A DNA stretch of 64,000 nucleotides from an uncultured Clostridia bacterium (GCA_944391965.1 CALXVH010000003.1:22551-86550), one strand, 5' to 3'; numbered from the stretch's first letter, positions 1 through 64,000 are shown. Program-made: numbers and translations. Notes: generated by a model not told the origin, from the letters alone.

Positions 1-867
1 AATTTTATTTTCTGGTTCATTTAAATTATATGAAGCTATAACTGTTTGAATCCTTGTATTTAAGTCATTTATTTTATATGCATTTGGTCTATCTGGATTT
101 ACAGTAGCACCATCTTCTACATATTCTAAATTACCTTCGCTTAATACTCTTCCAGATGAAATTACATATAAATTACCATTTATATATCTTGATGTATAAT
201 ATTCCTTATTTATTTCAAATTCTTTTATTTTGTCTGGACTTTCTATATCTGCCAAATCATAAATTTTAACAACTGTTTTGCTCGTATTTCCAGAAATAAT
301 TATTAATTTATTATTTTGTAATATTAAATCTTCTGGATAAACATTACTTAATGGTTCTTCTATCTTTGCAACTATATTCATTTCCGTTGGATTTTTTGCA
401 TATGTTATATATACTGTATCGTCTGAAATAGAATATACATATTCCCCATCTGTTTTTACAATATCTGCTTCATCCACATTTTCTACTTGTATATTTGTTG
501 TTGAATAATCTGATGTGGTTGTTCCTGTATTTATACTTGGAAGTACAGAATCATAAGATTTTGTGTCACTTGCACTAGTTGTTATCTCATCTGGAACAAT
601 ACCTCCTCCAGAAGATTGTATTGAACCTGCATTTTCTATAATTCCACCAGAGAAACTACGAGTAGGTAACGCAATTAATGGACATATAAATGCTGCAGCC
701 ACGCGTGATCCTCCTGATGAATTATATCCATCTACTATTTTTTGTAATTGTTTTTCTGAACTAATTTCTGTTAAATCTCCTCTAAATCTTAGATTTGATA
801 CTGTAATTCCAATAACAATAGCAATTACTAGTAATATAGCTATTATTACTGCTAATTTCTTTTTCAT
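1..867 (-). CDS. membrane-anchored/secreted beta-propeller domain protein (Beta_propel-like); C-terminus lies outside the window
   Basis: Absent from the ORF track because there is no stop in the window. The minus frame is open from ATG 867 (RBS GGAGGGGA at 871-879) to position 1. It has an N-terminal anchor KKLAVIIAILLVIAIVIGI and the motif NIQVENVDEADIVKTDGEYVY, which is typical of this family. Confidence 0.7.
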   Translation of the reverse strand, partial: MKKKLAVIIAILLVIAIVIGITVSNLRFRGDLTEISSEKQLQKIVDGYNSSGGSRVAAAFICPLIALPTRSFSGGIIENAGSIQSSGGGIVPDEITTSASDTKSYDSVLPSINTGTTTSDYSTTNIQVENVDEADIVKTDGEYVYSISDDTVYITYAKNPTEMNIVAKIEEPLSNVYPEDLILQNNKLIIISGNTSKTVVKIYDLADIESPDKIKEFEINKEYYTSRYINGNLYVISSGRVLSEGNLEYVEDGATVNPDRPNAYKINDLNTRIQTVIASYNLNEPENKI

Positions 868-1019
868 TTAATCCCCTCCTATGTCTTTTGTATTTCGACA
901 ATATTCTATCATATATTTGTTAGTTTTAACTAGCATTTTTTTATTGTTTAGAATATAATATTTACTATAAGAAATTATAAATATAATTCTTGTTATTATT
1001 TAAAGCCGAGGTGCTTAAT

Positions 1020-2012
1020 ATGAAAAATTACAAATTAGCAATTGTAGGTGCTACAGGTGTAGTAGGTAGAACTGCACTAAAAGTATTAGAAGAAAAAAAT
1101 CTACCAATTAATGAATATGTTTTATTTGCCTCAAATAAATCTGCTGGCAAAAAAGTTAAATTTATGAACAAAGAATATGTTATACAGGAGTTAACAGAAC
1201 ATTCTTTTGACGAAGGATTTGACTTTGCAATATTTTCTGCTGGTGGTGAGACATCTAAAAAATATGCTCCAATTGCAGCCTCTAAAGGTTGTATTGTAGT
1301 AGACAATAGTAGTGCATTTAGAATGGATAAAGATGTACCATTAGTTGTACCAGAGGTAAATCCAGAAGAAATTAAAAATAATCATGGAATAATCGCAAAT
1401 CCAAATTGTTCTACTATACAAGCAGTTTTACCCTTAAAAGCTTTAGATGATAAATATACAATAAAAAGAATTGTATATTCTACATATCAAGCTGTTTCTG
1501 GAGCAGGTCAAAAAGGATTAAATGATTTAGAAAATGGTAGAAAAGGAATTAATAAATTAGAAAAATTCCCATACCCAATTTATAATAATTGTTTACCACA
1601 TATAGATGTATTCACAGAAAATGGTTATACCAAAGAAGAAATGAAAATGATAAATGAAACAAGAAAAATTTTAAAGAAACCAGATTTAAGAATAACTGCA
1701 ACTACAGTTAGGGTTCCAGTAGAAAATTCACATAGTGAATCTATAAATGTTGAATTTGAAAAGCCATTTGAACTTTCTGAATTAGTAGAAACATTAAAAA
1801 GTTTTGAAGGAATAATTGTTCAAGACGATCCAGCTTCTGAAGTTTATCCTATAGCTACAAATACAAATGGACATGATGAAGTTTTTGTAGGAAGAATTAG
1901 AAGGGATTTTAGTGTAGAAAATGGAGTAAATCTTTGGGTAGTTGCTGATAATATAAGAAAAGGTGCAGCATCAAATGCTATACAAATAGTAGAAAAAATG
2001 ATAGAAAAATAG
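1020..2012 (+). CDS. asd: aspartate-semialdehyde dehydrogenase
   Basis: ORF 990..2012 trimmed to ATG 1020. It has the Rossmann start KLAIVGATGVVG, the active-site context NPNCSTIQ and the C-terminal ADNIRKGAASNA. Confidence 0.93.
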   Translation: MKNYKLAIVGATGVVGRTALKVLEEKNLPINEYVLFASNKSAGKKVKFMNKEYVIQELTEHSFDEGFDFAIFSAGGETSKKYAPIAASKGCIVVDNSSAFRMDKDVPLVVPEVNPEEIKNNHGIIANPNCSTIQAVLPLKALDDKYTIKRIVYSTYQAVSGAGQKGLNDLENGRKGINKLEKFPYPIYNNCLPHIDVFTENGYTKEEMKMINETRKILKKPDLRITATTVRVPVENSHSESINVEFEKPFELSELVETLKSFEGIIVQDDPASEVYPIATNTNGHDEVFVGRIRRDFSVENGVNLWVVADNIRKGAASNAIQIVEKMIEK

Positions 2013-2018
2013 TTTTTT

Positions 2019-2095
2019 GGACGTTCCCAGGGGTTGGGAACGTTTTTTCGGGATTTGGGAGGTTTCCCGGGATTTAGGGACGTTCCTTTTTTCCC
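2019..2095 (+). repeat. REP-like palindromic element cluster (3-4 units), locus R1, 3' of asd
   Basis: Units read GGACGTTCCC, GGGAACGTT, GGGATTTGGGAGGTTTCCC and GGGATTTAGGGACGTTCCTTTTTTCCC. They match the family seen at 11 other loci. Confidence 0.85.
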
Positions 2096-2116
2096 TTCCA
2101 AATTTTTTTAGTGCTA

Positions 2117-2155
2117 AAAATAATCGCAAAACATATTTGCGATTATTTTTTCTTT
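2117..2155. terminator. hairpin terminator overlapping the 3' end of the DtxR-family gene
   Basis: AAAATAATCGCAAA / TTTGCGATTATTTT 14-bp stem with a T-run. Confidence 0.6.
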
Positions 2156-2589
2156 TTTAACTTTATACAATTTTGGCATCTTTCATTTTCTGGACTATAA
2201 TTACATTTTAATTCATCAACTTTTATAATACTTTTTATGTAATCAGAAAATTTATTTACAGTATCTTCAGAAATAGCATGTTTCATTTTCTTAGCTTCTT
2301 CTTCTGCTGTTTCGTTATTAACATTTAAAATTTGAATTAAAAAAGCTTTTAAAACATTATGCTTTTTAATAATGTTAGTTGCTTCTTCTTTACCCTTTTC
2401 TGTTAATTTTATCTCTCCATATGTTTCATAATCCACAAGTTCTAGCTCTTTTAAAGATTTTAGTGCCCTATTTACACTTGCTTTACTAACTTGTAAATAG
2501 TCTGCAATGTCTGTAACTCTTGCTTCATTTTTATGTAATATTAATATATATATTGATTTTAAATAATCTTCTTGAGACGCAGTCATCAT
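2143..2589 (-). CDS. DtxR/MntR-family metal-dependent transcriptional regulator
   Basis: It has the N-terminal wHTH QEDYLKSIY...VSKASVNRALKSL and the family helix pattern. The tail is Cys-rich (CNYSPENERCQNC). Confidence 0.8.
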   Translation of the reverse strand: MMTASQEDYLKSIYILILHKNEARVTDIADYLQVSKASVNRALKSLKELELVDYETYGEIKLTEKGKEEATNIIKKHNVLKAFLIQILNVNNETAEEEAKKMKHAISEDTVNKFSDYIKSIIKVDELKCNYSPENERCQNCIKLKKKK

Positions 2590-2738
2590 TCTCCTCCTTT
2601 TATCTAGTATTAATTATATAGTATTTTTTAGATATTTTCCAGAAATTATTTATTTTTTATAAATTATATCATATAATAACATAGAAAATAGCTACATATA
2701 ATTATATATGCTAAAAAATCTCTATAGGAGATGTTATT

Positions 2739-3623
2739 ATGAAAAAAATTATTTTTAAAGGTTGTGGTACTGCCATCTCCACACCATTTACAAATGATGG
2801 CGTAAATTTTGAGGAGTTTGGAAAATTAATAGAATTCCAAATTTCAGAAGGTGTTGATAGTATTATAGTATGTGGTACTACTGGCGAATCTTCTACAATG
2901 ACAGAGAAAGAGAAAAAAGATACCATTAAATATGCTATAGATAAAGTTAATGGTAGAATTCCTGTAATTGCTGGAACAGGTTCAAATAATACTGCTTCTG
3001 CAATAGAAATGTCAAAATACGCAGAATCTGTTGGTGCAGATGCTTTATTAGTTGTAACACCATATTATAATAAAACAACTCAAGCAGGTTTAGTAGAACA
3101 TTATAAAGCAATAGCAAACTCTACTTCTTTACCTATAATCGTATATAGCGTATCTAGTAGAACTGGTGTAAATATTACTCCAGAAACTTGTTTAGAACTT
3201 TCTAAAATTCCAAATATCGTGGCTGTAAAAGAAGCTAGTGGTAATATCTCACAAGTTGCTAAAATTGCAGCACTATGTAAAGATAATTTACATATCTATT
3301 CTGGAAATGATGACCAAATCGTTCCAATTTTATCTTTAGGTGGACTTGGTGTTATATCTGTTCTTTCAAATGTTGCACCAAAATATACACATGATATGGT
3401 TCAGAATTTCTTTGATGGAAATATTACAGAAGCTACACAAATGCAATTAGACGCAATAGATTTAGTAGGAAGTTTATTCTGTGAGGTAAACCCTATACCT
3501 GTAAAAGAGGCTTTAAATATGATGGGATATAATTATGGAGTTCCAAGACTTCCACTAGTTAGATTATCTGAAAAAAATCAAGAAAAATTAAGAACTTCTT
3601 TAAAAACTTTTGGATTAATTTAA
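2739..3623 (+). CDS. dapA: 4-hydroxy-tetrahydrodipicolinate synthase
   Basis: 294 aa with the GTTGES motif, YYNKT and the Schiff-base lysine context VAVKEASG. Confidence 0.93.
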   Translation: MKKIIFKGCGTAISTPFTNDGVNFEEFGKLIEFQISEGVDSIIVCGTTGESSTMTEKEKKDTIKYAIDKVNGRIPVIAGTGSNNTASAIEMSKYAESVGADALLVVTPYYNKTTQAGLVEHYKAIANSTSLPIIVYSVSSRTGVNITPETCLELSKIPNIVAVKEASGNISQVAKIAALCKDNLHIYSGNDDQIVPILSLGGLGVISVLSNVAPKYTHDMVQNFFDGNITEATQMQLDAIDLVGSLFCEVNPIPVKEALNMMGYNYGVPRLPLVRLSEKNQEKLRTSLKTFGLI

Positions 3624-3709
3624 TTGTTAAGATTTAATTAACTTTATTCACATAATATACCTCCCATGATATAATATATATAGGAATAAAAAATATGGGA
3701 TGTGAATAA

Positions 3710-4252
3710 ATGTTTTTTAAAAAATTTAAAAATGAAGAAAATTATTTAGAATTTAAAAATATAATAAATGATATTCGCTTACACGAAAAGGTAAAAGAAA
3801 TGAACAATTATATGCAACATTCTAGCACGTCATGTTATAACCACTGCTTGCATGTTGCATATTACACTTATTTAGTATGTAAAAAATTTAAATTAGATTA
3901 TTTTTCAGCAGCTCGTGCTGCTATGCTTCACGATTTCTTTTTATATGATTGGCATGAGCACAGAAAGGTTAATTCATTTAAAGAACTACACGCATTTTCT
4001 CATCCTAAAATCGCTTTAGAAAATTCTTTAAAAAATTTCACTTTAAATGATTTAGAAAAAGATGTAATAGTAAAACATATGTGGCCTTTAACTATAAGAT
4101 TGCCTAAATATAGAGAAAGTTATATTGTTACATTTGTAGATAAATATTGTGCTACAGTTGAATTTTTTAAATACTTAAATAAGAAATACAAGTTAAGAAT
4201 GATATATAGATATGCTTATATCTTTTTAACAATCTTTTTTGTAAGATTTTAA
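3710..4252 (+). CDS. small HD-superfamily phosphohydrolase
   Basis: The H..H and HD motif (HCLHVAYY...AAMLHDFFLYDW) are present. It lies between dapA and dapB. Confidence 0.6.
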   Translation: MFFKKFKNEENYLEFKNIINDIRLHEKVKEMNNYMQHSSTSCYNHCLHVAYYTYLVCKKFKLDYFSAARAAMLHDFFLYDWHEHRKVNSFKELHAFSHPKIALENSLKNFTLNDLEKDVIVKHMWPLTIRLPKYRESYIVTFVDKYCATVEFFKYLNKKYKLRMIYRYAYIFLTIFFVRF

Positions 4253-4345
4253 TTTGTTTTATCATTTTACAAATAGTCACAATATAATTATTACTTACAT
4301 AAGGAAATTTAATTATCTTTAAGCGATATGGAAAGGATCTAAAAA

Positions 4346-5098
4346 ATGAAAGTATTAATAAATGGAATAAATGGTAAAATGGGACAAGAAGTTGCAAATG
4401 TAATAGATAATGATAAAGATATTTTACTTCTTGGTGGTGTTGATAAAGAAAACACTGGAATTTATACATACCCAGTTTATACAAATACTTCAAACATAGA
4501 AGAAAAACCAGATGTTATAATTGATTTTTCTGTTCCAGTAGCTACTCTAAATATCTTAAAATATGCTAAGGAAAATCATGTTCCTATTGTTATTGCAACA
4601 ACTGGATTTACAGAAGAACAATTAAATGAAATAGAAGCTTACTCAAAAGATATTCCTATTTTTAAATCTGCTAATATGTCATATGATATAAATTTAATGG
4701 CAAAAATTGTAGCATCTTTAGCTAAAGAATTACCAGATACTGATATAGAAATTATAGAAACACATCATAATAGAAAAATAGATAGTCCAAGTGGAACAGC
4801 TTTATTTTTAGCAGATAGCATTAATGAAGCAAAAGACAATAAGATGGTTTATGAATTTGACAGACATAATAAACATGAAAAAAGAAATAAATTAGAAATT
4901 GGATTCTCTTCTATTAGAGGTGGAAATATCGTAGGTGAACATACAGTACAATTCTTTGGTGAGCATGAAACATTAGAAATAACACATAAATGTTATTCTA
5001 GAACTGTTTTTGCAAATGGCGCTGTTATGGCTGCTAAATACATAGTTAATAAAGATAATGGAATGTATAATATGAATGATTTAATTAATAATAAATAA
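4346..5098 (+). CDS. dapB: 4-hydroxy-tetrahydrodipicolinate reductase
   Basis: It has the N-terminal GINGKMG dinucleotide fold and the signature ETHHNRKIDSPSGTA. Confidence 0.92.
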   Translation: MKVLINGINGKMGQEVANVIDNDKDILLLGGVDKENTGIYTYPVYTNTSNIEEKPDVIIDFSVPVATLNILKYAKENHVPIVIATTGFTEEQLNEIEAYSKDIPIFKSANMSYDINLMAKIVASLAKELPDTDIEIIETHHNRKIDSPSGTALFLADSINEAKDNKMVYEFDRHNKHEKRNKLEIGFSSIRGGNIVGEHTVQFFGEHETLEITHKCYSRTVFANGAVMAAKYIVNKDNGMYNMNDLINNK

Positions 5099-5140
5099 AA
5101 ACAGCTCGTGCTTTGTTATAAAAGCACGAGCTGTTTTTAT
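5097..5140. terminator. bidirectional rho-independent terminator after dapB
   Basis: AAAACAGCTCGTGCTT / AAGCACGAGCTGTTTT 16-bp stem flanked by A/T runs. Confidence 0.85.
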
Positions 5141-5173
5141 TGCATAGAAAAAATCTTAGATTTTAACTTTTGC

Positions 5174-5620
5174 TTACATTACACCAACTCTGTAAAAACT
5201 GTCTCCAACTTTAAAGCCAGCATCGTTGGTTTCCGAAAGTTTCGTTTTCAACACTTGAACCCTTTCTTCTGATATGCAGACAATTGAAACTTCTTCGTCA
5301 CCTACATTTGTACAGTCTGCTTTATATTTCACAAACATAGGCCATGTGGAAATAGTACTATTTGTACTCTTTGGCATTGCAGCACAAAACATACAACCTT
5401 TTTCTTTTATGGTTGAATCGGTCTCCGGCATTTCTGCAAAAGATTCGATGTCATAAACCACATCCTTTGATAGTTCAAACTTGTTCTTATTTAGGATCCC
5501 ATATTCGCATATTGTGTCGTCTTCCACATCTGCAACAATAATTACAAAATGTGGATTCTCATCCTCTTGCATTCTCCGTCCATAAAGGTCGAAAATCTTA
5601 CAGTTTTTAAGTTTTCTCAT
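5174..5620 (-). CDS. hypothetical protein (island 1, gene A)
   Basis: 148-aa ORF with RBS AAAGGAG. It is GC-richer than its neighbours. The N-terminus LKNCKIFDLYGR...FVIIV is paralogous to the N-terminus of ORF 6472..6987. Confidence 0.7.
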   Translation of the reverse strand: MRKLKNCKIFDLYGRRMQEDENPHFVIIVADVEDDTICEYGILNKNKFELSKDVVYDIESFAEMPETDSTIKEKGCMFCAAMPKSTNSTISTWPMFVKYKADCTNVGDEEVSIVCISEERVQVLKTKLSETNDAGFKVGDSFYRVGVM

Positions 5621-5693
5621 GTTGTTTCTCCTTTCTTAGTTCCTCGCTACATTTAGCAAGTTTGCATCTTCTTTGTACATTTTTTGCAGTACA

Positions 5694-5722
5694 ATTTTAG
5701 CACATATTTACTTAAATTTCAA
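5694..5722 (-). promoter_or_regulatory. sigma-A type promoter for gene A
   Basis: On the minus strand, TTGAAA, a 17-nt spacer, then TAAAAT with an upstream TG (TGCTAAAAT). The predicted 5' UTR is about 75 nt. Confidence 0.5.
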
Positions 5723-5785
5723 ATATTGAATAAGTCATGAATTGTAATATCATATTAACTAAATATATTTTATACTTTACTTTAA

Positions 5786-5832
5786 TTAAAAAGAATAGAA
5801 GAACATCATAATAAAAATGTCCTCCTACTCTT
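5786..5832 (-). terminator. strand-specific terminator after gene B
   Basis: The minus-strand RNA AGAGUAGGAGGACAU pairs with AUGUUCUUCUAUUCU through several G-U pairs and is followed by a U-run. Confidence 0.6.
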
Positions 5833-5845
5833 TTTTGAAACAATA

Positions 5846-6433
5846 TTAAATTTTAGAAAGTGATACATATTTGCCTTCCGTATTACTGGCTTTTTTCACC
5901 TCTATATTGGCATTCCACATTCCTTCTGAATTTCTTGCAAACACTATGGCTTTCCGAAGGTTCTTTGAATCCTCATAAGTTAAGTATAATGGTAATTTCT
6001 CTTTTCTGTCCAATTTTATTCTTATAAAATAAACATTGGATAAAAAGTCACCAAGGTCACATTCTCCATCCACAAATCGAAGGCGTCTTATTACCTTTAC
6101 CTTATTCTTTTTTGCTTTTGGAATAAAAACATCATCCGGTACAGCTTCTGTTGACCTTACAAGGGCATAAATCTCACCAGTACATGGATCATATTCATCC
6201 GCAAAAACTATACGTTTTTCTGTAATTTCTTTCAAGACTAAATTATAAATCCATCGATTTGTTTTTAGCATTTTCCTTTTTACATTTGGAATTACAAATT
6301 CCACATATGGTTCTCTTTTTGTCTCTTTGTTATAATCTGGAATACGTAATGTAACTATTTCATCCTTTTGACGAACACTTACATTACCATTCCATTTCCG
6401 TTTGCATATTCCTTTGTTAATAAATAATCTCAT
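5846..6433 (-). CDS. hypothetical protein (island 1, gene B)
   Basis: 195-aa ORF with RBS GGAGG, 38 nt downstream of gene C. I recognise no motif. Confidence 0.65.
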   Translation of the reverse strand: MRLFINKGICKRKWNGNVSVRQKDEIVTLRIPDYNKETKREPYVEFVIPNVKRKMLKTNRWIYNLVLKEITEKRIVFADEYDPCTGEIYALVRSTEAVPDDVFIPKAKKNKVKVIRRLRFVDGECDLGDFLSNVYFIRIKLDRKEKLPLYLTYEDSKNLRKAIVFARNSEGMWNANIEVKKASNTEGKYVSLSKI

Positions 6434-6471
6434 AATACCTCCACAATTTAAAGTTTGTTTTTACTTCACTA

Positions 6472-6987
6472 TTACTCATCATATTTTGATGATAATTCAT
6501 AGAATTCATGCTCTCGGTAAATAAAACCTTTATCTTTTACATTTTCCAGTTTTACATGGATTTTAAAAATTGGTGAACATGGTTCTAATAATACTCCAGC
6601 TATTCTAATAATCTTTTCTTTTTCTTCCGGATGCTTCATTACATAGTAAACCAGTCTTGCCCAATCAACAAATGCTTCTTCGATTTCTTCACCAATTGCA
6701 GAATAAAAAGTAAATTTTCTCAGCCTTATAATACCAAAATTTAATGCTTCAATTTTAGCTAATGATGAGATTGTATACTCTTCTTCTAAGAAGTCGTCTT
6801 CATCTGAAAATCGTGTTTGAAAGATTCTTGTTTTTGGAAAATATAATCCTTCCCTATAAATTATATCTTCCGATTCATTCTTGCCTACAACTATAATAGG
6901 CATTATTTCTTCAGTTTGTAGTCTACCTAAAATCCGTCCTTCCTTGTTGAATATTTTGCAATTTTTTAATTCTCCTTTTTTCTCCAT
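6472..6987 (-). CDS. hypothetical protein (island 1, gene C)
   Basis: 171-aa ORF with N-terminus LKNCKIFNKEGR...PIIVV, similar to gene A. Confidence 0.7.
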   Translation of the reverse strand: MEKKGELKNCKIFNKEGRILGRLQTEEIMPIIVVGKNESEDIIYREGLYFPKTRIFQTRFSDEDDFLEEEYTISSLAKIEALNFGIIRLRKFTFYSAIGEEIEEAFVDWARLVYYVMKHPEEKEKIIRIAGVLLEPCSPIFKIHVKLENVKDKGFIYREHEFYELSSKYDE

Positions 6988-7054
6988 ACTGTTCCTTTCT
7001 GATGCTCATTACATTTGATGAGTCTTACACTAACTTCAACTTTGCTACACATAA

Positions 7055-7083
7055 ATTTTAGCATATTTTGTTTTTCTTTGCAA
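7055..7083 (-). promoter_or_regulatory. sigma-A type promoter for genes C-B
   Basis: On the minus strand, TTGCAA, a 17-nt spacer, then TAAAAT (ATATGCTAAAAT). The architecture is the same as the gene A promoter. Confidence 0.5.
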
Positions 7084-7138
7084 ACTTATGTATACCTAAC
7101 GTATTAATTTAATTCCTCCTTTATGCATCCAAAAAAAA

Positions 7139-7194
7139 GGGATTTAAGGAACGTCCCCAAATCCCGAATTTTTTCGCAGGACGCCTCAAATCCC
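7139..7194 (-). repeat. REP-like element doublet, locus R2, 3' of clpC
   Basis: GGGATTTAAGGAACGTCCCCAAATCCC plus a degenerate unit AGGACGCCTCAAATCCC. Confidence 0.85.
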
Positions 7195-7200
7195 TTTTCC

Positions 7201-9660
7201 TTATTTTGTAGCTTTTACCTTTAATTCTACTTTATCATCTTTAGCTACTAATTTTGCTTCTAGACCAGGTTTAATATTTCCATCTAATATTTCTTCTGCT
7301 AATTTGTCTTCTACAATATTTTGTATTGCTCTACGTAGTGGTCTTGCACCAAATTCTTTGTCTACACCTTTTTTAGCAATTAATTCTTTAACAGATTTAT
7401 CTATTTTAATATTTAAACCTTGTTCTACTAATCTTTGTTCTACATTCTTTAATAGTAAGTCTATAATGCTGTTAATTTCTTCATCATTTAATTTATGGAA
7501 TACTATAATATCATCAATACGATTTATAAATTCTGGTCTTAATTGTTTCTTCAATTCTGCCATTACGTTTTTCTTTATCTCTTCATATTCCTTAGCTTCA
7601 TCTTCTTCTGCTGAATTTGTAAATCCTAAAGATTTCTTTTCTGTAATTAATCTTGCACCTATATTTGATGTCATAATTATTACTGTATTCTTAAAGTTAA
7701 CTGTTCTTCCTTGGCTGTCTGTTAATCTACCATCTTCTAGAATTTGTAATAACATATTCATAACATCTGGGTGAGCTTTTTCTATTTCGTCAAATAATAT
7801 TACAGAATATGGTTTTCTTCTTATTTTCTCTGTTAATTGTCCACCATCATCAAAACCAACATATCCTGGAGGTGCACCAATTAATTTAGCAACAGAATGT
7901 GGTTCCATATATTCTGACATATCTACTCTTATCATAGCATCTTCAGTTCCAAATAAATTTTCTGCTAATGCTTTAGATAATTCTGTTTTACCAACACCTG
8001 TTGGACCTAAGAATAAGAATGAACCTATTGGTCTATTAGGATTTTTAAGTCCTACCCTACTTCTTCTTATAGCTTTTGCAACTGCATCTACTGCTTCATT
8101 TTGACCAATTACTCTTTTATGCAATTCTTTATCTAAATTCTTTAATTTCTTATTCTCGTCTTGGGTAATTTTTGCTGCTGGAATTCCAGTCCAACTTGCA
8201 ATTACCTTAGCAATATCTTCCTCTGTTAGCTTTGGAATTGCTTTGGTCTTTTTACTTTTCCATTTATTTCTTTCTGCTTCTAATTCTTCTTTTAGTTTAT
8301 TTACTTCGTCCCTTATTTTTGCAGCTTTTTCAAATTTTTGTACTTTTACAGCAGCTTCTTTTTCTTGATTCATCTTTTCTATTTTTTCTTCCATCTCTTT
8401 TAAACTATCTGGTTCTTCTAAAGAAGATAATCTAATTTTGGAAGAAGCTTCATCAACTAAATCTATAGCTTTATCTGGTAAAAATCTATCATTAATATAT
8501 CTGCTAGATAATTCTACAGCTGCATTTATAGCTTCATCTGTAATTTTTATATTATGGTGAGCTTCGTATTTATCTCTTATACCTTTTAATATTTCTACAG
8601 TTTCTTCATGAGTTGGTTCATTAACAGTTACAGGGCTAAATCTTCTTTCCAACGCACTATCTTTTTCTATATATTTTCTATATTCATTTAAAGTTGTAGC
8701 ACCAATTAATTGAATTTCTCCTCTTGCTAATAAAGGTTTTAGAATGTTAGCAGCATCAATAGCTCCTTCTGCTGAACCAGCACCTACTATTGTATGAATC
8801 TCATCTATAAATAGAATTACATCTCCAGCTTTTTTTACTTCATTTAAAGCTTTCTTTATTCTTTCTTCGAAGTCACCTCTATATTTTGCACCAGCAATCA
8901 TACTAGATAAATCGATTGTTACAACTCTCTTATCCTTTAAAATTTCTGGAACATCACCTTGTACAATTTTTTCTGCTAATCCCTCTACAACTGCTGTTTT
9001 ACCAACACCAGGTTCACCAATTAAACAAGGGTTATTTTTTGTTCTTCTAGAAAGAATTTGAATAACTCTTTCTATTTCATTCTTTCTTCCAATTACAGGG
9101 TCTAATTTTCCAAGACTTGCACTTTTAGTTAAATCTGTTCCATATTGATTTAATGTTGGTGTAGAATTAAAGCTTCCTGTTTTTCTATTTTGAGAACCAT
9201 CACTACTGTTTATATCTTCATCTTCTTCTAATACTTTTACTATTTCATTATATAATTTTTGTGGATTAATACCTAAATCTAATAAAATTCTTACAGCAAT
9301 ACTGTCTGCTTCTCTCATTATTCCTATTAAAATGTGCTCTGTTCCTATATAATCTGAATCTAGTTTTCTAGCCTCTAAAAATGCATTTTCTAACACTCTT
9401 TTAGTTCTAGGTGTAAATCCTAAACTTGTTATAGTTCTTTCTTCATCTTTGCCTATTAGATTCTCTATTTCATCTAGTACATTTTCAGAATTTATATTTT
9501 GGTTTTCTAGCACTTTACTTGCAACACCATTTTCCTCTTCTGTTAACCCATATAATATATGTTCTGTTCCTATATAGTTATGTCCTAATTCTATTGCAAT
9601 TTCTTTTGCAATTTCTAAAACATTTTGTGCACTATTAGTAAATTTATATGTCATCATCAT
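7201..9660 (-). CDS. clpC: ATP-dependent Clp protease ATP-binding subunit ClpC
   Basis: 819 aa with Clp_N repeats, two AAA+ modules (GEPGVGKTA, GPTGVGKTE) and a UVR linker. Confidence 0.95.
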   Translation of the reverse strand: MMMTYKFTNSAQNVLEIAKEIAIELGHNYIGTEHILYGLTEEENGVASKVLENQNINSENVLDEIENLIGKDEERTITSLGFTPRTKRVLENAFLEARKLDSDYIGTEHILIGIMREADSIAVRILLDLGINPQKLYNEIVKVLEEDEDINSSDGSQNRKTGSFNSTPTLNQYGTDLTKSASLGKLDPVIGRKNEIERVIQILSRRTKNNPCLIGEPGVGKTAVVEGLAEKIVQGDVPEILKDKRVVTIDLSSMIAGAKYRGDFEERIKKALNEVKKAGDVILFIDEIHTIVGAGSAEGAIDAANILKPLLARGEIQLIGATTLNEYRKYIEKDSALERRFSPVTVNEPTHEETVEILKGIRDKYEAHHNIKITDEAINAAVELSSRYINDRFLPDKAIDLVDEASSKIRLSSLEEPDSLKEMEEKIEKMNQEKEAAVKVQKFEKAAKIRDEVNKLKEELEAERNKWKSKKTKAIPKLTEEDIAKVIASWTGIPAAKITQDENKKLKNLDKELHKRVIGQNEAVDAVAKAIRRSRVGLKNPNRPIGSFLFLGPTGVGKTELSKALAENLFGTEDAMIRVDMSEYMEPHSVAKLIGAPPGYVGFDDGGQLTEKIRRKPYSVILFDEIEKAHPDVMNMLLQILEDGRLTDSQGRTVNFKNTVIIMTSNIGARLITEKKSLGFTNSAEEDEAKEYEEIKKNVMAELKKQLRPEFINRIDDIIVFHKLNDEEINSIIDLLLKNVEQRLVEQGLNIKIDKSVKELIAKKGVDKEFGARPLRRAIQNIVEDKLAEEILDGNIKPGLEAKLVAKDDKVELKVKATK

Positions 9661-9668
9661 CTACCTCC

Positions 9669-10685
9669 TTACTCTTTTATAATTGTTTTAATAACTTCTG
9701 CTCTTTTAGCATCTAAATCAATTCCTTCTAATTTTGTTCCTAAATATTTTTGTAAGTTCGCATCTTGTGTATATAACAATAATCTGTTTATTTTTAGATC
9801 TGTTAATTCATTAATAATTCCTAAATCTGTTCCTAATTTTAATGTTGATAATAAATCTTTGCATTCACTTTCTGAAATTTTTCTACAGTTTGTTAAAATT
9901 CCATAATCTCTATATAATCTGTCTTCTAAATTTAGTCTATTCTTTCCTAAATATTTTCTTGCAATCCTTTCTTGCTCTATTATTTTATCTGTTATTAATT
10001 TTAGCTTCTTAATAATTTCTTTTTCAGAAATTCCTAAAGTTTGTTTATTAGATATTTGATATAATGCACCTTCAGATTTGCTACCTTCTCCGTGAATTCC
10101 AGTTACATTCATACCAAAATTATTTATTATTTCTAATACCTTTCCAATATTACCAGTAATTTGTAAAGCAGGTAAATGAACCATTACAGATGCCTTCATG
10201 GCTGTTCCTGCTTCTATCGGACATGCTGTTAAAAAGCCATATTTTTCACTAAATGCAAATTTTAATTTTTCGTCTAGGTATTCATCTAATTCAATAACTA
10301 GATTTAGCAAATTGTCCAACTCTAGTCCTGCACCAAATACTTGTAAACTAATATGATTATCTGTATGTATCATTGCACATACACTTTCTTCATCATTTAT
10401 AAGTATGGCTTTTGCAGTGTCTTTACCTTTTACAAAGTCTGGACTTATTAGTCTTTTTTCTATTAAGCTATTAATAGTAACATCATCCATATCTTTTAGT
10501 TTTAAAAGTTTAATTCCATATTTATTACCAATAATAGCTTCTTCTATTAACTTAGTTATTTCTTCTTTTTTTGCTCCATTACATTTTGTTTCAAATGGAT
10601 AATTTGATATATTTCTTGCTAATCTTATTCTTGAACTTACTATTACATCAGAATCTTTTCCACTTTGTAAATACCAATTTAGCAT
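9669..10685 (-). CDS. mcsB: protein arginine kinase McsB
   Basis: It has guanidino-kinase motifs (CPIEAGTAMKASVMVHLPAL) and lies between mcsA and clpC. Confidence 0.9.
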   Translation of the reverse strand: MLNWYLQSGKDSDVIVSSRIRLARNISNYPFETKCNGAKKEEITKLIEEAIIGNKYGIKLLKLKDMDDVTINSLIEKRLISPDFVKGKDTAKAILINDEESVCAMIHTDNHISLQVFGAGLELDNLLNLVIELDEYLDEKLKFAFSEKYGFLTACPIEAGTAMKASVMVHLPALQITGNIGKVLEIINNFGMNVTGIHGEGSKSEGALYQISNKQTLGISEKEIIKKLKLITDKIIEQERIARKYLGKNRLNLEDRLYRDYGILTNCRKISESECKDLLSTLKLGTDLGIINELTDLKINRLLLYTQDANLQKYLGTKLEGIDLDAKRAEVIKTIIKE

Positions 10686-10742
10686 ATTCTTACCTCCTAA
10701 AGACCTAAATTTTACCCGATAAATAATTGGCTGTCACACCAA

Positions 10743-11315
10743 TTATTTATCACCATTCATTTTTTTAATTTCATCTCTTATTTTTGCTGCATCTTCATAT
10801 CTTTCTTCTTTTATTGCTTGTTTTAATTCTTCTTCTAAAGATTCTTTAGTCTTTTTATTTTCTTTCTTTACTTCTTTATTCTTTTCTAGTTCTTTCTTTT
10901 TAGCTTCCATATTTTTTACAATAGATTTATCCAAACTTTTTGCTTTTCTACCAACATGTCTGTTAGAACCTTGTATATTTCTTAATATAGGATCTAATCT
11001 ATCTGCAAATATATCATAGCAATCCATACAACCAAATAATCCTGAATTTGCAAATTCATTATATGTTGTACCACAAGTATTGCAACCTTCTTCTCTTAAA
11101 GCTCCGATTGTTGGAATAAAAGAATCCATATTATATTCATCAAAGAATCCGCCTAAAAAACTTGGTAAATTCATAGACATATTAAAATTAAGTTCTCTTC
11201 CTATTCCCAATTCTTTTGCACAATCTTCACATAAGTTCATTTCTTTTTTTACTCCATTAATAATTTGTGTATATTTTACATTTGCTTCTTTTCTACCACA
11301 ATTTTGACATTTCAT
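10743..11315 (-). CDS. mcsA: McsA, activator of the protein arginine kinase (UvrB/UvrC motif protein)
   Basis: It has N-terminal CxxC zinc motifs and a C-terminal UVR motif (YEDAAKIRDEIKK). The operon context supports the call. Confidence 0.85.
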   Translation of the reverse strand: MKCQNCGRKEANVKYTQIINGVKKEMNLCEDCAKELGIGRELNFNMSMNLPSFLGGFFDEYNMDSFIPTIGALREEGCNTCGTTYNEFANSGLFGCMDCYDIFADRLDPILRNIQGSNRHVGRKAKSLDKSIVKNMEAKKKELEKNKEVKKENKKTKESLEEELKQAIKEERYEDAAKIRDEIKKMNGDK

Positions 11316-11380
11316 AATAAAAACCTCCTTAAATTATTTATAATATCTAATTTTAGTTGGTGACTATTTACGTCTGCCAA

Positions 11381-11830
11381 TTAATCTTCTACTAAATTTA
11401 TTAACATGTTCTTAAATATTCTTGCTCGTAAATTATCTTTAATATCGATAGGTACATTAAGTACATTATCGCTTGTTGCCACTTTTAAAAGTTTAGCCTC
11501 TTTTTTAGTCACAATTTCATCGGATAATAAGTTACTTATGAAAATATCTACTTCTTTTGATGTTAATGTATCACCAATGCTTGTTATTATATGCATTAAA
11601 TAATTACTATGTGTAATATTTACCTTTTTAATTGTTATGTGACCGCCACCTCCTCTTCTGCTCTCTACATAATAACCCTGTGATGGTTTAAATCGTGTGG
11701 ATATTACGTAATTTATTTGTGAAGGCACACAATTAAAATGTTCTGCAAGTTCATTTCTTTGTATTTCTAATTCATCTTCTGTTTTTAACATATCTTTTAT
11801 AAAATCTTCTATTAAATCTGATATTCTCAT
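11381..11830 (-). CDS. ctsR: class III stress-gene repressor CtsR
   Basis: Trimmed to MRISDLIEDFIK (ATG 11830). The glycine loop RRGGGGHITI is present and this is the first gene of the ctsR-mcsAB-clpC operon. Confidence 0.9.
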   Translation of the reverse strand: MRISDLIEDFIKDMLKTEDELEIQRNELAEHFNCVPSQINYVISTRFKPSQGYYVESRRGGGGHITIKKVNITHSNYLMHIITSIGDTLTSKEVDIFISNLLSDEIVTKKEAKLLKVATSDNVLNVPIDIKDNLRARIFKNMLINLVED

Positions 11831-11888
11831 TTTTTCACTTCCTTTTGCTTTGACCTTTAGCATAAAAGTCAAAGTTATATTTTTGTTT

Positions 11889-11911
11889 TTTGACTTTGAC
11901 TTTCTTTGACC
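11889..11911 (-). promoter_or_regulatory. CtsR operator (direct heptad repeats)
   Basis: The minus strand reads GGTCAAAGAAAGTCAAAGTCAAA, just downstream of a TATAAT at 11923-11928. Further heptads lie at 11849-11855 and 11867-11873. Confidence 0.8.
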
Positions 11912-12051
11912 TTTACAAATATATTATACTCCCTTTTAATAAAAAAGCAAGTATTTTTTTGAAATTTTTTTATTTTTTCGAACAAAATTTCTTATCAACA
12001 TATTCTTTTTATGATACACTATCCTATATATATTTTATAGGAGGTATTTAA

Positions 12052-13257
12052 ATGGACTTAAAATTTAGTAGTGTTGCTGCTACCCCATCTAACCCTAATT
12101 GGAATAATTTAATTTCAAGAAAAGACGAGTTGTATAAAAAAACAAATGATGTTCGCTCTGAATTTGAAAGAGATTATGATAGAATTTTATATTGTAATGC
12201 TTATAGAAGGTTAAAGCATAAAACACAAGTATTCTTTTTACCCAAAAATGATCATATTTGTACACGTATAGAACATGTAAATAATGTTGATGCAACAAGT
12301 TATACTATTGCAAAAGCATTAGGATTAAATACGACATTAACAAGAGCTATTTCTATATCTCACGATATTGGTCATAGTCCTTTTGGTCATAAAGGAGAAC
12401 AAATTCTAAACCAAATATGTTTAGAACATAACTTAGAACCTTTTTGGCATGAAAGAAATGGTTTGAATTTTGTTGATAATATAGAATTGCTAACAAATGT
12501 TAATAACGAAGAAAAAAATCTAAACTTAACATATGCAGTAAGAGATGGTATTATATCTCACTGTGGCGAAATAGATGAAATATCTCTAAAACCTAGGACT
12601 GAATTAATCGATTTAGAAAAAGATTATATTAAACTTAACCAATATTCTCCATATACTTGGGAGGGTTGTGTTGTTAAAATTTCTGATAAAATCTCATATC
12701 TAGGTAGAGATATAGAAGATGCCATTTCTATGGGAATACTAGATAGTAATTTAAATGAATTATATGATTTAATAGAACAACCTAGAAGCGCCAATTTAAA
12801 TAATACAAATATTATTGGTGATTTAATAGCTGATTTATGTGCGAATTCATCTGTAGATGAAGGGTTAAAGTTCTCTGATTCTACTTTTGAGAAGATAAAA
12901 AGATTGAAAGCATTTAATTATAAAAATATATATAAGCATAAGTGCATGAAACCTTCAGAAAGATATTTTAGTCTTGTGCTAAATGAAATATTTAATACAT
13001 TAAATGAGTGTTATGATGGTATGAATACTCTAGAGAAATTAAATAGTGAAAAACCTTTTTATACTAAAGTGATAGGTACTTTTATAAAGTGGATTTTTTG
13101 CTATTGGAATATAGAAACAGATAGAACTCATTTAAAAAATAAAATTTTATATGATATGAATAATATTAAAGATTATCAAACAGCTATTATTACATATATA
13201 TCTGGTATGACAGATAGTTATGCAATAGAAACATATAATGACATTGTAAAATATTAA
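12052..13257 (+). CDS. dGTPase-like HD-domain triphosphohydrolase
   Basis: It has the motifs YRRLKHKTQVF, HDIGHSPFGH and the C-terminal GMTDSYA. Confidence 0.8.
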   Translation: MDLKFSSVAATPSNPNWNNLISRKDELYKKTNDVRSEFERDYDRILYCNAYRRLKHKTQVFFLPKNDHICTRIEHVNNVDATSYTIAKALGLNTTLTRAISISHDIGHSPFGHKGEQILNQICLEHNLEPFWHERNGLNFVDNIELLTNVNNEEKNLNLTYAVRDGIISHCGEIDEISLKPRTELIDLEKDYIKLNQYSPYTWEGCVVKISDKISYLGRDIEDAISMGILDSNLNELYDLIEQPRSANLNNTNIIGDLIADLCANSSVDEGLKFSDSTFEKIKRLKAFNYKNIYKHKCMKPSERYFSLVLNEIFNTLNECYDGMNTLEKLNSEKPFYTKVIGTFIKWIFCYWNIETDRTHLKNKILYDMNNIKDYQTAIITYISGMTDSYAIETYNDIVKY

Positions 13258-13267
13258 TCATATATAA

Positions 13268-13297
13268 TAGGACATTTCTTAAAATGTTCTATTTTTA
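13268..13297 (+). terminator. terminator after the dGTPase-like gene
   Basis: TAGGACATTT / AAATGTTCTA stem followed by a T-run. Confidence 0.6.
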
Positions 13298-13389
13298 TGT
13301 AAATTATGATATAATATAATTGTTACACATAAATATTCAGCAAAATTAAAAGCTGAAACACTAAAGAAAAAAAGAAAAGGAGAATGTGT

Positions 13390-14028
13390 ATGGCAGTTTT
13401 ATTATTAGTAGTAATGTTGATTCTCAATTTCGTGATCTCTTGGTCTAATGCTCGGTATGTGGGCTATTATTGGACCGAATCAAAAGAAATTGGCGGTAGC
13501 TTCAGACGATATGTAGTCGCCGGCTATGTGATGGCAATAGCAGGATTTACTATGGTATATGCTTATCTTTTGCTTATCATAAGTCCTGTATTCTTGCAGA
13601 TGGCAGACATAGACCCTGAAGTAATTTTACAGATTGAACAGCTTTCAGCAGACTTAATTTATCTGTTTACAGTTGTTACAATTGTTCCCACAGGTTTTTA
13701 TATTTGGATTAGATCGTTAAAAACCGCCTGGGAAGAAAGAACTCTGTCATCCATTTTGACGGGAGGTTGGAACACTTATGCCCAGCTACATAATACAATA
13801 AGTGTAGCTCGGAATGCTCCAAGTGCCCTTGGTAGAGTTGCAAAAGCGCTCTTTGGTGGAAAAGGTAAGAAAAAGGATAATACGATTGTAATACTGGTTG
13901 CAATCTTTATTCTTATAGTTGCCATTTTCGGGGGTTATTTTACAGCCTCTGCCATAATGAAAAAAGCAGACAGAGAATACGATATGTTCGCAGATCTGCA
14001 AAGAAAACATCCAGAAATCGAACAATAG
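13390..14028 (+). CDS. hypothetical polytopic membrane protein (island 2)
   Basis: ORF 13384 trimmed to the second ATG, which is 7 nt from GGAGA. It has 4-5 hydrophobic segments. A 60-nt hand count gives about 45% GC. Confidence 0.65.
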   Translation: MAVLLLVVMLILNFVISWSNARYVGYYWTESKEIGGSFRRYVVAGYVMAIAGFTMVYAYLLLIISPVFLQMADIDPEVILQIEQLSADLIYLFTVVTIVPTGFYIWIRSLKTAWEERTLSSILTGGWNTYAQLHNTISVARNAPSALGRVAKALFGGKGKKKDNTIVILVAIFILIVAIFGGYFTASAIMKKADREYDMFADLQRKHPEIEQ

Positions 14029-14041
14029 CATACACAAAAAA

Positions 14042-14079
14042 CTTGGCGGTAGAAAAAACATCTACTGCCAAGTTTTTTT
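14042..14079. terminator. bidirectional terminator between convergent genes
   Basis: CTTGGCGGTAG / CTACTGCCAAG stem flanked by A6 and T7. Confidence 0.8.
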
Positions 14080-15577
14080 AATCTAATAAACTATTTAAGT
14101 ATTCAATATATGTTCTTTGTATTCTAGAATCATTGCAAACTATGTATATTTTATCTATATCAGGATTTCTAAAGAAGTTATTTATTATACCATCAATTGC
14201 AATTTTAACTGCAACATCTACTGGCGCACTACAAGCACCAATTCCAAGTGTAGGAATTGCAATACTTTTAATGTCATAATCTGCAGAAATCCTAAAAATA
14301 TTTTTATAACACTCTTCTAACAATTCATTTTGATTTGTTTCACTTTCATCATACCACTTTGGTACAACTGTATGAATAATATATTTTGTATCAATTCTAT
14401 AAGCTCTTGTTACTTTAGCTTGACCTTTACTTAATTCGTCAAACTCTTTACATTTATTTTCTAACTCTATACCCGCTCTAGAAAATATTGTGCCTTCTCC
14501 CCCTCTTCCTAAATTACCAGATGTATTGGCGCAAACTAACGCATCTGCTGGAACTTCAGTTATTTCATCATTTACAATTTCTATTCTTCTTAATATATCA
14601 TTTTTATTCACAGTATTATTATTAATTTCTTTTCCATTTAATTTATATAATACTTCATCAAATTTTTCACAAAGATCTATAAGTTCAGAATATTTGCGTA
14701 GATCAATCTTCCAATCTGAATTAATACTTTTTATACCATAAATAATTCCAGCTAAGCCTCCTGTACAAGCTGCAATTGTATCTGTATCACTACCTAAATT
14801 AATTGCTCCAATTATTGCTTGATTATATGTATCTGTATTTATAAGTACCCATAAAACAGCTTCTAAAGTATCTGCTATATAACTTGATGACTTTATTTCG
14901 TCTATACCATAATGGTAAATTTCATGATCTAAAATTCTAGTATATGCTCTTATTGTTGGCATAGAAAACATCGAATAATCTAAATTTTGAATTTTAGAAT
15001 ATGCTGCTTTTCTGTTATTAGTATTTAATAATTCAATAGCATAATTAACATACATATAACATCCCATAATTACTAGCTCATTTGCATGTGTAATTGATGA
15101 TAGCCCTGCAACTAATTTTAAAATTTTGTCTTGCTCTAACCAGTTTAAATATGAATAATACACAATTGGCAACATTCTCATTAATGAACCATTACCATTA
15201 TCTGTATTACTTGTACAACCACAATTAACAGCACTTCTTCTTGTTGTTTTATATTTACCTAGTGCCCTTAAAGTAGTCCTATCTATATCAACAATTTTTC
15301 CACCAGGTGTATATTCTCCTTTTTCCATCCACTCTAAAAATCTATTTGCCATATCATTTGCTATAATATCTCCATTAGAGTTAATTATTGAATCCATTGT
15401 GGCTATTGTCATAGATGTATCATCTGACCAAGTCCCCTTTGGAACATTATGGCTCATAAAGCCTTCCATCGAAGTTATAGGATTTCTCATTAGTTTTTCC
15501 CTATTGGTAAATTCTACTGGAACTCCCATTGCATCCCCTATTGCAAAACCTATTATTCCATCTTTTGAACTTATCAT
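14078..15577 (-). CDS. ADP-ribosylglycohydrolase (N-terminal) fused to a macro domain (C-terminal)
   Basis: ARH motifs are GDAMGVPVEF and GSDTDTIAACTGG. Macro motifs are ADALVCANTSGNLGRGGEG, HTVVP and SIAIPTLGIG. Confidence 0.8.
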   Translation of the reverse strand: MISSKDGIIGFAIGDAMGVPVEFTNREKLMRNPITSMEGFMSHNVPKGTWSDDTSMTIATMDSIINSNGDIIANDMANRFLEWMEKGEYTPGGKIVDIDRTTLRALGKYKTTRRSAVNCGCTSNTDNGNGSLMRMLPIVYYSYLNWLEQDKILKLVAGLSSITHANELVIMGCYMYVNYAIELLNTNNRKAAYSKIQNLDYSMFSMPTIRAYTRILDHEIYHYGIDEIKSSSYIADTLEAVLWVLINTDTYNQAIIGAINLGSDTDTIAACTGGLAGIIYGIKSINSDWKIDLRKYSELIDLCEKFDEVLYKLNGKEINNNTVNKNDILRRIEIVNDEITEVPADALVCANTSGNLGRGGEGTIFSRAGIELENKCKEFDELSKGQAKVTRAYRIDTKYIIHTVVPKWYDESETNQNELLEECYKNIFRISADYDIKSIAIPTLGIGACSAPVDVAVKIAIDGIINNFFRNPDIDKIYIVCNDSRIQRTYIEYLNSLLD

Positions 15578-15593
15578 TTTCGTATCTCCTGTC

Positions 15594-16118
15594 TTATCTA
15601 TTGTATTTTAATTGTTTTCTTATCTCTTTATAATTTGGCATATATTTTTCTACTAAGTTCCAAAATTTATCTGAATGATTCATATATTTTAAATGGCATA
15701 ACTCATGTAATACAACATATTTTATTTCCTCTTCTGATTTATCAACAAGCTTCAAATTTATTGTTATATTCTTATTACTTGAGCAACTTCCCCAAGCATA
15801 TTTTATATTTCTAATTCTTATCTTATTTGGAACTAAATTTGTTTGTTTTATTAATTCTGGAAAAATATATTCTAATTTAGTTTTTAAATTTTCTATATCT
15901 GTTTTAGTATATTCTCTTTCCTCTGGCTTATTTTTACTTTCTTCTAACTTTTTTAATATCCAATTTCTTTTTTGTTCTACAATTTTATCTATGTATTTTT
16001 TAGTAATAAACCTAGGTGCTTTTACTATTACCTCACCATTTTTTATATGAATATATAAATTATTTACTTTTCCATACTCTATATGATATTTAATCTTTTC
16101 ATAATTAATAGCATTCAT
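15594..16118 (-). CDS. YgjP-like (DUF45) zinc metallopeptidase
   Basis: It has HELCHLKYMNH (HExxH) and the size expected for the family. Confidence 0.75.
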   Translation of the reverse strand: MNAINYEKIKYHIEYGKVNNLYIHIKNGEVIVKAPRFITKKYIDKIVEQKRNWILKKLEESKNKPEEREYTKTDIENLKTKLEYIFPELIKQTNLVPNKIRIRNIKYAWGSCSSNKNITINLKLVDKSEEEIKYVVLHELCHLKYMNHSDKFWNLVEKYMPNYKEIRKQLKYNR

Positions 16119-16659
16119 CTAAATTTATAGTTTTAAACTCGTGTCCTTCTAAATCTTTAATTATAAATTCTTTATTTTCGTATATCATATAGGTATTAGG
16201 ATTTCCCTCTCTTGGATCAGATATAGAACCCGGATTTAAATACATATATTCTTTTGTATTTTCTATACATGGTACATGTGTATGTCCATGTATTAAAATC
16301 ACCTTTTTATCTGAAGGTGGTAAATGATATTTATTATATAAGTGACCATGTGTTATAAAAAAATCATAACCATCAACATTTAATTTTTTATAATCACTCA
16401 TTATTGGAAAATATAATAATGCTTGGTCTAAATCTGTATCACAATTTCCTCTTACTGCAATTATATAATCCATTAAATCATTCAGAATTCCAGCTATTTT
16501 CTGTCTTTCGTTATTTCTTCCAAATGATAAAAGCGATTTATTATATAGTAAATCTCCTAACAATATTAATTTTTCTGGTTGCTCTTTATTATATACCTCT
16601 TTAAGTTTATTACAAAAATATGCATTTCCATGTATATCTGATGCAAACATTAATTTCAT
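16105..16659 (-). CDS. YfcE/MJ0936-family metallophosphoesterase
   Basis: Motifs DIHGN, GDLL, GNCD, HGH and GHTH are present. It overlaps the next gene by 14 nt. Confidence 0.8.
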   Translation of the reverse strand: MKLMFASDIHGNAYFCNKLKEVYNKEQPEKLILLGDLLYNKSLLSFGRNNERQKIAGILNDLMDYIIAVRGNCDTDLDQALLYFPIMSDYKKLNVDGYDFFITHGHLYNKYHLPPSDKKVILIHGHTHVPCIENTKEYMYLNPGSISDPREGNPNTYMIYENKEFIIKDLEGHEFKTINLDECY

Positions 16660-16733
16660 AATATTTCTCCTTTATTTTACTTAGTATTGCAAATAACTAC
16701 GCTATTTTTTAACTTTTACCCCGTCCCTAAAGT

Positions 16734-17486
16734 TCATTTATCTTTACGGTAATTTACAAAATATGAAACATTGCTTACTAAATTATGTGGAGTTATTTTC
16801 TCGAAAAATCTAGTTATTTTCATAAAAGTACCTGGAACAATTGTAAATTTATTTTTTAGCATTTTCTTTACTGCATATTTTGCAACATATTCACTACTTA
16901 ATGATGGTGCTGCAAAATCTACTCCTGCTACTTTATTAAAATTTGTCCTTACAGGTCCTGGACATAATACAGAAATTTTAACATTTGAATTATTCTTTTT
17001 TAATTCTGTTTTTACTCCTTGTGATAATCTATATACATAAGCTTTTGAAGCATAATATGCACTCATTAATGGACCTGGGCCAAATGCCGCCATAGAAGCA
17101 ACATTTAAGATATATCCACTATTTTTCTTTATCATATCTTTTAAAAATAATTTCATTAAAATATGAACGGCAGTTATATTTGTTTCTATCATTTGTATTT
17201 CTTTATCTAAATCTGTATCAAAAAATTTTCCGTGAACACCAAAACCTGCATTATTTATTAAGATATCTATATCTTCATTTTTGGTTTCTTCATATAGTTT
17301 TTTACAATTTTCTTTATTAGATAAATCTATAATTATTATTCTGGTATTTGTTTTTATCTTTGAGGCAACATTTTTTAGTTTTTCTTCATTTCTTGCTACA
17401 AGAATTATATCATATCCTCTTTTGGCTAATTCTTTAGCTATTTCCTCTCCTATTCCTGATGATGCACCTGTAACTAAAGCTTTCAT
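16734..17486 (-). CDS. short-chain dehydrogenase/reductase (SDR)
   Basis: Trimmed to MKALVTGASSGIG (RBS AGGAGG). It has the NNAG motif and the YxxxK motif (YYASK). Confidence 0.85.
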   Translation of the reverse strand: MKALVTGASSGIGEEIAKELAKRGYDIILVARNEEKLKNVASKIKTNTRIIIIDLSNKENCKKLYEETKNEDIDILINNAGFGVHGKFFDTDLDKEIQMIETNITAVHILMKLFLKDMIKKNSGYILNVASMAAFGPGPLMSAYYASKAYVYRLSQGVKTELKKNNSNVKISVLCPGPVRTNFNKVAGVDFAAPSLSSEYVAKYAVKKMLKNKFTIVPGTFMKITRFFEKITPHNLVSNVSYFVNYRKDK

Positions 17487-17639
17487 CTTTTTCCTCCTAA
17501 ATCTATAGTACATTTTATATTATATACTACAAAATGTCCACTTATATATGTATATTTTTTATATGAAATAACTACATATTTTTATTGTTTTAATGATATA
17601 ATAATTTTGACTTTACAAGTTACGAAAGGATTTAATTTT

Positions 17640-19358
17640 ATGAAGACATTATTAAAATATTTAAGAAAATATAAAATAAATTTAATAGTTGGACCAATCT
17701 TAAAATTGTTAGAAGCAATAATAGAAGTACTATTGCCAATTATTATTGCCTTTTTTATAGATAATTATAATATATTTTCTACTACAGAGCTTATATACTA
17801 CTCTGTTGGATTAATTATACTTGTATTATTAGGGCTTATTTTTGCTTGTAGTGCACAATACATAGCTGCAATTACTTCGCAAGGATATAGCAAAACTTTG
17901 CGTGAAAAATTATTTGCTCATATTCAAAAAGTTCCTTCTAATAAATTAAATAGTATGGGTAGTTCTGCCATAGTTAATCGAATTATTAATGATGTTACTA
18001 ATTTAGAAACAGGAATTGCTATGTTCATAAGATTAGTAATAAGAGTTCCTTTTATTTTTATTGGCTCAATTATTATGATCTCATTAATAAACATACAAAT
18101 TGCAATAAATGTTCTTGTAGCAAGTATTATACTATTTCTAGTAATTTTACTAATTGCAAAATCTGCTAGTAAGATCTATCAAAAAGCTAATTTACAGTTA
18201 GACAAGCTAACATTAAGAATAAAAGAAAACTTAACTAATATTAAATTAATTCGTAGTTTTGTAACACAAAATACAGAAAAAACAAAATTTGATAAAGTAA
18301 ATAATCTAACATATATCTATAGTAAACTTGCAACTATTTTATCTTTTCTACTAAATCCTGTTTCTATATTTATTTTAAACTTTACTACACTAATAGTATT
18401 AAATATTAGCAATGTCGAATTTGGATTTGGGAATTTATCTAAAGGTGAAATTATTGCAATAATAAATTACATTTCAGAGATGCTATTAGCTGTTGTTGTA
18501 CTTTCAAACTTAGTTGCAATTTACACCAAAGCTTTCGCTTCTTTAAAGCGTATAATAGAATTATTTGATCTAAAAGAAAATAAACAAACTGGTAACCTTA
18601 AAGAATTTAAACCTAGTAACTTTGTTTTTGATATATCCAATGTAAACTTTTCATACTTTTCTACTGCCAATTTAAAAGATATTTCTTTGCTAGTAAAGCC
18701 AGGAGAAAGTATTGGTATTATTGGTCTTACAGGTTCAGGGAAAAGCACTTTTTTAAGACTTCTAAACAATACTTTAAATATTTCTTCTGGTAGCTTAAAA
18801 CTATATGGTGAAGATATAAATAAATATGATCCAAGCTTTTTAAAATCTAATATAACATATATTGGTCAAAAGCCTGATTTTATTACAGCTACAATTTTTG
18901 AAAACATCTCTTTAGGTAGAGATACTTCTAAAGAAGAAATCCAAAAAAGCTTGGAACTTTCTAATGCAAGTGAATTTGTAAATCAAAAAGAAAACTCCTT
19001 AAACTTTGTTTTACAAAATAATGCATCTAATTTATCTGGTGGTCAAAAACAACGTATAAACATCGCAAGAGGTTTTATTGGTAGTCCTAAAGTGTTAATT
19101 TTTGATGATGTTACAAGTGCATTAGATTTATACACAGAATCAAAAGTATTACAAAATATTTTTAAGTATTCTAAAGAACATAATATTACAACATTTATAG
19201 CTTCCCAAAAAACATCTACAATCAAAAACTGTTCTAAAATTTTAGTTTTTAATAACGGAAAAATTGAAAATATCGGTACACATACCGAGCTGTTAAAAAA
19301 TTCTGAATTGTATAGAAAAATATATGAACTTCAAAATAGCATAAGCAAAGGAGCATAA
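17640..19358 (+). CDS. ABC exporter, fused permease/ATPase subunit 1
   Basis: It has six TM helices, Walker A GLTGSGKST and the signature LSGGQKQR. Confidence 0.85.
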   Translation: MKTLLKYLRKYKINLIVGPILKLLEAIIEVLLPIIIAFFIDNYNIFSTTELIYYSVGLIILVLLGLIFACSAQYIAAITSQGYSKTLREKLFAHIQKVPSNKLNSMGSSAIVNRIINDVTNLETGIAMFIRLVIRVPFIFIGSIIMISLINIQIAINVLVASIILFLVILLIAKSASKIYQKANLQLDKLTLRIKENLTNIKLIRSFVTQNTEKTKFDKVNNLTYIYSKLATILSFLLNPVSIFILNFTTLIVLNISNVEFGFGNLSKGEIIAIINYISEMLLAVVVLSNLVAIYTKAFASLKRIIELFDLKENKQTGNLKEFKPSNFVFDISNVNFSYFSTANLKDISLLVKPGESIGIIGLTGSGKSTFLRLLNNTLNISSGSLKLYGEDINKYDPSFLKSNITYIGQKPDFITATIFENISLGRDTSKEEIQKSLELSNASEFVNQKENSLNFVLQNNASNLSGGQKQRINIARGFIGSPKVLIFDDVTSALDLYTESKVLQNIFKYSKEHNITTFIASQKTSTIKNCSKILVFNNGKIENIGTHTELLKNSELYRKIYELQNSISKGA

Positions 19359-19361
19359 CAC

Positions 19362-21062
19362 ATGAAATTGTTTAAATTTAAGTTTTCTAAATTTTATATT
19401 TTATTAATAATTATATTTTCTGTCCTTTCTGCATACTTAAGTATTACTTATCCTGTTATAATAGGTAATTTAATAGATAACCTAGGAACAAATACAAGTT
19501 TAATAAATTATTTTATTAAACTTGCTCTAATATTTATTTTTCTATTTATTAGTAATATTTTATTAAATTATTTTTTAACTAGTTATGCTACAAAACTTTC
19601 TCGAAATATTAGGACTATTCTTTTTAATATAATAAATACATTACCTCTATCTATTTTAGAAAACTTTGAAAAAGGTGAAATTATAAACATGTTTTCTACA
19701 GATATAGAAAATATTTCTAATGGAACTATGCAAAGTGTTTCTAAAATTATAAGTGGAATATTTACAATTATATTAGCTACTTATATAATGATAAATTTAA
19801 ATATACCTTTAACAGTTTTACTTATATTCTTATCTTTACTAATGTTTGCTATATCTAAATATATTGTTTCACATACAAATAATATGTTTGTTAAAAGAGC
19901 TGATTTATTAGCAAAGTTAAATGCATATACTGATGAATTAATAAGTGGTAAAAAGACTTTCGATAATTTTAATTATAATGAAATATCTAGCAAAAATTTT
20001 AAAGAAAAAAATTCTGAATTATATAACTATGGGTATAAAACGCAGTTTTATTCTTCACTTACAAATCCAAGTACTAGGTTCGTTTCAAACCTTTCTTATA
20101 TAATAATTGCTATGCTTGGAATTATATTTTGTAAAAACGGAAATTTAACAATTGGTAATATCTCTACTTTTTTAATATATACAAATTTGTTTACTAGACC
20201 ATTTAACGAGATAACAGCTGTGTTTAGTGAAATTCAGACTGCTATTGCTTCTTACAAAAGGATTTTAAAATTTATAACTACTCCTATTATAGAAAATCTA
20301 CCTTCTAGTAATAGTATTAAACTGCCAGAAAAACCTAATTATTCTATAGAATTTAAAAATGTATATTTTTCGTATACTGATAAACCTTTTATACAGGATC
20401 TTAATTTATATATTCCTAATGGAAAAAGTATTGCTATAGTTGGCAAAACAGGTTCTGGTAAAACTACAATAATTAATTTATTAAATAGATTTTATGAAAT
20501 ATCTAGTGGTGAAATATTAATTGATAATACAAATATAAAAGAGATTAATATTGATAATTTAAGAAAAAATATCGGTATGGTTCTTCAGGATACTAAGATT
20601 TTTCAAGGTACTATAAGGGAAAATATTGCATATGGAAAACCTAATGCAAGTATAGAAGAAATTAAACAAGCTGCAGAATTAGCTTTTGCAAACACATTTA
20701 TAGAAAAATTACCTGATGGTTATGATACGTATATATCAAATTCTGATATGCTTTCTGAAGGAGAAGTACAGTTATTAAACATTGCCAGAATTATGCTAAT
20801 AAAACCGCCTATCTTAATTTTGGATGAAGCCACAAGTAATATCGATTTACTAACAGAAGACATGATAAAAAAAGCTATTTTAAAATTAACAGAAAATTCT
20901 ACATCAATAATTATTGCACATAGATTATCTACAATAAAAAACTGTGATTTTATTGTTTTTATAGAAGATGGTAATATTGTAGAAGTTGGAACTCATGATG
21001 AATTAATTAATAAAAAAGGAGCATATTATAATATGTACAAAAGCCAATTTAATATTATTTAA
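19362..21062 (+). CDS. ABC exporter, fused permease/ATPase subunit 2
   Basis: It has Walker A GKTGSGKTT and a degenerate signature LSEGEVQ, which suggests a heterodimer with an asymmetric ATP site. Confidence 0.85.
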   Translation: MKLFKFKFSKFYILLIIIFSVLSAYLSITYPVIIGNLIDNLGTNTSLINYFIKLALIFIFLFISNILLNYFLTSYATKLSRNIRTILFNIINTLPLSILENFEKGEIINMFSTDIENISNGTMQSVSKIISGIFTIILATYIMINLNIPLTVLLIFLSLLMFAISKYIVSHTNNMFVKRADLLAKLNAYTDELISGKKTFDNFNYNEISSKNFKEKNSELYNYGYKTQFYSSLTNPSTRFVSNLSYIIIAMLGIIFCKNGNLTIGNISTFLIYTNLFTRPFNEITAVFSEIQTAIASYKRILKFITTPIIENLPSSNSIKLPEKPNYSIEFKNVYFSYTDKPFIQDLNLYIPNGKSIAIVGKTGSGKTTIINLLNRFYEISSGEILIDNTNIKEINIDNLRKNIGMVLQDTKIFQGTIRENIAYGKPNASIEEIKQAAELAFANTFIEKLPDGYDTYISNSDMLSEGEVQLLNIARIMLIKPPILILDEATSNIDLLTEDMIKKAILKLTENSTSIIIAHRLSTIKNCDFIVFIEDGNIVEVGTHDELINKKGAYYNMYKSQFNII

Positions 21063-21080
21063 TACAAAAAAGAAAAGCTT

Positions 21081-21422
21081 TTAGCTTTTCTTTTTAAATA
21101 TATTTTTTATTTTATCGAAGGCATTTACCTTTGCTCCTTCATTTTTCTTTCCATTTGCTATTCGTTCCATTAATTCTTTTCGTTGTTGTTCGTTTTCACA
21201 CCAATAATTAAAATTTAGTAAATTAACCATATCCTTTGTTTCTTTTTTCATTTTTAATTTTTCTAAAGGAGTTCCTTTTGGATATTTAGGTGTATAATTA
21301 TCGTCTTTTTTACTATTTATTAATTCTCTTAAGTCTTCTGGTATTTTGTTTCTTCTTTCTTCATCTATACTATCCAAAAAAGCATTAAGTTCCGAATAGA
21401 TTTCTTTACTTTTACTATCCAT
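21081..21422 (-). CDS. hypothetical protein
   Basis: Trimmed to MDSKSKEIY (RBS AAGGAGG). It has the native AT-rich composition. Confidence 0.55.
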   Translation of the reverse strand: MDSKSKEIYSELNAFLDSIDEERRNKIPEDLRELINSKKDDNYTPKYPKGTPLEKLKMKKETKDMVNLLNFNYWCENEQQRKELMERIANGKKNEGAKVNAFDKIKNIFKKKS

Positions 21423-21563
21423 ACCTATTTCCTCCTTTTCTAACGTTTTTATTTTACCATTATTTTGCTTGTCTTTCAAGTAAAAAATGTGGATTTATTA
21501 AATTGCAGAAATGAAATTTAAATCCCTTTCTACTAATAAAACCACATTTATTTTTTGCCATAT

Positions 21564-21728
21564 TTACTTACTATGTTTATCTTCTTTTTTTGTTATATTT
21601 TGTAATCGTTTTGCATTCTCTTTTTGATAACCTAAACTTATCCAAGCAAATTTTGTGGGTATGAATTCACCATTTCTGCTTACATCTTCCCCAACTTCTA
21701 TTTCATTAATCTCTTTTTCTTTTTTCAT
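21564..21728 (-). CDS. hypothetical 54-aa protein downstream of lexA
   Basis: Below the ORF-track cutoff. ATG 21728 is preceded by AGGTGA, and the product is MKKEKEINEIEVGEDVSRNGEFIPTKFAWISLGYQ... Confidence 0.35.
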   Translation of the reverse strand: MKKEKEINEIEVGEDVSRNGEFIPTKFAWISLGYQKENAKRLQNITKKEDKHSK

Positions 21729-21775
21729 AATATATTCACCTAAAATATATTATGTCTTAAGTCGTTTTTTTTATA

Positions 21776-22417
21776 CTACATTTTTCTAAATACGCCAGCT
21801 ACTTTACCAAGTATCTTACAATCTGGAACTATTATTGGAGCCATTGTACGATTTTCTGGTTGTAATCTTATATAATCTTTTTCTTTATAAAATGTTTTTA
21901 CTGTTGCTTCGTCATCTATTAAAGCTACAACAATTTCGCCATTTTCTGCAGTATTTTGTTGTTTAACTAATATATAGTCACCATCTAAAATACCTGCTTC
22001 TATCATACTTTCTCCTCTAACAGTTAGCATAAAGCTTTCTGAATTTCCTACGAAGTCTAAAGGAATTGGAAAAGTGTCTGTTATATTTTCTACTGCTAAG
22101 ATTGGTGCACCTGCAGTTATTTTTCCTACAACTGGTACATCTACCAATTCTTTACCAGCATATAAATCTTTTGGTTTTCTTATAACATCATCTTCGTTAA
22201 CAACTCTTAATGCTCTTCCTTTTTGAGATTCTTTTCTTATATAACCTTTTTGCTCTAATTTCTCTAAATATCCATGTACTGTTGCTGTTGAATTTAGTCC
22301 TACAGCTTTACAAATTTCTCTTACTGATGGTGGATATTGGTTTGCTTTTATTTGTTTTGATATAAAGTTTAAGATTGCTACTTCTCTTTTATTTAAATCA
22401 CTTTTATCTTTTTTCAC
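21776..22417 (-). CDS. lexA: SOS repressor LexA
   Basis: Trimmed to GTG 22417, 7 nt after GGAGGCG. It has an N-terminal wHTH and the S24 peptidase motifs [11 protein letters not shown] and ATVKTF. Confidence 0.92.
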
Positions 22418-22447
22418 TTGTTCACGCCTCCACTTTATTTTTTTACA

Positions 22448-22486
22448 TACTATCATATGATTTTTTGTTTGTCAAACAAAATTTCG
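22448..22486 (-). promoter_or_regulatory. lexA promoter with overlapping candidate LexA box
   Basis: The minus strand has TTGACA (22471-22476), a 17-nt spacer and TAGTAT (22448-22453). CGAAATTTTGTTTG at 22473-22486 resembles the Firmicute CGAAC-N4-GTTCG box. A 9+1+9 palindrome spans 22463-22481. Confidence 0.5.
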
Positions 22487-22525
22487 TTTTTTATAAAATT
22501 TTTATTTTTTTTTAAAAAGGAAATG

Positions 22526-22545
22526 CCCCCGGCTTTCGCCAGGGG
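22526..22545 (-). terminator. GC-rich hairpin after island 3
   Basis: The minus strand reads CCCCTGGCGAAAGCCGGGGG followed by a T-rich tract. Confidence 0.55.
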
Positions 22546-22569
22546 AAAAAGATGTGAAGTTTTGGTTTT

Positions 22570-23157
22570 TCAGATGATTTGTGCTGATGTACTCGGATTT
22601 TCTACTTCTGGAAGGTCGTCAGACGTAATATAGATTATTATCAAATCTATAATATCTGACAAGGTATCTACTCTGTCTTCCAACTGTTCATTCTGATACT
22701 CGATAAAATTCAGCTCCTGCTGAAGTTGCTCTGTTCTCTGTTCTAGATAGTTCAGTTTTGTATTCATACTTCCATAGTAGTATCCTAAAAAAGCACAGAG
22801 CACTGCTATAAGAATCCATTTTATATTCTTGTACTTTTCAGCGTTTGCTTCAGTGTTCTCTAACTGTTCATAATCTTCTTCGAGCTCTTCTCTGGTCCAC
22901 TCTTCGAAGCGTTCATGTCTCCTTGCTTCTTCCCGAAGCTCCTCTGTGCTATACTCAGAAAAAGTATAATTGCTTCTTAACAAATCTTCCAACTCCTGAT
23001 CAGAAAATTCGTTCAGATTAATATCTGGAAGAAGAACTCTTAATTTCTTCTCCAACTCTTTCCGAGTATACTTGGAGAAATCCTTATACACACGGATTTC
23101 TTCTTCCAAGTCTTTACGGGTCATTTTGTCAAATCTGTCTTTAAAAAACATATGCAT
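22570..23157 (-). CDS. hypothetical single-pass membrane protein with repeated F-x-x-[YW]-[TS]-x-x-E-L-E motif (island 3)
   Basis: 195 aa with five motif copies (FDKMTRKDLEEE, FSKYTRKELEKK, FSDQELEDL, FSEYSTEELREE, FEEWTREELEED), one TM helix and a coiled coil. Its start is coupled to the upstream stop (TAAATG). Confidence 0.65.
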   Translation of the reverse strand: MHMFFKDRFDKMTRKDLEEEIRVYKDFSKYTRKELEKKLRVLLPDINLNEFSDQELEDLLRSNYTFSEYSTEELREEARRHERFEEWTREELEEDYEQLENTEANAEKYKNIKWILIAVLCAFLGYYYGSMNTKLNYLEQRTEQLQQELNFIEYQNEQLEDRVDTLSDIIDLIIIYITSDDLPEVENPSTSAQII

Positions 23158-23511
23158 TTAACCTCCTAATTTGACTGAATCTTTAACATTTACATAGTAT
23201 TCTTTAATAATTGCTTCAAGTTCTTCCAGCGTTTTTGGATTTTTTCTCTCAACAAACGCATATAAGAAGTAGTTGAATGTTCTGATTAATTCCATCTTCT
23301 CCTGCATACTTCCCTCAAAATAAAGCAACTTTTCTGTAGCTTGGACTACATACTTTTGAACAAGGTCATTGATAAATTTATAATCTTGTTCCTTCGCCCA
23401 GCCCTGTTCGACTGCCTCGACTCCTTCATCTCCAATTTCCTCATATACTGTGGGTAAGCATACCCTCAGCAAGAATATCTTTTCGCTATTCTTTTTGTTA
23501 AACTCTCTCAT
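23158..23511 (-). CDS. hypothetical protein (island 3)
   Basis: 117-aa ORF with RBS GGAGG, visibly GC-richer than the neighbouring genes. Confidence 0.6.
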   Translation of the reverse strand: MREFNKKNSEKIFLLRVCLPTVYEEIGDEGVEAVEQGWAKEQDYKFINDLVQKYVVQATEKLLYFEGSMQEKMELIRTFNYFLYAFVERKNPKTLEELEAIIKEYYVNVKDSVKLGG

Positions 23512-23586
23512 TCTTTTGAGCCTCCTTCTAAAAATTTTTTCTGCATTTTATTATACCATACTTAACATAATTTTCCAAGTATCAAA

Positions 23587-23637
23587 TAGGGATTTAAACA
23601 ACGTCCCTAAATCCCCAGGGGATGTCCCAAATACCTA
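23587..23637 (-). repeat. REP-like element doublet, locus R3
   Basis: TAGGGATTTAAACAACGTCCCTAAATCCCC plus AGGGGATGTCCCAAATACCTA. Confidence 0.8.
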
Positions 23638-23692
23638 TGGCAGATTCCTACCCCATACCATCAAATTCATATAATAATTTTTACAATTTTTA

Positions 23693-23721
23693 TTGAATAT
23701 TTATACATATTATGTTAAAAT
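23693..23721 (+). promoter_or_regulatory. promoter of the T-box leader
   Basis: TTGAAT, a 17-nt spacer, then TAAAAT. Confidence 0.55.
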
Positions 23722-23742
23722 GTGTTACATATTAATATAAAC

Positions 23743-23965
23743 GTTTGATAAGAGAATAGTAACATATTTAATTTTTTAAGAGAGTTTACGGTTGGTGTAA
23801 GTAAATAAAATTTATATGTGAATCTACTCTTAGATGTTTTTAGTGAAAACTAAACCGTAAGTTAGGCGGTTACCCTACTAATTGAGTGTATTATTTTTAT
23901 AATAACTTAAGGTGGTACCGCGGATTATATTCGTCCTTATATTTTATATAAGGACGATTTTTGTT
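23743..23965 (+). promoter_or_regulatory. T-box riboswitch leader, serine specifier (UCU)
   Basis: The stem I base is TGATAAGAGAATAGTA and the AGAGA bulge is present. The specifier loop is GAA-TCT-A at 23820-23826. The T-box sequence is AACTTAAGGTGGTACCGCGG at 23904-23923. The terminator TCGTCCTTAT...ATAAGGACGATTTTT lies at 23931-23965. Confidence 0.88.
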
Positions 23966-24035
23966 TGTCTAAATTAAATTGTACTTGTTTTAGTTCAATT
24001 TGTTAGAATATATTTTATATAATGGAGGTATTTTT

Positions 24036-24263
24036 ATGAGCCATGTAGAAATTGGAAAAACTTACAGACATTTCAAAGGAACTTATCATCAAGTATTAAA
24101 TGTAGCTTTAGATTCGGAAACTCAAGAGAGAATGGTTGTATATAATCATAAAGAAGATGGAAAGATTTGGGTAAGACCAGAAAAAGATTTTTTAGCAGAA
24201 ATTCCAGAAAGACCAGATAATATCACAGGACAAAAACATAGATTCGAAATAGTTCAAAATTAA
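24036..24263 (+). CDS. DUF1653-like small protein
   Basis: Trimmed to MSHVEIGKTYRHFKG (RBS GGAGG). The YRHFKG...Y..V pattern fits the family. It lies between the T-box leader and serS. Confidence 0.6.
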   Translation: MSHVEIGKTYRHFKGTYHQVLNVALDSETQERMVVYNHKEDGKIWVRPEKDFLAEIPERPDNITGQKHRFEIVQN

Positions 24264-24302
24264 CTTTTTAATTATAAAAAATAATATTTAGGGGGAATTA
24301 AT

Positions 24303-25586
24303 ATGATAGATATTAAATTTTTAAGAGAAAATCCTGACATTGTAAAGGAAAATATAAAGAAAAAATTTCAAAATGAAAAACTAGTTTTAGTTGATGAAGT
24401 TATAGATTTAGACAAAAAATCTAGAGAAGCTACACTTGCTGGTGACGAATTAAGAAATAAAAGAAAAACACTAAGTACTGAAATTGGTAATTTAATGAAA
24501 AATGGACAAAAAGAAGATGCTGAAAAAGTTAAAGCTGAAGTTCAAGAAATTAACAGTAAATTAGAAGAAAATGAGACTTTAGAGAACAAATATGCAGAAG
24601 AAATTAAAATTAGAATGATGAAAATTCCAAACATCATGCACGAGTCTGTTCCAATAGGAAAAGATGATAGCGAAAATGTAGAAATTGAAAAATTTGGAGA
24701 ACCTGTAGTTCCAGATTATGAAATTCCATTCCATGGTGAAATTTTAGAAGCTTTAGGTGGATTAGACTTAGATAGTGCAAGACGTGTTGCAGGACAAGGT
24801 TTTTACTACTTAATGGGAGATGTTGCAAGATTACATTCTGCTGTTTTAACATACGCAAGAGACTTCATGATTAATAAAGGTTTTACTTATTGTATACCTC
24901 CTTATATGATTAGAAGTGATGTAGTAACTGGTGTTATGAGTTTTGAAGAAATGGATGCAATGATGTACAAAATTGAAGGAGAAGATTTGTACTTAATTGG
25001 TACAAGCGAGCATTCTATGATTGGAAAATTTAAAGGACAAATTCTAAAAAAAGAGGATATGCCTTATACAATGACATCATATTCTCCATGTTTTAGAAAA
25101 GAAAAAGGTGCACATGGATTAGAAGAACGTGGTGTATATAGAATTCATCAATTTGAAAAACAAGAAATGATTGTTGTATGCGAACCAGAAGATTCTTGGG
25201 ATTGGTATAATAAAATGTGGTCATATACAGTAGAATTCTTTAGAAGTATGAATATTCCAGTAAGAACTTTAGAATGTTGTAGTGGTGACTTGGCAGACTT
25301 AAAAGCTAAATCTTGTGATGTAGAAGCATGGAGTCCAAGACAAAAGAAATATTTTGAAGTTGGAAGCTGTTCTAACTTAACGGATGCACAAGCTCGTAGA
25401 TTAGGAATTAGAATAAAAGGTGAAAAAGGAAACTATTTTGCACATACTTTAAACAACACTGTTGTAGCTCCACCACGTATGTTAATTGCAATTATGGAAA
25501 ACAATTATCAACCAGATGGAAGTGTAATCGTTCCAGAAGTATTAAGACCATATATGGGTGGATTAGAAAAAATTACAGTAAAATAG
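24303..25586 (+). CDS. serS: seryl-tRNA synthetase
   Basis: 427 aa with an N-terminal coiled-coil arm and class II motifs (FRKE, GSGLA-type region, TLNNT). Confidence 0.95.
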   Translation: MIDIKFLRENPDIVKENIKKKFQNEKLVLVDEVIDLDKKSREATLAGDELRNKRKTLSTEIGNLMKNGQKEDAEKVKAEVQEINSKLEENETLENKYAEEIKIRMMKIPNIMHESVPIGKDDSENVEIEKFGEPVVPDYEIPFHGEILEALGGLDLDSARRVAGQGFYYLMGDVARLHSAVLTYARDFMINKGFTYCIPPYMIRSDVVTGVMSFEEMDAMMYKIEGEDLYLIGTSEHSMIGKFKGQILKKEDMPYTMTSYSPCFRKEKGAHGLEERGVYRIHQFEKQEMIVVCEPEDSWDWYNKMWSYTVEFFRSMNIPVRTLECCSGDLADLKAKSCDVEAWSPRQKKYFEVGSCSNLTDAQARRLGIRIKGEKGNYFAHTLNNTVVAPPRMLIAIMENNYQPDGSVIVPEVLRPYMGGLEKITVK

Positions 25587-25590
25587 AAAA

Positions 25591-25621
25591 TAGGGATTGG
25601 GGGACGTTCCTTAAATCCCTA
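25591..25621 (+). repeat. REP-like element, locus R4, 3' of serS
   Basis: TAGGGATTGGGGGACGTTCCTTAAATCCCTA. Confidence 0.9.
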
Positions 25622-25686
25622 TTTGAAAAATCAAAACCAAGAAATTTATAAAAATTTTCTTGGTTTTGTTATTTATACTTAATTAT

Positions 25687-26271
25687 TTAAAATATAAAAG
25701 TTATATCTTTTGTTTCAGTATCTATAATACTAGCTCTATAAACACATATTACATTTGTTTCATTTTTTAAAGTTTTCTTTGAATTAATATGTTGATGTCC
25801 GTGTATATTAAAAATAGGTTTATACTTTTTTATATATTTAGATATAGCTTTTAATCCACAATGTGCTAAATCTTTTCCATCAGAATATAATTTATATGGA
25901 GAATCATGTGACAGTAAAATATCTGCTTTGGGGCATTTCATTAATAATTTCCTTGCTTCTTTTTGTGTAAACATCGGAAATTCTCCACGTTTATATCTAT
26001 TACTTCCCTCAAATCCTAAAAAACTAGTACCATTTATTTCTATTAACTTACAATGTATATTAGGAATATTTCTTGCTTCCAATACACCAAATTCATCATG
26101 ATTTCCTAGTATCCCATAAACTTTATCCTTATCTAAATACATCAAAAGCATATCAATATATTTTCCACTTATATCTCCAAGTAAAAAACAAACATCATAT
26201 TCTAAGTCTGCTAATTTTTCTGCTTCTTCTGGTAATAAATGATGACAATCTGTTATTATTAATATCTTCAC
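25687..26271 (-). CDS. calcineurin-like metallophosphoesterase
   Basis: Motifs DCHH, GDISG, GNHD and HGHQH are present. Confidence 0.75.
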   Translation of the reverse strand: MKILIITDCHHLLPEEAEKLADLEYDVCFLLGDISGKYIDMLLMYLDKDKVYGILGNHDEFGVLEARNIPNIHCKLIEINGTSFLGFEGSNRYKRGEFPMFTQKEARKLLMKCPKADILLSHDSPYKLYSDGKDLAHCGLKAISKYIKKYKPIFNIHGHQHINSKKTLKNETNVICVYRASIIDTETKDITFIF

Positions 26272-26301
26272 ATCTTTCTCCTTAGCTTGTATATCAATTT
26301 T

Positions 26302-26655
26302 TTAGTCTCTTTTGCATTTTTGCTCTAAATTGTCTAACAGTTTCCTTAGTTGTTCTACTTCGTCTATATATACTCTTCCTTTTTTGGTAGCTCCATAATC
26401 ATCAATAAAATCATATATTTCCCAATAAGTATCCACTATACTTGTATCTCCTATTAAAGCAAGCCTTTCTACTTCTTTTTGTCTACTACTTAATTCATAA
26501 GGCTCAAAAGCTAATGAAATTTTTTGAAGACATTCCCTTATTTCTGATATCTTATTAAGTAATATTTCTTTTTGTTCTTCACTAGATAAATTTCTTATTT
26601 GAACTTTTAATTCTAATGCATCTTTTAATAAATCTCTATCCGTCTTCTCCATTTT
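26302..26655 (-). CDS. hypothetical protein
   Basis: Trimmed to MEKTDRDLL (RBS GGGGGAAAAAATG). It is predicted helical. Confidence 0.5.
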   Translation of the reverse strand, partial: KMEKTDRDLLKDALELKVQIRNLSSEEQKEILLNKISEIRECLQKISLAFEPYELSSRQKEVERLALIGDTSIVDTYWEIYDFIDDYGATKKGRVYIDEVEQLRKLLDNLEQKCKRD

Positions 26656-26722
26656 TTCCCCCTTTTTGTATAAAATATCATATAAGAAAAAATTATTCAA
26701 CAATTTAAAATAACATTATTTA

Positions 26723-26751
26723 TTGAGTTTTTATTAAGCTTGTGATATAAT
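26723..26751 (+). promoter_or_regulatory. promoter of the purA-like gene
   Basis: TTGAGT, a 17-nt spacer, then an extended -10 TGTGATATAAT. Confidence 0.55.
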
Positions 26752-26812
26752 TCAAGTGTAAGTTTTTATGGTAACTCTTGTCTCTTAATGTTATTCAGAA
26801 GGAGGAAAAAAA

Positions 26813-28159
26813 ATGAATAACTGTGTAACTGTAGTTGTAGGATGTAAATGGGGTGACGAAGGGAAAGGCAAAATCGCTTCACTTACATCCAAAAATGCAA
26901 AATTTGTGATTCGGGCTACCGGAGGTAGTAACGCGGGACACACCGTTATTTATAACGGTAAAAAAGTGGCATTACACCTCATTCCTGGTGGAATTACTTA
27001 TCCAAATAAGATTGGTATCATCGGTCCTGGAACAGTAATCGAACCAAAAGTGTTATTAGACGAGCTTGCTTTGCTAAAAGATTCTGGCGTATCTGACATA
27101 GAAGATCGCTTAAAAATTAGCGGCAGAGCTCATGTAGTTTTTCCATGGCACAAGGACTTGGATGAATTGCATGAACAGGTGAAAGAACATCCAATCGGAA
27201 CAACAAAACGTGGTATCGGTCCAACCTATTCTGATAAGGCTACTCGTAAAGGTCTTCGTATTTATGACCTACTTCTTCCTGTAGATGAGCTGGAAAAAAA
27301 GATTAACGAAGATGTTTTTCTTCATAATCAGTTATTCCTTGCCAACAACATGGAAGAGTGTGTTGTAGATTCGAAAAAATTTGCTATGACTTTTGCTGAA
27401 TATGGCCAGTTACTACGACCTTACGTTACAGATGTACTTCCAATCTATATGGAAACCATTAAAAATAATGATGGAATTGTTATTGAAGGAGCTCAAGCCT
27501 TCAGATTGGATAATGATGATGGGGAATATCCTGATGTAACAGCTTCACATCCTGTAACAAGTGGTTGTCTTTTAGGTGCGGGGCTTCCTGCTCAAGCTTT
27601 AAAATTGGTAATTGGAGTCGACAAAGCCTACAATACACGTGTTGGCAATGGTCCATTTCCAACAGAACTGCCATCTTCTATTGACGAAAATGGCAATCTA
27701 ATTCCTAACCAGCCTAAGTTAGAAGGCGACATTATTAGGGAACTAGGATACGAGTATGGTGCAACTACCGGACGTCCACGTAGATGTGGTTGGATGGATG
27801 CAGTAATGTTGCGCACTGCCAAATATGGCTGTGGAATAGATGTATTATGCATCAATCATTTGGACACTCTTGGTAAAATTGGTATGGAGCTTGGTTATGT
27901 AAAGGTATGTGTTGCCTATTCTTATATGGGCAAAATTATAAATTATTACCCTGACAATACTAGGCTTACACATACAATTCCAGAACCTGTTTATGAAACA
28001 ATTGAAGGTGGTTGGAAAATTGATGAATCGATGAGAACATTTGATTCATTACCGGAAAAAGCAAAACAATTTATTGAGATTGTTGAACGCATTTCGGAAA
28101 TCCCTGTAAAATTTGTTGGAACTGGTCCGGCAAATGACGATATTATCGAAAAAAAGTAA
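26813..28159 (+). CDS. adenylosuccinate synthetase family protein, divergent (island 4)
   Basis: PurA motifs GDEGKGK, NAGHT, GTTKRGIGP, GAQ and ATTGRPRR are present. The canonical D-x-D-HGTYP-[FY]-VTSS block reads DNDDGEYPDVTAS. There is an insertion of about 13 aa before GATTGR. A 60-nt sample is about 48% GC. Confidence 0.75.
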   Translation: MNNCVTVVVGCKWGDEGKGKIASLTSKNAKFVIRATGGSNAGHTVIYNGKKVALHLIPGGITYPNKIGIIGPGTVIEPKVLLDELALLKDSGVSDIEDRLKISGRAHVVFPWHKDLDELHEQVKEHPIGTTKRGIGPTYSDKATRKGLRIYDLLLPVDELEKKINEDVFLHNQLFLANNMEECVVDSKKFAMTFAEYGQLLRPYVTDVLPIYMETIKNNDGIVIEGAQAFRLDNDDGEYPDVTASHPVTSGCLLGAGLPAQALKLVIGVDKAYNTRVGNGPFPTELPSSIDENGNLIPNQPKLEGDIIRELGYEYGATTGRPRRCGWMDAVMLRTAKYGCGIDVLCINHLDTLGKIGMELGYVKVCVAYSYMGKIINYYPDNTRLTHTIPEPVYETIEGGWKIDESMRTFDSLPEKAKQFIEIVERISEIPVKFVGTGPANDDIIEKK

Positions 28160-28208
28160 CATATAACTTGTATTGCAGTTAAAAAAAAACTTACAAGGAG
28201 TTACAAAG

Positions 28209-28247
28209 AAGAGAGCATTTTCAGTAATGAGGATTGCTCTCTTTTTA
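28209..28247 (+). terminator. terminator after the purA-like gene
   Basis: AAGAGAGCA / TGCTCTCTT stem followed by a T-run. Confidence 0.6.
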
Positions 28248-28328
28248 TTACAGTATATATCTTCAGTCATTGTATTTTTTAGAATTTTATGTTAAAATAT
28301 ATCAATATTAATATTAAGGAGAAAATTT

Positions 28329-28913
28329 ATGATAGTAAAAGAACCAAAATTTGAAATTTCTGCAGTTGGACCAAAACAATATCCTTCAACTAATTTTCCC
28401 GAAGTTGTATTAGTTGGAAAATCTAATGTTGGTAAATCTTCATTTATAAATACTTTAATTAATAGAAAAAAACTTGCTAAAACCAGTAGTGAACCTGGCA
28501 AAACTAGACAAATAAATTTTTATAATATTGATTCTAAATTTTATTTTGTAGATTTACCTGGTTATGGTTATAGTAAAATGTCCAAAAAAGAACAAGTAAT
28601 AGTTGGAAATTTTATAGAAGAATACTTACATAAAAGAAAACAAATTTCGCTAATAATATTTTTAGTCGATATAAGGCATAAACCAACAGAAAATGATAAA
28701 TTAATGTATAATTATATAATAAGTAGTAAAATTCCTTTTATTATTATTGCCAATAAAGCAGATAAAATAGCTGTTACCAAAGTTGATACTGCTACGCAAG
28801 AACTTCAAAAAGCCTTAAATCCAATTGGTGATATTACTACTTTACCTTTTTCTTCTGAACGAAGAATTTACACAGAAAATGTTTGGAATGAAATTGAAAA
28901 ATATATAAATTAA
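28329..28913 (+). CDS. engB: ribosome biogenesis GTPase EngB/YsxC
   Basis: G1 is GKSNVGKSS, G3 is DLPGYG and G4 is NKADK. Confidence 0.9.
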   Translation: MIVKEPKFEISAVGPKQYPSTNFPEVVLVGKSNVGKSSFINTLINRKKLAKTSSEPGKTRQINFYNIDSKFYFVDLPGYGYSKMSKKEQVIVGNFIEEYLHKRKQISLIIFLVDIRHKPTENDKLMYNYIISSKIPFIIIANKADKIAVTKVDTATQELQKALNPIGDITTLPFSSERRIYTENVWNEIEKYIN

Positions 28914-28929
28914 TTTTTATATTTAGCAC

Positions 28930-28956
28930 AAGGAACGAGACACAGTCTCGTTCCTT
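28930..28956. terminator. hairpin between convergent engB and island 5
   Basis: AAGGAACGAGA / TCTCGTTCCTT 11-bp stem followed by CCCCTTTT. Confidence 0.7.
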
Positions 28957-28962
28957 CCCCTT

Positions 28963-30009
28963 TTAGAGTTGTTTTACAGCATATCGAGTTACTCGCTTCT
29001 CTACAGTTTTCTCGATAATTTCGGCTTTTAATGCTTCTTCAATCAATGATTGAAATTCTTTAATTCCAAGCTCAGCGGCGGTCCTTAATGCTCCTTCCTC
29101 CATTGGCTCTTTGTTTTTCAATAAATTAGCATACATTCTACCAATCGGAATGATCACATATCTACCTTCTGGCGGAAGCTTTTCATCAAACTTAATAATT
29201 TCTTTTCCAGCTAGTAAGGATATTATCTTTGAAATGCGTTCCGACTCAGCATGTCCAAAAGTTGACCTTATCTTTTTTACCTCAAAATTATTTTTCCTTT
29301 TAAAGAAGATATAATTCAAGATGTCCATATTGTTTTCATCAGAAAAAGCTTTCTGCATAGCTTGGGCTTTTTCCAATAAGGTACATTCTGGTGCCACCTC
29401 TTCTGAGTCTTCAGTTTTCTTCTCAGCTTTAGTCGTTGGTTCCTCTGCAATTGTTGTAGGATGAGTTATTACTTCTTTTTTTTCTTTAGGCTCTTCCTTT
29501 TTTAGCACTTCTTCAACTACCTCTGTTGGAGAAAGCTTCTTAAAATACATTTTCTTATCATCCTTGTCAACTTTACCTTCATGATATAACTTTCCGAGAG
29601 CAGTCCTAGTAGCCTGATACTTTAATCCCAGTTTTTCAGCTATTTCCTTTATTGTAACCTTTCGTGGGGATATCTCGCATACAAAATCAAGAACTTTATC
29701 CTTAATTGTTCTAGTATCATGACTTACTTCAACGCTCTTCTCCTGTAAAGTAGCATATTTTTCTTCACTTGCTCCTGCTGAATCTTTCGGCTTCTTTCCT
29801 TTGACTATGCTTTCATTTATGAATTCTACATTTTCTGGGCTTACCAAATTTTTCTCCAGCAAAAGTTGAAATACTTCAGTTGCCACTTCCATGGTATCCT
29901 GCTCAATCGTTACTTCTCCAGTTGTTGTTAAATTTAAATTTTTTACAGAAAAGTAATGATTTAGAACAACACTTATTGCTTTTGAAGACCGCAATATGAT
30001 TTTAAACAT
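28963..30009 (-). CDS. hypothetical protein with at least two winged-helix-like modules (island 5)
   Basis: 348 aa. The wHTH-like segments are VTIKEIAEKLGLKYQATRTALGKLYHEGKV and FEVKKIRSTFGHAESERISKIISLLAGKEII, separated by an acidic/lysine-rich linker. Confidence 0.6.
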   Translation of the reverse strand: MFKIILRSSKAISVVLNHYFSVKNLNLTTTGEVTIEQDTMEVATEVFQLLLEKNLVSPENVEFINESIVKGKKPKDSAGASEEKYATLQEKSVEVSHDTRTIKDKVLDFVCEISPRKVTIKEIAEKLGLKYQATRTALGKLYHEGKVDKDDKKMYFKKLSPTEVVEEVLKKEEPKEKKEVITHPTTIAEEPTTKAEKKTEDSEEVAPECTLLEKAQAMQKAFSDENNMDILNYIFFKRKNNFEVKKIRSTFGHAESERISKIISLLAGKEIIKFDEKLPPEGRYVIIPIGRMYANLLKNKEPMEEGALRTAAELGIKEFQSLIEEALKAEIIEKTVEKRVTRYAVKQL

Positions 30010-30182
30010 TTGCTCTCCTTTCGAAACCTAGTTAACGAGTTACCAGTTTTTTTGCTGCGCATCATCCTTTCTTATAATAAAATATTATTTTAAGCAAGCC
30101 TCTACCTTTGATGTTATGTGTATTTTACCACATTTTTATCATATTTCAAGTTAATAATACTTATCTATCATCATATAAAAAA

Positions 30183-30209
30183 AGAGATTTAAGGATTCCC
30201 CCTAAATCT
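30183..30209 (-). repeat. degenerate REP-like element, locus R5, 3' of the DUF951 gene
   Basis: GAGATTTAAGGATTCCCCCTAAATCTC. Confidence 0.6.
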
Positions 30210-30384
30210 CGGTTATTTTTTTAGTTATCATTTTTAAAGCTTTTTGTCTTTCTACTAATATAAAATGTCCACATCCTTCGCATTTTAAACCGAAGTCTAC
30301 ACCAACTCTTGTTATCTTCCATAATTTACTTCCACATGGATGTGGCTTTTTTGTTCTTACTATATCCCCTACATTATATTCCAT
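30202..30384 (-). CDS. DUF951-like small protein
   Basis: 60 aa with VGDIVRTKKPHPCGS..W.I.R.G.D...C..C. Confidence 0.6.
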   Translation of the reverse strand: MEYNVGDIVRTKKPHPCGSKLWKITRVGVDFGLKCEGCGHFILVERQKALKMITKKITEI

Positions 30385-31127
30385 TATAACACCTCTGTTG
30401 CTTTTACTATTACTCTTTCTTTTGAGTCATCTGTACAAGTTATTAATGTAATATCTTTTCTACCATTTGTTAATTGGCTAACTGGTGACATATCATCATC
30501 TGTAACAGTATATTTATTATATACAGTATATTTTACAGTTCTTCCCTTTGTGTCCGTTATCTCGATAACATCACCATTTTCTAGTGTTGGAACTTTACTA
30601 AAGAATTTTTTATTTCTATAATTATGACCTGCTATACAAAAGTTTCCAACTTCGTTTGGCTCACCATACATAAATTTTGTAGGTGCTTTTTTTAATAATT
30701 CCTCTGTTGTTTCTGAAAGTATAGGATAATATATATTTATTTTTGGAATTCTAATTGTTGCTATTGGGGTATATACATGCCCATCTGATGTTACAAATTC
30801 TTCAGCTAGAACACTTTTGGTTTCTTCATCTAAATTATCAATTGCAGAATCATCATTTGTTCCTACAGTATTTACATCATTGTTAAGCATTACTACTAAT
30901 TTATCTGTAGGTTTAGTCGTTTGGTCTTCTCCAACTATATTGGCCTGTGCTAATATATCTTGTGAAACCGCTTCATCTCTGCTTTTATTATATTCTGCAT
31001 ATATATAATAAGAAGATAATACACAAACTACTACAAGCGAAATAAAAAATTCAAATTTATATACCTTCTTTTTTCGTTTTATTTCGGGTGTTATATATAA
31101 TTTTTCTGTAACCAGAATTTGATTCAT
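30384..31127 (-). CDS. sortase family transpeptidase
   Basis: It has an N-terminal TM helix, IAGHN and the catalytic TLITC. Confidence 0.85.
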   Translation of the reverse strand: MNQILVTEKLYITPEIKRKKKVYKFEFFISLVVVCVLSSYYIYAEYNKSRDEAVSQDILAQANIVGEDQTTKPTDKLVVMLNNDVNTVGTNDDSAIDNLDEETKSVLAEEFVTSDGHVYTPIATIRIPKINIYYPILSETTEELLKKAPTKFMYGEPNEVGNFCIAGHNYRNKKFFSKVPTLENGDVIEITDTKGRTVKYTVYNKYTVTDDDMSPVSQLTNGRKDITLITCTDDSKERVIVKATEVL

Positions 31128-31198
31128 GTTTACCTCCTTCTTATCATTTTTTTACAAGCTTATTATATCATTTTAATATGGCTTTGGCAATAACAAAT

Positions 31199-32053
31199 TT
31201 ATACATTAAGCTCATTAGAAAGCTCTGCAAATTGCTCTATTGTTAACTTTTCGCTTCTTATTTTTTCGTCTATATTTAATTTCTTTAATAGCTGTGTTAG
31301 CTCTTCTTTGTTTGATATTCCATTATTAGTTAATGAATTTAATAAAGTTTTTCTTCTTTGTAAAAATGCTGCTTTTATTAGTTTAAAAAATTTCTCTTCA
31401 TTTTGTACTTTTACTGGTGGTTCTTTTCTTATATTTATCTTTATTACTTCTGATGTCACAGAGGGTTCTGGAATAAAAGAACTTTTGGGCACTTCTAGTA
31501 ATTTTTCTGTTTCCCCATAATAATACACTGTATATGTTATAGCTCCTGTATTTTTTCCTCCTGGAATTTCTGCTAAACGATCTGCTACTTCTTTTTGTAT
31601 CATTACAGTTATACTTGTAATATCAATCTTACTTTCTAACAATTTCATAATTATTGGAGTAGTTATATAGTAAGGTAGATTTGCAACAATTTTTGCATTT
31701 TTTAAATTATATTTCTCTTTTGCTTCTTTTATAATTTCATTTAAATCTACTTTTAATATGTCATTATTAATTACTTCAAAGTTTTTATAAAGAAAAAATC
31801 TTTCTTCTAGTATTTTTATCATTCTTTTATCTAATTCTACACATATAACTCTTCCTGTATTTTCTAATAAATATTTTGTAAGTGTCCCAAGTCCTGGACC
31901 TATTTCGATTACTAAATCCTCTTCATTTATATTTGATTTTTCTATAGCTGTCTCTATAACATTTTCATCTACTAAGAAGTTTTGTCCAAGATTTTTATTA
32001 GCTTTAATATTATATTTATCCATTAAAAATTTTGTTTCTTCATATAAATTCAT
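31199..32053 (-). CDS. rsmA: 16S rRNA (adenine1518/1519-N6)-dimethyltransferase
   Basis: Motifs NLGQNFL and EIGPGLGTLT are present. Confidence 0.92.
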   Translation of the reverse strand: MNLYEETKFLMDKYNIKANKNLGQNFLVDENVIETAIEKSNINEEDLVIEIGPGLGTLTKYLLENTGRVICVELDKRMIKILEERFFLYKNFEVINNDILKVDLNEIIKEAKEKYNLKNAKIVANLPYYITTPIIMKLLESKIDITSITVMIQKEVADRLAEIPGGKNTGAITYTVYYYGETEKLLEVPKSSFIPEPSVTSEVIKINIRKEPPVKVQNEEKFFKLIKAAFLQRRKTLLNSLTNNGISNKEELTQLLKKLNIDEKIRSEKLTIEQFAELSNELNV

Positions 32054-32210
32054 AGTATCTCCTAACCTTTTTATCGTACTATATGTACTGTTTATACACT
32101 TTTTTATTATAGCAAGCTTAAGTTAATTATGTCAAACTCTTTTGTGAAAAATCTGTGTTTTTATTGATTTTAACATACACTTAATATACAATATATGCAG
32201 TATTTTATAA

Positions 32211-32241
32211 TAGGGATTTAAGGAACGTCCCCAAATCCCTA
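32211..32241 (-). repeat. REP-like element, locus R6, between divergent rsmA and the PBP gene
   Basis: TAGGGATTTAAGGAACGTCCCCAAATCCCTA. This is the exact reverse complement of the consensus form. Confidence 0.9.
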
Positions 32242-32276
32242 TCCAAATCCTTTTAATATAAATTTAGGTGATGCAG

Positions 32277-34592
32277 ATGAAGAAAAATAATAATAATAAA
32301 TTTAATTTACCCAAGACAAAAAAAAGTAATAATAACTTATATAAATCTGTTAATAATGAATTTTCTACTAATTTATTAGCAGTTAAAAAGTTTAGAATTG
32401 TACTAGCTTCTTTATTAATAATATTTTTACTTTTAATTGTTAGACTTATATGGTTGCAATTTGTACAAGGTGCAGATTTAAAAGAACAAGCTTATAACCA
32501 ACAAACTACAGATCAAATTATAAGTACTAGTAGGGGTACAATATACGATTCTACAGGTAAAACTTTAGCAATAAGTACACCAACAGATACTGTAACTATA
32601 AATCCTAAAAAAATAGTTGGTTCTAATGACGAAGAAACTAAAACTAAAAAAGAAAAAGTTGCTAAAGCATTTTCTGAAATTTTTGAACTAGATTATAATG
32701 AAACTTTAGAAAAAGTAAATAGTACTTCTAATGTTCAAACAATAGCAAGAAAAGTTGATAAAGATAAAATAGATAAATTAAAAGAATGGATGGAAACAGA
32801 AAAAATAAGCACTGGTATTAATATTGATGAAGATACCAAAAGAGTATATCCATATAACAATTTAGCTTCTAATTTGATAGGCTTCTGTGGAACAGACAAT
32901 ACTGGTATTCAAGGTATAGAAGATAGCTGGAACAGTGTACTTCAAGGTACTCCTGGTAAACTTACAACATCAACAGATGCTATTCAAGAGGAAATTCCAG
33001 ATAGTAATCAAACTTATATTCCTGCCGAAAATGGTAGTGATATTGTTCTAACTATAGACTATTATATTCAAACTGTATTAGAAAAATATTTGAAGCAAGC
33101 AGTGGAAGAAAACAATGCTGAAAGCGGTACTGTAGTAGCTATGGCTCCTAGTACAGGAGATATTTTAGGAATGGCTTGTTATCCAGATTACAATCTTAAT
33201 ACTCCTTTCGAGCCAAATACAGAAGAATTAAAAGCTACATGGGATACTTTAGATTCTACTGCGCAATCTGATGCATTATATAATATGTGGAAAAACAATG
33301 TAGTATCTTCACCTTATGAACCAGGTTCTCCTTATAAGTTGATAACTGCTGCAACTGCATTAGAAGAAAATATTACTAGTGAAGATGTTCCTAATGATTT
33401 TTATTGTAATGGATCAATCGAAGTAGCAGATAGAAATATTAGTTGTTGGACACAAGGCCATAAAGGTGCAAAAACTCTAAGACAAGCCCTACAAGTTTCT
33501 TGTAACCCTTCTTTAATACAATTAGGACAACGTATTGGTGCTGAAACTTTATACAAATATTACCAAGCATTTGGATTTTTTGATAAAACAGGTATAGAAT
33601 TACCTCAAGAAGCTAGTAGTACATATTGGGAATTAGAAGATGTTAAAGACGTAGAACTTGCTACAATGTCTTTTGGACAAAGATTTACTATCACACCAAT
33701 CCAATTAGTTTCTGCAGTTTCTGCAATTGCAAATGACGGTATTTTAATGAAACCAAGGATTGTAAAACAAATTATAAATCCAGAAACTGGTACTACTACA
33801 GATATTGAGCCAGTTCAAGTAAGACAAGTTATTTCTAAGTCTACTTCTGAAAGAATGAGAAATTTAATGAAATCAGTTGTAGATGACGGTTCTGGTAGAC
33901 TTGCAAAAGTTGAAGGATATTCTATCGGTGGAAAAACTGGTACATCAGAACCACAGGCAGGACGTGAAGATGAAGGTTATATTGCATCATATGTTGCAAT
34001 TGCTCCTACAGAAAAACCAGAAATATGTTTATTAATTGCTGTACATAACCCAAATCCTAATAATGAAGGTAGTCACCAAGGTGGTCAAGTTTGTGGACCT
34101 GTAGTTTCACAAATGTTATCTGAAATATTACCTTATTTAGGTTTGACTTCTAGCAATGCTCAAACTTCTACTGATACTGTAGAAGAAGATACAAGTTATG
34201 CAACAGTTCCTGATATTAGAAATAAAACAGTTACAGAAGCAGAAAAATTATTAAAGCAAGCTGGATTTACTACAAAAGTAAATATTAGTGGTGATAAAAA
34301 TTCTACTCTAGTAACAGACCAAACACCAAAGCCTGGATCTAGTATTCCAAAGAACTCTATTATAGTACTATATACAGAAGAAAATGATACAAGAGTTTCT
34401 GTAAAGGTTCCTGATTTTAAAGATAAAACTTTAGCCCAAGCAGAAAATATGGCAAAAGCAAATAATTTAAACATTACAACAGAAGGATCTGGAACAGTTA
34501 TCAGTCAAAGCATAATGGTAGACACTGCTGTTGAAGAAGGTACTATTATAAAATTAACTTTATCTACAGAAAGTGATGGAACTAACCAATAG
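32277..34592 (+). CDS. class B penicillin-binding protein with two PASTA domains (SpoVD/PBP2B-like)
   Basis: The start is probably ATG 32277, 5 nt after AGGTGA; alternatives are 32268 and 32271. It has SxxK (SPYK), SCN, KTGT and two C-terminal PASTA repeats. Confidence 0.88.
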   Translation: MKKNNNNKFNLPKTKKSNNNLYKSVNNEFSTNLLAVKKFRIVLASLLIIFLLLIVRLIWLQFVQGADLKEQAYNQQTTDQIISTSRGTIYDSTGKTLAISTPTDTVTINPKKIVGSNDEETKTKKEKVAKAFSEIFELDYNETLEKVNSTSNVQTIARKVDKDKIDKLKEWMETEKISTGINIDEDTKRVYPYNNLASNLIGFCGTDNTGIQGIEDSWNSVLQGTPGKLTTSTDAIQEEIPDSNQTYIPAENGSDIVLTIDYYIQTVLEKYLKQAVEENNAESGTVVAMAPSTGDILGMACYPDYNLNTPFEPNTEELKATWDTLDSTAQSDALYNMWKNNVVSSPYEPGSPYKLITAATALEENITSEDVPNDFYCNGSIEVADRNISCWTQGHKGAKTLRQALQVSCNPSLIQLGQRIGAETLYKYYQAFGFFDKTGIELPQEASSTYWELEDVKDVELATMSFGQRFTITPIQLVSAVSAIANDGILMKPRIVKQIINPETGTTTDIEPVQVRQVISKSTSERMRNLMKSVVDDGSGRLAKVEGYSIGGKTGTSEPQAGREDEGYIASYVAIAPTEKPEICLLIAVHNPNPNNEGSHQGGQVCGPVVSQMLSEILPYLGLTSSNAQTSTDTVEEDTSYATVPDIRNKTVTEAEKLLKQAGFTTKVNISGDKNSTLVTDQTPKPGSSIPKNSIIVLYTEENDTRVSVKVPDFKDKTLAQAENMAKANNLNITTEGSGTVISQSIMVDTAVEEGTIIKLTLSTESDGTNQ

Positions 34593-34642
34593 AAAAAAAC
34601 ATCTCATTTATATAATGAGATGTTTTTTTGTTACTATCTTCC

Positions 34643-37255
34643 CTATATTTCTTGACGTGTCTTATAATCATATACAACTTTTCCAAATTTTAATTCATTA
34701 AATTTCTTTTGAACCTCTACTATAATTATTGGTGCAATGGATATTGCTAGAGTTATTAACCATTGTGTAGAGTTTAGCTGTGTTAACTTAAATATTTCTG
34801 CTAAGCTTGGTACAAATACTATACCTAGTTGTAATACTGTTCCTAACACAAATGCCCCCAACAAATATTTATTTTCGAACAAACCTACTTTAAATATTGA
34901 CTCTTCACTTTTTACATTAAAACTGTGTATTAATTCTAGCATTCCTAAACTTATAAATGCCATGGTTCTCGCAACTTCAATTCCATAATATTTATTTCCT
35001 ATGAAAAATGCTAAAATTGTAAACATTCCAATCATAAATCCTTCTACCACAATTTTTCCCATTAATCCATCTGCAAATATACTTTTTCTAGAATCTCTTG
35101 GTGGTCTATTCATTATATTTTTTTCTGGTGGTTCTAATCCTAATGCTATGGCTGGCAAAGAATCTGTAACTAAATTTACCCATAATAATTGTATTGCAAG
35201 CAATGGAGATTTTACTCCCAGTAATAGTCCTACAAATATTGTAACTATCTCCCCTATATTAGTCGCAATTAAAAAATGTATAGCTTTTTTAATATTATCA
35301 AAAATATTTCTTCCTTGTTTTACAGCATCTACAATAGTAACAAAATTGTCATCATTTAAAATCATATCTGCAGCATTTTTAGCAACATCAGTTCCTTTAA
35401 GTCCCATTGCAATTCCTATATCTGATTTTTTTAATGCAGGTGCATCATTTACACCATCACCTGTCATTGCAACTACAGCACCAGTTTTTTGAAAAGCTTT
35501 AACAATTCTTACTTTATGCTCTGGAGTGACTCTTGCAAATACAGAATAATTCATTATATCTTTTTCTAATTTACTGTCTGGAATTTTATCTAATTCTTGC
35601 CCAGTTATTGCTAGCTCTCTTCCCTTTAGTATCTCTAAATCTTTTGCAATAGCTTTAGCAGTTGTAATATGATCTCCTGTAATCATTACAGTTTTTATAC
35701 CTGCTCTTCTACAAGCTAAAACTGCTTCTTTTACTCCTTTTCTTGGTGGATCTATCATTCCAATTAAACCTACAAAAATTAGTCCTTTTTCTAAAAAGTC
35801 TGGTTCTATTTCTTTTGGCATTATATCTACATCTAAATATGCAACCCCTAATACTCTTAATGCTTTTTCTGCCATCTTCTCATTCTTATTTTTTATCTTA
35901 CTTAAAAATGAACTATTCATATCATGTATAGTATTGTTTTCTTCATAGTAGTCACAAATACCTAATAATATTTCTGGAGCTCCTTTAGTTATAATTCTAT
36001 ATTTTCCATTTTCTAATTCATTAACTGTTGTCATTAATTTTCTATTAGAGTCAAATGGAATTTCACAAATTCGTGGTAATACTTTGTTTTGCTTTTCTTT
36101 AACTGCTTCTTTTACTATTGCTACCTCTGTAGGCTCGCCTTCTACTACTCCCTCATTTATCTCACAATTACAGCATAATGCTCCATATTCTAAAGTTTTA
36201 TTTTTATTACCTATAATCTCTACTACTTTCATATTATTTTCTGTTAGTGTTCCTGTTTTATCTGAACATATTACTTTACTACTTCCTAATGTTTCAACTG
36301 CAGGTAGCTTTCTTATTATTGCATTTCTTTTTGCCATTTTAGTAACAGCAATAGAAAGAATAATTGTCACAATCGCAGGCAAACCTTCTGGAATTGCAGC
36401 AACTGCTAAGCCTACTGATGTCATAAACATTTCTACTACTGATATTTTCTTTATAACACCTATAACAAAAATCAAAGCACAAATAACTACACATGCAATT
36501 CCAAGCACTTTACCTACTTCACTTAATTTCTTTTGAATTGGTGTTTGTGGAGCTTCATTTGTTATTATCATACTTGCAATTTTTCCAACTTCTGTATTCA
36601 TCCCAATATTCGTTACTATTCCTTCCGCATGTCCATTTACTACTGCTGTCCCCGCAAAAACCATATTACGCATATCACCTAACGAAATTTTTTTATCACT
36701 AAATATTTCATTTTCATCTTTTTCTACAGCTTCTGTTTCTCCTGTTAAGCTTGATTCTTCTACCTTTAAGTTATATGTATTTATTAATCTAATATCTGCT
36801 GGTATATAGTTTCCCGTTTCTAATATAACAATATCTCCTGGTACTATATCTTCCCCATTTACTGTAAATATTTTTCCATTTCTTCTAACCTTAGCAACTG
36901 GAGCAGACATTTTCTTTAATGCTTCTATAGATTTTTCTGCCTTAGCTTCTTGAATTAAGCCCATTATTCCATTAAAAATGACTATTGCAATAATTATTAT
37001 AGAATCAAAGTAATCTCCTGTCCCTTCTAAATAACTTACAACAGCTGAAATTATAGCCGCGATAATTAAAATTATTATCATAAAATCTTTAAATTGATTT
37101 ATAAATTTTACTAGTAAGCTTTCCTTTTTTCCCTCTTCTATCTTGTTTTTTCCAAATTCATCCTGTCTTATTAGTACATCTTTATCTCCCAAACCAGTCT
37201 TAATGTTTGTCCTTAGTTCTCTTTCTATTTCTTTAATATTTTTAGTATGCCACAT
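34643..37255 (-). CDS. P-type calcium-transporting ATPase
   Basis: Motifs DKTGTLT, MITGDH and TGDGVNDAPALK are present, with a 10-TM layout. Confidence 0.9.
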   Translation of the reverse strand: MWHTKNIKEIERELRTNIKTGLGDKDVLIRQDEFGKNKIEEGKKESLLVKFINQFKDFMIIILIIAAIISAVVSYLEGTGDYFDSIIIIAIVIFNGIMGLIQEAKAEKSIEALKKMSAPVAKVRRNGKIFTVNGEDIVPGDIVILETGNYIPADIRLINTYNLKVEESSLTGETEAVEKDENEIFSDKKISLGDMRNMVFAGTAVVNGHAEGIVTNIGMNTEVGKIASMIITNEAPQTPIQKKLSEVGKVLGIACVVICALIFVIGVIKKISVVEMFMTSVGLAVAAIPEGLPAIVTIILSIAVTKMAKRNAIIRKLPAVETLGSSKVICSDKTGTLTENNMKVVEIIGNKNKTLEYGALCCNCEINEGVVEGEPTEVAIVKEAVKEKQNKVLPRICEIPFDSNRKLMTTVNELENGKYRIITKGAPEILLGICDYYEENNTIHDMNSSFLSKIKNKNEKMAEKALRVLGVAYLDVDIMPKEIEPDFLEKGLIFVGLIGMIDPPRKGVKEAVLACRRAGIKTVMITGDHITTAKAIAKDLEILKGRELAITGQELDKIPDSKLEKDIMNYSVFARVTPEHKVRIVKAFQKTGAVVAMTGDGVNDAPALKKSDIGIAMGLKGTDVAKNAADMILNDDNFVTIVDAVKQGRNIFDNIKKAIHFLIATNIGEIVTIFVGLLLGVKSPLLAIQLLWVNLVTDSLPAIALGLEPPEKNIMNRPPRDSRKSIFADGLMGKIVVEGFMIGMFTILAFFIGNKYYGIEVARTMAFISLGMLELIHSFNVKSEESIFKVGLFENKYLLGAFVLGTVLQLGIVFVPSLAEIFKLTQLNSTQWLITLAISIAPIIIVEVQKKFNELKFGKVVYDYKTRQEI

Positions 37256-37360
37256 ATAAATCTCTCCTTTGTATAGTTTATTAATTTATATGCTTATACT
37301 ATTTTTTTATTCCTATATTACACTTATTTTTTTAGTTTACATATTATATATAGAGGTGAT

Positions 37361-37990
37361 ATGATGCTAATTACTATTATCTTACTTGCTTTATCTGTTA
37401 GTATTGACTCATTTGGAATTGGAATTACATACGGACTTAGAAAAACATCACTATCTACTCCTGCAAAATTTATATTGTTTTTTGTATCTTTACTTTTTGT
37501 AGGTATTTCTGTTGCATTTGGATACTTTCTAATTTCTATTCTTCCAACTAATGTAATAAAAATTATTAGTGTAGTTCTTTTATGTTTAATGGGTATTTTG
37601 ATTATATATGAAGCAATGAATACTAATGAAAAGAAAGAATATAAAAGTCATAAAATATTTCTAAAATCCTTAGGTATAACCATACAAATTATTAGAAATC
37701 CAATCTCCTCTGATTTAAATAACTCAAAAGTAATTGAAAAAAATGAAGCATTATACTTGGCATTGGCCCTTTCTTTAGATTCTATATGTGTTGGTATTAC
37801 AAGTTCATCATTTGGAATATATAGTTTACTATTTCCTATTCTTGTTCCTCTTTTTCAATTTATTTTTCTTAATGTAGGAATTATTCTTGGGAAGCGAATT
37901 GTGTTGTACAATACATCCTTAAAAAAATGGAATATAATATCTGGTATTTTATTAATAATTATTGGTGTTTTAAGATGCATTGGGACATAG
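37361..37990 (+). CDS. MntP/YtaF-family membrane protein
   Basis: Two internally repeated halves carry SIDSFGIG and SLDSICVG motifs. Confidence 0.65.
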   Translation: MMLITIILLALSVSIDSFGIGITYGLRKTSLSTPAKFILFFVSLLFVGISVAFGYFLISILPTNVIKIISVVLLCLMGILIIYEAMNTNEKKEYKSHKIFLKSLGITIQIIRNPISSDLNNSKVIEKNEALYLALALSLDSICVGITSSSFGIYSLLFPILVPLFQFIFLNVGIILGKRIVLYNTSLKKWNIISGILLIIIGVLRCIGT

Positions 37991-38041
37991 TGATTTTTTT
38001 AGCCAACTAGATAAAATCTAGTTGGCTATATTGTTCATACA

Positions 38042-38093
38042 AGAGGGAAAAAAGGAACGTCCCCAAATCCCTGGGAATGTCCCCATATCCCTA
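38042..38093 (-). repeat. REP-like element doublet, locus R7, 3' of smc
   Basis: AGAGGGAAAAAAGGAACGTCCCCAAATCCCT plus GGGAATGTCCCCATATCCCTA. Confidence 0.85.
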
Positions 38094-38097
38094 ATTT

Positions 38098-41000
38098 CTA
38101 TTTTAATTTCATAGAAAGTAGTTTACTAATTCCGTTTTCTTCCATTGTTATTCCATATACTGTATCTGCTGCTTCCATAGTACCTTTTCTATGTGTAATT
38201 ACTAAGAATTGTGTATCTTTTGCAAATTTCTTTAAGTATTCTGCATATCTGTTAACATTAACATCATCTAGTGCAGCTTCAATTTCATCTAATACACAGA
38301 ATGGTGCAGGATTTATTTTTAATATTGCAAATAGAATTGCAATAGCTGTAAATGCCTTCTCCCCACCAGATAATAAAGTCATGTTTTGAAGCTTCTTTCC
38401 TGGTGGTTGTACCCTAATATCTATTCCGCAGTTTAAAACATCATCTTCATTTTCTAAGATTAATTCTGCTTTTCCACCACCAAATAGTTCTTTAAATACT
38501 TCATCAAAGTTTTTATTAATAAGTTTAAATTTCTCTTTAAATTGTGCTTTCATAATAGTTATCATTTCTGAAATAACATTTCTAAGCTTTGCCATAGAGT
38601 TCTCTAAGTCTAGTCTTTGCTCACACATAAAGTCATATCTTTCTTTTAATGTTTGATATTCTTTAATAGAATCTATATTTATACTTCCTAAATCTCTTAT
38701 TTGATTTCTTAAATAATTAACTTCTTTTTGTGTTTTAGCTGGGTCTGTTGTTTTTACAAATCCCTCTGCATTATTAGGAGTCAATTCATACTCTTCCCAC
38801 ATTCTATTAATTACATCTTCTAAATCTTGAGAGATTTTATTTTTCTTTAGGTCAATTTTTACTAATTGCTCTTTTAAATCTTGCAATCTTCCAAATTGTT
38901 CTTCTATTTCTTTTTCTATTTTTTCTAATTCTGTGTTCTTTTCATTTTTATTTTTCTTTAATTCTTCTATTTTTGAACCACTATTTTTTACATTTTCTTT
39001 TATCTCTATAATTTTTGCTTTAAATTCTTCTATTTGTGCTCTTAAATTTTCTTCTTCCTGTTTATTTTGCTCTATTTGTTCATTTTTAGCTTTTATACTG
39101 TTTTTATTATTTTGGATATCATTATTAATTCTTTCTGTCATTTCATCTATTGACATTTCGCTTTCTTCAAAAGAAGATACAGATATTTTTAAATTTGTTA
39201 TATCCATATTTAAATTATCTATATATGTTTGATCATCTTTATTTAATTTAACAAATTCTTCTACTTCTAAATTTAAAGTTTGTATTTCTTTTTCTAGATT
39301 TGCTAAATCCTCTATTAATTTTTCCTTATGCTCTGCAATATCTTTTTTCTGCTTATTTAAGTGTTCTATCTCTTGTTTCGTTTTATCCATTCTAATTGTT
39401 AATTTATCTACATTTTCAGATATTAATTCCACTTTTTGTTTTTGTGTAGCATATTCTATATCTATCTCCTGTAAATTATTTTCTAAGTGTTCTATTGTCT
39501 CTAATAATTCTTCTATGCTATCTAAATATTCTTCTTTCTCTTTTTCTTTGTTTTTTAATTTAGTCTTTAGTTTATTTAATTCTTCTTTTAATGCCTCTAT
39601 TTCTCTACTTCTTCCTAGAATATTTACAGTTTTAGTTTGTACTGAACCACCTGTCATTGCACCAGAAGAATTAATTATATCACCTTTTAATGTTACAACT
39701 CTAAATGCATAATTATTCTTTTTAGCAACTGCAATTCCAGCTTCCATATCATCTACAATAACTGTTCTTCCTAATAAATTGTTAAATATTCCATCATATT
39801 TTTTATCATATTGTACCAAATCAGAAGCAATTCCAATTACACCTTTAATATTTAAGTTTGCTCTGTCTAATTTTTTTCCTTTAACAGCTGAAATAGGTAA
39901 AAATGTTACTCTTCCTAAATTGTTTTTTCTTAAATATTCAATTAATTTTTTAGCTTCTTGTTCTGTTTCTGTAACTACATTTTGAAGACTTGCTCCTAAT
40001 GACATTTCTATTGCAACTTCATATTCTTTTTTTACATTTAATAAGTTGGCTACAACATCATGTAATCCTTTTTTAAGTTCTGGATTCATATCTGCTGATT
40101 TAAGTAAAGCTTTAACACTTTTGGTATAACCTTCTTTTTCTTTTTCAGTTTCTTCTAAAAATTTTAATCTGGCTTCTTTTATTCTTATTTCTTGGCCTAA
40201 ATTATTAATTTCTGTTTCAAAACTTTTTATTTTATTATCAGCCTCTATTTTTTTATTCTCTATCTCACTTAGATCATTTTTTAATTTATTTCTTTTTGAC
40301 TCTATCTCGATAAAGTTTTGCTCAATTTCACTCTTCTTTAATCTTGACTGATCTAATTCAGAAATTGTAAGTTCTAATTCTTCTGTTTTAGCTTTTATAT
40401 TTTTTTCTACAGAATCTGTAGTTACATCTTGTGTATTTATATCATTTTGTACTTCGTATTTTTTATCTGTATTTTCTTCGATTGTCTTCTTTTTCTTTTC
40501 TATTTCTAATTGCTTATCAGATAATTTTGCAGTTAATTGGTTTAATTCTTCTTCCTTTTCTTTTAATTCTTTTTCGAATTTTTCTTTATTGTTAAATAGA
40601 TTTTCTTTTTTAGCTATTTTTTGTTTCTTTTCTTCTTCTAATTCTACTATTTTCTCATTTATCTCTGCGATTTCTGTTTCATATCTTTTATTATTTTCTT
40701 GTATATTATTAATTCTTTCTTCTGATACATTTATATTAGAATTTATTTTCTCTATCTGATTAGAACTTTCAAAACCAATATTTTGCATAGATTCTATTTC
40801 TTCTATTAAATTATTTATCTCTACTTTTAATTTGTTCTTTTTCTCGTTCTTTTCTTCTTGGCTTTTTTGTTCATTTTCATAAGTTGAATTCATAATATCT
40901 TCATCAGCAGTTATTTTTTCTAATCTTTCTTTATATAAATCGATATTATATAAGAATAAGCCAACTTCTATACCTTTTAATTCCTCTCTTAAGCTTAAAA

Positions 41001-41643
41001 ACTTTTTAGCCTTTTCTGACTGAATTTTTAAAGGTTCCATATTATTTTCTATTTCTGCTAAAATATCATTAATTCTTAATAAATTTAATTTCGCTCTTTC
41101 TAGTTTCTTTTCTGAATCTTCTTTTCTGCTACGATATTTTACAATTCCTGCTGCTTCTTCAAAAATATGTCTTCTATCTTCAGATTTATTACTTAATATT
41201 TCGTCTATTTTTCCTTGACCAATAATTGAATATCCATCTTTACCAATACCGGTATCCATAAATAATTCTAGAATATCTTTTAATCTACAAGGAGTTTTGT
41301 TTATAAAATAACCTGTTTCCCCTGTTCTATATATTCTTCTTGTAACTGTTACTTCTGCATATTCTATTGGTAATTTACCATCATCATTATTAAAAACTAA
41401 AGATGCTTCTGCAAAACCTAAAGATTTCCTGTTTTGAGTTCCTGCAAAAATTATGTCTTCTGATTTTGCACCTCTTAATGATTTTATACTTTGTTCTCCT
41501 AATACCCAACGAATTGCATCAGATATATTACTTTTTCCAGATCCATTTGGTCCTATAACTGTTGTAATTCCTGGCATAAATTCTAAAACTGTTTTATCTG
41601 CAAAGGATTTAAATCCTTGTAACTCTAATCTTTTTAAATACAT
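38098..41643 (-). CDS. smc: chromosome segregation protein SMC
   Basis: Trimmed to MYLKRLELQGFKSF (RBS AAGGTGA). It has Walker A GPNGSGKSN, long coiled coils, a hinge and the signature LSGGEK. Confidence 0.95.
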   Translation of the reverse strand: MYLKRLELQGFKSFADKTVLEFMPGITTVIGPNGSGKSNISDAIRWVLGEQSIKSLRGAKSEDIIFAGTQNRKSLGFAEASLVFNNDDGKLPIEYAEVTVTRRIYRTGETGYFINKTPCRLKDILELFMDTGIGKDGYSIIGQGKIDEILSNKSEDRRHIFEEAAGIVKYRSRKEDSEKKLERAKLNLLRINDILAEIENNMEPLKIQSEKAKKFLSLREELKGIEVGLFLYNIDLYKERLEKITADEDIMNSTYENEQKSQEEKNEKKNKLKVEINNLIEEIESMQNIGFESSNQIEKINSNINVSEERINNIQENNKRYETEIAEINEKIVELEEEKKQKIAKKENLFNNKEKFEKELKEKEEELNQLTAKLSDKQLEIEKKKKTIEENTDKKYEVQNDINTQDVTTDSVEKNIKAKTEELELTISELDQSRLKKSEIEQNFIEIESKRNKLKNDLSEIENKKIEADNKIKSFETEINNLGQEIRIKEARLKFLEETEKEKEGYTKSVKALLKSADMNPELKKGLHDVVANLLNVKKEYEVAIEMSLGASLQNVVTETEQEAKKLIEYLRKNNLGRVTFLPISAVKGKKLDRANLNIKGVIGIASDLVQYDKKYDGIFNNLLGRTVIVDDMEAGIAVAKKNNYAFRVVTLKGDIINSSGAMTGGSVQTKTVNILGRSREIEALKEELNKLKTKLKNKEKEKEEYLDSIEELLETIEHLENNLQEIDIEYATQKQKVELISENVDKLTIRMDKTKQEIEHLNKQKKDIAEHKEKLIEDLANLEKEIQTLNLEVEEFVKLNKDDQTYIDNLNMDITNLKISVSSFEESEMSIDEMTERINNDIQNNKNSIKAKNEQIEQNKQEEENLRAQIEEFKAKIIEIKENVKNSGSKIEELKKNKNEKNTELEKIEKEIEEQFGRLQDLKEQLVKIDLKKNKISQDLEDVINRMWEEYELTPNNAEGFVKTTDPAKTQKEVNYLRNQIRDLGSINIDSIKEYQTLKERYDFMCEQRLDLENSMAKLRNVISEMITIMKAQFKEKFKLINKNFDEVFKELFGGGKAELILENEDDVLNCGIDIRVQPPGKKLQNMTLLSGGEKAFTAIAILFAILKINPAPFCVLDEIEAALDDVNVNRYAEYLKKFAKDTQFLVITHRKGTMEAADTVYGITMEENGISKLLSMKLK

Positions 41644-41808
41644 TATAATCACCTTTTTATCTTTTTGTACTTCTTTATAATATATTAAAAATCGATATAA
41701 ATCAACAATATATTGAACTTTATTTCATTTAATGATATTATAATTTCGAAAAAAATATTGAATTATTTACATAGCAAAAAGTAATACTATTTACAAAGGA
41801 GTTTTAAA

Positions 41809-42699
41809 ATGATTAAAGAAAAATTTGACTTTTATGATAAAACTGTCTTAAAATCTTACGATTTAGATTCAACAGCTAGATATCAATTAAAAATGCTAGA
41901 TTCTCTAGATAATTTTACAAGGAAACATTCTGAAGGTGTAGCAAATATAACTTGTAGAATCTGTGACTATCTTCATTTAAATAAAGATTTTACTACTTAT
42001 TGTACAACTTGTGCATATTTACATGATATTGGTAAAATGTTTATTCCACCATCTATTCTTCAAAAACCTGCAAAACTTACAGATGAAGAATATGAAATCA
42101 TGAAAACACATACAACTATTGGATATAAAATGTGTATGAATGACGTTAATTTAAGACCTTATTCAGCTGGTCCTAAATGTCACCACGAAGCATTAAATGG
42201 TAAAGGTTATCCTGAGGGCTTAAAAGGTGATGATATACCAATAGAGGCACAAATTATTAGAGTAGCCGATGAATTTGATGCAATTGTTAGTAAAAGACAA
42301 TATAAATCACACGTTGGTATTATTGATACTTTAAAAATATTAATTGAAAATGCACATAATGGAAAAAATAACATTCCAGCTACAAAAGCTTTAAAAAAAG
42401 TTGTAATAGATGATACAATTTACGAAATTTCATGTGCTTTTAACTATTTAGATTACTTAAAAGATAATATAAAGAGACTTCAACAAATAAAAAAATATTA
42501 TGATAAGATGAATTCTTCAAATTCTGATAAACAAAAGAATTATTACTTAGAAGGTATGAAAATGCTATTTGATAAAGGTGAAACCGTAGAAAACTTCGAG
42601 GAAATCCTTGATGAATATAAGAAAGCTTTAGCAGACAAAGAATCACATATAGATAAGTTAAATACAGAATTAAAAGAAATCAGAAAATTAAAAATATAA
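41809..42699 (+). CDS. HD-GYP domain protein, paralogue 1
   Basis: Motifs HSEGVA, YLHDIGK and HHEALNGKGYPEG are present. No sensor domain is evident. Confidence 0.8.
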   Translation: MIKEKFDFYDKTVLKSYDLDSTARYQLKMLDSLDNFTRKHSEGVANITCRICDYLHLNKDFTTYCTTCAYLHDIGKMFIPPSILQKPAKLTDEEYEIMKTHTTIGYKMCMNDVNLRPYSAGPKCHHEALNGKGYPEGLKGDDIPIEAQIIRVADEFDAIVSKRQYKSHVGIIDTLKILIENAHNGKNNIPATKALKKVVIDDTIYEISCAFNYLDYLKDNIKRLQQIKKYYDKMNSSNSDKQKNYYLEGMKMLFDKGETVENFEEILDEYKKALADKESHIDKLNTELKEIRKLKI

Positions 42700-42722
42700 T
42701 TTTTACAAAAGAGGAGTATTAA

Positions 42723-43661
42723 ATGTTTGAGGAAAAATTTGATTTTTATGATAAAACAACTTTAAAATCATATAATTTAGATATCACTATGAGATATCAG
42801 TTAACTATGCTAGATAGTTTAGACCCCTTTACAAGAATTCATAGTGAAAATGTTGCAAGTATTACATGTAGGTTATGCGAATATTTACGTTGCGATAAGA
42901 ATTTTACTGCTTATTGTACTATTTGTGCATATTTACATGATATTGGTAAAATGTTTATTCCTGCAAAAATACTAAATAAACCTGACAAATTAACAGACGA
43001 AGAATTTTCTATAATGAAAACACATACACTTATAGGCTATAAAATGTGTATGGATGATATTAAATTAAGACCTTATGCACTAGGTCCAAAATATCATCAT
43101 GAAACTTTGGATGGTACAGGATATCCAGAAGGATTAGTTGGAAATTTAATTCCATATGAAGATCAAATTATAAAGGTTGCAGATGACTATGATGCATTAG
43201 TTACTAAAAGACAATATAAAACTCATATTCATATATCAGATACTTTAAAAGATTTAATTAAAGATACTGAACCAAATGTAAAAGTGGCAGCTCTTGATAA
43301 TGCAGCTCAAGGTGTAAAACTTGGAAAACTTAATAAAAAAGTTGTAAAGGCTTTATTTAAAGTTGTTATTGATGATACTTACTATGAAATTAGTTGTGTT
43401 ACAGGCTATGTTGACTATTTAAAAGATCAAATCAAAAGAATTGAACAAATCTTAGAATATGAAGAAAAAATGGATAAAGCTCATTCTGAAAAAAAGAAGA
43501 ATTACTATAAAGAAGGAATGGAAATGCTGTTTCAGGAAGGCGAAAATTTTGAAAATATTCATAAGATATATCATGAATATCAAACAGCATATTTAACAAG
43601 AAAAGAAATTGTAGAAAAATTATATGAAGAAATTAGAATCATAAAAAAATTACAAGTATAG
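42723..43661 (+). CDS. HD-GYP domain protein, paralogue 2
   Basis: Motifs HSENVA, YLHDIGK and HHETLDGTGYPEG are present. It is collinear with paralogue 1 from FDFYDKT to the C-terminal coiled coil. Confidence 0.8.
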   Translation: MFEEKFDFYDKTTLKSYNLDITMRYQLTMLDSLDPFTRIHSENVASITCRLCEYLRCDKNFTAYCTICAYLHDIGKMFIPAKILNKPDKLTDEEFSIMKTHTLIGYKMCMDDIKLRPYALGPKYHHETLDGTGYPEGLVGNLIPYEDQIIKVADDYDALVTKRQYKTHIHISDTLKDLIKDTEPNVKVAALDNAAQGVKLGKLNKKVVKALFKVVIDDTYYEISCVTGYVDYLKDQIKRIEQILEYEEKMDKAHSEKKKNYYKEGMEMLFQEGENFENIHKIYHEYQTAYLTRKEIVEKLYEEIRIIKKLQV

Positions 43662-43731
43662 GGATTTTGGGATGTTTCTTCGGTATTTGAGGGCATTCCT
43701 TCGGGATTTAGGGACGTTCCTTAAATCCCTA
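43659..43731 (+). repeat. REP-like element cluster (3 units), locus R8
   Basis: TAGGGATTTTGGGATGTTTCTTCGG, then TATTTGAGGGCATTCCTTCG, then GGATTTAGGGACGTTCCTTAAATCCCTA. Confidence 0.85.
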
Positions 43732-43750
43732 TTTTATTTGAATTATAATT

Positions 43751-43795
43751 CAAAAAAAGAACGTTCTAACCTTCTCCTCTGGAGAAAATCAGAAC
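43751..43795 (-). terminator. terminator after mazF
   Basis: The minus strand reads GTTCTGATTTTCTCC-AGA-GGAGAAGGTTAGAAC, then GTTCTTTTTTT. Confidence 0.65.
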
Positions 43796-43807
43796 GTCAC
43801 ATTATCA

Positions 43808-44158
43808 TTATTCATCTAAACCAAAACTAACGCCAAGTGCATTATTTATCTTTCCAATAATTTCATCATTGTCTATATGTCCTATTCTCTCTTTTAATCT
43901 ACTTTTGTCTATTGTTCTAATCTGTTCTGCAAGTACTATAGAATCTGATTTTAAGCCAAAATCTTTTGAATTAATTTCTATATGTGTAGGCAACTTATTT
44001 TTAGTTTTTTGAGATGTAATTGCAGCAGCAATTACAGTTGGACTATATTTATTTCCTAAATCATTTTGTATAATTAAAACTGGTCTAATTCCCCCTTGTT
44101 CTGAGCCAACAACAGGACTTAAATCTGCATAAAACATGTCGCCTCTTTTAATATTCAT
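43808..44158 (-). CDS. mazF: MazF/PemK-family endoribonuclease toxin
   Basis: Trimmed to [33 protein letters not shown]. The family pattern runs throughout the protein. Confidence 0.88.
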
Positions 44159-44230
44159 TTTCTTCACTCCCATTATTAGTATATATCTTGTTTTAAATAC
44201 TAGCTCGAGATAAAGAAAATAGTTTTTTTA

Positions 44231-44827
44231 CTACTTATAACTTATCTCATTATATAATATGTAAACAGTTATATTTTGGTTAATGTCTTGTACTTCTAAT
44301 TTTTTTGGTTTATTTGTTTTTTTATCTATTGTTAATTTCTTTTTTATTTGATACTTGTTCTCCTGTGTTTTACAATCTGTTTGTAATATAATTTCATCTT
44401 CTGTTTCTTCTTTTTTTGAATTACTATCATTATTAAAATCTTTTATAAATTCATTTAAAAATAAATTATTTTCTGTAATGTATTTATAATTTTCATATAC
44501 ATTTGTAAGATTTAAATCACTATTTTTTAAAGTTAATGTATTATTATTATATTCAATTCTTACTCCTCTTATATTTTCTGGCTCTTCTATTTCTTGTAAA
44601 CAATATTCTCCATTTTTGTACTCTTGTATCATCTTATATTTATTAGTATTTTTATTACTTACTATAGTTACTTCTATTTTAGCTTTATACGAGTTCATAT
44701 TTAAAATTTGATTACTATCATTATTCCCAATTTCGATTTTTTTATTATTGTTCACTGTAAAAAAAATTATTAAAGAAATTATTATTATAGCAAAAATCAA
44801 AAAAATAATTAATATATTTTTTTTCAT
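44231..44827 (-). CDS. hypothetical N-terminally anchored extracytoplasmic protein
   Basis: 198 aa with one N-terminal TM helix and an extremely AT-rich coding sequence. A LolA/GerS-like fold is only a guess. Confidence 0.6.
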   Translation of the reverse strand: MKKNILIIFLIFAIIIISLIIFFTVNNNKKIEIGNNDSNQILNMNSYKAKIEVTIVSNKNTNKYKMIQEYKNGEYCLQEIEEPENIRGVRIEYNNNTLTLKNSDLNLTNVYENYKYITENNLFLNEFIKDFNNDSNSKKEETEDEIILQTDCKTQENKYQIKKKLTIDKKTNKPKKLEVQDINQNITVYILYNEISYK

Positions 44828-44903
44828 AAAAACCTCCTAATGAATTAACTCATATAAAATAAAAAAAAGAATAGTATATATACTATTCTTTTTCTAATTT
44901 TAT

Positions 44904-45887
44904 TCAATTATTTTTTAGATATTCGAAATATGTTTTTATTTCATTTAACAATTCATCTTTATCTATAATTCTATTTATTCTATCTCTCACTTGACTTGCA
45001 TCTTTTAAATTCTTTATATACCAACTTAACTGTTTTCTCATTTCTTTTATGGCAACTTCTTCTCCTCTTTCTTCTATTTCCATATTTATATGTCTTACCA
45101 TTGTATTATATCTTTCATCTAGAGTTGGCTTTTCTAATTTTTCTCCAGTTTTTAAATAATGTATTATCTCTCTAAAAATCCATGGGTTTCCAAAAGCTGC
45201 TCTTCCAATCATTATTCCATCTACATTTGTATATTTTAACATTTCTTCTGCTGTTTCTTCATCAACTATGTCTCCATTACCTATTACTGGAATTTTAACA
45301 CTTTTTTTAACTTCTTTTATAATATCCCAATCCGCTTTTCCAGAATAAAACTCTTTTCTAGTTCTACCATGAATTATAATAGCTGAGCCACCTGCTTTTT
45401 CTATTATTTGTGCTGCTTGAACTGCTACAATATTATTTTCATCCCAACCTTTTCTTATTTTAAAAGTAATTGGTTTATCGGTATTCTCTCTAATTGCAAT
45501 AACTATTTTTTCTATTAAGTCTAAATGTAATAATAAGTTACTACCATCACCATTTTTAACTATTTTTGGTGCAGGACATCCCATATTAAAATCTATAATA
45601 TCGGCAATTTTGTCTATTTCTTGTGTTGCATATTTTATCGCTTCTAAATCGCTACCAAATAATTGAATACTAATTGGCTTTTTCTCTCCATCTAAATTAT
45701 ATAATTTTTTAGTCTTATTATCATGATAATAAATTGCTTTTGCACTTACCATTTCTGTTGTAGTAAGACCTACTCCCATTTCTTTACATAAAATTCTAAA
45801 TGATTTATCTGTAATTCCTGCCATAGGTGCTAAAAATACATTATTTTCTAATTCTAAATTTCCAATCTTTATACTTTTTAAATACAA
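44904..45887 (-). CDS. dus: tRNA-dihydrouridine synthase
   Basis: The start is TTG after GGAGAG. It has LAPMAGITD, NMGCP and the overall family layout. Confidence 0.9.
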   Translation of the reverse strand: MYLKSIKIGNLELENNVFLAPMAGITDKSFRILCKEMGVGLTTTEMVSAKAIYYHDNKTKKLYNLDGEKKPISIQLFGSDLEAIKYATQEIDKIADIIDFNMGCPAPKIVKNGDGSNLLLHLDLIEKIVIAIRENTDKPITFKIRKGWDENNIVAVQAAQIIEKAGGSAIIIHGRTRKEFYSGKADWDIIKEVKKSVKIPVIGNGDIVDEETAEEMLKYTNVDGIMIGRAAFGNPWIFREIIHYLKTGEKLEKPTLDERYNTMVRHINMEIEERGEEVAIKEMRKQLSWYIKNLKDASQVRDRINRIIDKDELLNEIKTYFEYLKNN

Positions 45888-45932
45888 ATTTTTTCTCTCC
45901 TTAATTTTTACTATTAAAATATTCTAAGCTAC

Positions 45933-46007
45933 AAAAGTTGAAAGCATTAGCCTCTATCAAAATCTTTGATTCTATAAATTGGTTTGGCCAATATGCTTTC
46001 AACTTTT
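45933..46007 (-). other. 75-nt nested stem-loop structure in the rodA-dus intergenic region
   Basis: The outer 15-bp stem is AAAAGTTGAAAGCAT / ATGCTTTCAACTTTT. It encloses two small hairpins, ATCAAA..TTTGAT and ATTGG..CCAAT. Confidence 0.5.
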
Positions 46008-46010
46008 ATA

Positions 46011-47117
46011 TTATTCTATAAATATTGCTTTTTGTCTTCTACCACTTATATTTAATAATAATGCTATTAAAATAAAGTTAGTTAATAATGAACTTCCTCC
46101 ATAGCTTACAAATGGTAATGGTACACCAGTTATTGGTAATAAGCCCATTGTCATTCCTATATTCTCAACCATATGGAATAAAAATATTCCTGCTATTCCT
46201 ATTGCAATATATGTCCCGAGGTCATCTTTTGCTGTCTTTGCTACATATATTGATTTTGTTATCAGTATTACATATATTATTATTACACTACCTGCAACTA
46301 TAAATCCCATCTCTTCTCCAATAACAGAGAAAATAAAGTCTGTTGTTTTTGGATATAAGAAACCTAATTGAGTTTGATTACCTTTCAATAATCCCATACC
46401 TGTTAATTGACCTGCTCCTATTGCAAGTTTTGATTGTGTTAAATTGTATCCTGAACCACGTGGATCTGATTCTGGGTTTAAAAATACTTCTATTCTTTCT
46501 TTAGCATGATCTGGTAATACAAAGAAATATAATAATGGAACTGCTATAACTACTAATAAAATAGTTCCTATAATATATTTCTTATTAATTCCCGCTGTAA
46601 ATAAAATCATTACAGTCGCAACTAAAAATGCTGCTGCTGTACCGTAATCAGGTTGTTTTATTATTAATAAAACTGGCACAGCCACTACTGCTAAAGAAAT
46701 TAATAATTTAGTAGGTCTATTTATCTCGTTCTTATCTTTTTCTTGTATCTTACACAATACCAGAGCCAGAAATAATATTACCGCTATTTTGGCAAATTCT
46801 GCTGGTTGAAAAGAAAAAACACCAAAATTGAACCAGCTTGTAGCACCATTTACTGAATCTGTAAATAAAACTCCAATTAGTAGTATCAGAACTATTCCAT
46901 AGAGGATAGGTGATATTTTTGCAATAGCTTCATAATCTATAAATATTATTATAAAAACTATAGGTATACAGATAACAAACCATATTATTTGTCTTTGTAA
47001 ACTAGTGTCTTCAGAATCATAAGTTGCAGAAAATAATGCCACCATTCCTATAACTGATAGAATAATACAACATATAAAAATTCCCCAGTCTATATTTTTT
47101 AAAATTTTCTTCTTCAT
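46011..47117 (-). CDS. rodA: SEDS-family peptidoglycan glycosyltransferase RodA
   Basis: It is a 10-TM SEDS protein with QPDYGTA. It lies next to minDE. Confidence 0.88.
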   Translation of the reverse strand: MKKKILKNIDWGIFICCIILSVIGMVALFSATYDSEDTSLQRQIIWFVICIPIVFIIIFIDYEAIAKISPILYGIVLILLIGVLFTDSVNGATSWFNFGVFSFQPAEFAKIAVILFLALVLCKIQEKDKNEINRPTKLLISLAVVAVPVLLIIKQPDYGTAAAFLVATVMILFTAGINKKYIIGTILLVVIAVPLLYFFVLPDHAKERIEVFLNPESDPRGSGYNLTQSKLAIGAGQLTGMGLLKGNQTQLGFLYPKTTDFIFSVIGEEMGFIVAGSVIIIYVILITKSIYVAKTAKDDLGTYIAIGIAGIFLFHMVENIGMTMGLLPITGVPLPFVSYGGSSLLTNFILIALLLNISGRRQKAIFIE

Positions 47118-47159
47118 TTTTCATCCTTTACGTATTTATTTTTATTAGTTATACATCCC

Positions 47160-47975
47160 TTATCTTCTACCTTTTCTTTTCTTATTTCTTCTTTTTCTAT
47201 TATTATGTATCACAGGTTCTTGTTTTAACTGTGTATTTGTTGTTAAATTATTATTTTCCTTTTTTACATTGTTTGTACTTACTTCATTTTTACTTTGTGC
47301 ATTCTCTTTTTCTTCTATTTTTTTATTGTCTGTTTCATCATTCTTTGTATTAGTATCTGTTTGAGATTCTTTGTTTTCAGTATTTTCTTCTATCTTACTT
47401 GACTTTACTTCTTCTTTTTTCACTTCTTCATTTTTTTGAATATCTTTATTTTCTTCATTTGGTTTTTCTGTCTTAATTTCTTCTGCTTTTACATCTTCTT
47501 TTTTATCTTCTACTTTATCTGTTATATTATTTTCTTCTACCTTAATTTCTTTTTTCTGTTCTATTTTATTATTTACTTCTTCATCTTTTTTTGCATTTTG
47601 AGTATCTTGATTATTAACATTCTTTTCTTCTATTTCTTGTTCTTGAACTTTTTCTACTACTTCGTCATCCATTTCCCCAGTATGTTTAATGCTAACAATT
47701 GGAATATTAGCATATAATGCTGGTGCTGAAGCTGTACCGTCTTCATTTGTCTTACTCGTCAAATGAACATCTATTTCTTTTTCATCAACATCGATATATT
47801 TTTTTATTACATCTATAATTTCTTGTTTCATCATTTCTAAGAAGTCAGCAGAAACGTTTGCTCTATCTTGCATTAATACTAGATGTAATCTTTCTTTTGC
47901 CATGTCTTTATTGTTTTCTTCTTCCTCTTCTTTTTTAAATATTTTTTTGAAGAAACCTACTATATTTTCGAACAT
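47160..47975 (-). CDS. minE: cell division topological specificity factor MinE with a ~165-aa low-complexity C-terminal extension
   Basis: The N-terminal amphipathic segment is FENIVGFFKKIFKK and the MinE core is AKERLHLVLMQDRANVSADFLEMMKQEIIDVIKKYI. A K/E/N-rich tail follows and ends RKRRNKKRKGRR. Confidence 0.8.
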   Translation of the reverse strand: MFENIVGFFKKIFKKEEEEENNKDMAKERLHLVLMQDRANVSADFLEMMKQEIIDVIKKYIDVDEKEIDVHLTSKTNEDGTASAPALYANIPIVSIKHTGEMDDEVVEKVQEQEIEEKNVNNQDTQNAKKDEEVNNKIEQKKEIKVEENNITDKVEDKKEDVKAEEIKTEKPNEENKDIQKNEEVKKEEVKSSKIEENTENKESQTDTNTKNDETDNKKIEEKENAQSKNEVSTNNVKKENNNLTTNTQLKQEPVIHNNRKRRNKKRKGRR

Positions 47976-47994
47976 ATTTTACCTCCAATGTTAA

Positions 47995-48789
47995 TTATTT
48001 TCTTTTAAAAAATCTTTTTAAAGCTGCCAAGAATCCTTTTTCTCTTCCTGGTATTGTTACTTCTATATCCTCTCCTAGAATACGCTTAGCAGTTTCCATA
48101 TATGCTTTACCTGAAGGTGCTTTTCTGTTAGATATAACAGGTTCCCCTTTATTTGTTTGAGTAATTACATATTCGTCATCTGGTACTACTCCTAAAAGTT
48201 CTATTGATAATAAATCTACTATATCATCAACATCCATCATTTTACCTTTTCTAACCATTTCTGGTCTTAGTTTATTTATGATTAATTGTGGATTTTTTAT
48301 ATCAGATGATTCTAATAATCCTATTATTCTATCAGCATCTCTTATGGCTGAAATCTCTGGCATTGTTACAACTATTGCCTTATCTGCTCCTACAATTGCA
48401 TTTTTAAAACCTTGTTCTATTCCTGCAGGACAATCTATTAAAATATAGTCAAATTCTTCTTTTAACTGTTTTGTTAAATCTCTCATTTGTTCTTCTGTTA
48501 TTGCACTTTTATCTCTTGTTTGGGCAGCAGGTAATAGGAATAATTCTTGAAAACGCTTGTCCTTTATTAATGCTTGTCTTAATTTACATTTTTCTTCTAC
48601 AACATCAACGATATCGTATACAATTCTATTTTCTAACCCCATTACGACATCCAAGTTACGAAGACCTATATCTGTATCTACTAATACTACTTTTTTGCCT
48701 TCTAGCGCTAGGGCAGAACCTAAGTTAGCTGTTGTAGTTGTTTTTCCTACTCCTCCTTTACCAGATGTTATAACTATTACTTCTCCCAT
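47995..48789 (-). CDS. minD: septum site-determining ATPase MinD
   Basis: It has the deviant Walker A GKGGVGKTT and a C-terminal amphipathic helix. Confidence 0.95.
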   Translation of the reverse strand: MGEVIVITSGKGGVGKTTTTANLGSALALEGKKVVLVDTDIGLRNLDVVMGLENRIVYDIVDVVEEKCKLRQALIKDKRFQELFLLPAAQTRDKSAITEEQMRDLTKQLKEEFDYILIDCPAGIEQGFKNAIVGADKAIVVTMPEISAIRDADRIIGLLESSDIKNPQLIINKLRPEMVRKGKMMDVDDIVDLLSIELLGVVPDDEYVITQTNKGEPVISNRKAPSGKAYMETAKRILGEDIEVTIPGREKGFLAALKRFFKRK

Positions 48790-48938
48790 AAATCTTCCTC
48801 CTTAAGCTAGTGCTTTCATATCTCATTTATACATAAAATTTGACATTACTATAATATATGAAAAAGTATAAAAAGTCAATCTTAGAAAGCTTATTTGCGT
48901 AAGATTTATACGTTTTTTTAATCTATATTTTTAGACGG

Positions 48939-48970
48939 AAAAAGAGCAGGATACTATCCTGCTCCTTTTT
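48939..48970. terminator. terminator after island 6
   Basis: GAGCAGG / CCTGCTC stem with T-runs on both strands. Confidence 0.65.
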
Positions 48971-48977
48971 GTGAATT

Positions 48978-50624
48978 TTAGAAATATGGCGAATAAAAGT
49001 AGAAAAATATTTCTATATATTTCTCTTTTACTCCCATCTTTTGCTGTGCCTTGGAAAATTCTTCTTTGCTTATAAAACCATTATCTATAGCCTCTAGCAC
49101 CTTTAGAGATTTATCCAAATCAGCATTTTTTGTTGAAAGATTATTGAGAGAGAATTGCATCACTTCTCTTCTGACGCCTTCCTTATAAGTTTTCATCGAT
49201 GTTTCTGTTACTTCTTTTAATAATTCTGGAGAACTATGTTTTTCTTTTTGTGTAGATGCATGCCCTAGTAACACGCTCAGAGCTTCCATTTTATTTTTGG
49301 CTGTTTTAACTTTTGAGTCTAACTGCTTTATCTCATTAATTGTTAGCTCAAAAAAAGTTTCTTCAACAGCTTCTTTAAGTTTTTGCTCTTCTTTATCTGT
49401 AATAAATGGTGTTTCATCTTCCTTAATTTTTAATAAAAACAAGCTCTCTAAAAATTTCCAATCAGCTTTGTCTACACCCCTCTTTTCCATCTCATTAGCC
49501 ATAATTGGTCTTGTAAAATAAAACATTTGGAAAAAAAAGCTGATGACATTTAGTATATCTTCATTTGCGACCGGTTTTTTATACACATAATCTACATCAA
49601 AATCTTCTAGCACTTCCAATAAAATTTCTTTTATTTTCCGTGCCATTACAACAGCTTCATTCCTTACAATATTCTTCTCCTCTTTTGTTAGAGTGAAATA
49701 AATTGCAAGGAAATTTTCGTCATGCATAATAATTGCTTGAGCAAGATTAAAATATAAATTTTCATCCTGCAAAGACTTTCCATTGCATTCTGTTTTTATG
49801 TCTATGACATATTTCTCCATTTTTTGTATCATCGTGCTATTAAATAAGCCGCAATCATATAACAAATACTGCTTAGACATTGTTTTTTCCTTCCAGAAAG
49901 CAACTCTTTCTTTAGGCAGTTTCACCATAATATTCTCAAACAGCATTTCTCTAAAAATACTATTTTCCAAAATTGCCCAAAGTAAAGATGCACTCTCCCA
50001 GCCTTTATCCAGTATATCCAAAATTATTACAATATAATAAGTTATGCGATTTGCCAATTGTTCCGCATATCTGCCAGATATATTTCTTATTTTGCTTAAA
50101 ATTTGATCAGGCAATATTATTCCTGACAAATCTGTTTCTGTTGTAATTTCAAAAGCATCCACCCCATATAGGTCAACCATATGAATTCTGGGCAGATATT
50201 CTTCTGCTTTTACTTCTATTAACACGTTTTCAAGAAAGTCTTTATTCTCAAAAGCTTCCAGAATCGTGTCTATAGTATGCTTTTTTGCAATTTTTTTGTA
50301 TGCATCTTTTAGCTGAATTGTTTTTCCCAAAGTTGCTAACGCAATTTGGGTTAACAAGTCATACTCCTCGCATATTTGTTTTTGGGTTTCGTTCATTTCA
50401 TTGTAGAATATCTGTTGAACTCTGTCCCAAAGCATCATAGCAGTATTTTTTCTTTCCGGATCCTCGTGATCTACACGATAAAACCGGTTTAAATTCATTG
50501 CCGAAAATTTTAGCGAACTTAATTCCTCCTCTCTAAAGTCTTTCGCCACAAGTTTCTTTAAATTTCCAAAGTACAAATCAAACTCTTTTAATTCCTTTGG
50601 TCTTAGTTTTTTTCGAATAATCAT
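48978..50624 (-). CDS. hypothetical 548-aa helical protein (island 6)
   Basis: Long ORF with RBS GGAGG, GC-richer than its neighbours. I recognise no motif. Confidence 0.65.
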   Translation of the reverse strand: MIIRKKLRPKELKEFDLYFGNLKKLVAKDFREEELSSLKFSAMNLNRFYRVDHEDPERKNTAMMLWDRVQQIFYNEMNETQKQICEEYDLLTQIALATLGKTIQLKDAYKKIAKKHTIDTILEAFENKDFLENVLIEVKAEEYLPRIHMVDLYGVDAFEITTETDLSGIILPDQILSKIRNISGRYAEQLANRITYYIVIILDILDKGWESASLLWAILENSIFREMLFENIMVKLPKERVAFWKEKTMSKQYLLYDCGLFNSTMIQKMEKYVIDIKTECNGKSLQDENLYFNLAQAIIMHDENFLAIYFTLTKEEKNIVRNEAVVMARKIKEILLEVLEDFDVDYVYKKPVANEDILNVISFFFQMFYFTRPIMANEMEKRGVDKADWKFLESLFLLKIKEDETPFITDKEEQKLKEAVEETFFELTINEIKQLDSKVKTAKNKMEALSVLLGHASTQKEKHSSPELLKEVTETSMKTYKEGVRREVMQFSLNNLSTKNADLDKSLKVLEAIDNGFISKEEFSKAQQKMGVKEKYIEIFFYFYSPYF

Positions 50625-50746
50625 TCAAAAATTCCTCCTTCATACTTATTTCAACTTGCTTTTAGCTCTTATAGTATATCACTTTTTGTGAATTATGTCT
50701 ACTTGAGTTTTTTTATTTTTATGACCATTTATTCTAACAAATTGCC

Positions 50747-50775
50747 TTGACACTTACGGCTTTTAAGAATATACT
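50747..50775 (+). promoter_or_regulatory. promoter of the oxidoreductase operon
   Basis: TTGACA, a 17-nt spacer, then TATACT. Confidence 0.55.
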
Positions 50776-50826
50776 TTAAGTGTATATTTATACGTAAATT
50801 TACTAAAAGGAGGTAATTTCGAACCA

Positions 50827-51408
50827 ATGAACGATTTAATTGAAATTAGATGGCATGGTAGAGGTGGTCAAGGTGCCAAAACAGCTTCTTTATTATTAGC
50901 TGATGCAGCATTTAACACAGGAAAATATATACAAGGATTTCCTGAATACGGAGCTGAAAGAATGGGCGCACCAATCACAGCTTATAACAGAATTAGTACA
51001 ACACCTATTAGAATACATTGTAATATTTACAATCCAGATTATGTAGTAGTTGTTGATGACACTTTATTAAATTCTGTAGATGTTACTGCAGGTTTAAAAG
51101 AATCTGGAGCAATTATTATTAATACTACAAAAGATGGTGAAACACTAAAAAGATTATTAAAAGGATATAAAGGACACATATATACAATAGATGCGAGAAC
51201 TGTTTCTATCGAAGCTTTAGGAAAATATTTTCCAAATACTCCTATGCTTGCTGCAGTTGTTAAAGTAACAGGAATTATTCCTGAAAAAGAATTCTTACAA
51301 GATATGGAAGGTTCTTTTAAACACAAATTTGCAAAGAAACCAGAAGTTATAGGTGGAAATATGAAAGCATTAGAAATAGCATTACAAAAAGTTGTAGAAG
51401 TACAATGA
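50827..51408 (+). CDS. porC: 2-oxoacid:ferredoxin oxidoreductase gamma subunit (pyruvate-type likely; specificity not determinable)
   Basis: It has RWHGRGGQGAKTA and the gamma-subunit size. It is the first gene of a gamma-delta-alpha-beta operon. Confidence 0.8.
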   Translation: MNDLIEIRWHGRGGQGAKTASLLLADAAFNTGKYIQGFPEYGAERMGAPITAYNRISTTPIRIHCNIYNPDYVVVVDDTLLNSVDVTAGLKESGAIIINTTKDGETLKRLLKGYKGHIYTIDARTVSIEALGKYFPNTPMLAAVVKVTGIIPEKEFLQDMEGSFKHKFAKKPEVIGGNMKALEIALQKVVEVQ

Positions 51409-51420
51409 TAAAGATTCGAA

Positions 51421-51449
51421 GGGATTCGGGGACGTTCCTTTTTTCCCTA
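51421..51449 (+). repeat. REP-like element, locus R9, inside the operon between the gamma and delta genes
   Basis: GGGATTCGGGGACGTTCCTTTTTTCCCTA. Confidence 0.85.
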
Positions 51450-51516
51450 TATTAAAATTTTTAATATATTATAAAGAATATTCCTAAAACTTAATTTTTT
51501 AGAAAGGAGTTTAAAA

Positions 51517-51822
51517 ATGGATAAAACAAATATAAATAACTCAACTCCAATGGAAGATATGACAATTGGAGGAACAATATATAATGCTGGAAATTCTCGT
51601 GAAGTAAAAACAGGAGATTGGAGAAGCATGAAACCTATATTTGATAGTGAAAAATGTAAACAATGTGGATTATGTTTCCCTGTTTGTCCAGAAAACGCAA
51701 TTCCAGTTGGAAAAGATATAAAAAGAACAGATTTTAATTATGATTATTGTAAAGGATGTGGCGTTTGTGCCAAAGTTTGTCCTTTCAAAGCAATCTCAAT
51801 GGTAGAGGAGGGAATTGAATAA
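51517..51822 (+). CDS. porD: 2-oxoacid:ferredoxin oxidoreductase delta subunit (2x[4Fe-4S])
   Basis: It has CKQCGLCFPVCP and CKGCGVCAKVCP. Confidence 0.85.
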   Translation: MDKTNINNSTPMEDMTIGGTIYNAGNSREVKTGDWRSMKPIFDSEKCKQCGLCFPVCPENAIPVGKDIKRTDFNYDYCKGCGVCAKVCPFKAISMVEEGIE

Positions 51823-53018
51823 TGAGTATAAGAGAACGTTTAAGTGGTAATGAAGCTGCAGCTACAGCTATGAAGCAAATAAATCCAGATGTTGTTGCTG
51901 CCTTCCCTATTACACCATCAACAGAAATACCACAATATTTTTCTACTTTTGTTAGCAATGGTGCTGTTGATACAGAATTCGTTGCAGTAGAAAGTGAGCA
52001 TAGTGCAATGAGTGCTTGTGTTGGTGCAGAAGCTGCAGGTGCTAGGGCTATGACAGCTACATCTTCAAACGGATTATCTTTCATGTGGGAAATGATATAT
52101 ATAGCTTCATCATTACGTTTACCTATAGTAATGTCTCTTGTTAATAGAGCAGTATCTGGACCATTAAATATCCACAATGATCACTCTGATGCAATGGGTG
52201 TTCGTGATGCTGGATGGATAATGTTATTTTCAGAAAGTAATCAAGAAGCATATGATAACTTATTAATGGCTCATAGAATTGCAGAACACAAAGATGTTTT
52301 ATTACCATTAATGGTATGCCAAGATGGATTTATTACTTCACATTCTATAGAAACAATAGATTTAGTAGAAGATGATAAGGTAAAAGAATTTGTTGGTACA
52401 TATAAACCTGAACATTACTTGTTAAATAGTAAAGAACCTATTTCTATTGGACCTTTAGATTTACAAGGATATTTATTCGAACACAAAGCTCAACAAGCAC
52501 AAGCTATGAAAAATGCTAAAAAAGTTATTTTAGAAGTAGCAGAAGAATTTGAAAAATTAACAGGTAGAAAATATGGTTTATTCGAAGAATACAAATTAGA
52601 AGATGCAGATGTTGCTATTGTTTGTATGAACTCTACAGCAGGTACTGCAAAATTCGTAGTAGATGATTTACGTAGTAAAGGTGTTAAAGCTGGACTATTA
52701 AAGGTTCGTGTATTTAGACCATTCCCTGCAGAAGAAATCGCTAAAGCTTTAGCAAATGTAAAAGCAGTTGCAGTATTAGACAAAGCAGATTCTTTAAATG
52801 CTGCTGGTGGTGCATTATTTACAGATGTTACATCTGGTATGTTTGTAAATGATATTCATGTACCTACAGTAAGTTATATTTATGGAATTGGTGGTAGAGA
52901 TACAAAATCTGATGACATCGAAAAAGTTTATAATGATTTATTAGAAATCGTAGAAACAGGAAAAATAAATAATCCTTATAGACATTTAGGATTAAGAACG
53001 AAAGGAGCTGAAAAATAA
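51822..53018 (+). CDS. porA: 2-oxoacid:ferredoxin oxidoreductase alpha subunit
   Basis: 398 aa with a family-typical N-terminus (GNEAAA...AFPITPSTEI). Confidence 0.88.
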   Translation: MSIRERLSGNEAAATAMKQINPDVVAAFPITPSTEIPQYFSTFVSNGAVDTEFVAVESEHSAMSACVGAEAAGARAMTATSSNGLSFMWEMIYIASSLRLPIVMSLVNRAVSGPLNIHNDHSDAMGVRDAGWIMLFSESNQEAYDNLLMAHRIAEHKDVLLPLMVCQDGFITSHSIETIDLVEDDKVKEFVGTYKPEHYLLNSKEPISIGPLDLQGYLFEHKAQQAQAMKNAKKVILEVAEEFEKLTGRKYGLFEEYKLEDADVAIVCMNSTAGTAKFVVDDLRSKGVKAGLLKVRVFRPFPAEEIAKALANVKAVAVLDKADSLNAAGGALFTDVTSGMFVNDIHVPTVSYIYGIGGRDTKSDDIEKVYNDLLEIVETGKINNPYRHLGLRTKGAEK

Positions 53019-53971
53019 TGCCATATAATTTAAAAGAAGTAATCGCTACAAAACCTTCAAGATTTTCAGAAGGACATAAAATGTGTGCAGGTTGTGGAGC
53101 TCCACCAGTTGCTAGAATGGTTTTACGTGCATTAAAACCAGAAGATCATGCTGTAATTGCTACAGCTACTGGATGTATGGAAGTTTCTACATTTACATAC
53201 CCATATACATCTTGGACAGATTCATTTATTCATACAGCTTTCGAAAATGCTGGTAGTACATTATCTGGTGTTGAAGCTGCATACAAATCTTTAAAGAAAC
53301 AAGGAAAATTGCAAGAAGATACACATACAAAATTCATCGCATTTGGTGGAGATGGTGGAACTTATGATATAGGTTTACAATCACTTTCAGGTGCTATGGA
53401 AAGAGGACATGATATGGTTTATGTATGTTATGATAATGGTGCATATATGAACACAGGTATTCAACGTTCTTCTGCAACACCAAAATTTGCAGATACAACT
53501 ACATCACCTGCTGGAACAGTTATTCCAGGTAAAGCACAAGAAAGAAAAGACCTAACAGAAATAATGGTATCACATCATTTACCATATGTTGCACAAACTC
53601 TTGCTATGACTAATTTTAAAGATTTATATGAAAAAGCAGAAAAAGCAATATATACAGAAGGACCAACATTCTTAAATGTAATGGCTCCTTGCCCAAGAGG
53701 ATGGGGATATGCGACAGAAGACTTAATGCAAATTAACAAATTAGCTGCAGATACATGTTATTGGCCATTATATGAAGTTGTAGATGGTAAATATAAAATA
53801 ACATATAAACCAGCAAAAAAACTTCCAGTAGAAGAATTCTTAAAACCACAAAAACGTTTTAGACATATGTTTAAACCAGGAAATGAATGGATGATAGAAG
53901 AATTCCAAAGAATAGTTGATAAAAGATGGAATGAATTATTACAATTAGAAGAAATGACTAATAAAGACTAA
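53018..53971 (+). CDS. porB: 2-oxoacid:ferredoxin oxidoreductase beta subunit (TPP-binding)
   Basis: It has CAGCG and GGDGGTYDIG. Confidence 0.88.
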   Translation: MPYNLKEVIATKPSRFSEGHKMCAGCGAPPVARMVLRALKPEDHAVIATATGCMEVSTFTYPYTSWTDSFIHTAFENAGSTLSGVEAAYKSLKKQGKLQEDTHTKFIAFGGDGGTYDIGLQSLSGAMERGHDMVYVCYDNGAYMNTGIQRSSATPKFADTTTSPAGTVIPGKAQERKDLTEIMVSHHLPYVAQTLAMTNFKDLYEKAEKAIYTEGPTFLNVMAPCPRGWGYATEDLMQINKLAADTCYWPLYEVVDGKYKITYKPAKKLPVEEFLKPQKRFRHMFKPGNEWMIEEFQRIVDKRWNELLQLEEMTNKD

Positions 53972-53980
53972 AATAGTGAA

Positions 53981-54013
53981 AGAGGGATTTGGGGACGTTC
54001 CTTTTTTCCCTCT
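53981..54013 (+). repeat. REP-like element, T-tract variant, locus R10, 3' of porB
   Basis: AGAGGGATTTGGGGACGTTCCTTTTTTCCCTCT followed by TTTTC. Confidence 0.9.
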
Positions 54014-54074
54014 TTTTCAATATACTTAAGTTACAAATCTATGATGATTTTATTCTTTTATAACTTAAATTTTT

Positions 54075-54108
54075 AAGAGTTAAGATTTTCTTTATCTTAA
54101 CTCTTTTT
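54075..54108. terminator. 12-bp hairpin terminator
   Basis: AAGAGTTAAGAT / ATCTTAACTCTT followed by a T-run. It overlaps the stop codon of the wHTH gene. Confidence 0.7.
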
Positions 54109-54420
54109 ATTTATATTATTATCTATAATTTCAAACCCTAATCTTGTTATTTTATAAACTGTAACTGTTTTTCCTGTGTATTTACATGTTTTTTTCGCAG
54201 TTGCTTCTACAAGGCCCATTTTTTCCAATTCTGTTAATCTTGGGGCTGTTGTATTACGTTCGTCAGTATTGGTTATTTTTTGCTCATATAGTTCAACAGC
54301 AATTTCTTTAGCAGTTTTATTTCCTAAGCACAAACTTTCTAATATTGGTTCATATCTTACTTTCCTATTTGGCTTAATTTCTTCGAAACTTTTTCTTCTT
54401 GTTAGCCAAGTTATTTTCAT
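54097..54420 (-). CDS. winged-helix DNA-binding protein
   Basis: Trimmed to MKITWLTRRK because the longer ORF (to 54471) reads through REP R11. The wHTH segment is AKEIAVELYE...TAPRLTELEKMGLV. Confidence 0.6.
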   Translation of the reverse strand: MKITWLTRRKSFEEIKPNRKVRYEPILESLCLGNKTAKEIAVELYEQKITNTDERNTTAPRLTELEKMGLVEATAKKTCKYTGKTVTVYKITRLGFEIIDNNINKKS

Positions 54421-54434
54421 TTGTATATCTCCTT

Positions 54435-54464
54435 TAGGGATTTGGGGACGTTCTTTTAATCCCA
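54435..54464 (+). repeat. REP-like element, locus R11, 3' flank of the Y1 transposase gene
   Basis: TAGGGATTTGGGGACGTTCTTTTAATCCCA. Confidence 0.9.
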
Positions 54465-54480
54465 CTTTCACTATTATTTT

Positions 54481-55266
54481 TTATAAATTCTTATTTTTTA
54501 GTTTTTTCTTTATTAACGAAATTCTATTTTTACCTATTCCTAATATAGCACAAATATTTTTATTACTTATTTTATATTTTACATTTAAATAATTTTTAAA
54601 TTCTATTATTAAGCTATTAGATTTTCTAATTTCAGTTATAGATGTATTATACTTATTACAAAATTCCTTAATAATTATTTCTACACTTTGTCTTTCAATT
54701 TTTTCCAATCTTTCATCTTCATCAATAAAATGATATTCTATTCTTTCATCTATATCATTAGGTGCATATTTAAAATTTTTTCCAAAAATCGAACATAAAA
54801 TATCATTACTCCTTTCTGCCTCTATAAAATCTTTACATGAAGAATATTGATAAAAATGACCTCTTTCTATTATTCCAGCTTTCACTGGGTTTTCATGAAT
54901 ATATTTTATACAAGAAAGCAAATGAATGCCATTTTCTATTATTTCAGAATGATATCTATTGAAAAAAACATATCCAGATCTCTCTTCTTGTAAGTTATAA
55001 AATATAGCATATGCTGTATTTATTTTTCGCATAAGTGTTTCAGCTTTATTTATTTCTTCGATATGTATCAATAAATGTACATGATTATCCATAACGCAAT
55101 ATGCTATTAAATCTATCCCCTCTAACTCTTTAATACATTTATTCAATAAAAAAATATACTTTTCTTTGTATTCTTTTTTATAAAAAATAAATTCACTCTT
55201 TATACCTTTTGCAACAATATGTACAAATTTAGATACTATATTTTTTCTGGCAATTCTAGACATCAA
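54481..55266 (-). CDS. Y1 (HUH) transposase-like protein, REP-associated (RAYT-like)
   Basis: The HUH motif lies in CVMDNHVHLLIH and the Tyr helix in CIKYIHENPVKAG. The C-terminal extension has an HTH-like segment ICAILGIGKNRISLIKK. Confidence 0.8.
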   Translation of the reverse strand: MMSRIARKNIVSKFVHIVAKGIKSEFIFYKKEYKEKYIFLLNKCIKELEGIDLIAYCVMDNHVHLLIHIEEINKAETLMRKINTAYAIFYNLQEERSGYVFFNRYHSEIIENGIHLLSCIKYIHENPVKAGIIERGHFYQYSSCKDFIEAERSNDILCSIFGKNFKYAPNDIDERIEYHFIDEDERLEKIERQSVEIIIKEFCNKYNTSITEIRKSNSLIIEFKNYLNVKYKISNKNICAILGIGKNRISLIKKKLKNKNL

Positions 55267-55425
55267 CCCTCCTTTTATTTTACTAATTTGGATATAATTT
55301 TGGAATTAATAATAAATTAGATAATAATAAAAAAAATTAATTTTTAATTATAGGAAAAAAATGATTATAAAAATTTTAAAGATATAAAAATACTTAATTA
55401 TAATAGAACGTTCTTTAAAATAATT

Positions 55426-55456
55426 TAGGGATTTAAAGAACGTCCCCAAATCCCTA
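55426..55456 (-). repeat. REP-like element, locus R12, 5' flank of the Y1 transposase gene
   Basis: TAGGGATTTAAAGAACGTCCCCAAATCCCTA. The adjacent partial inverted copy GAACGTTCTTTAAA at 55406-55419 can pair with 55432-55445. Confidence 0.9.
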
Positions 55457-55659
55457 CCTAATATGTATACTATATTTCTTATTCTTCCTCTGGCGCTTCA
55501 ACTGGACAACAGTATTTTACGAACATATTAGTAATATTTTTGTAATATTGTAAAGTAGATCCTTTGGAAACATTGATATAACTGCATTTTAAACATATTC
55601 TTACGACAATCGATTCTAAGCCATTTTTATATATTAGTAATGTAATTATATACCTAAAA

Positions 55660-55833
55660 TCACATACTTTTTGCTAATTTTCGAATTTTTCTAAATCTTT
55701 TTGTTTGACTTATGTATTTTAGACTTTCAAAATTTAAAATTAAATAATTTCTTACTAATTCTTGATATTCTTTTTTATTTTTTACATTTAGATTTTTTAT
55801 CATTTGTAGAGATTTAATATACATTTCTTTCAT
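55660..55833 (-). CDS. hypothetical 57-aa basic protein
   Basis: Below the ORF-track cutoff. ATG 55833 follows GGAGATGA, and the product is MKEMYIKSLQMIKNLNVKNKKEYQELVRNY... Confidence 0.3.
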   Translation of the reverse strand: MKEMYIKSLQMIKNLNVKNKKEYQELVRNYLILNFESLKYISQTKRFRKIRKLAKSM

Positions 55834-55989
55834 ACTATCATCTCCTTATTGATAGTATAACATTTTATGTTTACCTCTGTCTCGCGAAATTTGTCGAATG
55901 AATAAAAAAATTGACTTGAAGTTCTTAAAGAATTTTATATAATAATATTATTAGAAAATAAATATAAAAATTGAAAGGAGTAATGAAAA

Positions 55990-56151
55990 ATGATATATAA
56001 GGTAATTTTTATTCCTAAAGACGAAATAATATGTACTTTTGATTCTTCAAATTATACAAAAGAAGAAGTTAAAAAAAAATTAGATTCTCTTTATAAATTA
56101 TATCCTGCAAGTAAAAGTTACTGTATTTTATCAGAAAAGAAACTAGATTAA
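55990..56151 (+). CDS. hypothetical 53-aa protein
   Basis: ATG 55990 is 9 nt after GAAAGGAG. The stop lies in the loop of the hairpin at 56138-56163. Confidence 0.35.
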   Translation: MIYKVIFIPKDEIICTFDSSNYTKEEVKKKLDSLYKLYPASKSYCILSEKKLD

Positions 56152-56163
56152 ATTCTAGTTTCT
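56138..56163. terminator. hairpin between the convergent small ORF and the endolysin gene
   Basis: AGAAACTAGA / TCTAGTTTCT stem. Confidence 0.55.
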
Positions 56164-56175
56164 TCTCTATATAAA

Positions 56176-56907
56176 TTATTTTACTCCACCAAGCCATTTT
56201 GCAAAACCAATCTTGTAGTTACTTGTTCCTGTTACTATATAACGTACCATAGGTCTGTTATTAAAGATACCAAAACAATCACACTCTTCACGAGGATTTA
56301 AATATCCTATTTTCTTTGTTAAGCTTGTATCAGCATATATATTCTCTATTGTAGATCCATTTACATATTTTCTCACTTCTTCGTCACTTCCTCCACTATA
56401 ATCTTTTTCTTCTACAGGTTGTGCTTGTAGTCCTAATTGTTCTCTTATCTTATTTAAAAATCTTTCCCAACCATAATCTAGTGTTCTATGTGGGCAATAT
56501 TTACCGTTATAATCTTGATGTTTTGTAACCTTCTCTATTCCCCAACCGTATTGTTTTAAAAGATAAGCTATATAACATGTTGCTAAATTTTCTGCTTCAT
56601 CAAAACGTTCTCCTCCAGATTTAGAATAACAAATTTCTATAGATATTTGAGTTCTATTACCTTTTCCACTTCCACCGTCTCCACAATGCCAAGTATTTCT
56701 ATTAAAAGGTATTCCTGTTACTACTCTTTCATTATCTATTGCTACGTGAAAAGAAACTTTATTGTTATTACCTATCATATAAGATACTTCTGACATAGCA
56801 CTTGCATCATTTGCTGTGTTATGTACGCATATTCCTTGTGGTGTCATCTCATATGGACACTTTGTAGAATATTTAGAAGTTGGACATGTTACATTAGTTA
56901 TTTGCAT
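56176..56907 (-). CDS. phage endolysin, N-acetylmuramoyl-L-alanine amidase (Amidase_2/PGRP type) with a C-terminal binding domain
   Basis: Motifs HNTAND, FHVAID, WHCGDG and KHQDYNGKYCPH are present. ATG 56907 is preferred as the start because it is 9 nt from GGAG. Confidence 0.88.
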   Translation of the reverse strand: MQITNVTCPTSKYSTKCPYEMTPQGICVHNTANDASAMSEVSYMIGNNNKVSFHVAIDNERVVTGIPFNRNTWHCGDGGSGKGNRTQISIEICYSKSGGERFDEAENLATCYIAYLLKQYGWGIEKVTKHQDYNGKYCPHRTLDYGWERFLNKIREQLGLQAQPVEEKDYSGGSDEEVRKYVNGSTIENIYADTSLTKKIGYLNPREECDCFGIFNNRPMVRYIVTGTSNYKIGFAKWLGGVK

Positions 56908-57023
56908 CAAAATCATCTCCTATTCCATCTGTTTCTTTGCTCTTAAAATCATTTTCTGATATATTCTTTTGATATAAGTCTTCGTTAAAATCCACTGTTT
57001 CTTCGAATATGTTATCTTCCACG
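56895..57023 (-). CDS. hypothetical 42-aa acidic peptide between the holin and endolysin genes
   Basis: GTG 57023 is 7 nt after GGAGG. The product is VEDNIFEETVDFNEDLYQKNISENDFKSKETDGIGDDFDANN and the ORF overlaps the endolysin start. Confidence 0.3.
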
Positions 57024-57034
57024 ACTATTCCTCC

Positions 57035-57229
57035 TTATTTCTTATTATAATTAATATTAGAAATTCCTAGGATTGCTCCTAAAAATGTTGTTACTGCTGT
57101 CATTATAGTTAAAACTATGTCTGTACAACCTACATTAAAACAATTTAAAACTACACCAATTAAAGTGGTTAAAGCTGGTAAAAATACTAGTGTTATCCAC
57201 TTTAGAACATCATAAATCTTATTGCTCAT
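57035..57229 (-). CDS. putative holin
   Basis: 64 aa with two TM helices, immediately upstream of the endolysin. Confidence 0.7.
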   Translation of the reverse strand: MSNKIYDVLKWITLVFLPALTTLIGVVLNCFNVGCTDIVLTIMTAVTTFLGAILGISNINYNKK

Positions 57230-57230
57230 G

Positions 57231-57521
57231 TTATTTCCCCCTTTCCAATAAAATGTCGACTTTTTTATCTGTACTTTCCATTTGCTTTTGTAAAAGTTCT
57301 AAGGATTTTGCAGTATTTGAATTTGTTTGTTGCATTTCTATTAAACAGCTAGAGATAGTCGTTGTAGTATTTTCTACTACTTGTAGTGTTGTTTTTATAG
57401 TTTCTTGATTTTCTGCATTTTTCTTTTTATTTACTACATAATCCCAAATAAAAACTATAATTATTACAGCACTTACACCATAATTTAGAATTATTTGTCC
57501 TATTTGATTTATTTCTTCCAT
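57231..57521 (-). CDS. small N-terminal-TM coiled-coil protein (BhlA/UviB-like layout)
   Basis: 96 aa with one TM helix followed by a coiled coil. Confidence 0.5.
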   Translation of the reverse strand: MEEINQIGQIILNYGVSAVIIIVFIWDYVVNKKKNAENQETIKTTLQVVENTTTTISSCLIEMQQTNSNTAKSLELLQKQMESTDKKVDILLERGK

Positions 57522-57730
57522 GCTTCTATTTCCTCCTCTAGACTGTTAATTTTATCTTCTGTCTGCAAAATCCTATTTTCTACTTGTTTCCAACGGTCGT
57601 TACCAGACTCTTTTCTTGCTTCGTAATCTGACATAGTATGTAACGTAGAAAAAATATTTATAATTATAAAAATTAAAACTAATATTAGTCCTATAACTAC
57701 TGCTTTGTCTCTTTTTTCTAAATTCTTCAT
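57509..57730 (-). CDS. small N-terminal-TM coiled-coil protein
   Basis: 73 aa with the same layout. It overlaps the next gene by 13 nt. Confidence 0.5.
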   Translation of the reverse strand: MKNLEKRDKAVVIGLILVLIFIIINIFSTLHTMSDYEARKESGNDRWKQVENRILQTEDKINSLEEEIEAWKK

Positions 57731-57743
57731 TATCTATCTCCTA

Positions 57744-58109
57744 TTATATTCCCCAAACTTTTTCTAATTGTATGTTATCTTTCCATTCCCAGCCTTCTAA
57801 ATCACAACATTGAAATTTTACTTTGTTGTCTGAAGTTATTGTAATAGCAAATGTTGCATAATAAGTCTTTAATGCTGAATTAAGACGAAAAAACTGTTTT
57901 TCGTCTGTTACAGATACAACTACTGTTGTTTCCTCTTCTCCTTCATTCCACTTCCTCACACGACAAATAAAGAAATTATAATCTGATACATTTCCACCTA
58001 AATATGCACTTACTTCTTCGCCTTCGTTAGAACCGTGAAGTCCACCAGCAAAAAGTTCGTGTTTATTCTCTACTCTTTTCTTTAATTTTAAAATTAGAGG
58101 TTCGCTCAT
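57744..58109 (-). CDS. phage hypothetical protein sharing the N-terminal motif MSEPxILKLKK
   Basis: 121 aa with RBS GGAGGTGAG, preceded by the (CT)19 leader. Confidence 0.65.
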   Translation of the reverse strand: MSEPLILKLKKRVENKHELFAGGLHGSNEGEEVSAYLGGNVSDYNFFICRVRKWNEGEEETTVVVSVTDEKQFFRLNSALKTYYATFAITITSDNKVKFQCCDLEGWEWKDNIQLEKVWGI

Positions 58110-58137
58110 TAGAACTCACCTCCTATTTTTATATTAT

Positions 58138-58224
<87 letters not shown>

Positions 58225-58248
58225 ATTTACATCTTCCTTTCTTTTAAT

Positions 58249-58740
58249 TTAATCTGCTACTTCAACCGTTAATTGTGTTTGTCTTAAACTACCTCCACCA
58301 TCTAATACATTAATATCTGCATTAGAACCTGCCAAAAACAGTTGAATTATATCTCCTTCTTGTACTTCCATATATTCACTATAAAGAGAATAAGAACCTG
58401 GTCCTAATCCTTGTTGAAAGAAATTGGATTCAGCAAATTTTTCTTCATTTTTTCTAATAGTTATATAAATATCTGTACTCTGATTATTTTGTGCTAACCT
58501 TACTAAAGCATTAGCTTTTACATTTATATGTTTAACTCCAGCTCCAATTTTTATGCCGTTTGTAATATATTCTAAATATCCATTACTATTATCGTAACAT
58601 TTAGATAAAACCAATGGTTCTTCTAAATAAGCATTTCCACCAGTATGATTATAAGTATGAGTTTCTGCATTAAATATAGTCATATTTGCTTTTCTTTTTT
58701 CTAATTCTTTTTTTAACTTTAAAATTTCTGGTTCTGACAT
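58249..58740 (-). CDS. phage hypothetical protein, possible fibre tip or assembly factor
   Basis: 163 aa. The N-terminus MSEPEILKLKKELEK is followed by a beta-rich domain. It lies directly downstream of the collagen-like fibre gene. Confidence 0.6.
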   Translation of the reverse strand: MSEPEILKLKKELEKRKANMTIFNAETHTYNHTGGNAYLEEPLVLSKCYDNSNGYLEYITNGIKIGAGVKHINVKANALVRLAQNNQSTDIYITIRKNEEKFAESNFFQQGLGPGSYSLYSEYMEVQEGDIIQLFLAGSNADINVLDGGGSLRQTQLTVEVAD

Positions 58741-58751
58741 TTCTTACCTCC

Positions 58752-60458
58752 TCATTCACTTATTATAAATTCTAGATTAGTTCCAGTTGGCACATTCCAA
58801 TCTTTAAATTGGATATGTGTTTCATCTACTTCTATGTAGTTCTCATCTTTAATCAGCTTATTTCCTTCAAAATAAACAGACAAAGAGTTAGTATCTACTT
58901 CATAAGTAGGTACTTCATAATTTGTATTTTGTTCTATTTCTTCTGTAGTTTTTATCTTATTTATAGATAAGGTTGGATTTTTACCTGGTTCGCCTTGAGG
59001 TCCTTTCGGTCCTATCGCTCCTTTTTCGCCCTTTAAATTTTTAAATATAAAATTTAAATTTTTTGCTGTGTTTGGTCCTTCAGCAGTTACAGTAACTGAA
59101 GGTGTTCCAGTATTATTATCAATTGAAGCATTTATGGTTCCAAATCCTGCAGAAGCTCCAGTATCACCTTTTTCACCGGGAACTCCTTGAATACCCTGTG
59201 GACCCTGAATACCTTGTGGACCTTGCTCTCCTTGTGGACCTTGATTTCCTGTTTCACCAGTATCTCCCTTTTCTCCTTTTACTCCTTGTGCCCCTGATAA
59301 ATCTGCCATAAATTTAAAATCTGTAGCACCTTTTACATATAATTTTGCATTATCTGGATCTTCTATATTAGAAGCGATCATTACGAATTTTCCTTCTGGA
59401 ACATTATTTTTATCTAATTCCATATCATCTATCGATTCATATGTTTTAAATATTGAAAAATCCTCTCCCGAATCGCCTTTGTCACCTTTTTCACCTTTTA
59501 TACCTTGAGGGCCCTGTTCTCCTTGTACTCCTTGTTCACCTTGTATACCTTGAGGACCTTTCGGTCCTATATCTCCTTTATCTCCTTTAGGTAAGATAAA
59601 GTTTAAAGTTTGATTAGGGGATTCTCCTGTAATTGTAACCTTTACTTCTTCTCCACTTGATACTGTTCCTATTTTCAGTACATTGGCAGGTCCCGTTTCA
59701 CCAGTATCTCCTTTTAAACCCGTATCACCTTTTTGACCTTTTTCTCCTCTTGGTAAAATCAGATTAAGTTTTTGGTTTGGACTTTCTCCCGATATTGTTG
59801 CTTCTGCAACATCACCTTCTTCAACTGTACCTATACTTAAATTATTAGACGGTCCTGTATCACCTTTTAGTCCAGTCTCTCCCTTTTCCCCTTTATCTCC
59901 ACGTGGCAAAATAAGATTTAATTTTTGATTTGGATAATCTCCACTTATACTTGCCTTTGCTTCTTCTCCTGCTTCTACAATTCCTATACTTAGCACATTG
60001 GCTGGTCCAACATTTCCTTGTTCTCCTTGCGGTCCCTGTATTCCTTGCTCTCCTCGAGGTCCTTCTGGTCCCTGTGGTCCAGTATCTCCTTGTGGGCCTT
60101 TGGGCAAAATAAGATTTAATTTTTGATTTGGATAATCTCCACTTATACTTGCCTTTGCTTCTTCTCCTGCTTCTACAATTCCTATACTTAGCACATTGGC
60201 TGGTCCAACATTTCCTTGTTCTCCTTGCGGTCCCTGTATTCCTTGCTCTCCTTGTGGTCCTTCTGGTCCCTGTGGTCCAGTATCTCCTTTTGCTCCTTTC
60301 AGTTTTTCAAGTTGTTCTTGTGTAAAATCTTCATATCTAAAAGAATCTCCTTTTTCACCTTTGTCACCCTTATCACCTTTTAAAAAAGGAAGACTAATCT
60401 CACCTAAGTATATTTCTAATGGATTTATATTTTCTAAATCATCTATTAAAATAGCCAT
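58752..60458 (-). CDS. collagen-like repeat tail fibre protein
   Basis: It has multiple G-X-Y tracts alternating with four modules of the form [13 protein letters not shown]....I.G..PNQ.LN.ILP.G. Confidence 0.85.
59905..60289. repeat. 198-bp tandem duplication (~1.9 copies) inside the fibre gene
   Basis: 59905-60102 and 60103-60289 differ at 2 positions (CTCCTCGAGG versus CTCCTTGTGG). The period is 66 codons. Confidence 0.95.
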
Positions 60459-60803
60459 TTATTCGTCCCCCCTAAAAGTAACTTCTTCTGTTAATGTAAT
60501 ACTTCCAGATCCTAATGTTTTTACAAATGTTCCACTTTTCAATTCTATGTCATAACTATAAGTACCATATGGCATCTCGCTAGTATCTTCTGATTCTATT
60601 GTAAAAAAATAATATCCAGAAGTATCATCATAATTAATACTTTCCGGATATTTTTTTTGAATTAATACATCTTCTGAATTTGAATTTTGTTTAACTGTAA
60701 AATACAAATTATCATTCTCTGTTAATTTAACCCTATTTTCATTTTTATCCATTAATGGAAATTTAATAACTTGGGTATCTCCTCTTATAAACTCAAGATC
60801 CAT
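60459..60803 (-). CDS. small phage structural protein (Ig-like/BppU-N-like guess)
   Basis: 114 aa beginning [13 protein letters not shown]. Its stop abuts the fibre gene start. Confidence 0.5.
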
Positions 60804-60830
60804 TTTTTCCTCCTATTTTTTATTTTATTT

Positions 60831-63800
60831 TTAATATTCTACATTTCCGTTTTTATAAACAGTAAATCCTTGCATTTTTTCGTATATCTTTAATTTATCA
60901 TTAGTACTTATATCAGTATTGTTTATATAATTAAATAAATCTTCTCTTTCTTGTGTACCTAATTTATATTGCTGTCCTAGTAAAACTAATCTATTTTCAT
61001 AGCTTAATTTCATATTGTTTATATAGTTATATACTTTATTCTTTTTGCTGTTTGTAACTGTTTTTCCTTGTACAGTTCCATCATCTTTTTTATCACTAGT
61101 AAATTTTTGAGTTTTATATTTAAGATATTCATTTATATCAATTCCATTTTTAGATAATACTTTATTATATACATCATCATCTTTTCCAAATGTAGATTTG
61201 TAAATAGCTCCTTTAGATTTATCTGAAATGTTCATTTTTGATAATACATCTATTTTTTCATCTTGTTTATCTACTCCTAATGTTGAACCAATATATTTAA
61301 AGTAATCAGATTCATTTCCTCCATCATGTTTAATTTGTTCTATTGTTTTATATGTAGTACTTGCCTTTACATCTTTAATACTATTTTTATTAGCATAATC
61401 TATTTTATTCTTTTCATTTGCATATGAATATATTTCAGATATGGCCTTTGTTTTTTGTTCATCTGTCATGTTTTTATATTCACTTGAATTTGTCAATTTG
61501 TTTAATAAGTTATATGAAGTCTTTCCATATTGCTTTTTATAATTAGCATATTCATCTGCAGTTAATCTATATTTTTCAGAGTTAATTGTAAAATCTTTAT
61601 TTATACTTGTGTTAGGCAATACAGAATTATCTCCTGTCCTTTCGTATAAATCAGATATTGAATTGTCTACTTTTGTAGATTTCAATTCTTTTTCTGTCCA
61701 AGGAAATACAGCTTGTTGTAAAGCTCTATATAATTTATTAGGTTCACGTTTTACTTCATTTCCCCATACATCAGTTTTGGCAGGTAATAGTTTACTTGCA
61801 AAAGGTATTTTATTTAATATTTGTTTACTTGTACTATCTACTGCTTTTGAGAACATATTCTTTTTAGTTGAAGTCGTACTTCTTTCTGTATCATCAATCA
61901 TTTTAGCAACTTGACCACCAAGAGTTGGGAAAAATTGATTTACGTATGATTTTGCAGAATTAATTAATAAATTTTGGAAAAATTGGGCATCGCCTTGTGC
62001 AAAGCTCTTTACAGCACTTGCTACACCAGATAACATTGACATTTCTATCATAGGGTTCATTGCTGATGACATCGCATCTATACTATTTGATATTTTGTCT
62101 AACATATCTTCTGTAGTTTGATTTTCTCCAGAATTTTTAACATTATCATTTAATTGTGCGCCTATAAATAATGGAATTGCAGTTGGGGACAACCAGTCTA
62201 ATGAATACGTTTTATCTTCTATTTTTAAAGCAAATGATTGATTTCCTCTGTCTTCTTGATAGTATTCATTTTTTTGATCATCCTCATCACCACTTGCTGA
62301 TAATATTCCGGCTTGGGCTAGTGCATATCCAACAGCTGTTATTCCTGTTCCAGTAAGTCCTTTAGATAGGTTATCTATATATTGATTTACATTAATATCT
62401 CCTTTTCTTAACTTAGCTATATCTGTTGTAAAGGATTTAACTATTCCTATTGGGCTATATTCTATTCCTGTTTTCGCAACATTAATTGGTGTCTTCTTAA
62501 ATGGTATAATTGCACCCGTTAACAATCTCGTAGCTTTATTTTTATTTTCTAATGTATTTAATAGTGAAGCTAATGAGCTATATTGATGGAATGTAGCTTC
62601 TTGAGCTTGCTCGATTGCATATTTCCTAGCTTTTTCTAATTTTGTATCTGCTTCTTTTGTTCCTGCAGTTAAATCTTTTTCTGTTAATTTATTAGCAGTC
62701 ATATAATCTGCCATTGCTTTTCTATATGAATTTTTTAGCCCAAATGTATCTTCTGCTTCTAATGCTTTACTATTTAAATTATACAATTTTCCTAGTGTAT
62801 TTTCTAATATATTACTTTTGAAAGTTCTTTGGTATTGCTGTATTAAATTTTTTGTATCAAATTTACTTTCATTATTTAATCTATCCAAAACATTTTCAAC
62901 ATCTTTTTTTGCAAATGATTTAACTTCTTTACTAGATGGTTTTAAAGTTTTTGTTCTTTGATCTATCATACCTGTTCTCTGTGCAATACTTTCTAACCCA
63001 CCTGCTATTTTATTTTTTATAGATTGTACATTTGCCATTGAAAAGTTTCCTATTATATTTCTTATATGTGTTCTAGGATTTGCAAGCATAGAAAAGTACC
63101 TCCAACTATCTATCTTTTCCATAGTAGTTTTTGGTACTTGCTTTGCTAATTCTCTTGCTACTTCATCAATGTTCTTCTCTAAATTTTCCTTACTTGAATT
63201 AGTAATTTTATCTAACATTTCTGGAGTCAAATCAAATTGTTGTCCTTTTCCTTTTGTTCTTTTTTCTATCTGCTTATTCATTCTATCTACAACTTTTGAT
63301 AAATATACTGCTTGCCCTTGTGGAGTTTGTCTATTTATTAAACTCATTGCTTGTACTGTTTGTCCTGCTTGTGTTCCTGCTAATGCTACATTTTGTATTA
63401 CATCTTGTAACTTTTCTTTTTCTCCAGTCTTTGAATAATATTCTATTAATCTTTCTCCTACAGCAATATCATCTGCTGTAATCTTATCATTATTCTTTAC
63501 CTTTGTTGCTAATGTTACAGATTCATTATCTGCTCCATTGTTAATTATTCTATTATCTGCTGTTGCTAATTGTTTTTCATTACTATCTGGCACATATGTA
63601 TCACTACCTATTAATTCTTTTGCTATAGCTTTTGCTTCTGGAGAAGTATTTGAACTTTGCATTATTGATTTATAATGTTTTCTAGTTTTTCCTCCTTCTG
63701 AAATAGGTAAATTCGTTTTGCCTGTTTGATTGTTATCTTGATATAAAACATTATAAGCATCTACTTTTTTACTATTAATTGTTTCTTTTGTAGGTAACCT

Positions 63801-64000
63801 TAATTCTTGAACTGTTTTACCTTTTCCTGTTGAACCTATTTGATTTTCTAGGAATGATTGCCATGCTCCCTGTGTATCTATAACAGAGTTTTTATTTAAT
63901 CTGTTCCATATCTGTCTGTCACTATTTTGTAAAGTTGCTTTATTAGTTTGTTCCATATCTTTTTGATAAATTTCATCATTATTCCCATCCTTTTTAGGAT
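60831..64000 (-). CDS. large phage structural protein; N-terminus probably outside the window
   Basis: The ORF track starts at ATG 63956, but the frame stays open to position 64000 (…PKKDGNNDEIYQKD-M) and no RBS precedes 63956. Confidence 0.6.
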   Translation of the reverse strand, partial: PKKDGNNDEIYQKDMEQTNKATLQNSDRQIWNRLNKNSVIDTQGAWQSFLENQIGSTGKGKTVQELRLPTKETINSKKVDAYNVLYQDNNQTGKTNLPISEGGKTRKHYKSIMQSSNTSPEAKAIAKELIGSDTYVPDSNEKQLATADNRIINNGADNESVTLATKVKNNDKITADDIAVGERLIEYYSKTGEKEKLQDVIQNVALAGTQAGQTVQAMSLINRQTPQGQAVYLSKVVDRMNKQIEKRTKGKGQQFDLTPEMLDKITNSSKENLEKNIDEVARELAKQVPKTTMEKIDSWRYFSMLANPRTHIRNIIGNFSMANVQSIKNKIAGGLESIAQRTGMIDQRTKTLKPSSKEVKSFAKKDVENVLDRLNNESKFDTKNLIQQYQRTFKSNILENTLGKLYNLNSKALEAEDTFGLKNSYRKAMADYMTANKLTEKDLTAGTKEADTKLEKARKYAIEQAQEATFHQYSSLASLLNTLENKNKATRLLTGAIIPFKKTPINVAKTGIEYSPIGIVKSFTTDIAKLRKGDINVNQYIDNLSKGLTGTGITAVGYALAQAGILSASGDEDDQKNEYYQEDRGNQSFALKIEDKTYSLDWLSPTAIPLFIGAQLNDNVKNSGENQTTEDMLDKISNSIDAMSSAMNPMIEMSMLSGVASAVKSFAQGDAQFFQNLLINSAKSYVNQFFPTLGGQVAKMIDDTERSTTSTKKNMFSKAVDSTSKQILNKIPFASKLLPAKTDVWGNEVKREPNKLYRALQQAVFPWTEKELKSTKVDNSISDLYERTGDNSVLPNTSINKDFTINSEKYRLTADEYANYKKQYGKTSYNLLNKLTNSSEYKNMTDEQKTKAISEIYSYANEKNKIDYANKNSIKDVKASTTYKTIEQIKHDGGNESDYFKYIGSTLGVDKQDEKIDVLSKMNISDKSKGAIYKSTFGKDDDVYNKVLSKNGIDINEYLKYKTQKFTSDKKDDGTVQGKTVTNSKKNKVYNYINNMKLSYENRLVLLGQQYKLGTQEREDLFNYINNTDISTNDKLKIYEKMQGFTVYKNGNVEY

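Follow-up and report, generated by a model that had tools for sequence, protein, structure and literature searches.

Genes and hairpin units at the locus

The window (the whole 64-kb stretch of DNA analyzed here, from an uncultured Clostridia bacterium) carries a Y1/HUH tyrosine transposase-like gene of the RAYT/TIRYT type at 54481..55263 on the minus strand, an open reading frame of 260 codons plus stop. A preliminary description of this DNA had given the coding sequence as 54481..55266; the reading frame is real, but its start is likely the ATG at 55263, closely preceded by a GGAGGG ribosome-binding site, and not the TTG at 55266. Gene callers give 260 amino acids for the protein on 22 contigs. 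The HUH codons lie at 55075-55083 and the codon of the catalytic Tyr121 at 54901-54903, both checked against the window sequence, and a C-terminal helical/HTH domain is encoded by approximately 54487-54690.

The gene is bracketed by two inverted copies of a repetitive extragenic palindrome (REP), and both the coordinates and the sequences reported for them earlier were found to be accurate. The upstream unit, TAGGGATTTGGGGACGTTCTTTAAATCCCTA (55426..55456, minus strand), has its G-rich arm first along the direction of the gene and lies 22 nt past the stop of a ferredoxin gene and 163 nt ahead of the Y1 start. It is kept in all nine non-chimeric contigs with an identical protein, and a simple terminator scan flagged it as terminator-like. 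Beside it stands a partial second unit, GAACGTTCTTTAAA (55406..55419, no strand assigned), able to base-pair with the upstream REP over the latter's 3' half. This pairing (55406-55419 with 55432-55445), proposed in the preliminary description, is the predicted minimum-energy fold (−9.6 kcal/mol, z −3.6) and gives an alternative hairpin of 12–13 bp; it is retained, with a longer A/T stem, in a species whose Y1 protein is 59% identical, and the partial unit occupies the place where relatives (L131 and L072) have a second repeat, the B unit. The downstream unit, TAGGGATTTGGGGACGTTCTTTTAATCCCA (54435..54464, plus strand), is inverted relative to the upstream copy, 17 nt past the stop of the Y1 gene and just ahead of the start of a small HTH gene. 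It is a degenerate hairpin with a weak predicted fold (−3.1 kcal/mol, z −0.6) compared with the consensus unit (−8.6 kcal/mol, z −4.5), and it is present in all contigs with an identical protein except L002, where the HTH cassette is also missing. Since each of the two REPs also forms the hairpin at the 3' end of a convergent transcription unit, ferredoxin in one case and pyruvate:ferredoxin oxidoreductase (por) in the other, the window alone cannot prove a specific link between gene and repeat.

The flanking copies had been described as sharing a private variant. The TCTTT variant is indeed confined, within the window, to these two copies; among 188 units from related genomes, however, T occupies this position in 13%, and the 59%-identity species carries the variant in its upstream flank only. 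As a signature of master copies, the variant thus holds only in part.

The protein matches Pfam Y1_Tnp (PF01797) with an E value of 1.2e-7 and 32.3 bits (cut-off 23). The Y1 HUH superfamily is characterized by an HUH motif and one catalytic tyrosine on the next helix, spaced about 58–67 residues apart; here the distance from HUH to Tyr121 is 58–60 residues, and H61-V-H63 and Tyr121 show no variation in an alignment of 39 homologs with 31–89% identity, so that the Y1 layout noted initially is well founded. Past the catalytic tyrosine lies a serine motif, Y138-x-x-S141-S142. Among the same 39 homologs, Y138 and S141 never vary and S142 hardly does. In a profile alignment the motif falls on W-P-F-S-T of the E. 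coli TnpA-REP structure 4ER8, a complex of TnpA-REP with a REP hairpin.

Profile and structure comparisons were used to place the protein among Y1 enzymes. The best NCBIfam match is REP_Tyr_transpos (NF047646; 58.7 bits, E = 5.9e-16), a score short of the equivalog cut-off of that model, 80 bits, and with the IS200 model NF033573, whose cut-off is 55 bits, the score is 16.5. A search of PDB with the single sequence returned only noise; with the family profile, 4ER8 was the best match (E = 4e-4), and IS-type transposases had E values of at least 0.057. The AlphaFold model (pLDDT 85.4) had 4ER8_A as its top PDB match in Foldseek (E = 1e-7, TM 0.68), with ISDra2 and IS608 at about 1e-4, and all 23 matches at E ≤ 0.001 were Y1 transposases. 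Both sequence profile and predicted fold place the protein nearer to E. coli TnpA-REP than to the IS200/IS608 transposases, in agreement with the earlier reading of the locus as a REP/RAYT-type unit. The W-Q residues of E. coli TnpA-REP are absent from the family in the profile alignment to 4ER8: the GTAG-recognition region with W94/Q95 (and R104), 'iWQPRF', is opposite 'vFrnRY' in the Y1 profile, and the family consensus is GYVFRNRY.

A C-terminal extension with an HTH-like segment had also been noticed, and is supported by Pfam HTH matches of homologs in this region (HTH_23, HTH_28, HTH_24, HTH_8, HTH_7, and others, each in 5–8 of the 39). The window protein alone has no significant Pfam HTH match; it aligns across the HTH region of the homologs and is modeled there as a helical bundle ending in a helix-turn-helix. 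A fold search with the isolated C-terminal domain gave nothing significant, the best plausible neighbor being the DNA-binding domain of DnaA (3PVP, E = 1.2).

Distribution and turnover of the REP units

The repeat that brackets the gene is the dominant repeat of the window, as first described. The core REP pattern has 12 matches, against 0.00 expected from 100 shuffles, and REP k-mers are the commonest non-low-complexity 12-, 14-, and 16-mers. With a looser pattern, 14 units are found, distributed over 11 sites and all outside open reading frames of at least 90 codons; an intergenic site occurs roughly every 6 kb. Apart from the two flanks, the sites are as follows: a doublet between convergent genes (2047..2096, plus strand); a unit with a T8 run after it, past the stop of an 819-amino acid gene (7138..7167, minus strand); a doublet whose first unit is degenerate (23588..23640, minus strand); a unit between convergent genes (25591..25621, plus strand); a unit of consensus form (32212..32241, minus strand); a doublet past the stop of a 1184-amino acid gene (38044..38093, minus strand); a tandem array of two truncated 21-nt units followed by a complete hairpin unit (43659..43732, plus strand); a unit within the por operon, in the porG-porD spacer (51419..51449, plus strand); and a TTTTTT-loop variant 12 nt past the stop of the por β-subunit gene (53983..54012, plus strand), which forms the left edge of the HTH cassette. 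Window REPs thus occur as singlets and direct tandem arrays, and no inverted REP pairs were seen in the window other than the partial pair beside the Y1 gene. The direction of the units flips repeatedly within the 64 kb, which does not support an orientation set by the replication strand. No Rfam RNA family covers the REP, the sole Rfam match in the window being an unrelated T-box.

Enrichment extends beyond the window and is genome-wide. An exact REP 20-mer is found in at least 34 species-level gut "Clostridium/Clostridia" metagenome-assembled genomes (MAGs); the collection scan matched at least 113 eight-kb blocks, and these counts are lower bounds. Of the units counted, about 97% are extragenic. 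The 188 units have the consensus ta-GGGATTT-R-GGGACGTTCC-TT-aaaT-CCC with a T-rich stretch after it, corresponding to the unit TAGGGATTTGGGGACGTTCCTTAAATCCCTA, and its hairpin stem contains two G.T pairs. In the 188-unit logo, positions −2/−1 ahead of the REP favor T/A, and G is found at −3 in only 14%; a GT[AG]G foot is not conserved, and the copy upstream of the Y1 gene happens to read GTAGGG. The REP variant is uniform within a species and the same as in the flanks of its gene; in L127, for instance, it is GGGACGGTCC throughout. At the porG-porD spacer, L127 has the variant of its own species, and L131 has a REP that belongs to a different family.

A general role of the REPs in termination was considered and received partial support. 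With crude ORF calling, REPs between convergent gene pairs were co-directional with the nearer gene in 37 cases versus 11, but in tandem gene pairs the orientation relative to the upstream gene was only mildly biased (56 versus 47); because of this mild bias, a terminator role is not general.

Evidence for turnover comes from the region between the por genes and the Y1 gene. A small winged-helix/HTH gene of 107 amino acids (54097..54420, minus strand) lies here as a variable cassette between two direct REP units; it matches phrog_1123 (E = 4e-15) and gives weak PadR and other HTH matches. The gene is present in L003-5, has a 129-bp internal deletion in L001, L006, L007, and L009, and is absent from L002. 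The cassette is enclosed by an 11-nt inverted repeat, with an outer arm, AATAGTGAAAG (53972..53982, plus strand), and a partner arm, CTTTCACTATT (54465..54475, plus strand), directly 3' of the downstream flanking REP. In L002, the REP of 53983-54012 alone links AATAGTGAAAG to CTTTCACTATT, and in this cassette-free allele the two arms lengthen the REP stem by 11 bp. The breakpoints of the indel fall exactly at the 3' feet of the two REPs (CCCT^CTTT and CCCA^CTTT). Homologous recombination would not be expected to yield this allele, because a crossover in the 17 identical bases gives another product.

The number of REP units also varies at orthologous sites between genomes that are 88–95% identical. 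The array site at 43659-43732 differs in the related species L064 and L101, the doublet at 38044-38093 has four units in L093, and the single unit at 32212-32241 has two there. Such changes in unit number could stem from replication slippage.

Inheritance of the gene and its association with the repeats

The identical Y1 protein was found on 22 metagenome contigs, in one genomic context only. An apparent second context, on contig L007, was rejected as a likely assembly chimera, because the GC content falls from ~43% to ~24% about 130 bp upstream of the gene in a contig of 2x coverage. Homologs that are 59, 55, and 42% identical lie at this same site between ferredoxin and por genes, and vertical inheritance of the gene is concluded from this shared site. 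The check on copy number that had been suggested thus returned a single-copy gene at one conserved chromosomal site: in 879 kb of repeat-bearing DNA from 34 MAGs plus the window, 220 REP units were counted against 4 homolog loci in the MAG DNA. The window comes from an uncultured gut MAG lineage, named Clostridium sp. or Clostridia bacterium at NCBI, and its genome has a GC content of 28.5%.

The absence of a tnpB partner and of IS-like ends, noted at the outset, was also borne out. No tnpB lies at the Y1 locus or on the contigs with the identical protein, and no conserved sequence was found past the REPs: one flank is formed by the ferredoxin gene or a prophage, the opposite one by the HTH cassette or por. 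Assignment of the Y1 gene to the prophage was rejected, since it has no PHROGs match and is present in strains without the neighboring prophage. Matches to the protein were rare among plasmids (16 of 72,556 records) and among phages (1 of 50,697), and all were below 37% identity.

It is the comparison across lineages, and not the window alone, that shows the association between gene and REP to be specific. Y1 homologs were found in four contexts independent of one another (fer4/por, queA/tgt in L096, and those of L135 and L138), and the bracket has the same polarity in all four: the coding strand reads GGGAC upstream of the gene and the complement of this motif downstream. Each lineage has its own stem (GGGATTT, GTGCCAAAA, GTGAAATTT, and TTGACACA), and the GGGAC(G/A) core, which is similar to the GGGGWSAS motif of TIRYT inverted repeats, is constant. 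This core lies within a stem of at least 6 bp in 51% of 74 occurrences, compared with 9% of 124 for control 7-mers.

In L131, L072, and L127, the flanks of the Y1 gene are composite, with the structure A-B...B'-A'. The A unit in the window reads GGGGACGT and agrees with GGGGWSAS at 6 of 8 positions; B units beside homologs and in dispersed doublets read GGGGACAC or GGGGACAG, a full match. Composites of the form A-B-spacer-B'-A' with no gene inside occur in L074, L021, L046, and L037 and resemble REPINs. Composites of 105–125 bp, along with tighter inverted pairs, were seen in these four MAGs and in L055 and L019.

Relation to described systems and interpretation

On sequence features, the nearest described class appears to be the HTH-bearing TnpA-Y1 subclass 2.1, with which the TIRYT/TIRtron class (Di Nocera et al. 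2013, PMC3733652) has been equated (Quentin et al. 2018, PMC6006769), and we describe the protein as subclass 2.1-like. The HTH types recorded for this subclass are Bac_DnaA_C, HTH_23, or HTH_28 (PMC6006769, PMC3733652). Features shared with TIRYTs are the long Y1 protein, the C-terminal HTH of HTH_23/HTH_28 type, the serine motif after the catalytic tyrosine, and the position of the gene within inverted repeats. The TIRYT repeats carry a GGGG-A/T-C/G motif, GGGGWSAS, which the B units of relatives fit in full and the A unit of the window in part. Some TIR families are, like the REPs here, self-complementary, repeated in the genome, and found in dimers or clusters. The system differs from TIRYTs in its host, gut Clostridia, and in its flanking repeat, a compact 30-nt REP-like hairpin found in at least 34 species; for subclass 2.1 genes, Quentin et al. 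reported no REP-like sequences alongside (PMC6006769).

The E. coli-type RAYT with GTAG-footed REPs (PMC2817692, PMC3333891) is not the nearest class, because a GT[AG]G foot is lacking here and the protein scores under the NCBIfam RAYT cut-off. Common to both are a single-copy Y1 gene within inverted copies of extragenic palindromes, the best structural and profile match (4ER8), non-Watson-Crick positions in the REP stem (here the two G.T pairs), and clustered arrays of variable unit number. E. coli TnpA-REP cuts C^T beside the hairpin, and the breakpoints of the cassette indel are compatible with this. In contrast to the E. coli system, W94/Q95 are replaced, the protein is ~100 amino acids longer with an added HTH, and the genome has a low GC content. 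REPIN-RAYT systems of Pseudomonas and Enterobacteria (PMC3116915, PMC5581495) likewise have a vertically inherited, single-copy RAYT in which each paralog appears to own a repeat family, and the inverted REP doublets of the relatives, with a short spacer and a length of ~105–125 bp, are like non-autonomous elements. Unlike REPINs, the window species has singlets and direct tandems, and the composite arms of its relatives comprise two units (A-B); REPINs have been reported for RAYT groups 2 and 3 only (Bertels et al. 2017, PMC5581495). With IS200/IS605 TnpA (IS608, ISDra2), the protein shares the HUH/Y1 core and fold and probably the recognition of hairpins in single-stranded DNA, but the gene is not multi-copy, lacks tnpB and same-strand left and right ends, encodes an extra domain, and has a low IS200 score.

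The preliminary description held such systems to be little documented in Firmicutes. This stands for the repeat association, since no description of such a system in Clostridia was found in the literature searched, but not for the protein: RAYT-family proteins have already been recorded in Clostridia (PMC5581495), and novelty therefore lies in the documented association with the repeat.

Taken together, we consider it likely that the locus is a REPtron/TIRtron, that is, a chromosomal gene present once and passed on vertically, encoding a Y1 HUH single-stranded DNA endonuclease/ligase, together with the REPs that this enzyme recognizes. REP binding, the position of cleavage, catalytic activity, present-day mobility, and the terminator role of the system are what we infer from the comparisons above. 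On the model of E. coli TnpA-REP and IS608 TnpA, REPs extruded as hairpins in single-stranded DNA would be bound by the Y1 enzyme, which would recognize them by the shape of the hairpin and by the conserved GGGAC(G/A) motif at its apex. Tyr121, with a metal held on H61/H63, would cut the foot of the hairpin or nearby linkers and rejoin the strands. Excision, insertion, and amplification of REPs by this route could give rise to the singlets, 21-nt tandem arrays, A-B doublets, and the A-B-spacer-B'-A' elements of the relatives. Many REPs stand just past stop codons with T-runs after them and have probably been co-opted as terminators or 3' stabilizers of mRNA.

That the hairpins are instead a family of intrinsic terminators or structural elements with no relation to the Y1 protein, with the bracket arising by coincidence from the convergent ferredoxin and por ends, appears improbable. 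The terminator-like upstream REP right after the ferredoxin gene, the T-rich 3' tails of the units, and the co-direction with the nearer gene in convergent pairs are what such a coincidence would lead one to expect, as is the downstream REP of L002, L131, and L133, which doubles as the hairpin past the por stop. It would not account for the contexts in L096, L135, and L138, which are bracketed alike with different stems and the same GGGAC core, nor for gene-less composites that mirror the A-B/B'-A' structure at the gene or REP variants that co-vary with the gene flanks of their species. Terminators, moreover, do not normally share 20 nt across at least 34 species, and the nearest solved structure is that of a REP-binding nuclease. 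There is still less to be said for an ordinary IS200/IS605 solo tnpA whose subterminal hairpins resemble the genomic repeat by chance, which we regard as very improbable: the match to Pfam Y1_Tnp, a model built on IS200, and the ends of IS200-type elements, which bear subterminal hairpins and lack terminal inverted repeats (PMC3333891), are compatible with it, but the protein falls far under the IS200 cut-off, is 260 amino acids long with an additional HTH domain, and is encoded once per genome, at a locus that lacks tnpB and keeps its synteny in homologs of as little as 42% identity. Nothing is conserved past the REPs, and the flanking hairpins are inverted, whereas IS200/IS605 ends are on the same strand.

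A domesticated Y1-HTH protein that moves no DNA, for which the REP/GGGAC units are sites of a host function and the repeats change by recombination or slippage, is rather unlikely in our judgment. Such a function could lie, for example, in transcription, at the replication fork, or in organization of the nucleoid. Strict synteny and single copy over deep divergence would suit domestication, and Bertels et al. view single-copy RAYT groups outside groups 2 and 3 as co-opted (PMC5581495; bioRxiv 10.1101/2021.07.10.451892). The C-terminal HTH, whose best (non-significant) structural neighbor is the DnaA DNA-binding domain, suggests binding of double-stranded DNA, and variation in tandem units fits slippage. 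Against this, the HUH histidines and catalytic tyrosine are invariant in 39 of 39 homologs, which argues that catalysis has been retained. The gene-less A-B...B'-A' composites, together with different REP families at one intergenic site, indicate transposition-like spread, and the cassette breakpoints at REP feet are unlike homologous recombination.

Building on the REPtron/TIRtron reading, a more specific scheme is put forward tentatively, its parts being jointly possible rather than probable. In this scheme a subclass 2.1/TIRYT enzyme would drive a distinct REP system of gut Clostridia, recognizing an apical GGGAC(G/A) on lineage-specific stems in place of a 5' GTAG foot, with each paralog having its own stem family. 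Cutting at the foot would capture and release cassettes such as the 107-amino acid HTH gene, making REP sites insertion hotspots, and vertical inheritance of the system at a single site would go back to before the divergence to 42% protein identity.

The arrangement described here is well known in Proteobacteria and barely described in Firmicutes, REP/RAYT biology being almost wholly proteobacterial, and the main phylogenomic survey assigns no DNA partner to the large HTH-bearing Y1 subclass. In common gut MAGs, where they mark an intergenic site about every 6 kb, REPs can break or mis-join metagenome assemblies and vary between strains. They probably also affect transcript 3' ends, and one such unit lies within the pyruvate:ferredoxin oxidoreductase operon. 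The lineage offers a natural series, in which one syntenic gene ranging from 100% to 42% identity is accompanied by species-uniform repeat variants, by paralogs with different stems and one core, and by gene-less composites. Such a series would make hairpin recognition, the co-evolution of enzyme and repeat, and the role of the HTH domain testable.

The Y1 protein and its locus

The Y1 transposase-like gene runs on the minus strand from an ATG at 55263 to a stop codon at 54481–54483 and encodes 260 amino acids. The preliminary description had read the frame as 54481–55266; the frame itself is real, but 55266 is an upstream TTG, and the ATG, which is preceded by GGAGGG, was taken as the start. 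Its other coordinates, the HUH and tyrosine residues and the inverted flanking repeats read as described there. The motif DNHVHLL supplies H61-V-H63, and Tyr121 lies in CIKYIHENPVKAG. Y1_Tnp was the only Pfam match (E 1.2e-7). The best NCBIfam model was the REP-associated tyrosine transposase at 58.7 bits (cut-off 80), and the IS200 model reached 16.5 bits (cut-off 55), a ranking that agrees with the assignment first proposed.

Among 5.8 billion proteins searched, 265 relatives were found; the 120 listed were all genomic or metagenomic and mostly unnamed or annotated "putative transposase." In an alignment of 39 relatives (31–89% identity), H61, H63 and Y121 were invariant, as was Y138-x-x-S141 directly past the catalytic helix, with S142 nearly so. 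The C-terminal extension had been said to contain an HTH-like segment, and the last 45 residues indeed aligned as a helix-turn-helix (...NKxIxxxLGIxKxxI...), with HTH_23, HTH_28, HTH_24, HTH_8, HTH_7 and related Pfam models each matching 5–8 of the 39 homologs. A few homologs (P0056, P0059 and P0085; alignment A1, columns 301–328) carry an additional tail past this domain with a common (D/L)F(K/L)(E/P)RP motif.

In a family profile search, the top solved relative was E. coli TnpA-REP (4ER8, E 4e-4), followed by the ISDra2 and IS200 transposases (E 0.057–0.13). The AlphaFold model (pLDDT 85.4) likewise matched 4ER8_A, a REP-associated transposase with its REP hairpin, first in the PDB (E 1e-7, TM 0.68 on target), with the ISDra2, IS608 and IS200 transposases next (E ~1e-4). 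A fold search with the isolated C-terminal domain (model pLDDT 74) gave no significant structural neighbor; the most plausible, the DnaA DNA-binding domain, was not significant (E 1.2, probability 0.69).

The identical protein was found on 22 metagenome contigs. All informative ones place the gene between the pyruvate:ferredoxin oxidoreductase (por) operon, at its 3′ end, and a small ferredoxin gene that follows PSP1 and holB-like genes; some also carry a prophage insertion on the ferredoxin side. L005, a Brazilian metagenome contig, matches the window at 100% identity, and the species representatives CAMMLJ01 and UMGS1570 do so at ~94–95%. Homologs occupy the same position between ferredoxin and por in other species at 59% (P0011), 55% (P0017) and 42% identity (P0066 and P0056); inheritance has therefore been vertical, at one site and over deep divergence. 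An insertion sequence was considered and rejected. As had been noted from the sequence, no tnpB was found at the locus, either among the window ORFs or on the contigs with the identical protein. Repeat-bearing DNA totaling 879 kb (the window and 34 species-level MAGs) contained 220 repeat units, and within this set a Y1 homolog was present at just four loci of MAG DNA. Matches outside chromosomes were rare and distant: 16 of 72,556 plasmid records and one of 50,697 phage records, all below 37% identity.

The most plausible reading of the one discordant context, contig L007, is an assembly chimera: about 130 bp before the gene, GC content falls from ~43% to ~24%, with 2x coverage. Here positions 1–5850 (43% GC; radical SAM, aspS) are joined to the RAYT locus at 5850–7555 (24% GC) within the RAYT promoter region, a junction that is probably chimeric and illustrates how RAYT-type loci can mislead context searches.

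A prophage (endolysin, holin and tail fiber genes) has inserted into the ferredoxin gene at its 3′ end and extends from 55506 to at least 64000. Its att core (55479–55505, CCAGTTGAAGCGCCAGAGGAAGAATAA) restores the end of the gene, with the upstream REP unit 22 nt away. The ferredoxin gene is intact and prophage-free in L001, L003 and L004, and the site holds different prophages in L002, L124–126 and L130; it is therefore a prophage integration hotspot adjoining the RAYT locus.

The repeat family

In the direction of the gene, the upstream flanking unit lies at 55456–55426 on the minus strand (TAGGGATTTGGGGACGTTCTTTAAATCCCTA) and the reverse-oriented downstream unit at 54435–54464 on the plus strand (TAGGGATTTGGGGACGTTCTTTTAATCCCA). 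The core pattern matched 12 times in the window against 0.00 expected from 100 dinucleotide-preserving shuffles, and the repeat's k-mers are the commonest non-trivial 12-, 14- and 16-mers of the window; the repeat is not a chance match. A looser pattern found 14 units at 11 sites, none within ORFs of at least 90 amino acids. As single-stranded DNA, the consensus unit is predicted to form a 14-pair stem with two G·T pairs and a CGT loop (−8.6 kcal/mol, z −4.5); on the opposite strand, two A·C mismatches replace the G·T pairs (−7.5 kcal/mol). The downstream flanking unit folds poorly (−3.1 kcal/mol, z −0.6). The partial copy at 55406–55419 is predicted to pair with the upstream unit, in its 3′ half, as suggested previously (−9.6 kcal/mol, z −3.6). 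A REP doublet lies ~100 nt upstream of a T-box leader (23736–23941, plus strand; Rfam RF00230, 112.7 bits), which precedes a 427-aa gene (24303–25586).

Enrichment of the repeat elsewhere, on which the first reading depended, was found by an exact scan for GGGATTTRGGGACGTTCYTT in one genome per species: at least 113 eight-kb blocks from at least 34 assemblies contained it, both counts being lower bounds. Among the matches listed, every source was a gut MAG under the name "uncultured Clostridium sp.," "Clostridia bacterium" or "Bacillota bacterium." Judged from a crude ORF call, ~97% of units are extragenic. The logo of 188 units reads ta-GGGATTT-R-GGGACGTTCC-TT-aaaT-CCC and then a T-rich tail; its position −3 has no conserved G, so it lacks the GT[AG]G foot that is canonical for proteobacterial REPs.

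Units occur as singlets and in several arrangements. Direct tandem arrays consist of truncated 20–21-nt units closed by one complete hairpin (43659–43732 and 38044–38093 in the window); further arrays of truncated units were seen in L012 (6879–6940), L100 (5474–5554) and L093, all contigs used for comparison. In doublets, the hairpin (A unit) is joined at an offset of 34–36 nt by a second type, the B unit (GGGGACAC or GGGGACAG), and several related species carry symmetric A-B-spacer-B′-A′ composites of ~105–125 bp, as well as tighter inverted pairs. Unit number at orthologous sites varies between 88–95% identical genomes: the window has one unit at 32220 and two at 38052, L093 has two and four, respectively, and the array at 43661 also differs between related genomes. 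This variation could reflect TnpA-REP-style amplification or slippage.

Many units sit just past stop codons with T-runs after them. Their orientation bias is strong at convergent gene pairs (37:11) and slight at tandem pairs (56:47), so a terminator or stabilizer role is likely for a subset of units only. The por operon has a unit at 51419–51449 in the porG–porD spacer; this spacer holds a species-specific variant in L127 (~14296) and a unit of another family in L131 (13297), and no unit with an RGGGAC[GA] core was present anywhere in the por operon of L133. Comparison of these sequences points to repeated, independent occupation of the spacer.

Association of gene and repeat

The inverted bracket would be a by-product if the gene simply lay between two convergent transcription units that end in hairpins. 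The upstream unit, 22 nt past the ferredoxin stop codon, was indeed flagged as terminator-like, and the downstream unit doubles as the hairpin after the por stop codon in some relatives. The window alone thus leaves a specific link unsettled, and it is the comparative data that decide. In syntenic relatives, the gene flanks follow each species' own repeat variant; in L127, GGGATTGAGGGACGGTCC is found at both flanks and in all other copies in the 20-kb locus. The gene has A-B upstream and B′-A′ downstream in L131, L072 and L127, the architecture of the gene-less composites. Against a by-product, the bracket recurs around homologs in three unrelated contexts, and its polarity is the same: the coding strand carries GGGAC upstream of the gene and the complement of GGGAC downstream. 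In L096, GTGTGCCAAAAGGGACGTACCTTTTTGGCACA brackets a 36%-identity paralog that lies between queA and tgt; P0111 (L135) has GTGAAATTTAGGGACGCTTGAAAAATTTCAC, with the inverted partner immediately past a neighboring YjbR gene; and P0109 (L138) has 60–90-nt inverted repeats made of TTTGACACATTTGGGGACGGACTC units, of which 20 kb contain seven. Stems vary by lineage (GGGATTT, GTGCCAAAA, GTGAAATTT, TTGACACA, ATGTCCCA), and the apical GGGAC(G/A) is constant. This core lay within a contiguous stem of at least 6 bp in 51% of 74 occurrences versus 9% of 124 for composition-matched control 7-mers. A cognate enzyme–substrate pair predicts such a constant core on differing stems around the gene in four independent contexts; coincidence does not.

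Two or three GGGAC-core families are possible per genome (L131 at 4064–4233, 13297 and 20115), and that one extra hairpin family brackets the queA/tgt paralog suggests one paralog per family. Extra families with the same GGGAC(G/A) core on other stems (GTGTCAAAA..., TTGCCAAAA..., ATGTCCCATT...) were observed in related genomes, at 4064–4233, 13297, 16505–16540 and 20115–20149 in L131, 834 and 1677 in L096, 4871 in L099 and 4341 in L123.

Downstream of the Y1 gene, a 107-aa winged-helix gene (54097–54420, minus strand; phrog_1123, E 4e-15) sits between direct repeat units at 53983–54012 and 54435–54464 (locus 53972–54475). It is intact in some strains, reduced to a pseudogene by a 129-bp internal deletion in others and absent in L002. 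In L002 the empty allele, AATAGTGAAAG-[por-type unit]-CTTTCACTATT, is a longer palindrome without mismatches; the filled allele equals this plus spacer, gene and second unit, inserted directly past ...TTTTTTCCCT. Crossover or slippage in the 17 bases common to both units was rejected, since the 3′ half left behind would then be that of the other unit; this places the breakpoints at the CTTT tetranucleotide of each hairpin's 3′ foot (CCCT^CTTT and CCCA^CTTT). A C^T beside the hairpin is the sole sequence requirement of E. coli TnpA-REP cutting (PMC3333891), with which this single, inferred event would be compatible. In the species with the 59%-identical RAYT, the HTH cassette is separated from a contig-ending REP pair by a 5.3-kb SpaA/MucBP surface-protein gene (L124, 10707–16046; also L057 and L126); por directly follows in the window's species. 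The surface-protein gene is another large insertion with REP units at its bounds.

Relation to known systems and proposed activity

The system resembles E. coli-type RAYTs and REPtrons in its fold, its single vertical copy and the position of the gene between inverted REPs, but differs in the GTAG foot, in W94/Q95 and in a score below the equivalog cut-off. TIRYTs and TIRtrons were described by Di Nocera et al. (PMC3733652) and correspond to TnpA-Y1 subclass 2.1 of Quentin et al. (PMC6006769). With these it has in common the length of the protein, its C-terminal HTH_23/HTH_28/DnaA_C-like domain, the serine motif and inverted repeats flanking the gene. TIRtron repeats share GGGGWSAS, to which the window's unit conforms at 6 of 8 positions and the B units of relatives in full; some TIRtron repeats are self-complementary and genome-repeated. 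On these features, they appear to be the closest description of the Clostridial system. The REP/RAYT-type reading is thus supported and the finding real, with the refinement that the branch is HTH-bearing and TIRYT/subclass 2.1-like, not that of a canonical GTAG-REP RAYT.

If it works as TnpA-REP and IS608 TnpA do (PMC3333891), the enzyme would bind the hairpin when the DNA is single-stranded. Tyr121 would cut, with H61 and H63 holding the metal, and strands would be rejoined through a 5′-phosphotyrosine intermediate, allowing excision, insertion and amplification of units; tandem arrays could arise by strand transfer between neighboring cuts. The HTH domain may serve to recognize the GGGAC motif or to hold the enzyme on DNA.

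Quentin et al. did not find REP-like sequences beside subclass 2.1 genes (PMC6006769), and Bertels et al. noted Group 1 RAYTs in Clostridia and tied REPINs to groups 2 and 3 only (PMC5581495). No description of a REP/RAYT or TIR/TIRYT system in Clostridia was found in the literature searched. The Clostridial case adds a new host group with unusually clear comparative support, useful to the specialist rather than startling. Because of its conserved-core, variable-stem pattern and deep synteny, it is a good model for enzyme–repeat recognition and co-evolution.
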